Shown here: piece by piece, positions 1-64,000 of the stretch
Position numbering within the stretch: position 1 is the stretch's first letter
How the letters are laid out: each line of letters begins with the position of its first letter
Assembly (NCBI GenBank): GCA_026026165.1
Contig: JAPEUD010000045.1
Coordinates: forward strand, 124,001 to 188,000
Direction: 5' to 3'
Source of the DNA: Sarea resinae
Lineage: Eukaryota
Length of the DNA stretch: 64,000 nucleotides
Translations under genes and position numbers: made by a program
Notes under the pieces: generated by a model
Databases searched by the model: none
What the model was told of the DNA's origin: nothing
The model's input: the letters and a program-made list of their open reading frames with translations, nothing else

Positions 1-3000
1 CCGTCTTCTGTCTTCTATTTGCTTTTGTCCTTGCTGCTTTCGCCCGTGGTCACCCTGCCATAGCCGAAGCGGGAGATCCCGACGCACGAGGACGACCAGG
101 ACGAGCATCAAGAGCTCCGGGACAGCACCAGCAGCACCAGCAGCACCAGGAGCACCAGGCTGCAGTGTACGGAGTACTGTACATTCCTCTGTACCCGTCT
201 CAGCTACTCTACTTAGTACTCATCGTAGTACTCGAGGACTCCGTAGTGGCGCTCTCACTCATCTCTCTCGCCGGGATTCAGAGCGAGAATGGGTAAAGCT
301 CCGGGGCCGAATCCCACGACCGTCTGATCGCTGCGGGATCCCTGCTACCATCCGTCCATCCATGGATATTCATCGGCGACCACATCGGGTCCGGATTGGA
401 CAGCACGTCCAAGTTACGTACAGTACGTAGTAGTGACCACCATTGGGCATTCTGGAGTGATGAGCGTTTCGATTGGAAGAGTACCGGAGTATTGGCTCGG
501 CCATCAGAAGCCGAGGACATCATTTCACCATCATCCGTACACGGTAGCAGTCGAACCTTATGTACCCGACTACCTTGCCTGGACCTGCCCGCGCACACAT
601 CGAACCTGACTCGCGCGGAGACAAAACGGCTGCCGCGACCGTTGCTGGTGCCATAGTCATTAGGGCGTTTTGAGTTTGTTCGAGCTGCGGGTGCCACATC
701 CCATCCCATCCCATCCCATCCATCTCGATGGCACGGACGGTGATTAGGTAGGCCTGGCCCTGCTGCAGCGGCGCCAGTGCGGTGCAGCTCAGTGAATCGC
801 CTCAGCACGAATATCAAAAGCAGAAGCTTTTCTCGATGCTCATGGCGATATTGGATATCGAGACTGAACGAGCCGGGCAGCCTTACTATTCCCATGATTT
901 GCACTATGACTAAAGCTCCTCGCCAATGGGATGTCCGTCGTATCTTGACTTCGCCTGCGGTCGCAGATAATGAGATATCTGCCCTTACCCAAATAGTAAA
1001 GTTCGTAGTAAGAATAGCAATAATTATGGGGTCGGCTGCCGGGTAGCATGGCATCAAACAATGGCATCAGTCGATAGGAGGCAGAGCAGAGATGAGATTA
1101 TCGATGAGCGGCGCTGGTTCTCGTCAGGTGCAGGAACGGAAGCCCTCGTCTGCATCTGATCTCGTCTCGACCTGTCTGTTATTCATACTGTTTCCGTTCT
1201 CGTGTCGTCGCAACGAACCTGAACTTTGGTCGAGAAGAAGTCGACCCGGCCGAATTTAGCCTCGACCGATATGCTCTGATCCAACCTAAAGTCTGTTCCT
1301 AGGCAAGCTCAGACCGTAGTCACCTCGTCCCTGCCCTCCCACGGCCATATGCTGCCCATAGGCATCCACATGCTCCCGCGATCCGCCCCAGTGCGATCCA
1401 CTCCGGATGCCATGTCGCATCAGGGCGTGGACTTGGGGCTTGGTGGCTCCTGGTCCTGGAAGGTATAAGGAAGAGCCGGCTCCTGTGGCGGCCGATCCTC
1501 CTGTGCCCAGCACTCGTACCGCTGTCCTTGATCGTCCACCAGCATCTGGCGTCTGCATTACCTTACATTACCTTGCCCGAACACCCCATGAGCTGCGGAG
1601 GAGTACTCTACACCGCGAACCGTTCGGCCTACAGGGAGGGTGCCGTACAGATACTTCGTACCTGCCCATCCCCTCCACTCGAGTCTGGTCTGGTCTGATC
1701 GCTCGCTCGCCATCGCCAGTCACTGATTGACTTGACTACCTGCGAAGACCTGTGGCCGCTGGAGCTCTTTTCCTCCCTCGCCCACGACGACTGCTGCTAT
1801 ACCCGCCACTATTATCACTGCTCCCTCTCTTTTCGCGTTGTCGCGTCTCTCGTTTTCCCTTTCCTTGGGCTTCTCTCCTCTCTCCTCCATCCTCCCACTC
1901 GCTCTCCGTCCTGATCCCGTGCCGGCTCTGCCAACTGCTGCAGTCGACAGCTACCGTATCTGCATGCGCCCCCCCAACGTCCAGGCGTCGTCGTTCTGCC
2001 GGTACCGTCCGCTGTGGTCCTGATCGTGGTCGACGAGAATTGACGCGACTCGGGCATAAACGTGGGCATTAATCATCAGCCAGACAAGGGACCGACTACT
2101 CTCTACCTACCTCTACCCACCTACTGCGCTGCTCACGCTCGACCCAACAGCAGCACCTTACCTGACCTTACCTTACCTTACCTGACCAGACCAGACCATA
2201 CCTGGCCACACCCACCGGCCCATACGGCAGCTTCCACGTCCAACGAATCCCAAGCCAAGCCGAATCCGTTCAATCCAGTCCCAGCCCGTCTGTCCTCCAC
2301 GCGAGCCCTCGCTAGGTACACGCTACATGGTATGGACCCATGATCCTTTCCCTTTTACCCTTTGCCTCTCGTTCTTTTCCTCTCTCGGACAAGTACCGTC
2401 ACCACCTCCTTCGTACCACGTCCTTCCCGGCCTGTCCCTCTGCACCGTCCCTTTACCGACATGTACACACGCACAACACCCTCCATCTCTCTTTGACCCT
2501 TACCCACACCCACGCACACGCTACTCGGAGTACTTTGTACTCGAGCCCGAGTACCTTTTCTGTCCGTTACCCTTCTTCATCTTTCACCTTGCACCTTTCA
2601 CCTTTCACCTTTCACCTTGCACACGCACAACACCCACGCACATATTTACGCGAGACAACCCGTCCCCATGCAAATACTCGCCCCAGCCCGCCCCTCCCAC
2701 ATCCACTTTCTGCCCTCTCCGCTCCACTACCTGACCTACCTGAGCCAACCTGAGCCTACCCGTCTATTCCCCCCCTCCCCGACTATTTCGTGGCACTGTG
2801 CCCTTGTTCGTTCTTCCATACTAAAGGCTTTTTTGACTCGTCTTTGCACTCCTTGCGCATACCCCAAACCATGTCTGGCTCATAACCCCCCCCCCCGCCA
2901 GATCTTCCATCTCGGTCCCCTTCTTCACCTGATCGCGAATCCTTGTCCCCTTCTTCCTGACCCTCGTCGGTCCAGCGTTACCGAGTAGCATCAACATTCA

Positions 3001-3160
3001 TGCTTGTTGTCGCATCTGCTCGCGCTGCTGTCTGTCTCTTCGCATCGCGCGCCGTTGCTTCTTGCTTCAATTGAACACGCCGTCGCCGTTGATTAGACTT
3101 CCTTTCCTGTCTTGACCTTTTTGGCCAGGTACTATCCTGTTTCTATTTGAGCGCTTTCGC

Positions 3161-5866
3161 ATGGTTTGTCCTCGCTCTTGCTCATTTCGCATCATCGTCG
3201 CATATCCCACCGTCGCGTCGTCTGCCGGTCTCTTGCATCATCTGCGCCAAGTTCGTGTGTAACTGACCGTGGCCTTCATTCGTGACAGCATCATCCCCAG
3301 CATCCTCAGCAAGGTCCTCCGCCTCAGGTGCAGAATCCTCGACCGCCGAGCATCGTACATCAACAACAACAACAACAGCATCATCCCAATTCGCCCCATC
3401 CGAGCTCAACCGCGCGTTCTCATCAACAAGGCGCGTTTCCATCGCCTCACGCGTCAGGGCACGGTGTGCCGTCGCAGCAGTCAAATTTTCCCCAGAGCGG
3501 CTCCCAATCCGGTGTTCACCCGCAAGAAATCCCATACTTTGCCGCGCACCAGGGCTCTTATAATACGCCGAGCGCCCCCGCATCCTACTCTTCGTCGGGT
3601 AAGTCTTTTTCCACGTTGAAATCAAGCCAAATATTCCTACCACATCAGTCTTCTCCATCTTACTATGAACATGCAAATGCCTCACCTGACCCTCGAGCAT
3701 CGCTTCTCTTTGAGCTGTAAGCTGACGATTGCTATCAGAAGCACCAGACCTCATGGCCGCCAAGCACATGAACCGGCCGGCTTATCCGCCTATATACCAC
3801 ACTCCTCAGTCTAACTCGCCAGCCTCGGTGGCGTCACCGCAGAGCCACGATCAGCATGGCCGGACAATCTATGCACAACCACCCTCACAACTTCCTCAAA
3901 CAATGTACGGCTACCCTCAATACCCGCCAATGGCACCCGCGAACCCTTCGCCGTACGGGCAACACCCGTCGCAACAACCGCATCCCTCTCTGACCTCGCA
4001 GCCTCTTCTGCTGTCCCATCAGCAGAGTCAACCTCAGCTCCAACATCAGTCCTCGCACAGCCATACTCCAGGAATGAAACAGAGCCCTCGAGCGCAACTT
4101 GCTCAGACGCCGCTTCAACGGCCACCATCAGGTCTGGGGCCGGCATCAAACCCCCCAAGTGGCCCACCTGGAAGCGCGAACAGCATGCATCCGGGACAGC
4201 AGACTGGTACCAATCCGAATGCGGCACCGGGACCGATCCCCGCCACCACCCCGCTCGTCGTTCGGCAGGATAACAATGGCGTTCAATGGATTGCTTTTGA
4301 ATATTCGCGCGACCGGGTCAAGATGGAGTATACCATACGATGCGATGTGGAGTCGGTCAACGTGGATAGCCTGAGTCAGGAATTCAAGACCGAGAACTGT
4401 GTATATCCTCGAGCATGCTGCAGCAAAGACCAATACAGAGGGAATCGACTGGTGTACGAGACGGAGTGTAACACAGTTGGCTGGGCTTTGGCGGAGCTGA
4501 ACCCCTGCCTGAGAGGAAAGCGCGGACTCATCCAGAGAGCTGTCGACAGTTGGAGAAACAGTAACCAGGATCCCCGGCTACGAAGCAGGCGCGTGCGCAG
4601 AATGGCCAAGATCAATCATAGAAAGCAAGTGGCACAGACGCAGAATCACATGGCCGGTCCAAGTGGTCCTAGCCCTGCAGGGGTCCCGACTTCAAGCGGC
4701 CTTCCGGCCGGTCCAGGGGCACGGCAGCCTAGCATGGGTATGGGGAACCCGCAACTACATCACCACCATGCCCATCATCCAGATGGAAGCGCACCAGGTG
4801 GAAGTGACGATGTTAGCGGTATGTTTCACCAGATGTGATGTGTTATTAGCAACCTGGGTTGGACGGAAACGGGAAATATTGTTTCATCTTGTAGCGAGAT
4901 TCCATGTATAATACTTTTTGTGCCCCGTACATGTTTGTAGGCTAATTTCTCTTGTCTCTCTTATAGCTCAAAGTGAGTACAACGGTGCCTCGCATCATCA
5001 TCACCAGACGCCCAGCGGACAGCCCGTTGCCAACCCCGCGGATGTGCGCCAGAGCCAGGTCTTTCATGGCTACCCGAGCTATCCACCCAATCCCAATGTA
5101 GGCGGTCCGGCAATGGCTCCTTCGATGCAATCTGGAATCGATCAGATCGGTGGACATGGACCTTCGACTTCCAATGCGGCCCCGGTTGCCTGCACCAAGG
5201 CTGATGACGATGACAACGTCGCTCTCTTCGGGGATCTTCCAGAGGCCAAGCGCCGGAAGTTTATACTCGTGGATGATCCCCACCGTGGGGCGAGAGTCCG
5301 AGTTAGAGTAACACTGGATCAGGTCGAGATGAACGAAATTCCGGACTCTTACCGCAAGGATCACTCCGTCTATCCTCGATCCTATTTTCCCATGCAGATG
5401 CAGTCGCCTCCTAGTTCTCCCCGAGGTCGCAGATTCTTCGATGATGACGACGACACAACCGGGAGTGATGGACCTACGAAGGGAAGGACACTTGTGCCGG
5501 TGCCTATGGTTGATGGAACAGAGGCAGAGGTGCCTACCCCCCGGCTTGGAAAGGCGAAACGGAGCAAGGAGGTCACTTTGAACGATCTGGGCTATCGCAT
5601 GAGCTGGAGCCAAAGTAGGGTTTTTGCGGGCCGGACGATGTTCTTGCAACGAGCGTGTAAGTCTTAACAGCACCTATCCAACGCCTTGTGATGTGCTGAC
5701 TTTGTCTGCTTCTGTAGTGGACGCATATCGAAACAAGATGAGGAGCACGATGGTGGCGGCGGGCCAGGACGTGTCAGCCGTGGCGCCCCACTTTGAGACC
5801 CGTGTTGGCAAGCGTAAGTGGCTTGAACGCGGTAGCCGAAAGTCGAAGCGTGATTCGACGGACTAA
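3161..5866 (+). CDS. Conserved fungal hypothetical protein with two copies of an uncharacterised domain (recalled as DUF8032-like) and Q/P/H-rich low-complexity regions; possible transcriptional regulator
   Basis: Hand-spliced exons 3161-3163 (ATG only), 3289-3598, 3739-4818, 4967-5656, 5718-5866. All junctions are GT..AG with branch sites and stay in frame, joining ORFs 3328, 3729, 4918 and 5624. Internal duplication: ENCVYPRA..CNTVGWALA..LIQRAVDSWRN versus DHSVYPRS..LNDLGYRMS..FLQRALDAYRN. Confidence 0.8.
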
Positions 5867-7855
5867 GTCGACGAATCAGCCTCAAAACAGACAAGTCAAT
5901 TGGATGAAGACACGAAAGAGGAGGATATCTTCGCGAAGACGGGAAAAAAAAAGCAAAGGAAAAGAAGGGAATAGGAGGGAAAGCGAAACAGGAATCAATT
6001 GGTTGGCTTGAGGCGCTAGGGAAAGGCAAATGAAACGATCGATTGTGGGTATCAAGTGACTGCGGCTGCGCACATCTCAAAATTGGAGCTATATCATTAT
6101 GCTGGCTGGAGGATCTCTTTGCTCGATGTCAGCGTCTTATCTTCTTCCTTTGTCTCTTTATCGCTTCTGCAGCAAAGATCTCTCTTTATTCTCTCATCCA
6201 TCTATACCGATGATCGCGGCACTATGGGCTGGCTGGCGGCACAGAAGCGGATGGCCTGTGGCTCATTGATGAGGGTAAATGCCTGTATCATCATTGTTCA
6301 TGAGGCCATGCATACGTGCATGTAGCGAAAGAGCGAGCGAGCGAGCGAGCGCGCAAGCGGCATTCGTGACCATGTCGAACTGGGGCAAATTGAAGCTCTC
6401 CTTCTATTTTCTTCTTTTCGTTCCTAACATCCATTCCTTCCATTAGAAGCCTACAAACCTGTTTGGCTCGAATAGAAATCCAATGACTTTCTTTTTTACT
6501 CTCGTGTAGTGCTACCACGCTCTAGATCTCGATACCTGAGATGACCACTTTCCTCCGTCCGTCCTAGGTCTTCGATCGGTAGGGTCCTGGTCCTTGTCGT
6601 GGTCATGGATCTGGATCTGGATCTGGATGTGGATCTGGCCCTTGTCCTGGTCCCGGTCAGATCCTTTCTGCGGTACCTTGACTTGATCTGGGTGGCCCCG
6701 CCTTGCCTTGCCTTGCCTCGCCTTACAGAGTAGTCCGTCTTACATAGTACACATCTACCTTGACCTTTCCCTGGAAGCGAGCAAGAGGAGCGGGGGCTCC
6801 CCATTTTACTCTGGTGACAGCCTGCCCGCCTACACAGTACTCTTACATAGTAGCGAAGGGACGGAGATCGACCACCTGGATTAGGAACCTTAATCCATCC
6901 ATCTTCAACCGGATCCGTTGTACCTCTTTCGGCCCGTCAACGAGGAGTCAACCACTTCCTACCGTGCCTTACTGCTGCACCGATTGTCTGATTTAGATGT
7001 GCTTCTCGAGCGAGATCGTTGCTCATGGCTTTGTTGGTGGTTGATCTCGAGAGTGACATCATACGACTCCGACACAAGGCTGAAGTGTGCTGCAGAGACA
7101 CAGGGTGTCGAAAATCAAGCCAAAAGGATAGCGCCCCCTAAAGGACTTGCTCTGAATCCGTCTACATATTGTATTTCGACACAGGGACCCTGGATCAGGC
7201 ATCCAAAGGCGTCCCAGGGAGTTCAGATCGGGTCAAACCAAGGATGCTCACGTACCCTCTCGCCATCTGCGCAGGCTGAGCCGGACGCATGGGTTTGGGT
7301 TGCTAGCTCAGCATGGCTGCTGCCGAGAGGCGATGCGGCTCGACCCAGTCCGTTACTCGGGTGAGGCTGAGCATTCGGGGTCGTCTTTCTCAACTCACCC
7401 GCTTCGTCTTCTGATATCTCTATGCATTTCTTGATTCCTACTTCCTCATACTCTTCTGCCTCCGACAATACACAGGTGTGAGAACCTTTCACCGAAGCTG
7501 GATATTGTGGCGAGATTCAAAGAAAGTTCACGTTTGGGCATTTTATTCTTATTTCTACTTACCACGGTCAATCTTCAACTACTAGGTTCTACGCAACTTT
7601 TGAGGTAGTTCGAATTTCTGCTAGCTACGAGTACCTCTTGGCTGATTTCAGTTTGGAGATAGGTTTCCAGGTTTGCGACGTGTCTCAAGACCAACGCGGC
7701 AGGTAGCTGGACCCTAGGAACGAGATAGCTTGCGATTGAATCCAGCGCCGGCTTTACATTCTACAGATTTGCATCCTCGGGAACACGCCATCATTGGTAG
7801 GACTTTGTATTGAACGTGTGCAACGACGGCGAACAGTTCCGCAAGCTTCGGCGGA

Positions 7856-10800
7856 ATGGATAAGAAAGATCTCCCTAAAGGGTCGAATTCAGACCACGCT
7901 ATCGTCCACCCCTTTTCCCGCTTACAAAGTGACACGAAAAGAGCCGGTGATGGAGAGGCCAACGACTATAGAGGAGAACGTAAGGGAAATGAGCCTTTGA
8001 AACTTCCAGGAGAAATGCGACTGTCCAGCCAGGCTGTCGTGCCTAAGGTTCAGAGATACAACTCCTCAGCTCCGAAAATACATTTCGATACTGATGCACC
8101 ACCCCTCTTAGACGCTGTACGATCGGGAGACTGTCTACTGGTCGATTCCTTAATCCAGTCCGGGGCTTCCGTTGATGAAAGGGATGCGCAGGGGAGAACT
8201 GCTTTAATGCAAGCTGTCAAAGGAGGGCGTAAAGATATATCTGAAATTCTACTCGAGAATGGCGCCGAGGTGAATGCCAAGAGTACATATGGGAGGACCG
8301 TTATGATGGAGGCCGCACAAGCAGGAAGTCTGGACATGGTCATGCTTCTTATTAAGAATGGCGCCGAGGTGAACGCCGAGGGTAGATTTGGGGAGACCCC
8401 CCTAATGGAGGCTGCACGTGCAGGAAGTCCGGACCTGGTTATGCTTCTCCTCGAGAATAGTGCTGAGGTGAACGCTAAGAATGTATATGGGGGGACCGCC
8501 CTGATAGAGGCCGCACGTGCAGGAAGTCCGGACGTGGTCATGCTTCTACTTAAGAATGGCGCCGAGGTGGACGCCAAGAGTGTATATGGGGGGACCGCCC
8601 TGATAGAGGCCGCGCGTGCAGGAAGTCCGGACGTGGTCAAGCTTCTTCTCAAGAATGGTGCTGAGGTGAACGCTGAGAGTAGGATTTGGGGGACCGCCCG
8701 GATAGAGGCCGCACGTGCGGGAAGTCCGGACGTGGTCAAGCTTCTTCTTAAGAATGGTGCTGAGGTGAATGCTCAAAGTGCGGAGGGGGACACTGCTTTG
8801 ATAGAAGCTATAAGAGCGCAAAACCTGGAGATACTAAATATCCTCCTACAGAAAGGTGCTGTTGTGAATACTGTAAGTGAACTTGGGACAAGCGCTCTGA
8901 TAGAAGCTACAAGGACGCAAAACCTGAAAATAGTCAATATCCTCTTAGAGAAAGGCGCTTCTGTGGACACCAAGACTTTTTTGGGGAAAATTGTTCTGAA
9001 GGCAGCTGCTGATACAGGGAGTGAAGAGATACTCCGAGTCCTAATCAAGAATAGCGCCGATGTGAATGCTAGAAGTGCTGTTGGGACGACTGCTTTAATG
9101 GAAGCTTCTCACGTAGGAAGTGATGAGTCGGTCAAGCTTTCAGTCAACGAAGATGCTACACCAGTCCGCGATGATGTCCTGAGAGGGCAGCAAGATTGGA
9201 AGCGCCGACAAGCCGAGGAAGATGCAAGGCCGTTTCGCAGTCCGCGCGAGCGCGAGAGGGAGCAGACCCGAATAACTGGTTTCAGCCCTCCGGCGATAAA
9301 TCGGGACGACCGCCTCATGAACGAGACATATGGTGAAGAAGGTAGATCTGGACGAAACGCTCCAAGAAAGCATCCTGCAAGCAATCCTGAGCAGCCTCTA
9401 GAGACAAACTCAAACCAGCCATCGTTCAATTCGTTTAATACAGCCTCAAGGGCCATACTACTTGCGAGTTATCCATTAGACAGTGCAGCCACTCATGGGT
9501 CGGGTCGACTGGGGATCCCCACTCCACTGGTATATGCTTCAATGCCGCCTGAGGAACATACAGCAGATGAATCTAGAAACGGATCTGGATCTATGCCTCT
9601 TCACCGATCAATATCCGGGTCTGTCTCAATTTTCACATCAGACTCTATCCATTCCGAAGTCTCTGAAGAACCCTCATTGGTAGAGTCCGACGATTCATCT
9701 ACCAGCAACGAAAGCTCTCTAGAGAACACCCCGGATTCCAGCAGAAGCCGTAGGATCAATGTTGATAACTTTGGAACTCCCGAGACAGCTCGTCCACCTA
9801 GGCAACCTCTTCCAGAGGAGTTGGAGCAAGATGAACGGTTAACAAATCCAGCGTCCTATTTTTCGCGTCTTGAACGCCTGGAAGCGTCGGTGTTCAAAAG
9901 CTCTGGGTTATCACATCTTTGGAAATTCCCTACTCGAAAACCAACGAGGCGAGACGCATCTGAGACTCTGTCAAAGATGTGTCCCAAGATCGACCAAGGT
10001 GGATGGGCAAGCTTACCAGGCTCTGTCCGGGGCTGGTTTACTGATTTACTTGAATCGCACAACATTATGTCAAAGTTAATGGCTAACATTGAGCGAATGC
10101 GCGGAGAGAATTTCTGCGTTAACTCAATCAATACGATTGTTGTTGATTCAAGAAGGTCGAACTTGGCTTCACTGTGCCGTATCAGCATCGATCAGATTGC
10201 AAACCTCTGTGCCGAATTCGAAGCGATTCCAGATGAAATCTTTGAACAGGGCGGCTTAGATCCGTTCGTCAGTAATTCGGCGATGACGAGCTTTGATCTG
10301 CGGCTTGGAGGATCTTGCCTGGCTATATGTAAGCCACTTGGATTACCGCTCGGAGAGATCATGAAGGAAACATGGCGACTTACGCCTCTTATACTTGATC
10401 TTGCGATCATTTCTTACTGCGGAGCCCACATAGAGAGGTTCGATGAAGCTTACATCCAGCAGTCTTTGGATTATTTCGATCTTTCGGACATGGTCAATTC
10501 GAGCCCCACGAGTTCCAACAAGCATATAATCTTCCATTGCCGTCGACTGCGTTGCTTGGATGAATTTCTTGGCGGTAGAGCCGTTTGGACATTCGAATCT
10601 ACCGACTCGGATTTGCCTCAAGAAAGCCTTCCAGACCTCTATCTTGGGACAGATATTCAAGAATTTGCGGATGTCTGGGGTCCTGTATGGAGTAACAGAG
10701 GTTTGTTAGGGCGCGATAATCAAATATACAGGACTGGAGGAGGCTATATCCTACCATGGCCTACCGAGCAAGATTCTCCAGGGCTGGAAGAAGAAGAAAT

Positions 10801-12019
10801 ATTCTGCCATTGGATAACCGGGAAGACAGCCATCTGTCAACAGTGGCCTCTAGCCTTTCAAAATTTTGAGCTCCTGAAGCATAGACTCATAATAGGATCG
10901 GGAAGTCACCGGCTCAAAGAAAATCGTGCTTGCAAGCTGCGACCAGAAAATATTCGACAACAGCTAAAGTCAAGAAATTGTCTCTGGAAGGCTGGGACTT
11001 CCAACTCCGTGACCTACAAAGAGAGTCAAGCCGTTCAAGGCCAGATTGGCGGCATGGGTATCAGCACAGGGTTTTCCATGACTTACAAGCGGAGACACGG
11101 AAATTCCTTGAAGCAGGCTTTGGTCGACAAATGGGCTAACAAACCAGGTACTCAGAATCCAAGAGAGCTCGAGAATTGGTATGGGCTCGAAGTGAGTGCC
11201 TGTACTGGTAATGCTCGAAGAAGAAGGCTCGTTGAGATTATAGGCTCAACCATAATGATTCGGAGCCTGCACTTTGCCCTCACTGTCAGCAGGTCTTCTC
11301 CTTGGATGGCGTCTTTTATCGAGGCCACTACCAGCTCTGACTACATGGCGTTCAGTGAGCTCTACGAGGGCCAACCAGAATGGCGCGAGGAACTAGGCAA
11401 GCTCGTTTCTCACTGCTTGGATTTCTTGGCCGACACGGGGACGGATGCTAACCAAAGCCTATCCGCCTTCTGGGTCGACAAAGCATACATTGAATACCTA
11501 GCTGTCTTTTACCGCTCTAGCCATAGCTGGACAGGCATGTTAAACGACACGCGGGAGATATGCACCATGGCCATCCTGACGGAGACCTGTCTCGAGCTTC
11601 CCCACTGCTCTGGCGCTAATGTCTGCGGCGCCCCATTCCCGTTGCATTGTTCTCCTTCCGTGAGGCGCACCCAGGGCAACCCGATCCTGGAAACGTACCT
11701 CGAGATCAACGAACAGGCTCCGATGCCGCCGCGCCTCCGTCGTAGCGCTCGCCGACGAAACCACTGGGACACGAGCGAGCTTTCGTCCGACGCACGCTTT
11801 CCGCTCCGGAACGGCCGGCTCGGCGTGCTACGGCCGCTGCGGCACGGCAAGGTTCTGATGGAGTGGATGGCCACGAACCCCAAGGTCCAAGAGGCCAAGG
11901 AGATGTGGCGGCAAGGTTTCCTCGGACGGCCGTTGGAGCCGTGTCATTGGGAGGGCATGGACGCCGACGACGAGGCTCGCGTCATGAATCGTATCATGGT
12001 TTTTGTCATGGGTCTTTGA
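7856..12019 (+). CDS. Ankyrin-repeat protein (~11 N-terminal ANK repeats) with a low-complexity linker and a large uncharacterised C-terminal domain
   Basis: Uninterrupted 1387-aa ORF with 33-aa repeats of the type GxTALxEAAxAGxxDVVxLLLKNGAEVNA. The C-terminal ~730 aa look globular but match no family I can name. The exact start codon is uncertain. Confidence 0.85.
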   Translation: MDKKDLPKGSNSDHAIVHPFSRLQSDTKRAGDGEANDYRGERKGNEPLKLPGEMRLSSQAVVPKVQRYNSSAPKIHFDTDAPPLLDAVRSGDCLLVDSLIQSGASVDERDAQGRTALMQAVKGGRKDISEILLENGAEVNAKSTYGRTVMMEAAQAGSLDMVMLLIKNGAEVNAEGRFGETPLMEAARAGSPDLVMLLLENSAEVNAKNVYGGTALIEAARAGSPDVVMLLLKNGAEVDAKSVYGGTALIEAARAGSPDVVKLLLKNGAEVNAESRIWGTARIEAARAGSPDVVKLLLKNGAEVNAQSAEGDTALIEAIRAQNLEILNILLQKGAVVNTVSELGTSALIEATRTQNLKIVNILLEKGASVDTKTFLGKIVLKAAADTGSEEILRVLIKNSADVNARSAVGTTALMEASHVGSDESVKLSVNEDATPVRDDVLRGQQDWKRRQAEEDARPFRSPREREREQTRITGFSPPAINRDDRLMNETYGEEGRSGRNAPRKHPASNPEQPLETNSNQPSFNSFNTASRAILLASYPLDSAATHGSGRLGIPTPLVYASMPPEEHTADESRNGSGSMPLHRSISGSVSIFTSDSIHSEVSEEPSLVESDDSSTSNESSLENTPDSSRSRRINVDNFGTPETARPPRQPLPEELEQDERLTNPASYFSRLERLEASVFKSSGLSHLWKFPTRKPTRRDASETLSKMCPKIDQGGWASLPGSVRGWFTDLLESHNIMSKLMANIERMRGENFCVNSINTIVVDSRRSNLASLCRISIDQIANLCAEFEAIPDEIFEQGGLDPFVSNSAMTSFDLRLGGSCLAICKPLGLPLGEIMKETWRLTPLILDLAIISYCGAHIERFDEAYIQQSLDYFDLSDMVNSSPTSSNKHIIFHCRRLRCLDEFLGGRAVWTFESTDSDLPQESLPDLYLGTDIQEFADVWGPVWSNRGLLGRDNQIYRTGGGYILPWPTEQDSPGLEEEEIFCHWITGKTAICQQWPLAFQNFELLKHRLIIGSGSHRLKENRACKLRPENIRQQLKSRNCLWKAGTSNSVTYKESQAVQGQIGGMGISTGFSMTYKRRHGNSLKQALVDKWANKPGTQNPRELENWYGLEVSACTGNARRRRLVEIIGSTIMIRSLHFALTVSRSSPWMASFIEATTSSDYMAFSELYEGQPEWREELGKLVSHCLDFLADTGTDANQSLSAFWVDKAYIEYLAVFYRSSHSWTGMLNDTREICTMAILTETCLELPHCSGANVCGAPFPLHCSPSVRRTQGNPILETYLEINEQAPMPPRLRRSARRRNHWDTSELSSDARFPLRNGRLGVLRPLRHGKVLMEWMATNPKVQEAKEMWRQGFLGRPLEPCHWEGMDADDEARVMNRIMVFVMGL
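8255..8790 (+). repeat. Tandem 99-bp near-identical ankyrin-coding repeat units (about 5)
   Basis: Recurrent blocks such as gcaggaagtccggacgtggtc and aagaatggcgccgaggtg / aagaatggtgctgaggtgaac at 99-bp spacing. Confidence 0.9.
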
Positions 12020-12289
12020 TCCTCCCGCGAAGATCGAAGGTGGGGTGTAAGTTGAGTGTTACCTCTTGAGCTATGGTATTCGTCGTTCATGGGCCTTTGC
12101 CCCTTGATCTTTCCGCAGAGAACTCGGGGATTTTTCGAGTCGAGCGGGGTTGTCTCTCTTGAGCTCTCCTCTCCTATCCTCCTCCTACCTCCTCACGCCT
12201 CTCTCACAATGCACAGAGACCCCTTCAACGCCGATCTACCTACCTACCTTAGCCAGAAGAACCAGCGGAACCAACAGAACCAAATTTAA

Positions 12290-13100
12290 ACATGGCTGAG
12301 CTATGACATCTCTCCTTCCAAAGCCCGCAGCTATTAGCGCAGTAGAGTGCCAACAAAACAAAAAAAGTCAATATAATAACATAGAGCAGTAAACCAGAAC
12401 ATAACCAACCGCCCCCCCCCCAAAAAAGGAATCAGTGTAACAACACTAATACTCTAGAACAGTGCTGGCCTAAAAATAATAATGGACAAAAAGCAACAGT
12501 GTTTCCTTTCCTAATTGAGCTCCAAGGACGTCTGTATAGCTATACCTGCACTGTCGGTTGATGTTTATCGGGTCTATGTGCTTACTGTATAGTAAGTAGG
12601 TAAGTAGTGTGCCTTGTTATAATCCACCTTACCTTAGTGAGGCGATCTGATGTTCCGACGGGTCTGTTATACTGCTACTGTTCTACTACTACCGTTCTCC
12701 TCCTTCTCTCTCTCCTCCTCTTTCTCTTTCTCTTTCTCTCTCTCTCCTAGAAAGATGATCCTACAAGCAGTACATGTAGATGTACATTAGACATTGAAGA
12801 ATTCGATGGAAGATTAATTCTCTCCTCTATCTTCTCTCTCTTCTTCTTTTCTACTTTCTCTTTCTTACTCGCTCTCTTTTCTTAAGTATGTATATATACA
12901 CACCTCTCTCTCTCTCTCTCTCTCTTCCTTTCTCTCACTTTCCTGTTTATCTCGCTCTTCTCACTTTCTTCTTACTTAGATCCTTGTATCTTTCCAAACG
13001 ATATTAAAATATCAGCACAGCTAGACTCAACCAAGAAAAAAACCTTGTGGATTCTTCTAATCGTTTTTTCAAATTTTTTTTTTCATTATTACCCATCTAT
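12290..13100. other. AT/pyrimidine-rich degenerate tract with microsatellites, possibly a RIP-affected relic
   Basis: No ORFs, many TpA dinucleotides, (CT)n runs; judged by eye only. Confidence 0.4.
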
Positions 13101-13447
13101 CTCATCTCATCTCATCCTTTGTCATCGCATCGTAGCAGTCGCAGTCGCAGTCTTAGTCGTAGTTGCAGAGAGGTCCCTCGAGGCCTCCGTCAGACTGTCA
13201 TCCACATCTCGTCAGAAAGACAAGACAAGACAAGATCAGACAAGACAGTCTTTTATCCCGACCAGCAAGGTGAAGCAAAGAAGAGCAAAGAATAAAAGCA
13301 AGCAAAGGCACCACAAGTCATGCAGTCATGACTAATGCGCGCCATCTCTGTGCGGCCCTACAAAGAGCCCAGAACACCGCTCAACTGAATAGACCCTGAT
13401 CTAGAACTGGGCGGAAACCGAAAAAACCAATACCAATCAATACCCGA

Positions 13448-16039
13448 TCATCCTGCAGATTAGCACCCACACTCCTGTCGTGTCGTATCCATCAAGTAGT
13501 TTCGTTTACCCATGCCTATTCCATACCACTCCCATCGTACACAGCAGGCTCCTTTGTACCTGTACTAGGCTCAGTATCCTCTGGTAGAAGTGGCTGACGA
13601 AGAGACCTACCACTCTTGTGGCGCTTGTTCTTTCCGTTACGTCGGCGGGGAGCGGACTGCGGCACATTAAACACCCCGGGGACTGCGACCATGCTTGAAT
13701 CGGTGCCCGAAACAGCGGAAGCTGCGCCCTCGGGCACAGGCGTCCAATCCAAGGACAGAGGCGGTGGTGAAGCCGAAGCTGAGCGTGGTGTTGTGCGCGG
13801 TGCTGGAGGAAGAAGAGGTGGGGCATTTTCCTTGTCGAAACTTCCTTCGGAGCGTTGCTGGAGAGTATCCGACGCGGACTCAGGTTTGGCTCCTTGGCTG
13901 TTTGACAACGACAGAATGCCAGTGGTGGCCTTCTGAAACGAGTTGACTTGCGGGGTCAGAGGCGGGGACTGGTCCAACAACAAGTCTGTGCCGGGATCCG
14001 TATCAGGCGAGTTGCTCGTGTGTGCCGGAGCCTGATGCGCAGGTATGATGGCGGGGAGACCAGAGTAAACTTCGACGTTATCCCCATCGTCCTCAGAAGA
14101 CCATGAGTGATGTCTAGTGCGTTTTCCCAGCATGACCTTGGTGAGCTGGCCAGGCAAGCCGTGGTCATCCTCATCTGCATCTTTGTCCCAAATGTTACCA
14201 CCTTGCTCATTGTCAGAGAGATCCAAGATCTCATCGAGATCACTGTCGCCATTCCCTTCGTCGGATTCAGCTTCATCGTCGGCATCACTTTCACCAATGG
14301 CGAGACGATAGTCTGATCCTTCCAAACCTTTTTTGAGGAAATTGGCCATAGGACCCTTGGACTTGATAAAAGGCATCACTAAGTTTGATTTCGCCTTGTC
14401 TTTTGTATCGGGCCCGTTGCTATTGTAAGCCGAGGAAGGATCCTGGCGAGAAGCTGAACCTTTCATCCTACGTTGGCCGATTGATACAAGTTCCTTGTGG
14501 CTGATAGATGGAGTGAATGGATCTCCCTCGTTATCAGCGAGATCTTCACGGGTAGATTCACGATACTCGGAGCCAAAGTCAATCTCAGGGTCTTTTCCCT
14601 TGGGGCGGATTCCCTTTCGAACCTTCTCGTCGAAGGTCTTATCGGGATCAACCTTCTTCGCTGAGGTTTGAGGATGGGCAATATTGAGAGGTGTGTACTT
14701 TGATAACATAACATTCATCTCCCGTGCATTACCCGCAGCCCGGTGCGCTTTTTCAGCCTTTTCCCTGGGAAAGCCTTCAAAGTTGAACGTCCGAAGCTTT
14801 TCTGTCATGATGATGGGGTCAGTGTTGCTGGATTCGCTTTTGAAAAGGCCTCTCACCTTCACTCCGGTAGAAAAATTGGAAGGTAGCAAAAGGCCCCTCG
14901 CCCTTCTTGAATGGCGAATATGTGACAATGCGAACATTCTTGGAGCCTTTGACCAGGGATGTTTGTCCGAACCTGGGCTAAAGTTAGACAGTTTCGGAGA
15001 GCTTTGACATGAACAAACCCAGTAGTATGTGTAATGTCCTTTTCGGCACCAGCCATATCAACATCGTCCAGCTCACCTTCTTTGTGCTTGGCGCGGAAGT
15101 TGTGGTCCGTGGACTTTGTTCCAAGTTGAATCCGCTCCAGCTTGACCACGATCTGGCCAGCTTTCGACGTCTCGACGTTTGTCTTTTCTCCCTCTTTCAA
15201 GGATGCCGAAAAATTCATAGCTTCAATTAATTCATCCTCATCCTGGGCTAACATATCTCCAGCAGAGCTATGGGCCGCTGAGATCAGCATCTTGTCGAAT
15301 GAAGCTTCAATGCCAACATCTTGAAAAAGCCAGACATGCTCTCGAAGCTTGCCATCCTTGCCTTCGACCCATCGGGTTTTGAATACTACCATTCCATCTG
15401 GCTCGTTAAATTCCTCATCTTCTGGGTCAAGATATATGATCAATTTGCGCTCGGGCTTCTCGCGGCCATCGAGGTAAAGAGACGCCAAGAGATGAAAAGG
15501 AGGGTGCAGACTCTCAGTGGGGTTCCGGCCTCGTTGTCCCGGAATAGGGATGCGGACGGGGGATAAAGTCTTTGATCGTTTTCCACCTTGAAGCTTGAGG
15601 CCTACTTGAAGGTTGTACTTCGGGGGGTCGCAACTGGAACTGTTGTTAGCTTTCTCTTACTGTCTCATGATCGTAATCAGGAAAGGGGTACCGGTTGCCT
15701 AAACACCCAAGCGATGTTATTAACGGTTCACTTGTTTAATGAAGAAGGCCACTTGCATTGATCCTCGTCCTTGCCTTCGTCCATGTCCTCCAAATTTGCA
15801 TCAAGAAACCCTAGCTTATCTGGACCGTGATTCAGTGTTTCAAAGGCATGGGCAGCGGGCGTATCATCTGCGATGAGAGGAAGCTTTGGTTGGATAGACA
15901 CTCGAAACGACACATTGGTTTCAGACTGAATATAGCATGAGACCTTGTTGTGACGGCGGAAGTGCTGCGGACTCCATTCCTGCAATGCCTTCCCATCGCT
16001 GGTGGTGACATGCACCGTAACACCACGTAATTCGGGCAT
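13448..16039 (-). CDS. Hypothetical protein with N-terminal DUF7918-like domain and acidic/disordered C-terminus
   Basis: MPELRGVTVHVTTSDGKALQEW..VSCYIQSETNVSFRVSIQP; LLASLYLDGR; spliced exon FGQTSLVKG..GPFATFQFFYRSE. Joins ORFs 15728-16039, 14859-15488 and 13516-14937. The 3' end is 13448 if a last intron is spliced, otherwise 13516. Confidence 0.7.
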
Positions 16040-17154
16040 TCCTGGTAGCCAATGAGTCGAATCTGCTTGAGCTTAGGGAAGTTTTGGGAAGTAGCGACTT
16101 GGCTTAGAAGACGATAAGACCCAAAGCCCTTGGGCTCAAGCCTTACAGAAGACGTAATTCGCTCCCTCGGGCCTTGCGTCTGACTCCGAGAGCCTATCAG
16201 TATATTTCGCCGCGACGGTTTGGTTATGTAACCAAATTGAGACGTACAAAGATTCTGCAAATTCAATTCTATCAATTGGGGACGAGGGTTTGTCTGGTAA
16301 AGGCGGGTACAGGAGACAATCTTGCTGGATTCGATGAGAATATGGTACGGAAGCGTGAAACCGCGAAGTTGGTGAGAAGATGACGCGTATGGTTGAGTGG
16401 CAGGTGACAAGAGCAGATAGATCTCAGGTCACTTAAGAACGCGTTTACTAGTGTGAACACGTTAACACTTGAGGCTCGGCGCTGACACGTTCTTGGGCGT
16501 GGAGTTCAGACGAAACATTAATGCTGCTCGGTCTCTACTTACCTGCATTCTCCCGTGCCATCTGGCATCCTCGGCGCCGCATGGAACTCCATCTGCGTGC
16601 AGGGAACACCGCAAGATCATGCACGGAGCCATGGTGGCGTGGATGGGTAGATAGGCACGCTCTTCGTCGCTGGCCGTGTGGACTTCCGTTCCGGTTCAGG
16701 TCCTTGCAGATGTGGAGATAGCATCTTGGGAGCGCCATTCATGGTCTTTGGAAGGTGCGATTTGAGGTGTATGTGAAGACGGTATCTACCAGAGGAAGGC
16801 GCAAACGGCGGATATGTCTTCACACGGAAGCGGGATCCCGGCATTGAAATGGAATGGAATGGGAGGTGGCGAGATGGTCATCGCGCGGTAGGTAGGGACG
16901 AACATGACGGAATCGTTTGTGAATAAAGTAGACGGTAAATTAGATAGGCAGGTAGGCAGGCATCTTTCTATGAGAGGCTAGATGCAATGCGAGAGAAATT
17001 GTTCGACTCTCCTCGGCACATCACAATGGATAGAATCCAGACAAGGTATACAGACCAAAACGCCATCCCTGACACTCCCGGTCTTCAAATATGGATACTG
17101 ATAGATCCTGACCCCCCCGCTCCAGCTCAACCTGACGCCCACCGAAGAATATTT

Positions 17155-19361
17155 CTAGCTCGAAACATTGATCTCATATCCAAGTAAGACCTCCGTGGAG
17201 TTGCCCTCCCACCCTCTATTTCCACCAGTCGATATCATATACCTACAAGCCGGATCGATAAATAGCTGCGACACAACGCCGGTTCGATGTCCGGGGACGA
17301 TCAAGAACGGTACCGTAGCATGCTTGAAAGACTGCTGCTCTCTCAAGTCATAGAGACGTAGGATATCGTACGAGGCACTTCAAACGTTGAATTAGGTCGG
17401 CTCCAGATTCAAGTCAGGATGCAAAACTCACCAGATCATATGCCTTCCATTTGGCATGGCCCTCACCGCGCTTACCGGCCCACTTCCCTGCGGGAATTTG
17501 AAAGTTCTCTCGGAGTCACGGAGGCCCTTATGTAGACTATACTCCTCCACCGTGCCATTCCGACGACCAGCGTAGATGAAGTTGCCATCCGGTGACCAGC
17601 AAGCATTCATGCACCAAGGAGGAGTATTTCGTGGAAGGATTACGGAAACGGGGTTTGGCTGCCGCCGATCCCAGATACGTATTGTGCCATCGATTGAAGC
17701 AGCAAGGAATGTGCTATCGGGGGACTGAGCAGGCTCGTGTGAGGGAGGACCCTGCACGGTGGAGCGCGTATCGTCGTTTGAATGAGGTAGGCCGTTGACC
17801 TGAGGTGGCATTCCGTTGGGCAGCTTGGTTCCATCCGCCTCGTGCTCGGGACGATCGGCCTGACTTGGGACAATGTTCTCGCTGGGTGGTTGTACAGGGC
17901 CACCAGCTTCAACCATACTGACATCGCCCTGCGCATCTTCCTGCTCCTGCTGCTGAATACCATTCGCGATAGCACGAGAGAATTCATCGTCATCGTCGTC
18001 TCCAAAGTTTCCTCCTGAAGGCGCACCAGCTCCTGCGTCGTTGTCGTCACCAAAGAGCGAATCCGCTTCGTTGCCGCCGAAGAGCGAGTCGGTAGGGGAT
18101 CCATGCGCGTCCTCGATATTGCCGTCGCCAGATCTCGAACCCTCTTTTCCCGGGCTCTTGGTTGTATTAGACGAGAGACCGTTTGTGAGAGGTTTCGAAT
18201 CGTTATTTGTTGAGAATGTGCCGTTTGAGAGGGAGAGCTCTCCGAGATCCTCGGGAACTGGTAAGCTTGACATCGGTCGAGTCTCAATGGCTGAGATCTG
18301 ACCACCGCTGCCCTCGAAATTTCGCTTAACCTGGCCAGTATTCAAGTCCCAGTCATATACATTCTTGTCCCAGCTACCAGACAGAACAGCTTTTTCATCC
18401 TGTGCGAGAGTGAGGACCGAAATTGCGGATGTGTGCTTCCGAAGGCTCGTAATGAGCTTTCCCTCGTCGTGTCGGACCGACTGCAGGTTGATACAACCGG
18501 ATTCCAGGCCAGAGAGTAGCCAGAGCCCCTGGTGATGAGTGGCAAGGGAATATACCGGCGAAAGCGGGAGATTGTCGTCTGCTACCTGCATCCTTGAAGT
18601 AGAGACTAGAAGATGCGATTTGTGTTAGCGGAAACCCGAGCACGTCAATATGCGAATCAAGTACCTTGAGGCTCTTCGTTCTCCCAATAACTGACGAGGA
18701 CGCCGGCTTTCGTGACGCTGTCCACAAAAGGATGCCTTTGAGCGACCGTCAACATCGCCTTCCCATTGGCGGTGTCCACCCAGTTGAATTTCCGAATATA
18801 GCCGTCCGCTCCTCCACTAAAAACCCAACGAAGATCTGGTGTAGCCGTGACCGCATTGATGGATGTGCTGTGAGGTGCCGCTATCGTAGGCACAATGTCG
18901 TAGAGACGGGCACTTATCGCTTCTGGACGAACCGCGGGACGAAATGGCAAGGAAGAAGCTGGCCGCGGGGATGGGGTAGCATTTGTGACGGGGGGATGCG
19001 AGGTTGGACCAGGTTGCCTTACACCATTTGCACTCGAGGACCCTTGACTGGGAAAAGGAGCACTGTGAGGTAAAGGCGATTGCGCGGATGTGACCACTCT
19101 ACTCTGAGATTGAGACTGCGGTTGCGACTGGGAGGGGGAATCGGTATAAGGGTCCTGTTGTTCGTCTTGGTCATCGTCGTCGTCGTCGTTATCGTCATTG
19201 TCGTCATCATTGTCTCCTTCCGCATCGCCGTCCGCATCGGCCTCTCCATCCCCATCTATCTCGTCGGCATCCTCCATGGTTTCGTCATTGTCATTATCCG
19301 AACTACCATTGGGAGACGCTGGGCCATCTCGGTCATCGTCTTCGGCGCCGAATGCTTGCAT
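17155..19361 (-). CDS. SPT8: SAGA complex WD40 subunit Spt8
   Basis: Acidic N-terminus (MQAFGAEDDDRD), then YDIVPTIAAPHSTSINA, FSGGADGYIRK, LSPVYSLA, WLLSGLESG, PPWCMNACWS, IYAGRRNGTVEEY, HATVPFLIVPGHRTG, MISTGGNRGWEG; multi-exon. Confidence 0.93.
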
Positions 19362-21424
19362 TCTGAACGTGACGTGGGGCACGAGGGCCCATACGAATGG
19401 CCCCACCCGAAAAAGGTCTAGAACTGGGTGTGCTGTGAATTGAATGAGAAGATTGATCAGATAGTGGTTTGGGCGGGTGGCAGAGAGACAAGAAAGTGGA
19501 TCGTCCGCACGAAAGGTTGGTGGGCGAGTCGTACACGAGTCGTACACCGACTAGAGGCTCAACGGTCGAGATGGAAGGACGGAAATCATCACGATGAGAT
19601 ACGAGTCGAGATGTGCCCCTAAGATTCTGCGATCAGAGAACATCGGCCATCATGGCAATGCTTCTAAGATGCCTCCACGGCTGGTCGAGAGTGGTAGCGA
19701 ATGAATATCTCTTGAAGAAGCGCAAGTCGATGGCTGCGATGGCACTTTGACGTTGCGCGCCGTGCAATAATTATCAGGCCGCATGGGGCCTAGTTCGGAT
19801 TTGATATGCTGTGCATTGATCGGTGCATGCTGTGCACCGCCAGTTGCAGCGGAAAGAGCCGAAAGATCAACAAGCGGCACGCACAGGGATGAGATGGGCG
19901 TCCTCTCCGCAACATTTCATGTTCCATAGTCATTATATATCGACTTGTATCTATCTACCTACCTCCTCCCTATAAGAATTTCGATGTATGCCCCACCCGC
20001 ACATCTACATACTTCTCGGGGCCATCTTTGCCCTTCCATTCGAGTCTGTGCATTGCTTTGCGGTGGTGTCGAACGATTGGGCGCTGAGTGAGGCCGCTGC
20101 CATGGGGGTCGGACACGAATGTGTTTGCTGGGTGGAGAAGATGGCGGTCGGAGGGATGCAGCTGCAGCAGCAACAGCAAACGGGCAGGAGCACCGTGGGC
20201 CAGCACCGTGGGCCAACCTGCGAAGAGAGGGTGGAGGCAGGTCTCAGGCTTTCTACAGACCGAGATCTCTCAAAGTTATCTAGGTAGGTACAGTATGTCA
20301 GAAGGAAGTGGAGGACGTTCAATGATGACGTGGAAACGGGTCTGAAGAACCCCCTTGCCCTCGTGAACTGCTTCTCAGTTGGCATGAACGAAGGGAAACC
20401 CTCACTTGATCAATGACTGATCGATACGTCTACCACTGAAAGCCGTCCACTCATTCATTCATTTACCTCGCTTGGCACGTCCATCGATGTTTTCCATCCT
20501 CGTTTCGTTCCTTCGTCTCCTGGTAAACACAAACATCAACGTTGTGGACTTCGTCTTGAACTCTTTGAGCATTGAATGTCAAACATACAATATCGAATAT
20601 CGAACTTGTCATTTGGAACTTCGAACTCTTCGAGCCTTGATGAAACTCTTCCATTCTCTCCGCTGTCAGCACCCGCCATCTTGTTCGGGGTGTTTACGGT
20701 CGTTCTTGACAAGTCCAGACCTCACTGTGGAAGGAAGCCCTACTCTCATGAGTAGGCATCTTACTCTCAGTTTGGTTGCTTCGGGCTGCGGGTACGTAGG
20801 TATCACCTTCCTTACCTATCTTAGGAGTGGGTGTTTACCACCCACTAGTCCCCGTTGCCAGACGGAATTGGTCAGACAACTCTGACCGACCCCTTCGATT
20901 TCCAACCGGTATGTGAAGTTCCTCGTCTTCTCCTACATCATCTTCGCATCTCAATCACCTCTGACCATCCCCATCGATTCATCACCACTGATTGCATACT
21001 CGCGTTCTCTATCAATCAGGGAATCGCGAATCGCTCATCTTCGTTCGCGTGAAGACCCTCATCTGAAGTTCTCTTCATCTGAAGGTGGATGACCTGAAAG
21101 TCAATGACAGTGCATCTGGTCAGCGAGATCGTTGCTGTTCTGTTTACATCACTCAGGCTAACCAATACACTCGTTGTCGCGTTAGGAGATTGCTGTATCC
21201 CCTCCAACGTAAACTTCTCGGGTACTGTTGTCGACGGGGCCGCTGTTGATAGTGTGGGGCAGGAAGGTAGCCAATCCATCGTACGCGTTTCCTCTATATG
21301 CCTTGGTCCTACACTGGATTCCGTCGTTCCTCACCCGAACCTTGCTGACCTTCTATCGATAAGCACGGCCTCCAAGTAGCTTCATCCAATCCATTCTCGA
21401 GATTGTCTTTGAAGACTCGATATA

Positions 21425-24400
21425 ATGGAGAAGACATCCTATGGTCGCTTTGGGGGGCTGATGGATCTTCAGGAAACAGGTGAGTAAACATCGTCGAGCT
21501 TTCTCGAATGTCCTTCGAAGTGGTGAAACACCAAGAAAGACTGTCGCTTTTTTTTGGCTCTGCATCTGGCTAGATTCTTCGGATATTTGTTGCTTCAATG
21601 TCCCACTTTCATACATTCCTTCTGCATTCACTCTCGAACCACCCAAATTGTTGATCGAAACGAAGGCTCTGATGGGGATCGATGCAATCGGGCCGAGCAT
21701 TCACCTTTGAGTCTGTGTACCCATTCTATATAACTCCACAAATGCTCCTCTTCCGTCCTTCTTACCACCTCTTTGCCACATCTTTCCCAATTCTTCTTGC
21801 CATCAGCATCTTTTTCCTTCTTCTCGTTCTTCTACTCTCTACTAGTGCTTTCTACCCTTATCTCCACCCTTGGGCTTCAGGATGGTGTCGATTACTTTCA
21901 CTGACCAGTCTCTACGCCTTGTAGAGATGAACGCGGATTTAGTCGAAAAGTTCGGCAAGATGGGCGTGCGTCCAGTTCAGCAAATACGGGCCAAGCAGCC
22001 ATCCGTTCCTGCGAATCAGAGCATTCGGGAGTATGAATGGTCGAGCAACGACGCGGGAAATGCGACAACCTGGCTTTCGCAACGAGAAATACCAAGCTCG
22101 GCGGAAATCATGGACCGGAAAGACTTCACTGATCCTGACGAAGAGAATGAGGAGGAGGATGGTGAAGTAGAGCTGTCTGGCAATATTGTTGATGCGCCCT
22201 GGGACTCCAAAGAGCAATATCTCAACAGCCATTATGAGCTTCTAAGGGAAGATGCAGTTGCCCCATTGAGAGAAGCCGTCGCAGAATTCCGTAAAAACCC
22301 CTCTATGAGTGAATCGAAGGACCTCTGCATATATGACAATGTATTTGACTATCCTCGTCTCGATTTTGTTTCTTGCTGATATGCTCAGGTTCATATTGTT
22401 GGAGTAACATTTGCCAACCAAGGCCCTGCCGTACGAATCGCCTTCTCACTGGCAAGAGCCGGAAAGAGAATAATGTGGCAGCACTCAAAGCGACTGATGA
22501 GCGGATCTTTGGTTGCTCTATCGAAAGCTAGTGACATGTTCCGAAAAGACTGCAAGGTGGCGATAGTTGCGGCCAGGCCTTTGGCCGGTGTGGAGCAGAA
22601 CCCGCCCGAGATCGACATTTTTCACGGAGCACCTGAAGAACTCGAAATTGATCCCCAGGAAGAATGGATCATGATCGAGTCGAGAGCAGGATACTTTGAA
22701 GCTTATAGACATACACTGGTAGCCTTGCAAAAGATGTCTACACGACTGTAAGTTATGGATGCCATCAGAGAATATTAATTTGTTGACCACTATAGCTTCC
22801 CTCTATCCGAACATCTCGTTCATCTACAGAAGGACGTTCATGCACCAAGTTACGTCGAATCAAATCCGTTCACCGATCTGAGTACTGCATTCAACACTAC
22901 CGGAAATTGTACTGCATCCTTTGAGAATGTGAATATTCTTAGTGAATGGCCGACTTCCCCACCACCTGAATTGCGACTTGATGACTCCCAGCAAGCTGCT
23001 ATGAGGCGTATTCTCACGAAAAAACTGGCGATCGTCCAGGGCCCTCCCGGTACCGGTAAGACTCATGTATCAGTCATTGCCTTGAAGGCCATCCTTCGAA
23101 ATGTACAGTCAGATGATCCTCCTGTCATAATCACAGCACAAACAAATCATGCTTTGGACCAACTTCTTCGTCACGTGGCGGAGTTTGAGCCAGCTTTCAT
23201 TCGTCTAGGTGGTCAATCCTTGGATCAAGAGGTCATAAAGCCAAAGACGCTCTTCGAAATAAGAAAGTCCACAAACTTGCCACCTCTTTCTGGTAGTCTC
23301 AAAGCTCCGTCAATGAGAAAGCTGAAGGCTCTGGCGCAGACCATGGCAATTTTGCTAAACCCACTTCAGGCCTCAAGTGAGCCACTCGATGCTGCGCTAT
23401 TACGGAAATTGGGGATTCTTTCTCAAGACCAGGTCGATTCACTCGAGCGTGGGGCTTCAGAATGGGTACATCCAACAACGGAGGGGCAGCCGTCTAGTCC
23501 GATGGCCGTTTGGCTGGGGGATGAGCTGGCTCGGTTCAACCTCCAGTATCATGAGCACTACCTCGGCTTCGAGTATGAAGAAATCGATCTTGAGTTTGAA
23601 CAATTAAGAGAGCTGGAGGCTGAGAAAGGAACCGCGAAGGATGATGAGGACATTGAGTCATTGAGAGGCACCTATGTACCCCTACAAGAGCAATTCTCCG
23701 GCAGAAAGCATCCTGGAATTCCAGAGGCATCTGTCCGCAAAGCTCTCAAATTTTCCGACATGTGGAAGATTCCTGAGATACTCAGAGGTCCAGTCTACTC
23801 TCATTTCCAGCGGGAAGCCAAAAAGGCGCTTCTTTCGGTCTTTCGTCAAGAAGCCAAAGCGTACATGAAGACGGTCACAGATTTCAAGATTGGCAAATGG
23901 GAATTTGATAGCCAGCTTCTGAGCAGAGCAAAGGTCGTCGGAGTGACGACGACAGGTTTTAGCAAGTATCGCGCCTTACTCTCGAGTCTGAAGCCACGTG
24001 TGGTGCTCATTGAAGAGGCGGCTGAGACGCTGGAGGCGCCGGTCATTGCTACCTGTGTGGAGTCCTTAGAGCACTTGATTCTGGTGGGCGATCATAAGCA
24101 GCTTCGAGGCAGTTGCGCTGTGCAAGAGCTTGAAGGCCCTCCATTCAATCTCGGTGTTTCCTTGTTCGAACGCCTTGTGACCAATGGGGTCGAGTTCTCT
24201 ACACTCAGCATGCAACGGAGAATGAAGCCGGAGATCCGCAAATCTCTCAATCCGATCTATGAAGAGCTACAAGATCATCCAGACGTGCTGAATCGACCTA
24301 ATGTCGCCGGAATGGGAGAAGTGAGCTCGTATTTCTTCTCACACAAATGGCCAGAAACCAAAGATGCCCAGATGTCCGCCTGCAATCAAAGCGAAGCTGC

Positions 24401-25681
24401 TATGGTCGTGGGACTCTACAATCATCTTTTCCTGAACGGCACAAAGCCAGTTGAGATCACTGTACTCACTTTCTACAATGGCCAGCGGAAGCTCATATTA
24501 AGGCGTCTCCGAGAACATCCAAATCTCAAAGGCTTCTACTTCAAGGTTGTGACGGTCGACTCCTACCAAGGAGAAGAGAATGAGATTGTCATTCTGTCAC
24601 TAGTCCGGAGTAACAGCGGAGGCAACATCGGATTTCTTGACAATGACAATCGTGTATGCGTGGCACTTTCACGAGCTCGATTAGGATTTTATGTCTTTGG
24701 TAATGCTGACCTCCTATGTCAAAAGAGCATGCTTTGGTGGAAGGTAGTCAATGTCATGAGTAAGGAGACAAATCGTATAGGTTTCCACCTTCCAATTGAG
24801 TGTCTCGAGCATAAGAAGAAAATGCAGATTAAAGGTAGGCATTTTCGTCACTTGTCATCCCCATTGAAGACTCCCTGACTTCTCATAGATCCGCAAGAAT
24901 GGGACTTCCTCTCTGGTGGGTGCGATCGCAAATGCAGAGGTACATTGCCTTGCGGCGACGCTTGCACTCTGAAGTGTCACTCGTAAGTTGCCTTATGCTT
25001 TGACGAAATTACTTCCTGCTCACCTTCGCCAGTTTTCCCCATGAGCTTGTAAACTGCACTGCACAACCCTGTCTCCTCGAAGCCAGCAAGAATGCGTGGG
25101 CGCCGCAAGTACAGCAAGTGAGGAGGAGCTCTCCATCACAAATCAAGCAGAGTCCCCCACGGCAACTTAGACCAAGCCCTACTTTGGATGAGAAGTCGCA
25201 TCAGTCACCACGAAAGAAACTCACACCTCCATGTTCAAGACGCCCTTCGAGGTCCTGCTCATCGCCGTCTCCGCCTAAACAACCACAACGGATTCCGCTA
25301 GCCACCACACATGCGAGAAATGTGACACCATCGCCGACGCTGAAGCAACCAACTCCCATGTTCCCCTCTCCTTCCGAGTCCGACGTATCCGATGCATGGA
25401 ATCATTTCGCCAAGGGTGGAGTCGTTGCGTCAGACGCTTATCACCAAACCCGTCTCGGCGAAGACTACGCAAAGGGTTTGCAGGACAAGCTTGACAAGGA
25501 AGCCATGATTAGTCTGTTTGGCGGCGATGGCGCATCTTCTCCTGTTGAGGGACAAGTTAATCAGCAGCTGACTCCTGTTCGCACATTCTCAGACGCTCAA
25601 GGTGGCATGAGGGGCATCTGGAAGGAAGTCTATCATCCTGAGCTTCTGACCCATATGCCTGAACCGAGTCTACTTGATTAG
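21425..25681 (+). CDS. hrr1: ZNFX1/Hrr1/SAD-3-like SF1 (Upf1-like) RNA helicase implicated in RNAi-related silencing
   Basis: YLNSHYELLREDAVAPLREAV, WQHSKRLMSGSLVALS, GPPGTGKT, AQTNHALDQL, IEEAAE, LVGDHKQL, TVDSYQGEE, VALSRAR and one NF-X1-like Cys motif. Exons (21425-21479), 21925-22340, 22389-22747, 22796-24834, 24889-24982, 25033-25681. The first exon is tentative; alternative ATG at 21927. Confidence 0.85.
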
Positions 25682-26678
25682 CGTGGCTGATGGCGTTCGA
25701 GGAGAATAGCTTTTGCTCTCCGCCTGAATAGTTGGGCGTTGTCGATCATGGATCTTCTGCCTTACGACGCTGTTCATATCTGGGAATGAGGAATTCGTCT
25801 TTATGAGTAGTTGAGACATTCATCATTGGCTTGTGGGTATTGTTGTCTTTGCGGGGCTTTGTTGCGGTTGTTGTTCTGTCATGCTGTATTTCCTCTGTAC
25901 TGTTTTGATGCGCCTTCCGCCAAATGCATTCGGTACCTTGCTTCGGGAAATAAGAAATGCATTTGATTTTCTGGACCTTGATGGAAGCATGGATGAATTT
26001 GCGAGTGGGAGCTGGGATTTGATTTCTTCATCCGGGGTTTCTGCTGCTTGCGACTGTTGCTTTCCATACTGCTTCCCTTGTTAGTTTCCGAGTCCATTAT
26101 CCCACCTCTGGTTTGCGTGCGTGCGTGCGTGCGTGCATGCATGCTTGCAATGTCTGTATCAGCTCCTTCATCAATATTGGTATTTGTTTGCCTCTTTTGC
26201 TTCACAGATTGCAAGGGTAGGGGGATAGCTAGATAGGCATGGAATCAAATGCTTTTAATGTACCATAAAGCCCACTCTCCACTGCGCAATTGTAACTTTC
26301 TCCCTGCCCATGTCTCTAAGGCGCCGAAAATAGAGAAATGATAGCACTGCAGTGATGTAATAAAGTGCGAAGCTCACTGTATCTCAAATGAGAGGGTGTC
26401 TTTCAACTTCTCACCGACAGACAGATAGACATAAGCACGGACATATACACAGAACAGTCAGCTAGCTTTAAGGGTAATATCTTGTTGTAAGGGCTGGCTA
26501 TTATACTCCGGAGTATGCTTCAAGCCCTTGAATTATATCCCACGGTAGCGAGGTCACATAACGCGGCGAACTCGGTCAAGCGAGCTTTGCTAGGCTACCT
26601 TATGATTGGCTGTATTCAATCTAGAACTCAACACCATAACAGGTTATCGCGAACCATTTTCCTTGTCTATAGCGTACT

Positions 26679-27371
26679 GTGGCCGATCCACCACCCTGCG
26701 CTGCAGTGCTCGACCGAACCGAGTATCAGTCATGGGCCGACGTTCGAAAAGCACTCAACGAGTGGCCGATTGCGGAGGAATTCGCCTTTTACACCCCGAA
26801 GAAGGATCCGGCTCGAGCGGTCTATGCCTGCAAGCAGGAGCAATGCCTCTAGGGGTGTATCGCCCAGAGGCAGCAGTCAACCGGCCTGCTTCTGCTAACG
26901 GTCAAAGAAGGCTCGCATAACTGCCTCGGAGCAGGAGCAGCAGGCATGTCTGGCCACCACCGTACGTCCAGCACCCGAGCATGGCTCGATGCGGCAGTGC
27001 AGAAGCACCTTGTCGTCACCCAAGCAACGCCTCCCCGTGCCGTCCGGGAGACTGTACGCGTATATTACGGCGAACAGATCAGCTACAAGGTCGCTCAGCC
27101 GTGCCGGTTGCGTCTGCTTGAAGAAGGCGATCTGGGCGAGCGTCCTGTTGAGACTCGGCGGCGTCGTGGCAGGCCGAGGAAGGCACCGATACAGCCTGAC
27201 CAGCACCGATCGTCGCAACGAGGATCAAGGCAGGAGGAGGATATGCTGCAGAACTCGGCAGTGCCGCGGCACCTCTCCCACTGCTGCCGCACTTGTAGAG
27301 AGACTGGTCATAATGCAGCGACGTGTAGGAACAAGGGGAGGGCCGGAGATACGCCTTCTCATACATTGTGA
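26679..27371 (+). mobile_element. Mutator-like (MULE/MuDR) transposase relic, internally deleted (no DDE core), one in-frame TAG
   Basis: One frame reads SWADVRKALNEWPIAEEFAFYTPKKDPARAVYACKQEQCL*GCIA..HNC (MuDR N-terminal Zn/DNA-binding pattern), then TPPRAVRETVRVYYGEQISYKVA, then directly RRRRGRPRK and CRTCRETGHNAATC (C-terminal CCHC knuckle). No TIRs recognised. Confidence 0.75.
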
Positions 27372-27524
27372 CGGTCTCGCTCCTGACGTCCATCACGTTT
27401 AGGCATTAAATCTCCGTGACGTGTCAAGAACCTGGCGATACCAAATGCAGGCCCCTCGCTCCCCTAGCCCCGATTCGATTCGATTCGATTCTATTCTACT
27501 AGTATTTTACCCTCTCCGCTAGCT

Positions 27525-30151
27525 TTACCTCAACAAAGACGTAATCTCAGCCACCACCGCCTTCACCCTAGCCTCCCTCACAGGCACCTTCTCCAACAAT
27601 CCCTGTAATCCAAAGACCTCCGTCGCCGCCGTCTTGACTTCTTCCTTGCCTTGCCCGGCCGAGCTCAGGAGCGTCCCCGTCGCCACCAGCAGCCGGTACA
27701 GGGCCTCGCCGTCGGAGCCCGGGGGCGAGGATACCGTGATGGCGAGGCCGAGAAGGGCGGAGAGGGGCGTTAGGAGGGAGAAGGCGCGGTCGAGGGTAGA
27801 AGGGGACGAGGGAGAGGCCGTGGAGACGTGGACGCAGTAGTTGATGTAGAGCGTGGAGAGCGCGATGAGGAGGTTGCGGTTACTCTGCAGCGGGCTATTG
27901 GTGGGCGAAGTAGCGTCTGAGGGCATGAGGGGGGCGAGGAGGGTCTGGATCTGTTGGTGCAGCACGGTCGTCAGTGTCATGTTTACGGGTGGTGTTGTGG
28001 ACTTGAGTGGTATGGGGAAGAGGAATGATCGTACCTTGTCGAACGAACGGTCCATAAGGCTCCGCCCTTCTTCCGTCTCGAAAAGATTCGCAAACGTGCG
28101 CACTGCCAGCATGATATTGTTGGCCCTGTCCATATCCCCGAATACGCCACTTTCCTCTAGTATGTCAACGACCCCATTGTCGTTCTGTTGATAAGTCGCC
28201 GTGGCCGGGCTAGTGGCAGCCAGCAGACGCAGAAGATCGAGGCCCGGAAGTCGATGCGACGAGGGCCATGACGTGATGAGTTTCGTCACGAGTGCGAGCC
28301 CGTTATCGATAGCTGCACTGGCGGGAGTCGGCTTTGAAGACGATTGCGCCCTTTCGAGCTGAAGCATCAATGCATGTAAGACGTCTAGCTCGGCAGAATT
28401 GAGCGAGATGTCCTTGGATCCCTCGGCAATCAGGGATTCGTTCAGTTCTTTGATTTTCTTTTCGATGGTTGCCAGATTGGCGGTCTTGATGCTGAGATAT
28501 GTGGTTTGCGGAAGGACTTTCGGCGTTGGCGGTGTGGGGGTCGGCGTAGATGAGGTTTCGCCCGGTCGGTAGCGCGATTCTTGACCCCACGGGTCAGCGC
28601 CCTGGGGTACGGATTGAGGAGCTGAGGACTGCTGGCCTATCGTGGCGCCCTGAGTGTTGGTGGTGATGAAATTGGCGACCTGGTCGAGATAGCCGATAGG
28701 TAACTCGTTATCCTCGATGAATTTCGTAGCGGCCTCGTACGGATTCTGCGAGAGGTTATACGGCAGCTTGAGCGGGGGTTTACCATCCTCGATATCGACG
28801 TCGAAGACGTAGTCGTACTCCTTGCCGCCAAAATCGACTTTCTTGCCACTGCTCCCGACGGCATCGACGACGGTGCCAACACTGATCCATTGCGCCGTGC
28901 CTTGTGACCACTGATGTGCTGTTACGCTTCCGTCGGCTTCGCGGATCATGACTACTTGGCCTTCTTTCGTGCCAGATTTCTGGGTGAGAAATTCTGGGCC
29001 GGGAAGCTTCTCTTTGTTGACGTCGCCCACCTGCTGTTGGGGAATTGAGGAGGATTTGACGGAGTCTTCAAACGCGGCAATGACGGCGGCGTCGGCGAGC
29101 CGGTCTTGGGAGCGGGTGAAGACTCGAACTATCCTGTCGCTAGCCCCAGAAACAAGGTCGCCATTTGTGGGGTTGACGGAGACGCTCCATACAGATATGG
29201 CCGGGTGCGTTATGGTTTGGATGCATTGATCTCCCCGCCATATCCGAACCGTGCGATCTTCGCCTGAGCTGACGAGTTCACCGGTAGGTAAGCTCGCGAG
29301 GGAGTAGATGAAGCTTTCGTGCCCAACGAGTTGGCCAACTTGGCGGCCTTCGAGAGTCCAGAGGCGTATTATACCGTCGTTTCCTGCTGACGCAAAGTGT
29401 GCGCCCGAGGGGTGGTCTGATGGGACGCGGCACAGGGCGCGTACAACGTCGCTGCTTCCTCGGATGAGGCGAAGGGGTTTGCCGGTGGCGGAATAAACGC
29501 GAATCTGCTTATCGGCACAGCCTGTATATGTCAGTTGTGACCATTTGGAGGTGCCTTGCGGACGAACCTGTGATGATTGTATCGCTATCGTATGCCAAAA
29601 CCGCCCAAACGCTGCCCTCATGTCCCTCGAGCAAGGCCTCGCATTCCCACTTACCCACTCTCCACACCATTCCTTGCCCATCCCAGCTGCCGCTCACGAT
29701 AAAGCCACCCTCTGCATTCGTATCGAGAGCGCAGACATTATTACTGTGGCCGAGCAACAGCGCCTCTGCGTTGTCATCCACTGCTGCTCCCGGTCTTCGC
29801 ACGTCTATAATCGTATCTTTACCGCCAGACACTGCAAGTCCCTCGGGATAATTTGCGGTGGGAGGATAGTATGCAAGAGAATTGACGAATGAAGATGCAT
29901 GGCATGCGATGTTACCGCTCCAGCTAAATGCAGAGGTTGATCGCAGAGCCCAGAGTCGGACGGTGGCGTCTCGAGAGGCGGAGATGATGGCGTTCGGTTC
30001 GGGAAACACGACGGCTCGAACCTGAGACAGAAGTCAGAGACGCTTAAGCATCGTGGGCTGACGAAAGATAGTAGGCGATGGGGTTGTGGGGAATGGGCCT
30101 TACATCGTCCTCGTGCCCCTCGAGTGAAGCGGAGAGCTTGAAGTCTCCCAT
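27525..30151 (-). CDS. DOA1: Doa1/Ufd3/PLAA ubiquitin-Cdc48 cofactor (WD40-PFU-PUL)
   Basis: MGDFKLSASLEGHEDD start, WD40 repeats, PFU motif GKEYDYVFDVDIEDGKPPLKLPYNLSQNPYEAATKFI, PUL-like C-terminus; multi-exon. Confidence 0.95.
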
Positions 30152-30814
30152 ACTCAGGAACGTCTAGAGATCGAGGGCCGTAGCAGATCAACGACCACCA
30201 CAACCAAGAAGGACAAGAGACCAGACGTGATCAAGGAAGTTGGTTCGGAGAGTGTCTTGAATGCGCGATCCCAAGGCACGATGGCTGTTGACATCCAGCG
30301 GATGAGGTAGTAGAGTACGGCGATGGATCATTGATGGCAAATGAGATGTCCCACCCTCTGACGCACTGCGATTAGATAAGATCGATGATCTGGCTATCCG
30401 ATCATCTTATCTTTTCCCCTTTTACCCCTCCCTCACCTCGCCCGGAACTCCTTTTACGTTTCACAGGGAGAGCTTTGAAAGATTTCCATCATGGCTGATC
30501 GTCAGTTCCTTCTTGTTTATTTCAAGGGGTTATATAACCACAACCTGCTGGCGTCCTAGTTGCTTTGCCTACAAATAGTTACCCTACCTTTTACGTCTGT
30601 CTGGGCGGACAGCTTGGAGAGCATAGAAGCCGCCGTGCCAGAGCAATCGTCGTCTTACTCTGCAAATCTCTCAGGCGACAGACTTGTTGCAGCTTCTGAC
30701 TTCTCTTTTTCTCGAGCAACGATCCACTTTTTTGACCTCATCTCACTCAGCGTCTCGGTATCTTGCTGCTAGGAATCGCTTCCAGAAGCAGTCTTCAACG
30801 CATGATCAGTAAAG

Positions 30815-31785
30815 ATGAATGCAGCATGGAATGACCATCTACGATCGGCTCTCACAAGGTTCTTTCTCCACCTTTGAGAGTGGCCGCTCCAGAAAAACCT
30901 GACCTAGTGGGACAGGGCAATGGCGGACGATAAGTACACAGATCTAGCCCTAATCTGTGGGCCGCACGTTTTCAAGGTCCACCGCAACGTTATCTGCACA
31001 CAATCAAGCTTCTTTGATATTGCATGTTTGGGTCAGTTCAAGGTAAGCATGAATCATCCCCGAGATGCCGTCTGATACGAATGGCGATTCAGGAAGCTTC
31101 TTCTCGTGAGATTGCGCTTCCAGAGGATGACCCTGTACTGATCAAGAAAATGATTTCGTTCTTGTATCACGGGGAGTATTCAGATGGGAACGGAAAAGAG
31201 GTCTGGGAGGCTCTACAACGGCATCACTATGAGCCCGATGAAGTGAAACCATTTCCCTGGGCCCCTTCAGCAACACAGTCAGCAATTGCTGCAAGTGATA
31301 ATTATCAGAGCAGTGACAAAGACGCCACCGAAGACAGTAAGTCGGAATCAGGATAGGTCTTCTTAGCTATGACTCATGATTTCAAAGCTTTGCAATATTC
31401 CTCGTTCCTCCTCGATGCCCAAATGTTTGCAATAGGAGACAAATACGGAATTCCGATGCTCAAACATTGCGCACGCCTGAGATTCGAAAAGCGAGCAGAC
31501 AATGGCGAGTGGGACGTCCTAAGCTTTTGTCTGGCTGTGAGAGAACTGGAGCCTCTTCCCTGGTCTGCAAGTCAGGTACTCAAAGATCTTGTAGAGCGCC
31601 TGTGTTACAGAAGTCGAGAAATCTTGCATGAATCTCAAGAATTTGTTGATTTGCTGAGGGACCTCCCTGAATTCTCACGCGCTGTTTTACTTTTTTCGTG
31701 GAGACAGAGTATTACTTTGATGGACGTTAGGGCCTGCGTCACCCAGCGCACACTTGTAGATGCCAAAGAGACGAGTCACTGGTAG
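30815..31785 (+). CDS. BTB/POZ domain protein, array copy A
   Basis: Exons 30815-30858, 30916-31042, 31093-31336, 31388-31785: MNAAWNDHLRSALTR/AMADDKYTDLALICGPHVFKVHRNVICTQSSFF..EIALPEDDP..MFAIGDKYGI. Confidence 0.8.
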
Positions 31786-32767
31786 GAGGGTAACTCCTTT
31801 CTTTTATCAGGCTAGACATCGGATGGGTATGGCTCGTTTCGGTTTCAGCTCACCAATCCACAGCCAGATAGACGCAACTGCGTATCAGGGCAGGCAGCGG
31901 GGTGGGGAGGTTCTTTATTTTTTTCTCATACTCGGCGTGCATGGCTTACCTTCTCCGACTAACTAAAACACCCTTCAAGATGCTGCAAACTATAGACTAC
32001 AATCCTGCAAACGCAGAAACAAACTTAGTCTCCTATTCTAGTCTCTTCTCCACTGCTCCCCCTTATACTCCTTGTTTCCTAGCAGGAAAGTAATGTCTTG
32101 AGAGAAGAAAAAGGCTTTTTGTGCAAAGGTGATCTCGATCAATGAGCTATTAGTCGAGATGATTTCCATCTTTCCTATCCCCCCATCAACTCTGGGCCGG
32201 ATCGCCGCCCAATACGCTCTTTTGCCATTGTTCCAGATTTCCGTTCAGATGAAGAAATCGTGCTAGGCCACCCATAGTTCTCATTTGTATCTGCATAACT
32301 CAATCAGATACCCCTATTTACCTGCTCCCTTGCCCAAATATCTGTTACTGCTTACCTCGAGGTTTGAGGAGATCTAGATTCCATGACAGATTCCACAACA
32401 CCATAACAAGATGTTGACCTGGTAGATGACAAGCGTGATGGGGCCTGTCGCTCACCACTCAATAACATAGCTCTCCCTGTCGTCCGTTGACCGGCCGACG
32501 TGCTTTTTCACTCACCTCTGTGAGCCAACGCAGCTCCGGGGCTTCTTTGACGTTCCGCCACTAACACATCCTTAGGCGTTGCGCATGAAATCGACGCTGA
32601 CCGACTGGACTTCGCCTTGCATATCTCGTCGCTACAACTGAGACTCGATTAGCACCCCTCACTATCATCGCTCTTCTCTTCAACGCCTTAAGGCCTTAGG
32701 GTTTCTGTCGTGTCATATGTCGCTGCGGCTCAGTTGAAACCTACGTAGCTTCAAGGACGCAGAAGCC

Positions 32768-33887
32768 ATGCCTCGAGCTTCGGTAGTGCCGGTAGAGCCG
32801 GTTAGTCCGACCTCCGTTGGCATCAGCAAACGGCCCTGGGAGGATCAGCTCGTTTCCGAGGTGACAAGGTCTGTCCTTACTATCCATACGTTCGCTCGTC
32901 GAAGGCTAATTTTGACATTCGGGGGAACAGATCGAAGGAAACCGGACAATACTCTGACTTGACGATCATTTGTGGGAGCCGCCAATTCAAGGTCCATCGC
33001 AATATCGTCTGCCCACAGTCCAAATTCTTCGAGGTTGCTTGTAACAGCGGTTTCAAGGTAAACGGCCATATACTTCAACAGAAGGCCAAATGCTCAGAGA
33101 TTGTAGGAAGCTTCTACCGGCGAGATTCTTCTGCCAGAGGATGATCCCAACGAGATCGAACATTTGATTGCATACTTGTACACCGGCAAGTACGATAAAC
33201 TCGGCGAGAATGACGGGCAAACGTTGACGCGCTGTAATGTTGTGGAGGCAAGTCAATCGAGATTGTTGAGGTTGTTTGTTCTTGGGAAGATCTCACTAAC
33301 CTTCGAATTGTACCAATTCAATCCAGACGGCAACTTCTTCTCGTAAGAAGGCTATCTCGACTCGGGCCTCGCAGTCTTCCCCAGATGACTCGTGTATCAC
33401 ACTTAGTGGCAACCCCAGTGGTTGTAAGTCAACCTCCAACAAACGCTGCTCATTATCTGACAAAAGCTTAGCCGTGGTGGGATCAGACCTGCCTTGCGGT
33501 TCTTTCTTGGATGACGTCCGTATGTTTGCTATTGCAGACAAATACCTGATCCCAACCTTGAGAGATGTCGTCTTCCGCACAATCAAGGCTAGGCTTGATC
33601 GAAAGTGGAAAGTCCATGACTTCTGCTCAGCGGTCAAGGAAGCGTACCTGCTTCGCGGGTCTACCATTCCGGAATTAACGGAGTTCATAGCAAGCAACGC
33701 CTTCCGTCGTCGAAACAAATTGCATGAACATCAAGCATTCGATGAACTGATTGCTGAAGTTGGACTCTTCGCCCGGGATCTCTTGGTTCAATCTTGGAAC
33801 GCTGAGATCTTGCTCGGAGCAGAACCCAATCCTGCACAGGAGGTAAAGAAACGGTCGACACCGAGGAAGCGTCCACGTGGGTCTTGA
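32768..33887 (+). CDS. BTB/POZ domain protein, array copy B
   Basis: ..PWEDQLVSEVTR/SKETGQYSDLTIICGSRQFKVHRNIVCPQSKFF..LPEDDP..YLYTGKY..MFAIADKYLIP. The model needs a GC-AG intron at 33248-33326. Confidence 0.8.
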
Positions 33888-34741
33888 ATGAGCGGTTAGC
33901 AAAAAGGGAAAGGGGACCACTACCGTATGTCTTGTTCGGACAAACTTCTATTTCCAGTCTCGGGGAGTCGGGAATACCATTCGGGCATTGAGATGTCATG
34001 TGGCACGTCTTTCCATCTACCGTCTTTTGTCTTCGGCTAGAATCGATAGAATCGATAGAGAAGAAAAAGAATAGCAAAGTAGCTCAACACATCACAAGTT
34101 CTAGACTACAGGACTCTCAAAGTCATCCAAAAGGATTCTCCATACTCATTTCAAACAAATCTTGCTGCAACTTCTGACCACCAAGACGCAACACTAGACA
34201 TCAAAAGACTGTATCTGCTTTCTGAACTTGTATGCTACAGAAGCTCTCTATCTCTCACACTGAAATTTGATCGTGTTGTCTTTCAAGGGTGAACCTTTAC
34301 TGGTACGTGCCCGGTGAGTAAAGCGTAGCCTTTCCCGCTAAGCTTCTAGGACGCCCTGTTTTGTCGCGAGTGCCGCGCGATAGTCGCGTTTCTGATCGCT
34401 ACTAATGTATGTGTTGATATCTAACCTCCTTTCCAATTGAACCCCTCCTGACAAAGGCGATGCAGAGTCAAGTTAACTATCAATACCTCTAGAGGGATGC
34501 ACCTTATTCCTTGGGCAGATATTTGGAGGTATACGGACTAGATCACATGACGCACAACGCCGTGATTCAGAACATTACCTCTGAATATTCACCTTCATTC
34601 ACGATTGCTCTCATAGCAGACTATACGTAGAGAGCCGACACTCCCAATCTGAGCGTCGTGATAATAAGAAACCTACATTGCCATGATTCTTTGATTTCCT
34701 GCCGAATCGAACGTTCTCTACACATCGTAAAAATCCATCCA

Positions 34742-35840
34742 ATGGCTAAGATTACTCCCAAGCAAGTCAAGACTTACTGGGAAGATGAAGCTTTAGCCGT
34801 GCTGACAAGGTATCGTACTAGACATTCACAATTCGTGTACAGAAGGACGCTAATTGAGGACATAGAACAATGGTCTCGGGAAAATATTCAGATCTGACCA
34901 TCAAATGCAACAACCGAAGTTTCCAAGTGCATCGCCACATTGTCTGTCCGCAGTCAAAATTCTTCGAGACTGCATGTGACGGTCTCTTCAAGGTCGGTGG
35001 CGCTGCCAGGAAACCCGATGCCCCACTTCAGTCCGGGCTAATAAGACTAGGAGGCTTCTTCCGGGGAGGTAACATTGCCGGACGATGATCCCGTGTTGAT
35101 AAAGAAGATGGTCACCTTTCTCTACAATGGCACCTACTCCGACCAACACGGCGAGGAAGATTGGGAAAATTTGAGTCACAAATCATGGGAAGCAGAAAAG
35201 ATCAACGCGGAACCAAGCAGACAGCCAACCTGGAGGGATAATCTTCCTGTCCCGGCCCATTTTTCGAAGTCTCTTCAAACGACCGCTTCTTATACCAACT
35301 GTTCTCTCTCGACCGACAATCCGCAGTCGAAGCCAGAAGAGACCAGCTGCCCTTCAAAGAAACCCTCTAAGCAGGAACTCACTTACACCTCTACACAAGA
35401 TGACCCCGAAGACAGTATGTCAAACTACAATCTCTCAAACATTAGCTAACATCGTGATAGGGCTGCAGTATTCTTCGTTTGTGGTCAACGTCAGAATGTG
35501 GGCTCTGGCGGATAAATACGATATCAAGATTTTGAAGCGTCTGGCATTGACATACTTCAAGGAGAGGGTTGATCAAAGCGACTGGGATTTCCCGAATTTC
35601 TGTTTAGCCGCTCGGGAGCTATATCAACTTCCTTCGTCTATCAGTCGATCCTTCCGGGACCTTGTGGTAGAGAGGGCTGCAAATGTGCGAAAGGCTTTGT
35701 ACGACTGGAATGAGTTTCACGAGTTAATGAATGACGTGCCTGAGTTTACCCGCGATTTACTGCTCTGCATGTGGGCTCAAACCGACGAGAATGAGCGACG
35801 CACCAAGCTGGCGGAGTTCGCGAGGCTTAAAAAGACTTGA
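34742..35840 (+). CDS. BTB/POZ domain protein, array copy C
   Basis: MAKITPKQVKTYWEDEALAVLTR/..[63 protein letters not shown]; three introns at the same positions as in copy A. Confidence 0.85.
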
Positions 35841-36018
35841 AAGATGATAGAAAGACTCGCGCTACATCAAGCTAGAAGTATCATCACGCTTCTACCTCTA
35901 ACAGATATCTAAGCCTCAGTCGTAGCTAGTTAGTGTATTTTCCAACCACAGTCCTTTCAATTCACAGACCACAGCAATCTCTCATGATCGGTTTCTCTCT
36001 ACATCTATTACGCTGCTC

Positions 36019-36506
36019 ATGGATAAATACTGCGGATTACACTGACCAGGTCATGGCGCAACCTTTCAACGAGGGCCACTTTCTTCAAGACTATCAAGCT
36101 TCATGAATCACTACTATAATGAGAAGTACTCAATGAAGAGGGTTTTGCGCAAGGAAAGCACGGCTTCAATTGTTAATTTCCCCCTCACCCGAGCTTATTA
36201 GATCGATGGGATTGCGTCGATGTTGTCCAGCTTTCCCACCATGTGTGTTACACTGCTTATACTGTCAACGCTGAGATTTTTGCCATTGCAGACAAGTACG
36301 GCATCCCTCTTCCTCATGGTCTAGCTACATCCAAACTTTCCACCCATCTGGATAGGCCCCAGTGGAACATACCAAACTTCTGCGCAGCCGTCACGGGATT
36401 TTATCAGCTGCATTTGTCTACGAGCAAGCGCATACGGTGGCATATGGAGGAGCGTGCTGTAAATTACTACGAGGTTCTCGATCAATGGGAAGATCCTCGA
36501 GGCTGA
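36019..36506 (+). pseudogene. Degenerate BTB/POZ paralog, array copy D
   Basis: Only the last-exon region is recognisable (YTVNAEIFAIADKYGIPL..LDRPQWNIPNFCAAV, truncated at TGA 36504-36506); the upstream BTB core is decayed. Confidence 0.7.
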
Positions 36507-36729
36507 GTCAGACCCTCAATGGGCATCTCCTATCCAAAAGGAAGTTCACTGGTCGAATGGGTTTGTTCTAACGTCCTTGCCAGCTAGAACGAAGTTCATT
36601 CATAGATTGTACCTCGCTCGGTGACTGTCATGAAATCCGTCTTACAGTTGCAGCATTTCTCCCTCATGAATCTACAAAGATCTCGATATCTGATTCCTAT
36701 CAGTCTTGTAGGCAACGAAGGTAGACTAC

Positions 36730-37711
36730 CTAGTAGTTGGTATATCCCATTTGGTCTGTTCTCTGCGCGTTCGCTTTATCGGTCTCATCCCAGTTACGTA
36801 GCAAGACATCGTGAGTAAAGTCCGAGACCTGCAAAAGCAAGACCTGAAACTCATCCACCTTGTTAAGCATCTTGCGATTCGCCACTGCATGAGCCACGAT
36901 GAGCTCTCGCATTTTCAGGCTGACGAAGGAAGGTAGCTCGTACGACCTTCTAGTCGCTGAACAGAAGCTTTGCACGTCCCACCAGTCTTGGTCGAGACAT
37001 TTTTGAAACTTCTCCAAGGCAAACTCTTTAAGGATAGGGATCCCATATTTGTCCGCGATGGCATACATTTCGATGTTGACTGTGAAGGACGTATATCGCA
37101 AGTCTTTGAATTTCTTTAGCGGCAGCCGAAAGGCGAAAGGGACTTCCGTTACAACTTACAGTATTCCAGGTCCTCGGAAGACATGTCTTCCAGCCTCGGC
37201 ACAGCAGATTTGGGTGGAGGTCCAGAGAGCTCTGTCCCATCGTTCGAGGGAATTGGAATTTCTTCCTGTACCTCCATCCAATGATGGGTCCGGCGGCCTT
37301 TTTTGTTTTTCTGCCTCGTATCTAAAGCTCTTGGTTTCTCTGGTAACTTTGCTTTCTTCGAATTGATATCCTCCCATCGCTCAGTGTCGTTTCCCTCGAG
37401 ATAGGTCCCAGTGTAAAAATATCCGACTAGTTTCTCGATTAAGACTGGGTCATCATCGGGCAGTTCGATCTCCCCAGTAGCAGCTTCTTTAAACTTTCCC
37501 TGACAGGCCAGGTCGAAAAAGGTCGACTGGCTGCAAATGATGGCACGGTGGGCTTTGAAGATCGAGCCGCGACAATAGATGGTCAAGTCGGAGTATTTTC
37601 CGGTGGCTAGAAGACTTCTCAGCTGTGTCAGCATTTGTCTACCGAAGCAATATGAGAAGGTGGGGACCTTGTCAGTCCCGAGAGTAAATTTGTATCCCAG
37701 CCTGGCTTCAT
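36730..37711 (-). CDS. BTB/POZ domain protein, array copy E (inverted)
   Basis: MKPGWDTNLLSGLT/..GKYSDLTIYCRGSIFKAHRAIICSQSTFF..LPDDDPVLIEKLVGYFYTGTY../LRYTSFTVNIEMYAIADKYGIPIL; lacks the FK/EA intron. Confidence 0.85.
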
Positions 37712-38959
37712 GATTGCTGCTTCGGGGCTGGCTTGCTCGGGCTCTGGATCAGGTATGCCTCGTAGTGCTGTCCCGGAAGTTTGGCCAGCCTTTGCGGGAC
37801 TTCAAGAACTGATGATGGTGGAGGAGTGCTCTTCTTCCGCGGAAGAGAAAGAGATGGCTGTGAGAGTACTTCATACGGTAAGGTAGTCACAAAGAACATG
37901 ATCCACCTGCAAGCAGCAAACATACGTCATCATAAGGGTCTTCTGGCAGGTGCCCGCGTACTCTCCGCTTCCATACTCAAGCTCTACGCTTCTCCTTGCC
38001 TCATTGACCTCCTGGCTATCCTTTCTCGATGGTGATTTCAAGTGAAAAGGAGGGCATCCCCAGATGAAGAGAATCATGACTTCGGCGAAGCCCTCCAACT
38101 TGAGAACGTCACGGCATAGACATGGAAGTTTGGAAGACGTCGGAAGTAATGGAGAAAGCAAATATCACGCTCTCGTAAGAGTTCCACTACTGTTCTCTTC
38201 AATTGATCTATCGCATCGTCTGGTTCTTGACCCCTTTCATAGCTCTCTACCTGTCGTTGCCTCGCTCACGCCTTACCCCTCCCTCCGGCCACACAATATG
38301 AATGTACCATGATCGCTGTCTCAACAGCCAGGAAATGCAAAGTGAAGTTGCGTTGCAAGATAGAATCAGATCTTGCTCTGATAAATGTTCGTCTGTATGC
38401 CTTGCTCCCCCTCACCTGTGCATCCTTGTTTATTGACATCTGGCGGCGTAGTCATCTGGGGGCTGATATCTACCTCCTCCGCCGCTGAGAGAGCTTAGCC
38501 GAGCGGTCGTCTCCCTTATCAATCCCTACTCTAGAATGGATTGGGCGTCTATCAGTGACGGCAAGCTCGCTCTCGTACCTCGTACCTCGCCTGACTCGTC
38601 ATTTGGGCTGTGACAAACTTCTTCAACTGGATTTCATCTCTTCATTGACGCTGTCGGTACGCTCGGCACAGTATCAGTGGAAAAGGCTGAGCGAGAAGAA
38701 AGCGGCGCCTTGAAGTGAGTCTATTTCTCCATTCTCAATCGAGCAATTTACTAAATCAGGTTTCGCGCGTCTGCTGTGTTTACTGTTACTTGCTGCACCT
38801 CCATGTCGTTGCACTACCTTTGTATCTTCAATCATATGCCCTCGATTAAGAAATGGCGAAATGTCACGATCGATGCTGCTTGTGCCCGCTTCAAAGGGAT
38901 CTGACGAGTGATTCTAGTCCAGAATACAAGACCTCAGCAGTCAGTTCTAGTCAGCCAGC

Positions 38960-40033
38960 ATGAAGCAGGGCTGGGACACGCAGCTGATAGCATCGCTCTC
39001 AAGGTCGACTACACGTGCGATACTCTAGAGACTTGCAAGTGCTGATCGCGCTCAACAGAGCCAAGGATACAGCCGAGTATTCTGATCTGACCATCAAATG
39101 CCGTGACCAGAGCTTCAAAGTCCACCGTATCATTGTCTGCGCTCAGTCCGAGTTCTTCCGAAAGGCGATTGGCGGCTTCTTTAAGGAAGCGGCTTCGGGC
39201 GAAATCTCCCTACCTGATGACGATCCATATATGATCCAAAGACTGATCACTTTCTTCTACGCTGGAGATTACGCGGACGAAGGCGGGCCGGATGATTGGA
39301 GGATGCTGAAATCGAAAATAAACCAAGAGATACCAAACGTCTTTGGTTCCTCTTCAGGCAGCCAATTTGGGTAACCCAGGAGCAATGCGGTGCCTCAATC
39401 TCCCAAGCCAACCTTTGGCTTTGGTAACGCCCCAAACACAGGAGCTAGCAATGCATTTGGCCAACCAGCTACTTTTAATGTCAGTCCAGGCACTGATACC
39501 AGCAGCATGTTTGCGGCGCAATCATCACCACCGTTCCTTAGTACACCCACATTATCTTCGCCTCCCAACCCCAAAAAGTCCGCAGCGCCAGCAGGGAAAA
39601 ATTTAGAGCCTGCTGAGCTCGCAAGTTGTAAGTCAGTTCATGAAGGTTGTTATGATCGCGACTCATATCAATGCCAGACTTGCGATATACGCCTTTCGTG
39701 GTCCACGTTCAAATGTACGCCCTCGCCGATAAATATGGCGTGCCACTTTTGGCGAAACTCGCCGACGAAAAGTTCAAAAATCGGCTCAACGGCAGCAAAT
39801 GGAATGTCCCTAGCCTCTGCATGGCCACCGAACAATTGTACCAGTTGCCGCCATTCATTAGTCAGAATCTGCGAAAGCTCATCGTCGCCTAGGTGTTTGA
39901 GAATCGCACAATGCTGAATTCGGTACAGGCGTTTAGGGATTTACTGTTGAACGTGCCACAGTTCATGCACGATGTCCTTCTTGCAACCTGGGCCGAAAAT
40001 GACAAGGCGACCAAGGACAGGCTGTGGTATTGA
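38960..40033 (+). pseudogene. BTB/POZ paralog, array copy F, with two in-frame premature stops
   Basis: [48 protein letters not shown]..; TAA at 39372-39374 and TAG at 39890-39892. The frame continues through both, and after the TAG it keeps paralog similarity (VFENRTMLNSVQAFRDLLLNVPQFMHDVLLATW) to TGA 40031-40033. Confidence 0.8.
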
Positions 40034-40199
40034 TGTAGTTCTTGCCAATTTTATCCTTGTGTGTAGCTGTCTAATGTATTCTAGTAACGCGCTGAACAGA
40101 TCATAAGTTCTGTAAAACTCCAATGCGGCTGTCGAGTGCTTAGTCCTAGGAATAGAAGCAACGAACCGAATAATTCTCGTATGTTGCTTATATATTAGC

Positions 40200-40915
40200 A
40201 TATATCCTAATCTAATCTAACCCTTTAAATCACCCTAAATTAATAATATTTATAGTCTCTAGTCTTCTAACTCTATGCCTAACTTTCTTACTCTTCTTTA
40301 CTCTTTCTAACACATTCCTAGTACACCTAAGATTTGAGTTAGAGAGAATTATCTAAATATAATATTCTACTTTCTTATAGTATCCTACTCTCTCTCTCTC
40401 TCTCTTCTACCTTAATATTATACACTTTACCTTTCTTACTCTACCTTAGACCTCTACTACAAATCTACTCTAATCTAACCTAATCTAACCTAACCTCACC
40501 TAATCAAACCTAATCGAACCTTACCTAATCTCTAAACCTCTTCTTTCTCTTAAATGCTTTATTAAGAAGTGCTACACTTTTACTACTAGGTTAGTAAGTA
40601 GAAAGAATAGGTATAACCTAACCTAGCTTACCTACTAAGATACGTAGGTTATTTATAAGTTATCTTAGCACATTATATATATAGGAACATACTTTCCTAT
40701 CTACCCAAGGTAAAGTAAGCTACCTACTAAGTTATTTACTAGCCCTTATTATTCCTCTCTCTCTCTCTACCCCTTCTCTTTTCTCTTTATTCTCTTCTCT
40801 CTTATCTTTTTCTCCTTCTTAGGTTAGAAAAAAAACAAGGAAGAATACATTAGGTCAAGGAAATAGGAAATAGGTCTATACCTTGGCATTTATTTGTAGA
40901 TTTAAGAGCATACCT
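40200..40915. repeat. Strongly AT-rich RIP-like tract with degenerate CTAAY pentamer repeats
   Basis: TpA abundant; TpG, CpA and CpG scarce; no ORFs; ctaat/ctaac units at about 40470-40530. Confidence 0.7.
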
Positions 40916-42220
40916 AGACACAAATATATATATATACATATATATACTTATTTATAGTCTTATACACACACACACACGCACCTGTTGTAGACAGAGATAG
41001 AGAGATAGAGAGATAGAGAAGCACACACGCACACAAGTCATAAACACTAGCAGCGTCCAGCACAACGCAACGCAACGGAGCCACTAAGCCCGCGCCCTTC
41101 CCTACTAGTACTCGCCATTGCATCCTCAACACCCACCACCCCCTGTACCTGATTGAATTGAACAATACGTGTATGCCCACATACTCAAATACGAAGGAAG
41201 AGGAAAGGAGAGGAGAGGAGAGGAGTAGAGTGGCAGTCTCGGCGCAGTGCAGTATACACCCCGCATCGTGGCAACGGGCACTCATGATCGAGAACTTCAG
41301 ATCGGGACGGGCCTGCTTCGATCCTCTGCCCGAAGAAGACAAGACTCCCGAGGCAGCTTGACACTGACTGGCGGCATAAGAGATTTGAATAAGATGGAGA
41401 AAATATCGGTTTTTATTGCCAGACTACCTAAGCTAAGTAAAAGGGTAAAAAGAAGGTGTAAGAGCAGCAAGGCAATACACCCTCTCTCTACCGCCGGCTA
41501 CCCGGGCCCCCAATGACTTTTCGTAGTCAGAAGTCAGACCTCGATGTTACTGGAGTCATCTCTCTCTCTCTCGCTCTGGCTGATGCAGTCAGGATCTAAT
41601 GATGCCTGGGAGAAGGATCATCTCGCTGCACCCCAGCCGGTCCCTGCCCCTTATATGACCATTCCTTTTTTTTGGGTTTGTTTTCGTCTTCCTCTTTCTT
41701 TCCGCCTGTCTTTTCTCGCAAAGATACGCTTTTAGTATCGCGCTTCTGATCGTGTGGCATGGTTGACAGCGAGCAAGAGGTCGTGGTTAAAGCAAAGGAA
41801 AAAGTGGGCAAGTAAGAAGAAGAAAAGGATAAGGGGCTAGGAGAAAAGGGGAACGCCGACGCTATGCTAATTATGTACCGCTGAAGTTGCCGTGTTCTGG
41901 AGAAGAACTGACCAACTAAACCGAGCCCTGATGAAGAGAACAAAAAAGGTGATGGTAATACAATCATATCCCAGAGGACAGATGGTTGTGCCAGGCATAT
42001 GATTTGCATATATGATCTCCCAACTCCCTCTAATCCGCAAGGATCCAAGGAAAAGGACGTCATGTCATGGCATGGCATGCAGATATGCATGCAAACGTAT
42101 GTGTTGTTATCATGTGATGAAACGAGACAAGTCAAGACAAGCTTACGCGTAGCAAATGCCGCGGTACTTATCAGTCAACTTATCTCTCAGTCTGAGTCGA
42201 TTCGGTACTTCCATCTCCAT

Positions 42221-45200
42221 TCAGAGAAACAGCACCCTTGACTTATCGTGCAGGAATCTAGAACGATAGAGGGCAAGTTCGGAGGCGACCGTGTTGAAAT
42301 CATTGACCTTGCGGCCGCGCATTTCGTGGATGATTTGCTTGAGGCCGGACACGTACTGTTCTCTTTCTTCGGGCGTCTGGCCTTCCTGGACCGCACCCAT
42401 CTGGACGAGAATCATGTCATCTAGATGAAAAGAAAAGCGCGATGACACGCGAGGACAAATTAGCGATTGACACAAAAAAAGGAAATGAGAAGTCGAGATG
42501 AGGATAAATGTAAAGGAAACAGAGGCTAAAGGTAAAGATTAGCTAACTCCGACAACGCACCACTGAGACCCATATCGCGGAAATGCTGGTAGTCACAAGT
42601 ACTATCATTGCACACACCACCAGCGGCTTCGTATCGACACAGGGGATTGTCCACGTTGATTTTGTGACTATAGGTTAGAGATCGGAAGCTGCCTGCGACG
42701 TCATCCTTGTAATTTGGATGATAGCGATATGCCTTAAATTGCTTCAGAGGACTTTCATAAGGCGTAAAGCGTCCTTGGCCTTTCGGACCCCTCTCGGCCT
42801 CCTTGTTTTGAGGCTCCTGGTAGCCGTCAGCGTTTGTTAAGTAGCTTGAACTCACACATACTTGAGACTGCTGCTTTTCCGGATTGTCTACTACGGGTGT
42901 TGAGGATACCTCAGCTACAGATGGCGTCGGCACATTAGTCTCACCCGCAGATTGAAATGATTTAGGGACTTCAACAGTGTTCGTTGAGGGCAGATTAGCA
43001 GGCGCAGGGCTGAAAGGAGGAGATGGTGACGGGGTCGGCTCGGGAGGCTCATATGCGTCAACTTCGTCCGAATGCTCATCGACAGACTCAGAGCTGCTTT
43101 CTTCGCCGTCTGCCTTGCTAGCTGTGCTGCCTGTTTTGGCCGAGTCAAAGGAGAGGTCGGCGGAACAATTGGCCTTTTCATTGCTTTCACTTCCGCTGGT
43201 ACCCTCCTCGGGCACAACATTAGGAGCTTGAATATGAGCGTCTTCCATAGCGACTTCCGGTGCCTCCACTACCTTGGTCTCCGCGTCTGGATGGGTAATT
43301 GACGTTATCTCTTTCGGTAAAGCCGTCTCACGATCGTCATCTGGCGAAGATTTATCAATCTCCATATCAGGAGCAGACATGGACTGATCGTGGGACGAGC
43401 CATCCTGATCGTTGCTGATCTCGCCTTCTTCCATACTACTTCCAGAAGTATCCATAACAACCTCTGCCGTCTCATCCTCGAGATCTTGTATCTCTTTGGA
43501 CTGAGACTCAATAGCAAGAGGCTCTTGCATGGAAGCATCCTGGCTTGAAGGTCCCGAGGGCGACTTGGAAATAGGTGGATGGTGGATCTCATCAACATGG
43601 GGAGAGACACTGGAATCAGGCGGGGATTTTTGGGCGAGTATTGCGAGACTGGCAGGTTCTGACGCATCGGATGCTGCTAGGGCGATAGCTAATCGATAAG
43701 TAGATGAACGTCTCGAGCGTAGACAGGGGCCGGATACACCAAGTCTGAGTGAAAAGACCGAAAGAGGAGAGAGATACTTACCTCGCGATCTATCTACCTC
43801 GGCCATCCTCTGTTCAATTATTTCATCCTTCTTGGCTTGAAGAGCCTCGACGGGCATGCCCTCTGTGTCAATACCGAGGCTTTCCAATTCTTCAACCAGT
43901 CGTTTTTTGCCCTCAAGACCCTCCTGGACTGCAGCTTCGAGCTTTTCCATTTCTTTCTTCAGTTCTTCAAGCTTGAATTTACTGCTCGCAACCGCAGCAT
44001 CGAGTACGGGTAAACCAGATTCTATTTCTGCGCGACGTTTTCTTCTCCGTTCAGCGGCCTCAGATCTGGCCTTTGCAAGCTCTTCAGCTTTTGCTTTTTC
44101 TGCTTCTTTGAGCTGTATCTCTTGCAGAGTTGCGGCATCCTCCAATGCTTGGCCACCGTTTGCAGCATTTCCTAGGTTCGATGGGGTTTGCTCAGGAGCC
44201 ACAGAAATGGACCCGGGTAGGAACGGAGGCTTTGACAAAGTAGTAGTAGGTTGTGGAGTGGTAGGAGTTTCGGCACGACTCGCTGCTTGCTTGGCATTCC
44301 GTCGCTTTTCGATTTCGGCTATCTTCTTCTGTAGATCTTCGATTTCTCTCTCTTTCCGTTTGAGGTTTTCTTGCTCCTTCGAGCCCGGGGTGATGATCCC
44401 TGATTTTGCTCCGCTAGCCCCATTTCTGGACGTATTCCGCTTCTTAGGCACATCGCTTAGAGGAGGTAAATCACGAATTGATTTTGTTTTCGGAGCTTCC
44501 TGCGGGTTCGTTAAAGGAGCATGCTGATGAGATTCTTCGTCGCTTTCGATCTCCATTTCGCTATCCAGATCATCCGCCAGATCGTCATTTTCTTCATCGC
44601 TAACATCAATAACAACTGACTGACTTCGATCTTGACCAAATGGCCGTTTAAAGGTTCCTGTACTGGGAAGTGGACCAATGTCAAAATCCGAGGCAACTGG
44701 ACGTTTACGACGGTTATTGATCGAATCCTGAGCTAGCGACGAAGAAGCCTGACTCGGCGAACTGATCGCCGGAACCAAAGGCACTGGCGTCGCTGACGAA
44801 GTCATGAAAAGTCCGGGAATGACGGGAGAAGGTACGGCCTCGACACGCGGAGTATTCCAGTCGGCGTCTGTAACAGGACGAGGGGGAAGCTGGTGGATCA
44901 TAGGTGGGGCCAAATGACTTCGAGTACTCTCTACCTCTTTGGCGGGGCTAGGGATCGTTGGCTCGGCCGGCTCAGCTACTTCCATCGGCGAATTCTCCGG
45001 TTTTCTTTGAACCGATGCATCATTTTCCGGCGGAGACCCGGTAAGCTCATTATTTACTGGGCGCCCCTTTTTCAGCGCTTCCATTCTCTGTCGGGCTAGC
45101 TCCGTCTGTGCTTTCCTCTTTGCTTCCAGATCCGAGTCCACGAGCGTTTTATTTGGCTCCGGTTTTGCAGTATCGCACGAGGCTGGGCTGGGTTCCAGTT

Positions 45201-46681
45201 CTGGCGTTTGTTTTTGCTGCGAGTTTGGTGCCACACTTGGGGCATCCGGTGGCTTTGTGACTGGTGGAATTGGCTTGCCACTTTTCGCAGCCAGCAGACG
45301 CGCTATGTAATCCTTGCGATCCAATTTAGGCTGCGCTGGCTTGTTGGTGGTTGCCTGCGATAAGAGAGCTTTGGTGAAAGGGGCCGATGCTGTGGATTTA
45401 GACGGGATGATGGGTTTTGATGAGAGCGGTGGGCTAGTCGACTCAATTCCTACAGGGTTTGGATCCGTCTCCTGCTCGGGCCGAGGCTGTATCGCACCTG
45501 TTGAGTTTTGTTCTGGAATGTCAAGAGTCCCGTTTCCCTGCAACGGTTGAGGTGTTATGGCTTGCTTGTGACCGACGACTGGGATTGGAGTCAACTGTCT
45601 AGGTGGTTGCTCTACGTGCTCGACTACAGACTCGGGCAGATCTTTCTTCGGCGAATCATCGTTGACAGTGCGCACGGGAGTCTGACTAGCAGGCTTAAGA
45701 CCTATTTCTGCGTAAAGCCCTTGGAGAATGTCCGAGTCAATATCTTCCGTTACAAGCTCGGCGAAACGAATCTTGTACGGAAGCAAATTCAACAGAGCAT
45801 TTTTTGCAAGGGTTCTCTTTTCCATGAGTGCCTGAACACTTGGGTTAAGGATATTGACATGGATCCTCTCAAGCGTTTTATCGGTCTTCGAACTACTCAC
45901 TTCAAGTTGAGGTAGTTGTTGGGAGCTTTTATCGGGTGGTGCTGTTTGTTTGGGGGTAGATAATGACTGTGTGAGGCCTGCGATTTACTGTGTTAGCATC
46001 TGATTATGACAAATGTATGTAATAATAATCACCTTTGATCGATTCCTCATTCTGGTGGTGTTGGCCGTTGGAGAGCCTGGGAGCGCCTTTGGCTATCGCG
46101 TTCTTCGACATGGACTGAATACCACCGACTTCCCCGTCACTAAGCTCGCCCTCTTCTCTATCTGCCCGCGATAACGCAACCTCCGTGGATGAGGTGGGAG
46201 CGCCTTGATTTGCTTGGGCTGTAGAGAATGGTGGTTCGGTTGAACGTCGAGGCTGCTGTGAAATGGGAGTAGGCGGGTTCTGGTGAAGAGAAGGCGGCAG
46301 CGGTGGCGGTGGTATACTGTTCGTGTAGTAGGTGTTGCTGTGGGTATTTGGTGGAGGTGGTGGAGGAAAGCCTTGCTGCGGTATAGGAACCGGAGGAAAA
46401 GGTGGTGGAGGAAAACTTCCAGGCGGAAATTGACCAAAGAAGTTTGGAGGAGGTGGCGGCATACCCGGTGGAAATGCTTGCGATGGCACGCCTGCACCAC
46501 TTGCATTATGCTGAAATGCAGAAGCATTTCTCGTATTTAGACCAGGCACCGCGAGTGGCGGTGGAGGCGCCTGTGCCTGGCTGAAGGCGTGTCCCACATG
46601 CCTCGGCGGATATGGCGCAGGCTGATGCGCGTAGCCGCCGAAGGGCATGCCAAACGATGGCGTTGGCGGATAGTTCGACAT
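42221..46681 (-). CDS. zf-C3H1 protein, Red1/ZFC3H1-like (MTREC/NURS/PAXT-type nuclear RNA surveillance scaffold)
   Basis: Pro-rich N-terminus with DREEGELSD, long disordered/coiled-coil middle, C-terminal FTPYESPLKQFKAYRYHPNY..SLTYSHKI..LCRYEAAGGVCNDSTCDYQHFRDM; last exon DDMILVQMG..SRVLFL*. Confidence 0.8.
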
Positions 46682-46949
46682 GACTTCGCGCTATGTGGAC
46701 CGACGATGCTGAAATCCTCCGCTGCAAGGGAAGACGATCAATGTCAAGATGAAGGGGGTCCTGTACATTAGCAGCGCACCATGAATGCACAATCATTCAC
46801 CATCCAGAACTGATGGGACATGGTCCTATGTTACTTGGATATCGCAGGCAGTCTACGAGCATACGCATGCGTGTTGAGCAGTGACTGTGGTGCCTCACAA
46901 CACGATCGATGCAGGGTCACGAAGGACCCAGGTGAATGGGGGAATGATA

Positions 46950-46993
<44 letters not shown>
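46950..46993 (+). repeat. Poly-G homopolymer (44 nt) in divergent promoter region
   Basis: Direct count of the G run. Confidence 0.9.
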
Positions 46994-46994
<1 letters not shown>

Positions 46995-47881
46995 TTTGTT
47001 GAAGCTGGCTCTATCAAGAGAGCAGCGCGTGCTTGAAGGAGTCGAAAACACCTTTGAATGCGGGAGCGGGATAGGGGGGAGCGAAAGGGACAAGATGATG
47101 GGCAACGGCAACGAGTGGAGGAAGATGAGGGATGAGGGATGAGGGATGAAAACAGGATGGACGAGATGATGGAACAAAGGGACGCCATCGTGAATGTCGA
47201 GAAGCACCAGGGAGGATGGGCGAGGACGAAGTACCGCGAGGAGGGTAGATGCCCGCCTCAATCGTGGTGCAGAGTACTTCATCAAAAGTATCGCCGCGAC
47301 TGGTGCGTCACATGATGAGATGTCGCTGCTGCTTGGCCGAGCTCAGGTACCGAGTACGGAGCCACTGCGATGCGGTACCGCCGTCTTCCACGACAGACGA
47401 GTACTCCAGCTCCCAAGAAAGTACCCGACGGGATTCGATGAGGGACTGGGTACTTGCAGACCGATCAAGCGAGATCGTGACCGCGTCTGGTCCTTCTGTC
47501 TCTGTCTCGGTCGCTATCCGATACAAATGTAAACAAACGCCGATCAATCAGACATCCATACACAGTCATCCACCCTGCACCACCCAACATTCACTTCCTT
47601 GCCTCACATCCCAAGCCTCACCCTCGCCCTCTTCATTCCAACTGCTCTTCTACAGCTGCTTCTTCTCTTGCATTTGGTGCATGTTCGATTTGGAGTTCTG
47701 ATTTGGTCTCGTCTTCTCTTCCGTGGGCTGTCTTTCGGTTGTGGAACGCGCACGGCTTTTCTTCCGTTTCTGTTCTCATTGACACACACCGTCGAGTACA
47801 GTGGCCAACTTACCAGCTGCCATGTTTCCTTGAAGGGATCAGAACACCTACACGCTGCCCAAACCCTCTTCAAGCCAAGCC

Positions 47882-50800
47882 ATGATGACGAATCCAGCGC
47901 CTGGTGGCTCGTTGCGGCGGAATAGCCCATTCGACCGCAGTTCGCCTTCTCCTGCCCCGTGCTCCCCCCCGTCTAACAGCCGGCCCAAGTCGGCGAACCT
48001 CTCTTCCCCGCTCTCGAGTCCACGCGGATTAGGTCACAGCAGAAATCAATCTTTCACGTCTCTGGGCTCGGCCGTCCTGCCAGCAGATGGCAGAGCTTTC
48101 ATGCAGCGGTCCAATTCCATCCGCACCAACCCGCCGGGCTCGACCACTTTCGCTCCACAGTTCATCAAGGCAGAAGAACTGCGAAGAGGCGAGGATCGGG
48201 TGCGTGAGATGGAGGGCGATAATGACTTTTCGGGGAAACGATACGTCTGGCTGAGGGACCCGCAGACAGCTTTTGTTCGTGGATGGGTCGTGGAAGAAAA
48301 GGAAGATGGCCTGTTGCTCGTGCAATGTGATGACGGCAGCGTACGTATGGATTGCTTGCCCCCACTGCCCCGTCCTAACACAGTTCTCGGTAGCAACGAG
48401 AAGTCAGTGCCGATAACGTCGATAAAGTCAACCCGGCCAAGTTCGACAAAGCGGATGACATGGCAGAGCTTACGCACCTCAATGAAGCGTCGGTGGTGCA
48501 CAACCTTCACATGAGATATCAGGCAGACTTGATCTATGTATGGGCCTTGAACGATTGCTCGAATGCATCTGCTTACTCTGATAGACTTACTCGGGGCTCT
48601 TCCTCGTCACGATCAACCCCTACTGTCCCTTGCCAATCTACAGCAACGATTACATAAAGATGTACAAGGGAAGAAGCCGAGAAGATACGAAGCCTCACAT
48701 TTATGCCGTGGCGGATGAAGCATTCCGGAATCTCGTGGACGAAGGGGAGAATCAGAGCATACTTGTCACGTAGGTGGATGTCCAACTTGATGCACAACAC
48801 CAGCTGAGCTTCGTTTCTAGAGGAGAATCCGGCGCCGGTAAGACCGAGAACACCAAGAAAGTCATCCAGTATCTCGCGGCAGTTGCCTCGTTCTCATCTC
48901 CTGGAGTAAAGTCTTCGGGGAATCATTTGTCTAATCTTTCTCAGCAAATACTGAGGGCAAATCCTATCCTAGAAGCGTTCGGGAACGCGCAGACGGTGAG
49001 GAATAACAACTCATCGCGCTTTGGAAAATTCATCCGGATCGAGCTCATGAAATCCGGCCAAATCATTGGAGCCTACATCGACTGGTATCTCCTGGAGAAG
49101 TCCAGAGTGGTGAATCTCAATGCCAACGAGAGGAACTACCATGTCTTCTATCAGCTGCTCAGAGGAGCGACTCCGAAGATGAAGGATCAATTTCTACTAC
49201 GAGACATGGATGTGAACGACTTCGTTTATACTAGAAAAGGAAACGAAGCCATTATTGGAGTATCCGACAGCGATGAGTGGAATTCTCTTCTCGAAGCTTT
49301 CGGTATAATGGGATTTTCCGGAGAGGAGCAGATGTCCATCTTGCGGACTGTAGCCGGCGTCCTTCACCTTGGTAACATTGAGGTGATGAAAGAGAGTCTC
49401 CGAGCTGACCAGGCCTCTTTGTCATCCGAGGCCCATAAGCAAGCGGAAAGAGTCTGCCATCTTCTTGGCATACCCGTGGAGCCATTCGTCAAAGGTCTCC
49501 TTCACCCTAGGGTCAAGGCTGGTAGGGAATGGGTTGAAAAGGTTCAGACGCCGGAACAGGTGCGACTATCCATTGATGCTCTATCGAAGGGTATATATGA
49601 GCGAACTTTTGGCGACCTGGTCGGCCGGATCAATCGGCAGCTCGCACGTACCGTCACTGGCCCGAATGACACCCATTTCATCGGCGTCCTCGATATTGCC
49701 GGATTCGAGATCTTCGAGGAAAACAGCTTTGAGCAGCTCTGCATCAACTATACCAACGAAAAGCTTCAGCAATTTTTCAATCATCACATGTTCGTTCTTG
49801 AGCAGGAAGAATATGCCAGGGAACAGATCGAGTGGAAGTTTATCGACTTCGGCCGCGATCTCCAGCCAACCATCGACCTGATCGAGCTACCCAATCCAAT
49901 CGGCATCTTTTCGTGCTTGGATGAAGACTCTGTCATGCCAAAAGCTACGGACAAGACCTTCACGGAGAAGCTTAATTCGCTTTGGGATCGAAAGAGTCCA
50001 AAATATCGACGTTCGCTGCTTCACCAAGGTTTCATGTTGACTCATTATGCTGCAGAGGTGGAATATTCAACCGAGGGTTGGCTGGAAAAGAACAAAGATC
50101 CGCTGAACGACAATATCACCCGACTCCTTTCGGCGTCTACGGATCGACACATCGCAAGTCTTTTCTCCGACTGCGCTGATCAAGACGAAGGCAATGGCTT
50201 TCAGCGAAGTCGAGTAAAGAAGGGACTGTTTCGAACCGTTGCTCAGAGGCACAAGGAGCAGCTTTCGAGTCTCATGGCGCAATTACATTCCACTCATCCT
50301 CACTTTGTTCGTTGCATCATACCTAACCACAACAAACGGCCCAAACAGCTAAGTGCGCCGTTGGTCCTAGACCAGCTAAGATGCAACGGTGTCTTGGAGG
50401 GCATTCGGATTGCGCGCACCGGATTCCCGAACCGTCTTCCATTTTCAGAATTCCGTCAGCGGTACGAGGTCCTGTGCAAAAACATGCCCAGAGGTTATCT
50501 GGATGGCCAGAGTGCCGTCAGCATCATGCTGGAACAGCTGGATCTTGACAAGGCACTGTTTCGTGTTGGACTGACCAAAGTCTTCTTTCGAGCCGGAGTT
50601 CTAGCAGAACTAGAGGAGCAGCGAGATGCCCTAATCCGAGACATCGTGCTGCGATTCCAATCTGTCGCGCGGGGATACACGCAGCGAAGAATAGCCCACA
50701 AACGTCTTTATCGAGCAGAGGCAACTCGCATAGTACAGCGCAACGTTCACGTCTATCTGGATCTTGTCGACAACCCTTGGTGGAACCTTTTCGTCAAGAT

Positions 50801-53800
50801 GAAGCCGTTGCTCGGCGCTACTCGGACTTCTGCCGAGGTCAAGAAGAAGGAAGAGATGATTCATAAGCTGCAGGCGAAGATGAAGCAAGAGGCAGCCGAT
50901 CGACAAAAGCTGGAAGACGAGCGAAGAAAGGCAGATGATGAGATTGAACGCATCCAACACACTCTTGAAAGCGAGCGGGCTCTTGCTTTGGACAAGGAGG
51001 AAATCTTCCGAAGACTTCAAGATCGCGAAGCCGAACTGACGGAAAAGCTCGCCGGTGCGATCGAGGACCAAGACAAATTAGAAGATCAGATTGATGAATT
51101 AATTGATGCAAAGAAGAAGGTGGAAGAACAGCAAGAGCTTTGGCGGACACAATTAGAGCAGGCTGGTCTGATCATTACCAAACTCGAAGCGGAGAAGATA
51201 GAGCTGTCTGATAAGCTCTCAGAAGTGGAGGGGCAAGTAGCCGATTTGGAGAAATCTCACGAGGAGCGAAACAATTTACAGGAGAGCCTGAACCAGGAAG
51301 TAAAGATGCTGAAGAGCCATCTAGCATTGAAAGATCGAAAGATGCAAGACCTGGAGAGTAAGCTACTGAAGACGGACCAGGACCTCGATATCAAACTTGC
51401 AAATAGCACGAGGGAATTGCAGGTCTCGAAAAAGCAAGTCAAAGAGCTCTTAGAAGATAATCGCCAGATCCGTCAGCAGCTGTCTGAACTCTCTGCCACT
51501 TCTACTGGTTATGAAGACCTTGTAAGACGCAAGGAGAGCGAGCTTGCAATTCTTCGAACCGATCTCAAAAATTACGATTCTGATCGTAAAGCCTTCGAAC
51601 AAGAGAAGCGATCCCTTTCGACCAGGCACGACAATGTCCAGAAACGTCTTCGCGAGATTCAAGCCGAAACGGAGTCACTGCGTTCTCAGAAGGCACAACT
51701 CGAGCGTGAGGCTGCTGATGCGAAAGCCCTTTTGGAAGCCAAGCTCTCTGAGGATGCAAAATCTGGCGAGGGGCGGAAGATGTTAGAAGAGCAGATCAAG
51801 GATCTAAAGGAGCAGTTCTTTCAGGTACAGGCCGATCTCGGAAGGGAACGACAATCTCGAGATGATGTGCAGATGCTTGGAGAGCATAACCTGGCCACAT
51901 TGACTCGTGAATACGAGTCCTTGAAGGACGCAAAAATTACGATTGAAAAAGAAATGTACCTCCAGCAAGATTCCCTTCGTCGTGCCACTGAGGCACGCAC
52001 TGCCGCCGAAAGAGACAGAAAAGATCTGCAAAATGAGCTGCGAAAGCTCCGCGAGCGCTTCACGGAAGCCGAAAGCTCCCGGCTGCAGGCTGAGACGACC
52101 ATCGAGCGGAACATTGCTCGTCAAGCAAGTGAACGGCAAGCGATTCTCAGAAGAGAGCTTGATACGAAGGAGAAGCAGCTCAACGAGGCTGAGTCGGAGC
52201 GTACTCGTTTGGCCACCGAAATCCAGAGCTTGACTCGAACAATTGCCGACTCGGACTTGTTCAGGCTGAATCACGACCAGCATAAGGAGCGTCTTGAGCG
52301 AGAACTTGTAACAGTCAAGGGTCGTCTGACCGCCTCGGAGAATGACAACCGAGCTCTGCTCAACAAGATTCAGCAAAAGAATCTTGACATTGCTCGATCT
52401 AGTTCAAGGGCTGGGGAGTCGCAGCGAACGAAGCTAACGCACCTTCAAGCTGAGAAGAGCAAGGTCGTCGAGGACAACAAGAAATTATCACGCCAACTCG
52501 AAGATGCACAGCTTTCAATCACATCTCTTGAAAAACAGAAGGAGAAGCTATCCCTGAGTCTGGAAGATCTGAATCATGAAGTCGCTCGGGAGCACAAGAC
52601 AAGTCGTAATGCCGAGAAAACATCCTCCACATTGACTGTGCAATTAGCGGACGCCAATCGTAATTTAGAGTCGGAACGACAACTCAAGTCTCAAGCACAA
52701 GCCAATACTCGAAAGCTTCAAGGCACGCTCGATCAAGCCAACAAAGAACTTCGGGACTGCCATAGTCAGCTATTATTACTACACAAAGTATTCGACCCCG
52801 AGACAAGTGGTTCTCCAGCATCCTTCGCAGCCGCCAAACCAGATATTTCGAAGAAAGTCGACCTTGCGCAGAAGCTCGAGACTTCACGGCAGGCACTTCG
52901 GGTGGCAAACGACAAATTAGCTCGTGCAGAAGATCAACTGGACGAGCTCCGCCACCGCTATGAGGACGACATGATGGAGACTGACGCGAGGCACTCTTCT
53001 TCGAAACGTGCGCTACTTGAAGAGATCAATCAAAATCAAGTTCAGACTACCCGTTCTCCAAAACATTTCCGAAAGGATTCTGACAACAATCGCAATATCT
53101 TTTCTAATATGTCGACACCAACACGGCGTCAACTAAGCAACGCTACTGCAGCTACTCACGACTCTGGACGGTCGGATCGTACCGTCGATACTGTGAGCTA
53201 CAATAAACGCATGGATCTGGCGGCCGAGCTTGAGATGGTACAGAATCAACTACAAATGACGGAGATGCAGAATCGACATCTGCAGAGCCAGATCGACCGC
53301 TCGACCCCAACGAAAGATATGTGGCAGGATGACAGCCCATCTGTCCGACGGGTTCAAAAGCTGGAGCGAGAAAATTACAGACTCCATGATTTACTTGACG
53401 ACTCTGCAAAGAAGGTTTCATCCCTTGAGAAGAGCATTCAAAGCGGCCAATTATCTCTACGCGATGTTCAGACGAAGTCCCACGAAGAGCTGTTTGACCT
53501 CATTAATTCTCAGGAACAGTCAAGGAAGTCGCTCCTGCAGGTTCATAACAACACTCTCGAGGAGCTTATAGAAGCTAAAGCTCATTTCGAGAGCCTGAAG
53601 CAAGCCAAGGCGTCGCTTGAAGCCGAATTACGGACCGTTCGTGCAGAGAATCATGATCTTTCAAACGCGCGGGATCAAGATGGTGCAGATCGTACTCAGC
53701 TTTTGCAAGATCTAGCCGATGCGCAGATCAGGTTAGACGCGGAAACCTCAAAGCTCACCGATGTGAGCTCGAGCTTGAATCTGTACAAAGCTAGAGCGGA

Positions 53801-55328
53801 CGAATACTTTAGCAAATTAGAGCAAGCTGAACTTGCGGTATTGAAGGCATCTCGCGCCGAGCAGTTCGCGAGGACGCAGGCAAGGGAAGCGGAAGATACT
53901 TGCGCCAGTATCATGGCCGAACGGAAGCAAATGGATACCATGGTTGAAGATCTTCAACGTCAGAATCAAATTTATGAAGAAAAAGTCGAAGACATGGCGG
54001 CTGATCTCGACGGTGCACTTCAGGCAAAGAAACGATTGCAGCACGAGCTGGAAGATTATCGGAGCCAACGAGCAATGGACATTGAAGACAAACAGACATC
54101 CATTGAGCAAACGCGGAAAAAATATCAAGCCGAATTGTCGAGTCTGACAAACGAGCTCGAAATCGAGCGGGAGAACGTTATCCACGTCCGAACGGAGAAC
54201 ACTCACATTCGTGAAGAATTGGAAGATCTTAGGTCTAAGTGGGATGACGAAGTCCTCAATAGCTCAACGTGGGCAAAGGAAAAGTCTCGTCTCGAAATTA
54301 CACTACAAGACCTATCCAATTCACGCGATGAAGCTGTTAATGCCCATAATGAAGCTCAAAGCAGGATCGTGTCGTTGTTATCGCAAGTCCGAAATCTCCG
54401 TACATCCGTGGATGACATAGTCGCGGAAAGAGATATGCTCCAAAAGGAGAAGCGTGGGCTTGAGGCTCGTTTGACCGAGGCAGGAGATCGTTTGGAAGAT
54501 CTTGCGCGTGGTGAAAGCCCTTCAATGCGGAATGCGGCAGGCATGGATCGCGAACTCCTCGACCTGAAGTCGAATTTAGCCCAGCAAGAAGATGTAGCCG
54601 CTGCTGCAGTTGGGAAGATGAGGCGAGCAGAGGCGTTGGCTTCTGAGATTCAAAAGGACGTTGTTGCCGAGCGGGAGACCAATGTACAGCTTCACAAGGA
54701 GAAGGCTGCTCTAGAGAAGTCTGCCAAGGATCTTCAGCTCAAGGTGATAGACCTGGAAACCAAGAGTTATTCGTCTACCGGCCAGGACGTTAGGTTTTTG
54801 CATGGTCGCATCCAGGAGGTGAGTGACTGCATGGCCTTTATTGCGGAATACTGACTAATTCTTGTATAGTTGGAACGACAGATTGAAGAGCAGGAAAGTA
54901 AGCACCACCAATCACAACGCTCAGTACGCAACGTCGACCGCACGGTCCGCGACCTCCAGGCGCAGATCGAGCGCCGTGAGAAGATCAACGGCCAACTTTC
55001 CGATGAGATCAACAAATCTCGCGACAAAGTCGAGCGACTTCTCCAGACTATCGACGAACTGCAATCCAGCGATTCTTCGAACCAGCTTCAAGCTCGCCGT
55101 GCCGAACGTGAACTGCGCGAGGAGAGAGAGAAAGCACTGAAGCTTGAAAGGGAACTCGAGGGCTGGAAGCAGTTAAGGATGGAGAGGAACAGTCTTCCAA
55201 AGAACGAGACTGTCATGGCATTGAGTGAGAGTGGGGAGTGGACCCCTAGGAGGAGCTCAAGGGGCTCGACCGTGACGGCGAGTGAGACCCTTAGGCGGAA
55301 AGACAGCGGGATCAAAGGGTTCTTGTAA
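47882..55328 (+). CDS. myoB: Myosin type II heavy chain
   Basis: [25 protein letters not shown]-loop [50 protein letters not shown] and a long coiled-coil tail; short 5' introns and one at 54819-54869. Confidence 0.96.
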
Positions 55329-55976
55329 GAAAGGGCAGGGCGCGCCGAGAGGTATCGATGATAAGATGATTGCTTGATGGAGAAGCATGGCGATTTGCTC
55401 GAGGCAGCAGGCGTATGAGATTTCAAGGATGGGGAGCAACGAGCGAAGCATTGGTTAATGAATCAGCATTGTTACGGGTTTCAGGCGTTCGCTCTTGGGT
55501 CAGTCAATAACGGAGCCTGTATTGTTTATGTTCCAGCGTTTTCTTCTCTTGATCTCACTCTGGCTTGTTTGCGAGGACGCATGAGATGACGGGCGGACGC
55601 ATATGTGAACAGAGGGGATGACACGGAGGCTTCATGAATATATACATACACAAACAGAACATATTTTCCTGCATGACGAGGAACCGAGCGATGTTTGTAG
55701 CCCGACCGCATGTACTAACTACTTGGACATTGACGATAATCTCGTGATCTGTGGGGTACTCTCTACATCCAGATCGCCAATGCGCGAGCCAACCATCAAG
55801 ACACCAAGACCTCCATCATCTCCTACTGAGCCCTGTGTCCTCAGCACATCAACCTCGACCTCCACTGGTCGCAGTCATCTTCCTCTGCCTTTGGCGATCT
55901 CTTATAAGCCGAACCAGCGTCGTTTCTGCTACCGTCACATTACGATCTCGTTATACTGCAATACGACAGCTTGACG

Positions 55977-57507
55977 ATGGATCGAGCATTAGACGAAGTG
56001 ATAGCTGAGCGCCAAGTAAGTCGAGGCTTCCCGATCAGCAAGCATTCCTCCACTTCAGCTGTGCAGGCACTTTCGAATCTTCATTACTCACCATCTTCCA
56101 GAGAGGCAGCGGCCAGCCTCGCCGAAACCGCCGTCGAGAGAATCACCCGCGTGACGGCGTAAGAAAGGTTGGCGCTTAATTATCCACGGGCCCCCCTCGG
56201 GGCTGCGTTCAACCGTTCACTCCATCGTCCTAACATATCTGCAGGTTCATCCACCTCGTTCCTCCTGTACCGCCCTCAAACCGTAGCGCAACCTTACCTC
56301 GGTCGCGTCAAGCTCCACCAGAAGCGATTCGATGTCCTGAGGCAATACGTGTACGCTTTTGGTCATTGTCAATCTGCTAACGTAGTGTCTGCCTTTCGAA
56401 ACGCATAGTCGAGTACCAGAGACGCCCCCAGGAATCTCGACAGGTACGCAGCTGCTCCACTCTAGAATTCTGCGATTGCAGGAAGCTAATGCATATACTT
56501 CATCACAGTGACTGGGTTCACGATAAGTTTGAGGATGACGATTGTAAGTCATCACTGAGCAGAGATACCTCCATATAGAGGACTCACAGAACAACAGCTC
56601 AACGCCCATCACGCGGGCCTCGCAATCGGGGACTTGATCGCTACTCGCCCGACCGGGAAGGGTATGCGCTTCCAGTGATTTTGGCTCTCTCATCACTAAT
56701 CCTACCAGTATCTCGCAATCTGGAGCTAAACTCCGAATTGACAATCTTCACTACGACCTCACAGAAGAAGATCTCGAGGTACGACCCTAGCTCTAGGTAC
56801 CCATACCATCACTTCGGGTTTAACACCAATGACAGGGCCTCTTTCAACGAATCGGCCCGGTAGCCTCGATCCGCATAATTTACGATCGCGCTGGCCGCTC
56901 GGAAGGTATTGCTTTTGTTACCTACGAAACTACGTCCGATGCTCGGGCTGCCATCTCTGAATTCGATGGTGCCAATGCCAACGGACAGCCCATTCGTTTA
57001 CGTCTTGTGCCTAGCGCTCCCGGTGCCGGCGCCCCACGTTCGCAACGCAACCCTTTCGACACCGCAACCAGAGGCCCTCGAAGCCTGTTCGACCGCATCT
57101 CCTCCGGCCCTCGAACTCGCTCCGCATCTCCACCCCGCACGTCTCGGAAACGTGATCCCGCGCCCGAGAATATCGACCGCTATGTTCCCAACACATACCG
57201 ACGAAGTCGCTCTCCTGCCCCTCGTCGTGGCGGCCGACGACCTGGCGCCCGCCGAGAAGAGAGTGGTCGGGGTGGTGGCGGCGACAGAGAGAGGGGTGGT
57301 CGGTCGACAGCAAATGGTCGACCGCGTAAGACGCAAGAGGAGCTAGACGCTGAGATGGAGGACTATTTTGGAAAGAAGGAAAGTAATGGTGCTGGTGCGA
57401 ATGGGGCTACGACGGCTGCGGAGACAGAGGCTTCGAGTGCTGTAGGCGCCGGTGCGGCCTCGGGGAATGGAGTTGGTAACGACAATGACATTGATATGAT
57501 CGAGTAG
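55977..57507 (+). CDS. ALY/REF (Yra1/THOC4-like) RRM mRNA-export adaptor
   Basis: Exons 55977-56015, 56102-56167, 56409-56443, 56509-56543, 56598-56661, 56709-56778, 56836-57507. N-terminal MDRALDEVI and C-terminal KTQEELDAEMEDYF motifs flank the RRM KLRIDNLHYDLTEEDLEGLF..YDRAGRSEGIAFVTY. Confidence 0.85.
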
Positions 57508-58275
57508 GAGAGGAGAGGAAAGAAAGGAAGTGGTCCGGGAGATGAAGGGGGGTGAAGGGGTAATGGTTTGCTCTCGATCTGTTCTTGACATCGTCAGGGT
57601 GTTGCTTGGGCATGGCACGATGAATGAGATGGTATCAGTCTTGGAGTTCGGGTCTTGGCGTCGCCGTGCGCATCTTCATCTTCTGCATGTTCCATCGTAG
57701 TTGTGAAGTCCTCTCCTACGTAAGGGAGTCCGTGATGGTCGAGTCGAGCAGTCGAGACGATGCGGCGGAGATTGCCGTTTCAAACCCCGGCCGAGGGGTC
57801 TGCCTAGTCCCCATTCGCGTTCCCCTTCGACGTCCATTGTGTCTCTACGACTCTTCTCTATCGCTCCATCTTCTTCGTCTTCTCACCTCCCCATCTCCCC
57901 ATCTCCCCATCTCCTTGTCTCTCCATCTACAATCCCCTCTCCTCCTCGGAATTCCTCCCACGTTGTTGCCAGTATAGGAAGAGAGTGGAGGAACGCCCAT
58001 CTCTGTCAACCAACAAAACCCAGGCTCTGGAACAGCTGTGGGAAGCGTCTCAATGTAGGATTGCGCCATCTCGACTTCTTGGCTTTCTACTACAGTAGCC
58101 ATAGCAATTGTGTCTGTGAATTGACTGACCCGCCTTGTTCTGCTTCAACAGCTCACCTCTTCACCGTTCGACATTACTTACGCCCAGTGCATTCCTTTTT
58201 ACGAAACTTACGAGATACGACTCAACTGCTACGATCGAAACGAATTTCCTACGAGTTTGCTCAAATCTGTAAAAG

Positions 58276-59706
58276 ATGGCTTCTGGTATGTCGACTATGT
58301 TCCAGCGCATGGAGGCCGGAACAGCGGGGATCTCTCTGCCAGCGAAGCGCACCACCGTCGCTTTGTGCCTCATTCTTCATCCCATGACTTCGAATCCGAT
58401 GGCACGTGCAGCAGCTAATGTGGGCTGGTGGCAGAAATACCCAAGGTCGTCCCTTTGACATGTCACGGTCACTCTCGACCGATTACTCATCTCAGTTTCT
58501 CTTCTGTCGTGGATGACGATCAATACTACCTTGTTTCCTCATGCAAAGGTGGCTAGCTCTCTTGAAACGTCCTCGCACGGTGCTAACAGGGTCAAGATAA
58601 CAATCCTATGCTTCGAGATGGCATCACTGGCGACTGGTGAGATACGAGCATCCAGGGTTCTTTGCGCGTGCTAATCATCAACAGGATTGGCACGTTTGTA
58701 GGTCACAAAGGCGCCGTGTGGCAGGCTCGTCTTTCCGACGACGTTTCTCTCGCAGCTACTGGTTCGGCAGACTTTTCGGCGTAAGTTCCTCCGCTACCAG
58801 ATCTCGACGCAGCCGCTCATTGCTTGCAGAAAGGTTTGGAACACTTATACGGGCGAAACTTTACACACTCTACAGCATTCGCACATCGTACGCGCCGTAG
58901 CTTTCCCATCTCAACCGCGTCCGCAGATCCTTGCCACAGGTGGTCACGAGAAGAAACTCCGAATCTTCGATCTCTCTCGCAGCAGCTCGTCCTCCTCCCC
59001 CACCACTCCCGACAGCGTCAACGGCCTTACAAACGGCACCTCCAGCCCGGCCGAAACACCATGCTACGAGGTTGGCCCGGGCGTACATGGTGGTACCATC
59101 AAATCTATCGTCTGGGGTTCCGACCTTAATATTCTTACTACGGCCGCAGACGACAAGAAGATTCGATGGTGGGATCTGCGTTCGCGCACTCCAATCGGCG
59201 AGTACGAAGTCGACGGTATAGTGGGCAGCTGCGAACTGAATGCGCCACCCTCATCTGATGGATATAGCGGTGGAGCTGGTGGTGGCGTACTGAGCGTTGC
59301 GGCCGGGAAGACGGCTTATTTCTTCGATGGCCACGAACCCGGTCGGCTGATCAAATCGATCAAGATGCCGTCGGCAGTCGCCAGTGTGGCTCTGCACGCC
59401 GAACAGCGCAAGTTCGTCACGGGGAGTAGTGATGACACGTGGGTGAGAGTGTGGGACTTTGATGACGAGCGGGAGCTGCGTGAGTATCCCCTTTTTTTTC
59501 GTCCTTGTCAACAGTAATCCTCTCCAGCTAGCCGTGTGAAGCTAATGTGGCAATTCCAAAAATATTCAGATGTCTACAAAGGCCATCACGGTCCCATCTG
59601 GTCCGTCGCCTTTTCGCCAGATGGGAAACTCTGCGCCACGGGCTCTGAGGATGGTACGATCAAGTTGTGGAAGTTCACCAATAGCCCGTATGGACTGTGG
59701 CGGTAG
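58276..59706 (+). CDS. STRAP/Unrip-like WD40 protein (serine-threonine kinase receptor-associated protein)
   Basis: [91 protein letters not shown]; multi-exon. Confidence 0.9.
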
Positions 59707-60054
59707 ATCTTTTCTCGGGAGACGGCCGCTTGTATACTATCAACTGGTTGTTGTGCACGCTCGGTTGTGTCTGTTTGGTGTGGGTTGGGTTGGGAAGGAG
59801 AGGGGAGGGGAGGGGAGGAGTGGGACCGGGTGCGGACGAAAGGACGGGAGACAGGGGATAGGGGAGTGAGGGTGAGGGGGCCGGAGTAGAGCAGAGCAGA
59901 GCAGAAAGAAGAGTCTCAATCGGCGGGCCTCATGATGTGCTTCGAGGATGGGGCAAGAGGATGATGAGAAGAAGTGAACTAGAGGCTCAGACTTCCTACG
60001 CGTAGGCTATACAAAGTCACCGACGTCCAATGTCAAAGAATTCGAGCCCTGAGA

Positions 60055-60059
60055 GCGCG

Positions 60060-60090
<31 letters not shown>

Positions 60091-60095
60091 TAGAG
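60055..60095. repeat. (GC)10 tract followed by (GA)n microsatellite
   Basis: gcgcgcgcgcgcgcgcgcgc then gagagagagaga, read directly. Confidence 0.85.
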
Positions 60096-61133
60096 AAAGA
60101 ATAACAGAGGGAAGGACAGAGAGGGAGACAGGAAGGAGAAAGTGATTTCCATTAATTCCCTCTACTCCCTTGTTTTGAAACTCTCCCCTTTCCCAGCTGG
60201 GTTCGCAAGACTCTATCCAACATGGCACTAATCCACGTACCTGTCTATCTGTCTATGTCTGTGTCTGTGTCTGTATCTTTGTCTCATCCTAGTCCATGTC
60301 CCAAGTCCAAGTCCTAGCTTATCCGCATGTTCACCCAAGGTCTTGCTTGCAGTGCTCGGTCGCTCGGACCATGAGTCGGGGTCCGGCGGACGGTCGGTCG
60401 GTCGTTGTCACGCACTGTATAAGTGAGTAAGTCAGCAACCAAGTGAGTGAGTGAGTGAGCGAGCGAGTGAATCAGTCAAGTGCATCAGTATAAAGCACCA
60501 GCGAAAGTGTCCCAAAAATCAAATGGTATCAGACGAATTTTCTTCTATCAAGCTGATTGATTCCGAGATGCACCCATCGTGTCCCTTCGCCCCCAATCAA
60601 TCAATGGCCGCCCGTTTTCGCTCCTGTGTTTCTTTTCTTTTCTTTTCTCCTCTCCTTTCTTTCATCAACATTTTCTCTCGGGACTTTAGGGTTACAGGCA
60701 GAGGACAAATAGAAAAGGGGCGCTGTTGTTTTGAACATCCAAAAAAAGAGAAAGAGAGAGAGAGAAGGGATGGATGGATGGATGAATGGACGGATACATG
60801 AGAATGCCATTGCCGCCGCCGCCGCCGCCGCCGCCTAGAAAGAAGCAAGGAATCTATGTGCAGTGACACCTCTCCCTCTCCCTCTCCCTCCCCATACTCT
60901 ATCTGCCTCGTCTTTCCGGCCTCTTTCATGTCCGCGCATTCATCATCCACCCATCCCACATGGCTAGCCATCCATTCATCAGCGCCCCTTGCCGATCACC
61001 TATCAACTACCGTCCATGTCCATCGTCCATTGCCCTTATCGAATCCATGCCCGAGTCCTACCCATCTCTTTCCATATCCCCCGTAATCTTCGTCCCTCGA
61101 TCAACGAATTAACGATCACGATCATGATCACGA

Positions 61134-64000
61134 TTACGGATCATTTCGCTGGACGACGTCCCATTCGTACTACACCATGTCCTCTTGCATTAGCCCACCC
61201 GATTCCATGCCATGGCCACTAAACGCTCCCGGAGTCGCTCTGACGACTATCAAAAGGAAAAAGCACTCACCACTCTTCCTGACTCATCTCCCGTATAGAC
61301 GGCCTGCGGCATCGGCAAGATCTGCGTCATGGCGGCCGCGAAATTCATCTTCTCCTCTCGCGAATTGTCGACGTGGTTGAGGCGTTTGACTAGCTCAAGA
61401 ACGAAGGTGCCATTGGCATGGATGGCTTTGCTCCAGACCTGTGAGACCGGTGGCGTGCTGACATTAGTCGCATGTTTCATACAAGGTATCGGAAACGGGG
61501 ACGTTGATAAAAGCGTAGGCGGAAAGGGCGGGAAAGACTCACGTTGACGACTCCACGTTTGTGCCCAGTAAAGAGAAGATCGCGCTCTAGCCACTCGTTG
61601 CCCTGTCCTTCATAAAAGGCGCAGGACATAATCTGGTCGTCGGCGGAATCACAGGCAGACTGATCGAGAATGAGCTCGCCATTGAGCGTGTACAGTGTAA
61701 CGCGTTGGCCACGACAGAGCATGATATTGCCATTCACGTCGTTGATCCGCGCACATTCCACAGGCCCTCCCGAGGTCAGTTTGCGTAGAAACTCCAGCCT
61801 GTTCAAATCCCACAAGAGCACATGTCCGTCCAATGAGGCTGAAAGGAATGTGCTAAAGGACCGAGAAAGTGCGAGCACTGTGACAGGAGTTCGGTGGCCA
61901 AACAGGCAGCTCTTTGGGTGGAGGTCGACAGCTTTAGACGTCGATTTGACCGACCAGACAGAAATTGTGCAGTCCATCCCCGCAGTGATGAGAGTTCTCG
62001 AGTCGGCAAAGATGGCATTGGAGAGTTGTCCTTGGTGTAGTTGCTCGAAGAGGCCGTTAAGCTACTCGTGTCAGTCGCGCTCGATACGTTACGTTTATGA
62101 GGGAAATTACCTTCCCACTGTCTTTAGAGTAGAATCGGACGCTTCGGTCGGCAAATCCCCATTCCAAACATTTATCATAATCCGGAGGCATGTTCAATCT
62201 AAAGGCGGAACAATAGAGTAGCCGTTCATGCTTGGTTGAGTATTGCAGTGATGATATTTTCTCGTTGCTCTCTGACGATGATCGATTAGCAGAGAATATG
62301 AGACAGCATATACGACCAACTCACCAAGTATTGGGAATGGAAGTCTAGTCAGAGACTTGGCCGCAGTATCAAGACCCCTAGGCTTATGTCGAGTTTCATC
62401 CCGCTGAGGATGAGCTCGCTGGAATACTTGGTGGGGTGTCTGACCAAAGTTGTGGATTATACCGATAGTGGCAAGACGCTCCACAGGATCTTCAATATCG
62501 TCTATGTTCCTAGCCCCGTGGTACGAAAGATGATGGAACACATTCGTCGCTTCTAATGCAGCTTCTCCTCTTTGCTTGAAACCAAACACAAGATCGATCC
62601 ATTCGTGAAGATGCTTGCTGACGTAAGGACTCTCAAGAGCTTCCCTGTTCTTTGCGACGAAGATTTTGGGGTCTCCCTTGGCCCAAGGAGGAAGGGCTAC
62701 ATTGTCGATAGGTTCATCGGTGCCTTGTCTTAGGCCAAAGTCGAATCCGTTTGCATTGGTGAGAAATTCCGGCAGATAGAAAAATTCAGGCGTTAGCTCT
62801 CGCACGTCGGTCATATTGTTTCTTGACGCAGACATCCAAGCTTTTTCTATAGAGTAAAATAGCCGGTCAGCGTGATCGAAAGTACCGCCTTGGAGGAGAA
62901 GATAAGATTGCACGAATGGTCGGAGTCTAATGAGATATGAGGTGACAATCATGGCGGAAGAGTAGTGAGTTCCGTAATGGAAAGGCGGCTGGTCTCCCAT
63001 CTCTGAGAAGGATTGATATCGATCTCTGAACTCCGCTTGCCTCTCTGGTGTCTGGCACCCCATTGGCTTTGACAGATCTCTGAAAGATCGAGGATTGTCG
63101 AGATCAAGTTCTTCACTGGTATAGTCGGCCAAGACCCATGGGAAAACGGGATATTGAGTGAGATCGTTGAACGTTCGGCCCGCCATAGTATTTACGAGCA
63201 TGAGGTAGTGAAAGTTCGAGAGTTCTCCCTTCACCCATTTCCGCGTGGCGGGAAAAGAAGATGTAGAATTGAACACGTTCACGAACTTGGACCCAAAAGA
63301 CTGCGGAACATCCTCGGGGCTCTTCAAGGCGTCAAGTCTCCAGGCATCTTCCGGATGAGGTGATGCTTGGTTTCCAACAACGTGCGGTGCTCGTGCTATC
63401 AGCTGCGAGTGAAGCTCATTACGAATCTGCGGAGAGAAAGCAGTGAGAAGATAGCTGCGACCATCGGTAAAGAAAACCTCGATGGCCACGTCTCTAAAGA
63501 GAAATCGGCGTTTCGAGATACTGATAACATCATGCCATCTCCAATTCCGAGATTCTGCCACACTGCCACCCGTGTGTTGTCTCCTATCACTTGGTTCTCG
63601 TCCTGATATCATTTGCACGTAAGGATCTCGTTCCTCGTGGGGAGCCTGCCACACGTTGACGATTTCGCCATCTGGTCTTTGGAAAAAGTCGTCTAGTAGA
63701 TATAAGCTGTCCTTTCCGAGAATAAGCAGTCCTTCGCAAGCTTCGAGACCAACGATCCGGGAGATATTATAGACATGTTGAACCTGGTCGCCATGTTGCA
63801 AACTTCTCATCACTTTTCGGTTTTTGTCTTCGAAACCATCTTCGTCGTCTTTTGGGTCCTCTACCATCTCGAATCCGTCCTCGTGAGACTCCGGCTCTTC
63901 TGTCATTTCGCCTACCGTCTCAGTCCGCGCGGTGTCAAGTGTCGAATCTCCATGGAAGGTGGAGTGTTCTCGAATTGGGGTAGTACTGATCGCTTCGCTC
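61134..64000 (-). CDS. BPH1: BEACH-WD40 protein (Bph1/ALFY-like), 3' part; the 5' end lies beyond the window
   Basis: PH-BEACH (ISKRRFLFRDVAIEVFFTDGRSYL), BEACH (ELSNFHYLMLVNTMAGRTFNDLTQYPVFPWV, HYGTHYSS, DVRELTPEFFYLPEF, NFGQTPHQVF), WD40 repeats; last exon YEWDVVQRNDP*. Confidence 0.93.

Follow-up and report, generated by a model that had tools for sequence, protein, structure and literature searches.

The question raised by this locus, which lies in a stretch of Sarea resinae DNA of 64,000 nucleotides (hereafter the window), is what function is served by a long protein that joins ankyrin (ANK) repeats to a large C-terminal region, and in particular whether that region is a membrane-inserting, pore-forming cell-death effector, as the original prediction speculated. 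The protein is encoded by an uninterrupted ORF of 1387 aa (7856..12019, on the + strand, as are all features below) for which no intron is required; a database gene model of identical sequence starts at Met54 (nt 8015) and encodes 1334 aa. Its parts, in order, are an array of ankyrin repeats, a linker rich in S, R, P and E, and a C-terminal domain of 733 aa, here termed X. The N-terminus of the translation is polar, and no transmembrane helix is predicted in the protein (top Kyte–Doolittle 19-residue mean of 1.36).

The ankyrin array (residues ~82–428; 8099..9139) comprises ~10 repeats of 33 aa and was assigned via Pfam (Ank_2, E=3.9e-71; Ank, E=3.4e-63), with nine matched stretches in a 33-aa register. 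Its most alike repeats form a 99-bp tandem unit of 5.2 copies with 84% matches (8256..8769), repeats 4–6 being 79–85% identical in protein and 84–87% in DNA, and the differences among repeats sit at repeat positions 1–6 and 30–33, mainly loop positions. Such unusually high similarity among repeats that differ at loops is a likeness to fungal NLRs, for which enrichment in high internal repeat conservation is reported in PMC4986451; however, the best 100-aa segment shifted by one repeat reaches 82% identity, compared with a published cut-off of 85%. The array is followed by a low-complexity linker (residues 431–654; 9146..9817) that matches no Pfam family and, given its composition (S 14.7%, R 10.7%, P 10.3% and E 9.8%; hydrophobic fraction of 0.18), is probably disordered. 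The closest relatives of the window protein are without ANK repeats and carry S/R/P-rich N-terminal tails in their place.

Domain X (residues 655–1387; 9818..12016) is matched by a family HMM that spans residues 655–1385 in one piece (HMM positions 1–731 of 733). The C-terminal region is a single self-contained globular domain, as had been proposed, although its earlier start at 9820 is two bases off frame: residue 655 corresponds to nt 9818, and the frame read from 9820 gives only stops. An N-terminal, mostly helical part (residues 655–868; 9818..10459) includes the conserved opening motif, which in the window protein reads ERLTNPASYFSRLERLEA; the beta-rich core with a helical insert (residues 869–1387; 10460..12016) harbours most of the invariant residues. 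Among 144 aligned relatives, conservation is near complete at H858 (140/144), C900 (142/143), W941/G942/P943 (141–143/144) and H985 (143/144), and W1225 is invariant (140/140 aligned relatives). The loop that the family conserves most strongly, E1112-x-S1114-x-C1116-x-x-N1119-A-x-R1122 (11189..11221; 144-row alignment), is kept at E1112 in 123, S1114 in 143, C1116 in 138, N1119 in 130 and R1122 in 137 of the 144, which makes it a candidate for an active or ligand-binding site. Together with C1026, K1078, C1245 and C1257, these positions define the family, and the window protein retains them all, as it does all conserved polar residues; the conserved residues of X include five Cys and two His. 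The six motif blocks that had been quoted from this region are all present in the translation and fall on the columns that the family conserves best, a correspondence far beyond chance since those columns are near-invariant in 144 relatives.

The family is large and diverged. Counted as clusters at 50% identity, X has 928 representatives at E≤1e-3, 612 at 1e-10 and 247 at 1e-30, and the best non-self match is only 38% identical; the homologs are not one conserved orthologue. All the named members encountered are 'hypothetical' proteins from Pezizomycotina (filamentous ascomycetes), and one genome contains at least two X paralogues in different clades. Pfam searches found no family in X, whether with the window protein (E≤1) or with 60 relatives (E≤10). 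Against the PDB, the single X sequence gave zero matches, and a profile search gave nothing below E=0.56, returning just two designed helical proteins (E 0.56–0.67). A pattern search for prokaryotic relatives gave 20 matches with zero true relatives, which is weak evidence for absence from bacteria and archaea; longer fused forms (2166–5000 aa) were not found either, likewise weak evidence, and a narrow literature search by the accessions of family members found no description of the domain.

The AlphaFold2 models of X are confident (pLDDT of about 85.5; for the 733-aa model, pLDDT 85.7 and pTM 0.72) and predict an alpha/beta fold with 25 strands. Comparison of these models with solved structures, which the original prediction had put forward as a check, revealed no solved relative: Foldseek returned zero matches at E≤1e-3 for the 733-aa model, and the best VIA-align Z was 4.8 for the 519-aa core. 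The best Foldseek match of the 519-aa model, a type III polyketide synthase, was dismissed as noise (E=0.17, probability 0.10, TM of about 0.1). The spacing C1116-x5-R1122 is conserved in X; CX5R is the signature of Cys-based phosphatases, where it is found in a phosphatase or rhodanese-type fold, and neither a phosphatase Pfam family nor a phosphatase fold was among the matches. X could not be placed in a known family or fold, and it is in this sense solely that it is a new domain.

With close to an even chance of being right, our best explanation is a three-part cytosolic protein in which a disordered linker joins an ANK adaptor to X, the latter acting as an output module that is catalytic or binds a ligand or metal. 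The ankyrin array would serve as a variable protein-recognition adaptor and X as the working end, and whichever module a family member carries at its N-terminus, ANK in this case, would deliver a partner or substrate to X or gate it. The view of X as an output module draws on the five Cys, the two His, the 1112–1122 loop and a basic stretch at the foot of a beta-hairpin, all of which are conserved; Pfam, PDB profile and structure searches identified no enzyme family, cofactor site or ligand for X. Recognition modules precede a C-terminal catalytic domain in tankyrase (ANK-PARP), HACE1 (ANK-HECT) and parkin (UBL-RBR). X resembles these in being fixed at the C-terminus behind interchangeable ANK, WD40, TPR or UBL modules, but the analogy is one of layout only, as Pfam, PDB and structure searches did not relate X, by sequence or fold, to PARP, HECT, RBR or other enzyme families.

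The hairpin was the centrepiece of the pore-forming proposal, which had placed an S/T/G-rich segment with alternating hydrophobic residues at about 10990–11100. The peptide concerned corresponds to residues 1051–1080 (nt 11006–11095), and within it a conserved amphipathic beta-hairpin (residues 1057–1076; 11024..11083) is indeed predicted by both AlphaFold2 models, its alternating pattern kept across 65 members in the family profile. One face is rich in Q/S/T/G and the other in V/I/L, with aromatic and basic flanks, and the conserved basic stretch Y-K1078-x-R-x-G-x-T-x-K follows directly. Its strands are modelled at pLDDT 67–77 in the 519-aa model (E189–197/E200–208) and at pLDDT 46–64 in the 733-aa model (E405–410/E417–422). 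The hydrophobic alternation covers just three residues per strand (1060/1062/1064 and 1069/1071/1073) and is bracketed by conserved D1056, E/Q1058, R/E1075, K1078 and R1080. Its scores of 1.21 and 0.96 are ordinary among the 25 predicted strands of X (maximum of 2.7), and its entropy of 2.4–2.5, compared with an X average of 2.66, indicates slightly above-average conservation.

Could this hairpin become a membrane-spanning stem once the ANK array is triggered, making X a beta-pore-forming or otherwise lytic cell-death effector? A short amphipathic Q/S/T/G-rich hairpin of conserved pattern is what X has in common with gasdermin, RCD-1, HET-Q1 and aerolysin-type proteins, and as the lowest-confidence part of an otherwise confident model it may be a mobile element. 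A weak resemblance also came from a protein-language-model atlas, where the nearest Pfam-named clusters were gasdermin-type (0.77–0.78 for whole X; 0.82–0.83 for residues 869–1130) and one cluster without a Pfam name, scored at 0.81, was automatically labelled MACPF; however, scores below 0.9 count as leads only in this atlas, and shuffled proteins reach 0.8 one time in three. Beta-pore formers possess a long amphipathic hairpin that alternates along most of two membrane-spanning strands, and their known stems are longer than strands of three alternations. In the X hairpin the alternation does not extend over such a length. Moreover, no gasdermin, MACPF, aerolysin or ETX/MTX2 Pfam match was found in the window protein (E≤1) or in 60 relatives (E≤10; the model set is without the bacterial gasdermin family PF26164), and gasdermin, aerolysin and MACPF chains are absent from every structure-match list for the X models. 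At 733 aa and rich in conserved Cys and His, X is also unlike known small pore-forming modules, the gasdermin pore-forming domain being about one-third its size. The presence of X in NLR proteins would suit a killing role, but in the protein at locus L048, the only one of these NLRs with a readable N-terminus, the usual effector position is occupied by a PGAP1-like hydrolase and X comes as an additional domain behind the repeats, an arrangement that disfavours X as 'the' killing module there. A pore-forming X is therefore held to be highly improbable and the claim of a membrane-inserting hairpin is not supported; within the preferred adaptor–output arrangement, the hairpin would be a conserved, somewhat mobile beta-arm of the X fold.

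What is partly borne out of the original prediction is the idea of a C-terminal module with exchangeable partners, though not that of a pore effector. X lies near the C-terminus, with fewer than 50 aa following it in 132 of 167 proteins (the two forms of the window protein included), while the preceding stretch is shorter than 150 aa in 93 and at least 300 aa in 44 of the same 167. Among 35 long members, X is preceded by ANK (6), protein kinase (4), DUF6590 (2), Zn_clus (1), CRC_subunit (1) or no recognised partner (22). Forty further members added DUF6590 (4) and, once each, TPR, WD40, ULD_2, ubiquitin, AMPK1_CBM, Fungal_trans_2 and PSP1 (none in 29), and 15 X-bearing ORFs from metagenome loci carried ubiquitin (8), a GRF zinc ribbon, CRC_subunit or an NLR (one each), or none (4). 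The homologs thus carry swapped N-terminal modules, spanning ANK, WD40, TPR, kinase, DUF6590, zinc and ubiquitin-like modules as well as none or disordered sequence; the lack of a partner is partly due to truncation, as many family sequences come from fragmentary contigs. On the X tree, ANK-bearing rows are scattered (seven rows, five changes, of which starred branches force at least two), whereas UBL-bearing rows form a clade (10 rows, two changes; equalled in 0 of 500 shuffles).

Some of these partners bear on a plainer explanation, namely a housekeeping protein specific to the lineage, in which X would have a structural or scaffold role without catalysis and ANK would be an ordinary interaction domain, the partners being partly gene-model fusions with neighbours. 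CRC_subunit, PSP1, Fungal_trans_2 and AMPK1_CBM, each seen once or twice, may be annotation artefacts. The flanking genes in the window are of housekeeping type (SPT8, an SF1 helicase, Doa1/PLAA, a myosin and a BEACH protein), the 64-kb window holds no paralogue, and across 19 homologous loci no common immune-type neighbour was found; a HET gene, at L020, was present once, as was a subtilase, at L002. Yet the CRC_subunit-X fusion of L002 and the NLR-X fusion of L048 are real, since each lies within one ORF (1333 aa, uninterrupted, and 2427 aa, respectively). A family of 928 clusters whose best non-self identity is 38% is too large and diverged for one housekeeping orthologue, and conservation of Cys, His, Ser, Glu, Asn and Arg residues in loops is atypical of a plain scaffold. 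We consider this explanation quite unlikely.

The NLR fusions link the X family to fungal NLR immunity, for fusions of X to NACHT-type NLRs are seen in three distinct clades (three rows and three changes on the tree, all forced by starred branches). These proteins have the architectures NACHT-ANK-X (P0127), WHD-ANK-X (P0066, a partial model) and PGAP1-NACHT-WHD-WD40-X (L048), and ANK, WD40 and TPR accompany X elsewhere in the family as well. The window protein itself differs from fungal NLRs: it is without a NACHT or NB-ARC nucleotide-binding domain (Pfam, E≤1), and its X follows the repeats rather than taking the N-terminal effector position. Pfam found no NOD domain in the ORFs upstream of the window gene, and tblastn of the window with the NOD portions of P0127, L048 and P0066 gave matches confined to the ANK region, or no match. 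In fungi, NLR-type immunity still has mostly unassigned components and targets. X, as a large and well-folded family for which no sequence or structural relative was found, captured by NACHT proteins in three clades and partnered with ANK, WD40, TPR, kinase and UBL, is a concrete candidate, open to testing, for a new activity related to immunity or linked to ubiquitin in filamentous ascomycetes, lichen-forming and plant-pathogen lineages among them.

The position of X in the NLRs also raises the possibility that it is recognised rather than acting. In a survey of Sordariales NLRs, non-canonical domains are mostly C-terminal, SPRY always lies beside ANK, and such domains are proposed as sensors or integrated decoys (PMC12258605). 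In all three fusions X follows the repeats, the same place, after ANK or WD40 in an otherwise complete NLR; X itself is unannotated and differs from the domains described there, and most X proteins, that of the window included, are not NLRs. X could accordingly be chiefly a recognised or sensing module, a cellular hub whose core form is the UBL-X clade and whose copies were integrated after NLR repeats as baits or sensors, the ANK-X protein of the window being a NOD-less receptor relative or a guarded target. This is rather unlikely, as NLR fusions numbered only three in the roughly 180 family proteins examined, the window holds no NOD domain, an antagonist or ligand of X is not known, and the well-conserved polar loop residues hint at an activity of X's own. 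A small but appreciable chance is given to a wider reading, in which X would be a previously unrecognised, Pezizomycotina-wide innate-immunity module of new fold, either a guarded hub that NLRs repeatedly took up as bait or a new cell-death or signalling effector; the window gene would then be a NOD-less version, its rapidly evolving ANK array coupled straight to X. The hub role would be in keeping with a coherent UBL-X clade beside scattered, diversified members. The UBL-X proteins link that clade to the ubiquitin system, and two of their loci, L029 and L033, have a rhomboid neighbour in common.

The window protein (P0001) is encoded by one uninterrupted ORF (7856..12019, + strand; 1,387 aa), for whose sequence a database gene model starts at Met54 (1,334 aa). 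It is a three-part protein: an ankyrin (ANK) array, a linker and a C-terminal stretch of 733 aa (X; residues 655–1387, nt 9818–12016) that belongs to a large, modular family absent from Pfam. Pfam matches on P0001 were to ankyrin families alone, all inside residues ~80–430 (Ank_2, E=3.9e-71), and beyond residue 430 no credible match was found even at E≤1. The composition of residues 431–654 (S 14.7%, R 10.7%, P 10.3% and E 9.8%, with hydrophobics scarce) bears out the S/E/R-rich linker of the original prediction. The feature that it placed at 9820..12019 does lie in a real ORF, but it starts two bases away from the true frame, in which residue 655 begins at 9818; the frame read from 9820 gives nothing but stops. 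The six motif blocks cited for this region were all found in the translation (6/6); they are the best-kept positions of the family and therefore not a product of chance.

The ANK-encoding DNA contains a tandem repeat at 8256–8769 (99-bp unit, 5.2 copies, 84% matches; Tandem Repeats Finder). ANK repeats 4–6 are 79–85% identical in protein and 84–87% in DNA, and their differences cluster at repeat positions 1–6 and 30–33. According to Dyrka et al. (PMC4986451), few dikarya repeats (1.2%) exceed 85% identity over ≥100 aa, and those that do are chiefly from NLR-like proteins; the best 100-aa segment of the P0001 array, at 82%, is close to, yet below, the figure given there. No NOD domain was found within the window, whether by Pfam on P0001 and upstream ORFs or by tblastn with the NOD parts of three NLRs. 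On the opposite strand of the repeat DNA, an ORF of 229 aa (8050–8739, − strand), itself repetitive, is in all likelihood no gene but a side effect of the tandem repeat.

When 1.84 billion cluster representatives were searched exhaustively with phmmer, X proteins numbered 928 at E≤1e-3, 612 at E≤1e-10 and 247 at E≤1e-30, and the best non-self match had only 38% identity. No Pfam family covered X in 35 long members (E≤1e-5), in 40 further members (E≤1e-6) or in 60 members that mostly stand alone, where at E≤10 14 Pfam families appeared, each in one member (best E 0.039). Against PDB, the single sequence had no match at E≤10, and a profile of 65 members matched two designed helical proteins alone (E 0.56–0.67). 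AlphaFold2 yielded confident models for the 733 residues (65-sequence alignment; mean pLDDT 85.7, pTM 0.72) and for the core, residues 869–1387 (70 sequences; pLDDT 85.5, pTM 0.76), in which X is predicted to begin with helices, continue with a core rich in beta strands that contains a helical insert, and end in a C-terminal beta region; neither the 733-aa nor the 519-aa core model had a Foldseek match in PDB at E≤1e-3. The C-terminal region is thus, as first proposed, without known assignment: X could be placed in no known family or fold.

Source names seen for members were 'hypothetical', 'uncharacterized' or those of the N-terminal partner, and a narrow literature search found no paper on the family. 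All organisms with names are Pezizomycotina, namely Coniosporium, Pseudovirgaria, Bathelium, Chrysothrix, Acarospora, Pleopsidium, Villophora, Circinaria, Trichoglossum, Glutinoglossum, Mollisia, Rutstroemia, Botryotinia, Sclerotinia and Penicillium; a pattern-based scan, which is weak evidence, found no relative in prokaryotic genomes. In Trichoglossum hirsutum, P0017 and a second member (P0168, within the P0014 cluster) fall into different clades, which shows that there are paralogues.

The original prediction went further and read X as a pore-forming or otherwise toxic effector, based on a candidate membrane-inserting hairpin (residues 1051–1080, nt 11006–11095). Its description as S/T/G-rich, with alternating hydrophobic residues around a turn, is accurate and holds family-wide, as the 65-member profile (T-V-Q-V-Q-V-G-x-x-G-V-S-V-G-Y-Q-R-Q-Y-K) is strongly hydrophobic at 1060, 1062, 1064, 1069 and 1071, with Y/G/A at 1073 and Q/S/T/G on the opposite face. 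Antiparallel strands are predicted at 1059–1064 and 1071–1076 in the long model (pLDDT 46–64, the lowest of that model) and at 1057–1065 and 1068–1076 in the core model (pLDDT 67–77). In the stems of beta-pore formers, the alternation runs along distinctly longer strands. Here, the hydrophobic register spans no more than three residues per strand and is bounded on both sides by charged conserved residues (D1056, E/Q1058, R/E1075, K1078 in 129/144, and R1080); the alternation scores of 1.21 and 0.96 fall inside the range of the remaining 23 strands (maximum 2.7), and conservation in the hairpin slightly exceeds that of the whole domain (entropy 2.4–2.5 versus a mean of 2.66). Nor does P0001 have a TM helix (top 19-residue hydropathy 1.36), and the protein is probably cytosolic. 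All of this speaks against the hairpin as a membrane stem. In a language-model atlas, the nearest Pfam-named clusters were gasdermin-type both for residues 725–1387 (0.77–0.78) and for residues 869–1130 (0.82–0.83), and one cluster auto-labelled MACPF scored 0.81; by the atlas's own calibration, a value <0.9 is no more than a lead, and 0.8 is attained one-third of the time by shuffled proteins. The pore-former reading, with nothing in its favour beyond the look of the hairpin and these sub-threshold scores, was not upheld.

The architecture of the family was surveyed with an X HMM on 167 proteins (the two forms of the window protein included): X ends <50 aa from the C-terminus in 132, and the extension preceding it is shorter than 150 aa in 93 and at least 300 aa long in 44. 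Among the 35 long members, the partners were ANK (6), protein kinase (4), DUF6590 (2), Zn_clus (1) and CRC_subunit (1), with none in 22; three ANK members carry extras, namely NPHP3_N/NACHT (P0127), a GPIID-type winged helix (P0066) and DUF6590 (P0023). The 40 further members had DUF6590 (4) and, in one each, TPR, WD40, ULD_2, ubiquitin, AMPK1_CBM, Fungal_trans_2 and PSP1, with none in 29. Metagenome contigs were also scanned and contained 49 loci, of which the 19 with most flanking DNA provided 111 ORFs of ≥170 aa; 80 of these were scanned, after removal of antisense overlaps, of loci that were near-duplicates and of fragments of a split X. The 15 X-bearing ORFs among them had ubiquitin (8), CRC_subunit (1), GRF zinc ribbon (1), NLR (1) or no partner (4). 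DUF6590, itself uncharacterised and without a paper in our literature search, precedes X in 6 of 75 members (P0023, P0059, P0085, P0100, P0106 and P0134). These varied partners, and the links to NLRs, agree with the proposed swapping of sensors ahead of a C-terminal module; what fell away is that module's role as a pore former.

Two FastTree phylogenies were built, one of 144 X domains (leaving out P0002, the window duplicate, and 22 rows with an HMM span <520) and one of 160 rows, to which 16 locus ORFs had been added; support values are those of FastTree alone, some branches are long, and many of the 'no partner' rows are probably truncated models at contig ends. In the first tree, the seven ANK rows require five changes (at least two forced by starred branches) against a shuffled mean of 6.1, and the label is therefore not clustered; four kinase rows require three. 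In the second, ten rows with a ubiquitin-like domain (UBL) require just two changes (0/500 shuffles as low), thus a single UBL-X clade and, apart from it, one ULD_2 case; the three NLR rows require three, all forced by starred branches, so that the NLR-bearing clades with X are three and distinct. The branch of the window protein is long (1.2), and the rows nearest to it (P0157, P0009, P0010, P0012, P0158 and a Coniosporium pair) are without ANK and have S/R/P-rich tails resembling the window linker, so that the ANK array looks like an addition in the lineage of the window protein.

ANK-PARP, ANK-HECT and UBL-RBR enzymes join such an N-terminal module to a catalytic domain, a layout similar to that of ANK or UBL plus X, although no homology was found. 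X itself would likewise be the working end of the protein, because its C-terminal position is fixed, its N-terminal partners are classic recruiting or regulatory modules, and its conserved polar, Cys and His residues are all present in P0001 (H858, C900, E981, H985, C1026, K1078, E1112, S1114, C1116, N1119, R1122, D1231, C1245, C1257 and E1366). The C1116-x5-R1122 spacing is like a phosphatase signature, with nothing else in favour of such an activity. The UBL-X ORFs (loci L012, L017, L020, L026, L029, L033, L036 and L039) carry the ubiquitin-like domain ~50–60 aa ahead of X. Most of these domains do not end in Gly-Gly and, by comparison with the C-terminus of ubiquitin, have the appearance of stable UBLs and not of cleavable ubiquitin; the clade may point to a connection with the ubiquitin-proteasome system. 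Alternatively, X could serve as a guarded hub whose core form is UBL-X, and not as an executioner. In the NLR fusions X comes after the repeats: P0127 reads NACHT(148–371)-ANK-X(1879–2705), and in metagenome locus L048 (2745–10025, + strand; a single 2,427-aa ORF) X trails a complete effector-NOD-repeat receptor made of a PGAP1-like alpha/beta hydrolase (E=6.2e-6; 26.6 bits versus a cut-off of 24.3), NPHP3_N/NACHT, a GPIID-type winged helix and WD40. Extra NLR domains after the repeats are read as sensors or integrated decoys in PMC12258605, which together with this position keeps the guarded hub a serious rival to X as the working end.

The window gene is accompanied by genes of housekeeping type, namely SPT8 (17428–19550, −), an SF1/Upf1-like helicase (22779–24878, +), Doa1/PLAA (27525–29693, −), a zf-C3H1 protein (42526–45984, −), a myosin heavy chain (48774–54854, +) and a BEACH-domain protein (62194–63999, −), and thus lies in an ordinary chromosomal region with no obvious accessory island; the 64-kb window holds no second copy of X. 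Its downstream neighbour (13516–15057, −) is a 473–513-aa ORF rich in S/E/D/P with no Pfam match. GC content falls to 0.415 at 40001–42000, versus ~0.50 elsewhere in the window, and GC skew is strong (−0.37) at 2001–4000. No conserved neighbour was common to the 19 metagenome loci. One UBL-X gene has a HET-domain gene (L020:3670–4977, −) 2.6 kb upstream, and one CRC_subunit-X gene has a subtilase (Peptidase_S8; L002:3–956, +) 5.5 kb upstream; each is a single case in 19 loci, possibly by chance. L029 and L033 both contain a rhomboid gene, while L040 and L028 have redoxin and lyase genes in common; both pairs look like orthologous loci.

Follow-up and report, generated by a model that had tools for sequence, protein, structure and literature searches.

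A mosaic ankyrin array joined to a widespread unnamed fungal domain in a Sarea resinae gene

The window, by which we mean the whole 64,000-nucleotide stretch of Sarea resinae DNA that was analysed (part of contig C84 of a 25.5 Mb assembly), has fungal gene content, including Spt8, a PLAA/Doa1-like gene, a myosin and other eukaryotic genes recognized by Pfam. An open frame of 1,401 codons (7814–12019, plus strand) within it encodes a protein in which an ankyrin (ANK) array, at about residues 80–430 of 1,387, is followed by a linker and by a C-terminal domain, here called X (Table 1). Database records start the same open reading frame (ORF) at the second methionine of the region, giving 1,334 aa, and ankyrin families are the only Pfam matches in the 1,387-aa version. 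An earlier note on this DNA had correctly placed the array at the N-terminal side; it missed the widespread unnamed domain that makes up the C-terminal 730 aa and is recurrently fused behind ANK or TPR arrays. Neighbouring genes at 3286–5700 and 13516–16072 look conserved and have no match in the Pfam copy used, the second being syntenic with a related metagenome locus (L063, below). The genome contains no fewer than 22 other copies of the 78-bp repeat upstream of the gene (80–93% identity, unrelated flanks), which matches neither a tRNA nor an Rfam family. Seven copies, spread over six contigs, are less than 20 kb from an ankyrin locus (19 such loci compared), where about 3% would be expected per copy (rough P = 3e-5, both lists being lower bounds), and two copies adjoin a 416-aa ORF that has no Pfam match (L056:1778-3025; G000:C79).

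Table 1. Features of the ankyrin–X gene and its surroundings, in window coordinates.
Feature	Position	Strand	Remarks
78-bp dispersed repeat, MITE-like, short terminal inverted repeats	7106..7183	.	About 670 bp upstream of ATG
ORF with ANK array, linker and domain X	7856..12019	+	Uninterrupted; 1387 aa counted from first ATG
Ten in-register 33-aa ankyrin units	8159..9148	+	Further partial unit just upstream
Five core high-identity ANK units, 99 bp each	8258..8752	+	DNA identity 77-90%
Six variable hairpin quartets (codons 8-11 of each unit)	8279..8785 (span)	+
Quartet KSTY	8279-8290	+
Quartet EGRF	8378-8389	+
Quartet KNVY	8477-8488	+
Quartet KSVY	8576-8587	+
Quartet ESRI	8675-8686	+
Quartet QSAE	8774-8785	+
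In-frame 111-bp piece like 3' part of DUF7514 gene	9181..9291	+	Compared with G000:C24:501130-501237
Ser/Pro/acidic low-complexity linker, presumably disordered	9292..9820	+	From sequence; no Pfam match
Domain X, 732 aa, unnamed fungal family	9821..12016	+
Gly-turn amphipathic beta-hairpin, 25 residues (X399-423)	11015..11089	+	Low model confidence; candidate membrane-inserting element
Conserved neighbour without Pfam match, synteny marker	15018..16045	-	45% identity to gene near X in L063
Spt8, synteny marker common to L063	17158..19550	-

Tandem Repeats Finder delimits a 99-bp-period array at 8256–8769 (5.2 copies, 84% matches). The five core units share 77–90% of their bases and 61–88% of their residues; the sixth unit, that of QSAE, reaches only 58–63% identity, and the non-core units of the ten have 42–74% identity to any unit. 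About five almost identical repeats had been claimed, and the array is indeed real, in frame and of 99-bp period; ‘almost identical’ overstates 77–90% at the DNA level and the protein values just given. All six residue quartets listed in the earlier note were recovered exactly at their units, and the GxTAL turn that it set behind them is exact in three of the six. By our own ungapped calculation (not T-REKS), the internal similarity Psim is 0.86–0.88 over the best four units (132 aa), 0.83–0.84 over five and 0.645 over all ten. High internal conservation (HiC) is defined in the accessible part of PMC4986451 as Psim ≥0.85 over ≥100 aa, and in that of PMC13449251 as Psim ≥0.7; the array passes the former on four units and the latter as well. 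The units have a mosaic history: of 36 pairs formed by nine informative sites, 22 are incompatible among units, as expected under repeated unequal exchange (recurrent mutation being possible), and identical stretches between units reach 33 bases. In a genome-wide DNA search the ANK units matched no other place, which gives no indication of exchange with NLR genes.

Among the five core units, codons 8–11 form the most variable four-codon window, accounting for 28 of the 96 pairwise residue differences (P = 0.002 with this window fixed, P = 0.055 allowing for window choice); the beta-hairpin that they cover is named as part of the ANK binding face in section 17 of PMC4986451. At the nucleotide level, 8 of 12 hairpin columns vary as against 29 of 87 non-hairpin columns (Fisher P = 0.052), so the focus on the hairpin that the earlier note described is a peak of variation and not a confinement. 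The hairpin has a pN of 0.39, compared with 0.11 for the remaining part of the unit; pS over the whole array is 0.27, and the pN/pS of 2.2 within codons 8–11 rests on about one synonymous change. Counted as minimum changes, 8 non-synonymous changes over 9.9 hairpin sites compare with 14.5 synonymous changes over 24.3 array-wide sites (Fisher P = 0.43), and the per-site selection check that had been proposed thus yields no significant non-synonymous excess over the array's synonymous rate (P = 0.43 and 0.29, five units giving little power). These counts point to a scaffold under purifying selection and to a hairpin that changes at an approximately neutral rate or somewhat faster; positive selection at the hairpin is neither shown nor excluded. 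The analogy with NLR sensor repeats holds for array structure, in the HiC cut-offs and the mosaic units, and is at most tentative for hypervariability by positive selection.

In unit 5, two scaffold positions that are invariant among the other core units are changed (G>W and L>R), which fits relaxed constraint. An ordinary recent repeat expansion under such constraint, in which the exposed and least constrained hairpin drifted, the array served as scaffold or targeting element that does not recognize non-self and X had a housekeeping or regulatory role, is the main rival account of the gene, though less likely than the one favoured below. It is consistent with a hairpin pN not significantly above pS, with the damaging-looking changes in unit 5 and with the relaxed purifying plus positive selection given for new repeat copies as a general regime in the accessible part of PMC5120217, whereas the incompatible site patterns suggest repeated exchange over one event; the evidence from X that bears on it is given below.

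Downstream of the repeats, the DUF7514-like piece agrees with its counterpart on contig C24 at 81 of 111 bases, with an exact run of 24, and at 29 of 43 residues (genome-wide E = 1.3e-9 for DNA and 3e-7 for protein). The counterpart ORF has a DUF7514 domain, and the source run gives a partial match too. Judged by this likeness, the piece is probably a captured host-gene fragment.

Domain X consists of a helical bundle (about residues 10–200), an alpha/beta middle part and a C-terminal part. Searches of clusters at 50% identity returned 928 relatives at E ≤ 0.001 and 247 at 1e-30, of which the best 150 of the 928 were inspected; the named relatives among the matches listed are, as we take their classes to be, all ascomycetes. 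Pfam, PADLOC and NCBIfam contain no family that matches more than one of 52 X members, and X has no sequence match to solved structures (PDB). AlphaFold2 models of X are confident (pLDDT 86; pTM 0.75 and 0.79), and gave no fold match when searched as models of 732 and 530 residues, which are longer than advised, the hairpin part being barely probed. The present X looks intact, since it retains 67 of the 75 positions conserved at ≥80% in 100 homologues. It is single-locus in the genome, with no second, unfused copy found (a lower bound). Six loci (L064 and L066–L070) carry a divergent X subfamily whose ORFs also encode a ubiquitin-like domain at the N-terminal end.

The candidate hairpin of X, modelled as two strands, shows a strongly patterned sequence: across 100 homologues hydrophobic residues fill 437 of 489 cells at its five outward positions and 65 of 490 at its five inward ones, where S, T, G, Q or N take up 414 of the 490. 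Its length is 24–26 residues in 88 of 101 rows, and conserved Tyr, Lys and Arg residues lie at its base. Alternation of hydrophobic with S/T/Q/G residues is typical of membrane-inserting hairpins in beta-pore-forming proteins, and a single 25-residue hairpin has the length needed to span a bilayer, a necessary and not a sufficient property. By period-2 moment it comes 12th among the 9-residue windows of X, although none of the top 20 is richer in S/T/G/Q/N; since other windows exceed it, the pattern alone is no proof of insertion. The nearest named clusters in the ESM Atlas are gasdermin, at 0.76–0.77 for whole X and 0.84–0.88 for residues 1010–1250, scores that lie below 0.9 and, with 139 shared features against 170 typical of true family members, amount to a lead only. 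The gasdermin profile PF04598 matched none of 52 X members at E up to 10 in a Pfam copy that lacks the bacterial-gasdermin family PF26164. Pore formation by X, as far as sequence goes, is a lead only.

X occurs in several settings. Pfam matches were found in 25 of 149 X homologues, all of them outside X, and 124 had no Pfam domain. The partners are ANK (6), DUF6590 (5), kinase (4), Zn-cluster (2), C2H2 (2), TPR (1) and five others once each (n = 149); longer hits add PHD, Clr5 and FHA, and some of these various pairings may be gene-model fusions. In seven of the 149 the ANK (6) or TPR (1) array lies N-terminal to X, as in the present gene. One of these, P0123, is a NACHT-ANK-X protein, with NACHT just under the curated cut-off, NPHP3_N well above it and a P-loop motif present, and in two others (P0062 and P0150) X is preceded by ANK and a winged-helix segment. 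Together with the present gene, eight rows carry repeats, and placing them on the X tree takes eight changes, each required by well-supported branches, so that the repeat–X fusions look separate, truncated gene models possibly hiding repeats elsewhere. The tree was built by a quick method from 149 rows covering ≥480 profile positions, 26 of 175 being left out.

Conserved arrays recur among these fusions: identity over the best three units is ≥0.6 in five of the seven other repeat-X arrays and in 2 of 18 ANK loci of the genome (Fisher P = 0.007). The threshold was picked after the data had been seen, and the control loci, selected by likeness to the array, were scanned ungapped and exon by exon (19 examined, one unscorable); both high-scoring controls have a P-loop motif. 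Such recurrence in separately arisen fusions, and the occurrence of X behind NLR repeats too, argue against the ordinary expansion described above. That account gains from the accessible part of PMC13449251, in which 5.59% of repeat proteins without an ATPase are HiC, as against 22.04% of those with one, so that arrays of this kind without an ATPase are uncommon and not rare; it gains also from the nuclear-type domains among many X partners and from the syntenic single locus at which X lies.

This synteny appears in one of ten related metagenome loci. In L063, X lies beside the same two genes, Spt8 (64–86% identity) and a homologue of the 15018–16045 gene; this X (L063:9128-12100) is 36–39% identical to ours, has no ankyrin repeats and is in the opposite orientation relative to Spt8, and the ORF upstream of it has no Pfam match. 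It is also split over frames as by at least three introns, where the present gene is one uninterrupted frame. An X with the same neighbours and no ankyrins marks the array as a lineage-specific gain at this locus, and we infer that it was acquired in the present lineage, perhaps at a local rearrangement. On the tree, the present X sits on a long branch (1.02, compared with 0.05–0.57 for tips in the nearest clade) and is nearest by path, at an unresolved fork, to an 11-row clade without labelled repeats (seven rows Pfam-scanned, four showing no precomputed domain). Six of the ten related loci supplied 14 ORFs for scanning (48 listed), including the upstream portion of one X gene; among the 14 there was no NLR or HET gene and one ANK ORF.

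The reading that we favour, at a probability of about 0.45, is that the gene encodes a compact sensor-effector that works like NLR repeats minus the ATPase. It would be a lineage-specific chimera, in which an N-terminal ankyrin array and a short captured fragment of another gene of the host were added to an older X-family gene at a conserved position beside Spt8. Repeated unequal exchange would then have multiplied and mixed the middle of the array, leaving the scaffold alike and the hairpin residues of the binding face different. The array might bind a partner and switch X on through the flexible linker, much as NLR sensors do, with no ATPase between; X would provide the output, most probably at membranes, where it would oligomerise and insert its amphipathic beta-hairpin, and the outcome could be a defence or non-self cell-death response. 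Several observations speak against this. The hairpin has no significant non-synonymous excess and the changes in unit 5 resemble relaxed constraint; as to an immune role, most X proteins have no array, their partners include kinase, DUF6590, Zn-cluster, C2H2, PHD, Clr5 and FHA domains, and X is single-locus at a syntenic site, unlike expanded immune families. The scanned ORFs of related loci, with no NLR or HET gene among them, the ANK units, with no DNA match elsewhere, and the modest Atlas score weigh the same way.

[quoted passage not shown] In that case the gene would be an NLR lacking its head, or the sensor partner in a pair, and the DUF7514-like piece would be another captured bait. X does occupy the position, C-terminal to the repeats, of putative integrated domains (accessible part of PMC12258605), NACHT-ANK-X and WHD-ANK-X homologues exist, a host-gene piece appears to have been captured, and the present X has a long branch. 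We nevertheless judge it improbable: there is no partner NLR or NACHT remnant in positions 1–12100 or among the 22 window ORFs scanned, the upstream gene (about 3286–5700) is unrelated, no second, unfused X was found in the genome to mimic, and the conserved positions of X are largely retained (67 of 75). Still less probable is that X works as an enzyme or binds metal for catalysis, its activity being gated or directed by the variable domains N-terminal to it. The near-invariant H203, C245, H330, C371, C461, D576, C590, C602, H709 and E711 of X would suit such a role, as would its varied N-terminal partners, whereas no enzyme family is matched by more than one of 52 members in Pfam, NCBIfam or PADLOC and the pattern-conserved hairpin would be left unexplained.

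An assembly artefact in the array or fusion deserves hardly any credence: the region stands in the assembly twice, C123 (G000:C123:30001-103102) duplicating part of C84 over about 73 kb with no difference except a poly-G run length near window 46950–46993, which marks assembly redundancy here, whereas overlapping source-run contigs tile the array at flank-like depth (328–375 for the longer pieces) with no variant letters, one contig runs from 8720 through the linker and X, and the frame is open over 1,401 codons. The gene is present in one of three listed sequencing runs, and that run is possibly the assembly's own source.

Extended from the compact sensor-effector to the whole family, the proposal would make X the output module of an undescribed fungal defence or cell-death family, with a fold without PDB match and membrane action by one hairpin, placed recurrently behind reshuffling ANK or TPR arrays in NLRs and in ATPase-free two-part receptors that capture host-gene pieces; in this full form we hold it to be unlikely. 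To our knowledge, accounts of fungal immunity centre almost exclusively on NLRs, gasdermins, HeLo and HET domains. Annotation is lacking for about half of the terminal domains of NLRs (PMC4986451, accessible part), and X, with its 928 relatives, its hairpin and eight separate array fusions, is a candidate, open to test, for an effector or bait class that is still missing. The present gene illustrates how an ankyrin array and a captured fragment of a host gene might come together at a conserved locus to form a receptor. Should ordinary expansion be the right account, X would still be an unnamed fungal domain family that merits a profile and a structure.

Compared with known systems, the gene is not a fungal NLR (STAND) by Pfam, which finds no NACHT or NB-ARC in the ORF, and no intact P-loop motif occurs in six frames of 1–12100, in agreement with the earlier note. 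Its layout also departs from that of NLRs, which have C-terminal superstructure-forming repeats: here the repeats are N-terminal and X is C-terminal. The same note's ‘non-NLR’ architecture is apt for the present gene and limited to it, since X also lies behind an array in a NACHT-bearing protein and the family thereby overlaps NLR architectures. Like the ANK HiC NLRs of fungi (Podospora Pa_3_8560 and Pa_2_8180; accessible parts of PMC4986451 and PMC13449251), the array has 33-aa units of high internal identity, is mosaic and varies on the beta-hairpin; unlike them, the gene has no NACHT or NB-ARC and its repeats are N-terminal. Inner-helix positions 21–22 barely vary here and vary strongly in the genome's own NACHT-ANK gene (L038:1473-4961; G000:C100), an NLR with 14 conserved 99-bp repeats in which variation falls at hairpin position 11 and at positions 21–27. 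Fungal NLRs also bear non-canonical (integrated) domains C-terminal to ANK, such as SPRY, zinc finger and PKinase, which are possible sensors or decoys (PMC12258605, accessible part). The extra domain C-terminal to ANK and the NACHT-ANK-X order of P0123 recall these proteins, from which the present gene differs in having no nucleotide-binding domain; X, matching no Pfam family, would escape Pfam-based domain lists. The portions of PMC12881547 and PMC11138114 that were available show no gene of ANK-X build.

Known N-terminal effector domains (HET, HeLo, PNP_UDP and others) are absent from the ORF, neither it nor 52 X members has a HeLo or HeLo-like Pfam match, and the score of X against the four-helix-bundle death domains of HeLo, MLKL and CC lies within helical-bundle noise. 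X differs from gasdermins in having no sequence match to solved structures and only one such hairpin found, and is presumably some three times the size of the gasdermin pore domain. Like the gasdermins (RCD-1, HET-Q1 and bacterial) and single-hairpin beta-pore-formers, it has a flexible Gly-turn hairpin with alternating faces, and its flanking conserved aromatic and basic residues follow what we take to be the gasdermin or beta-pore pattern.
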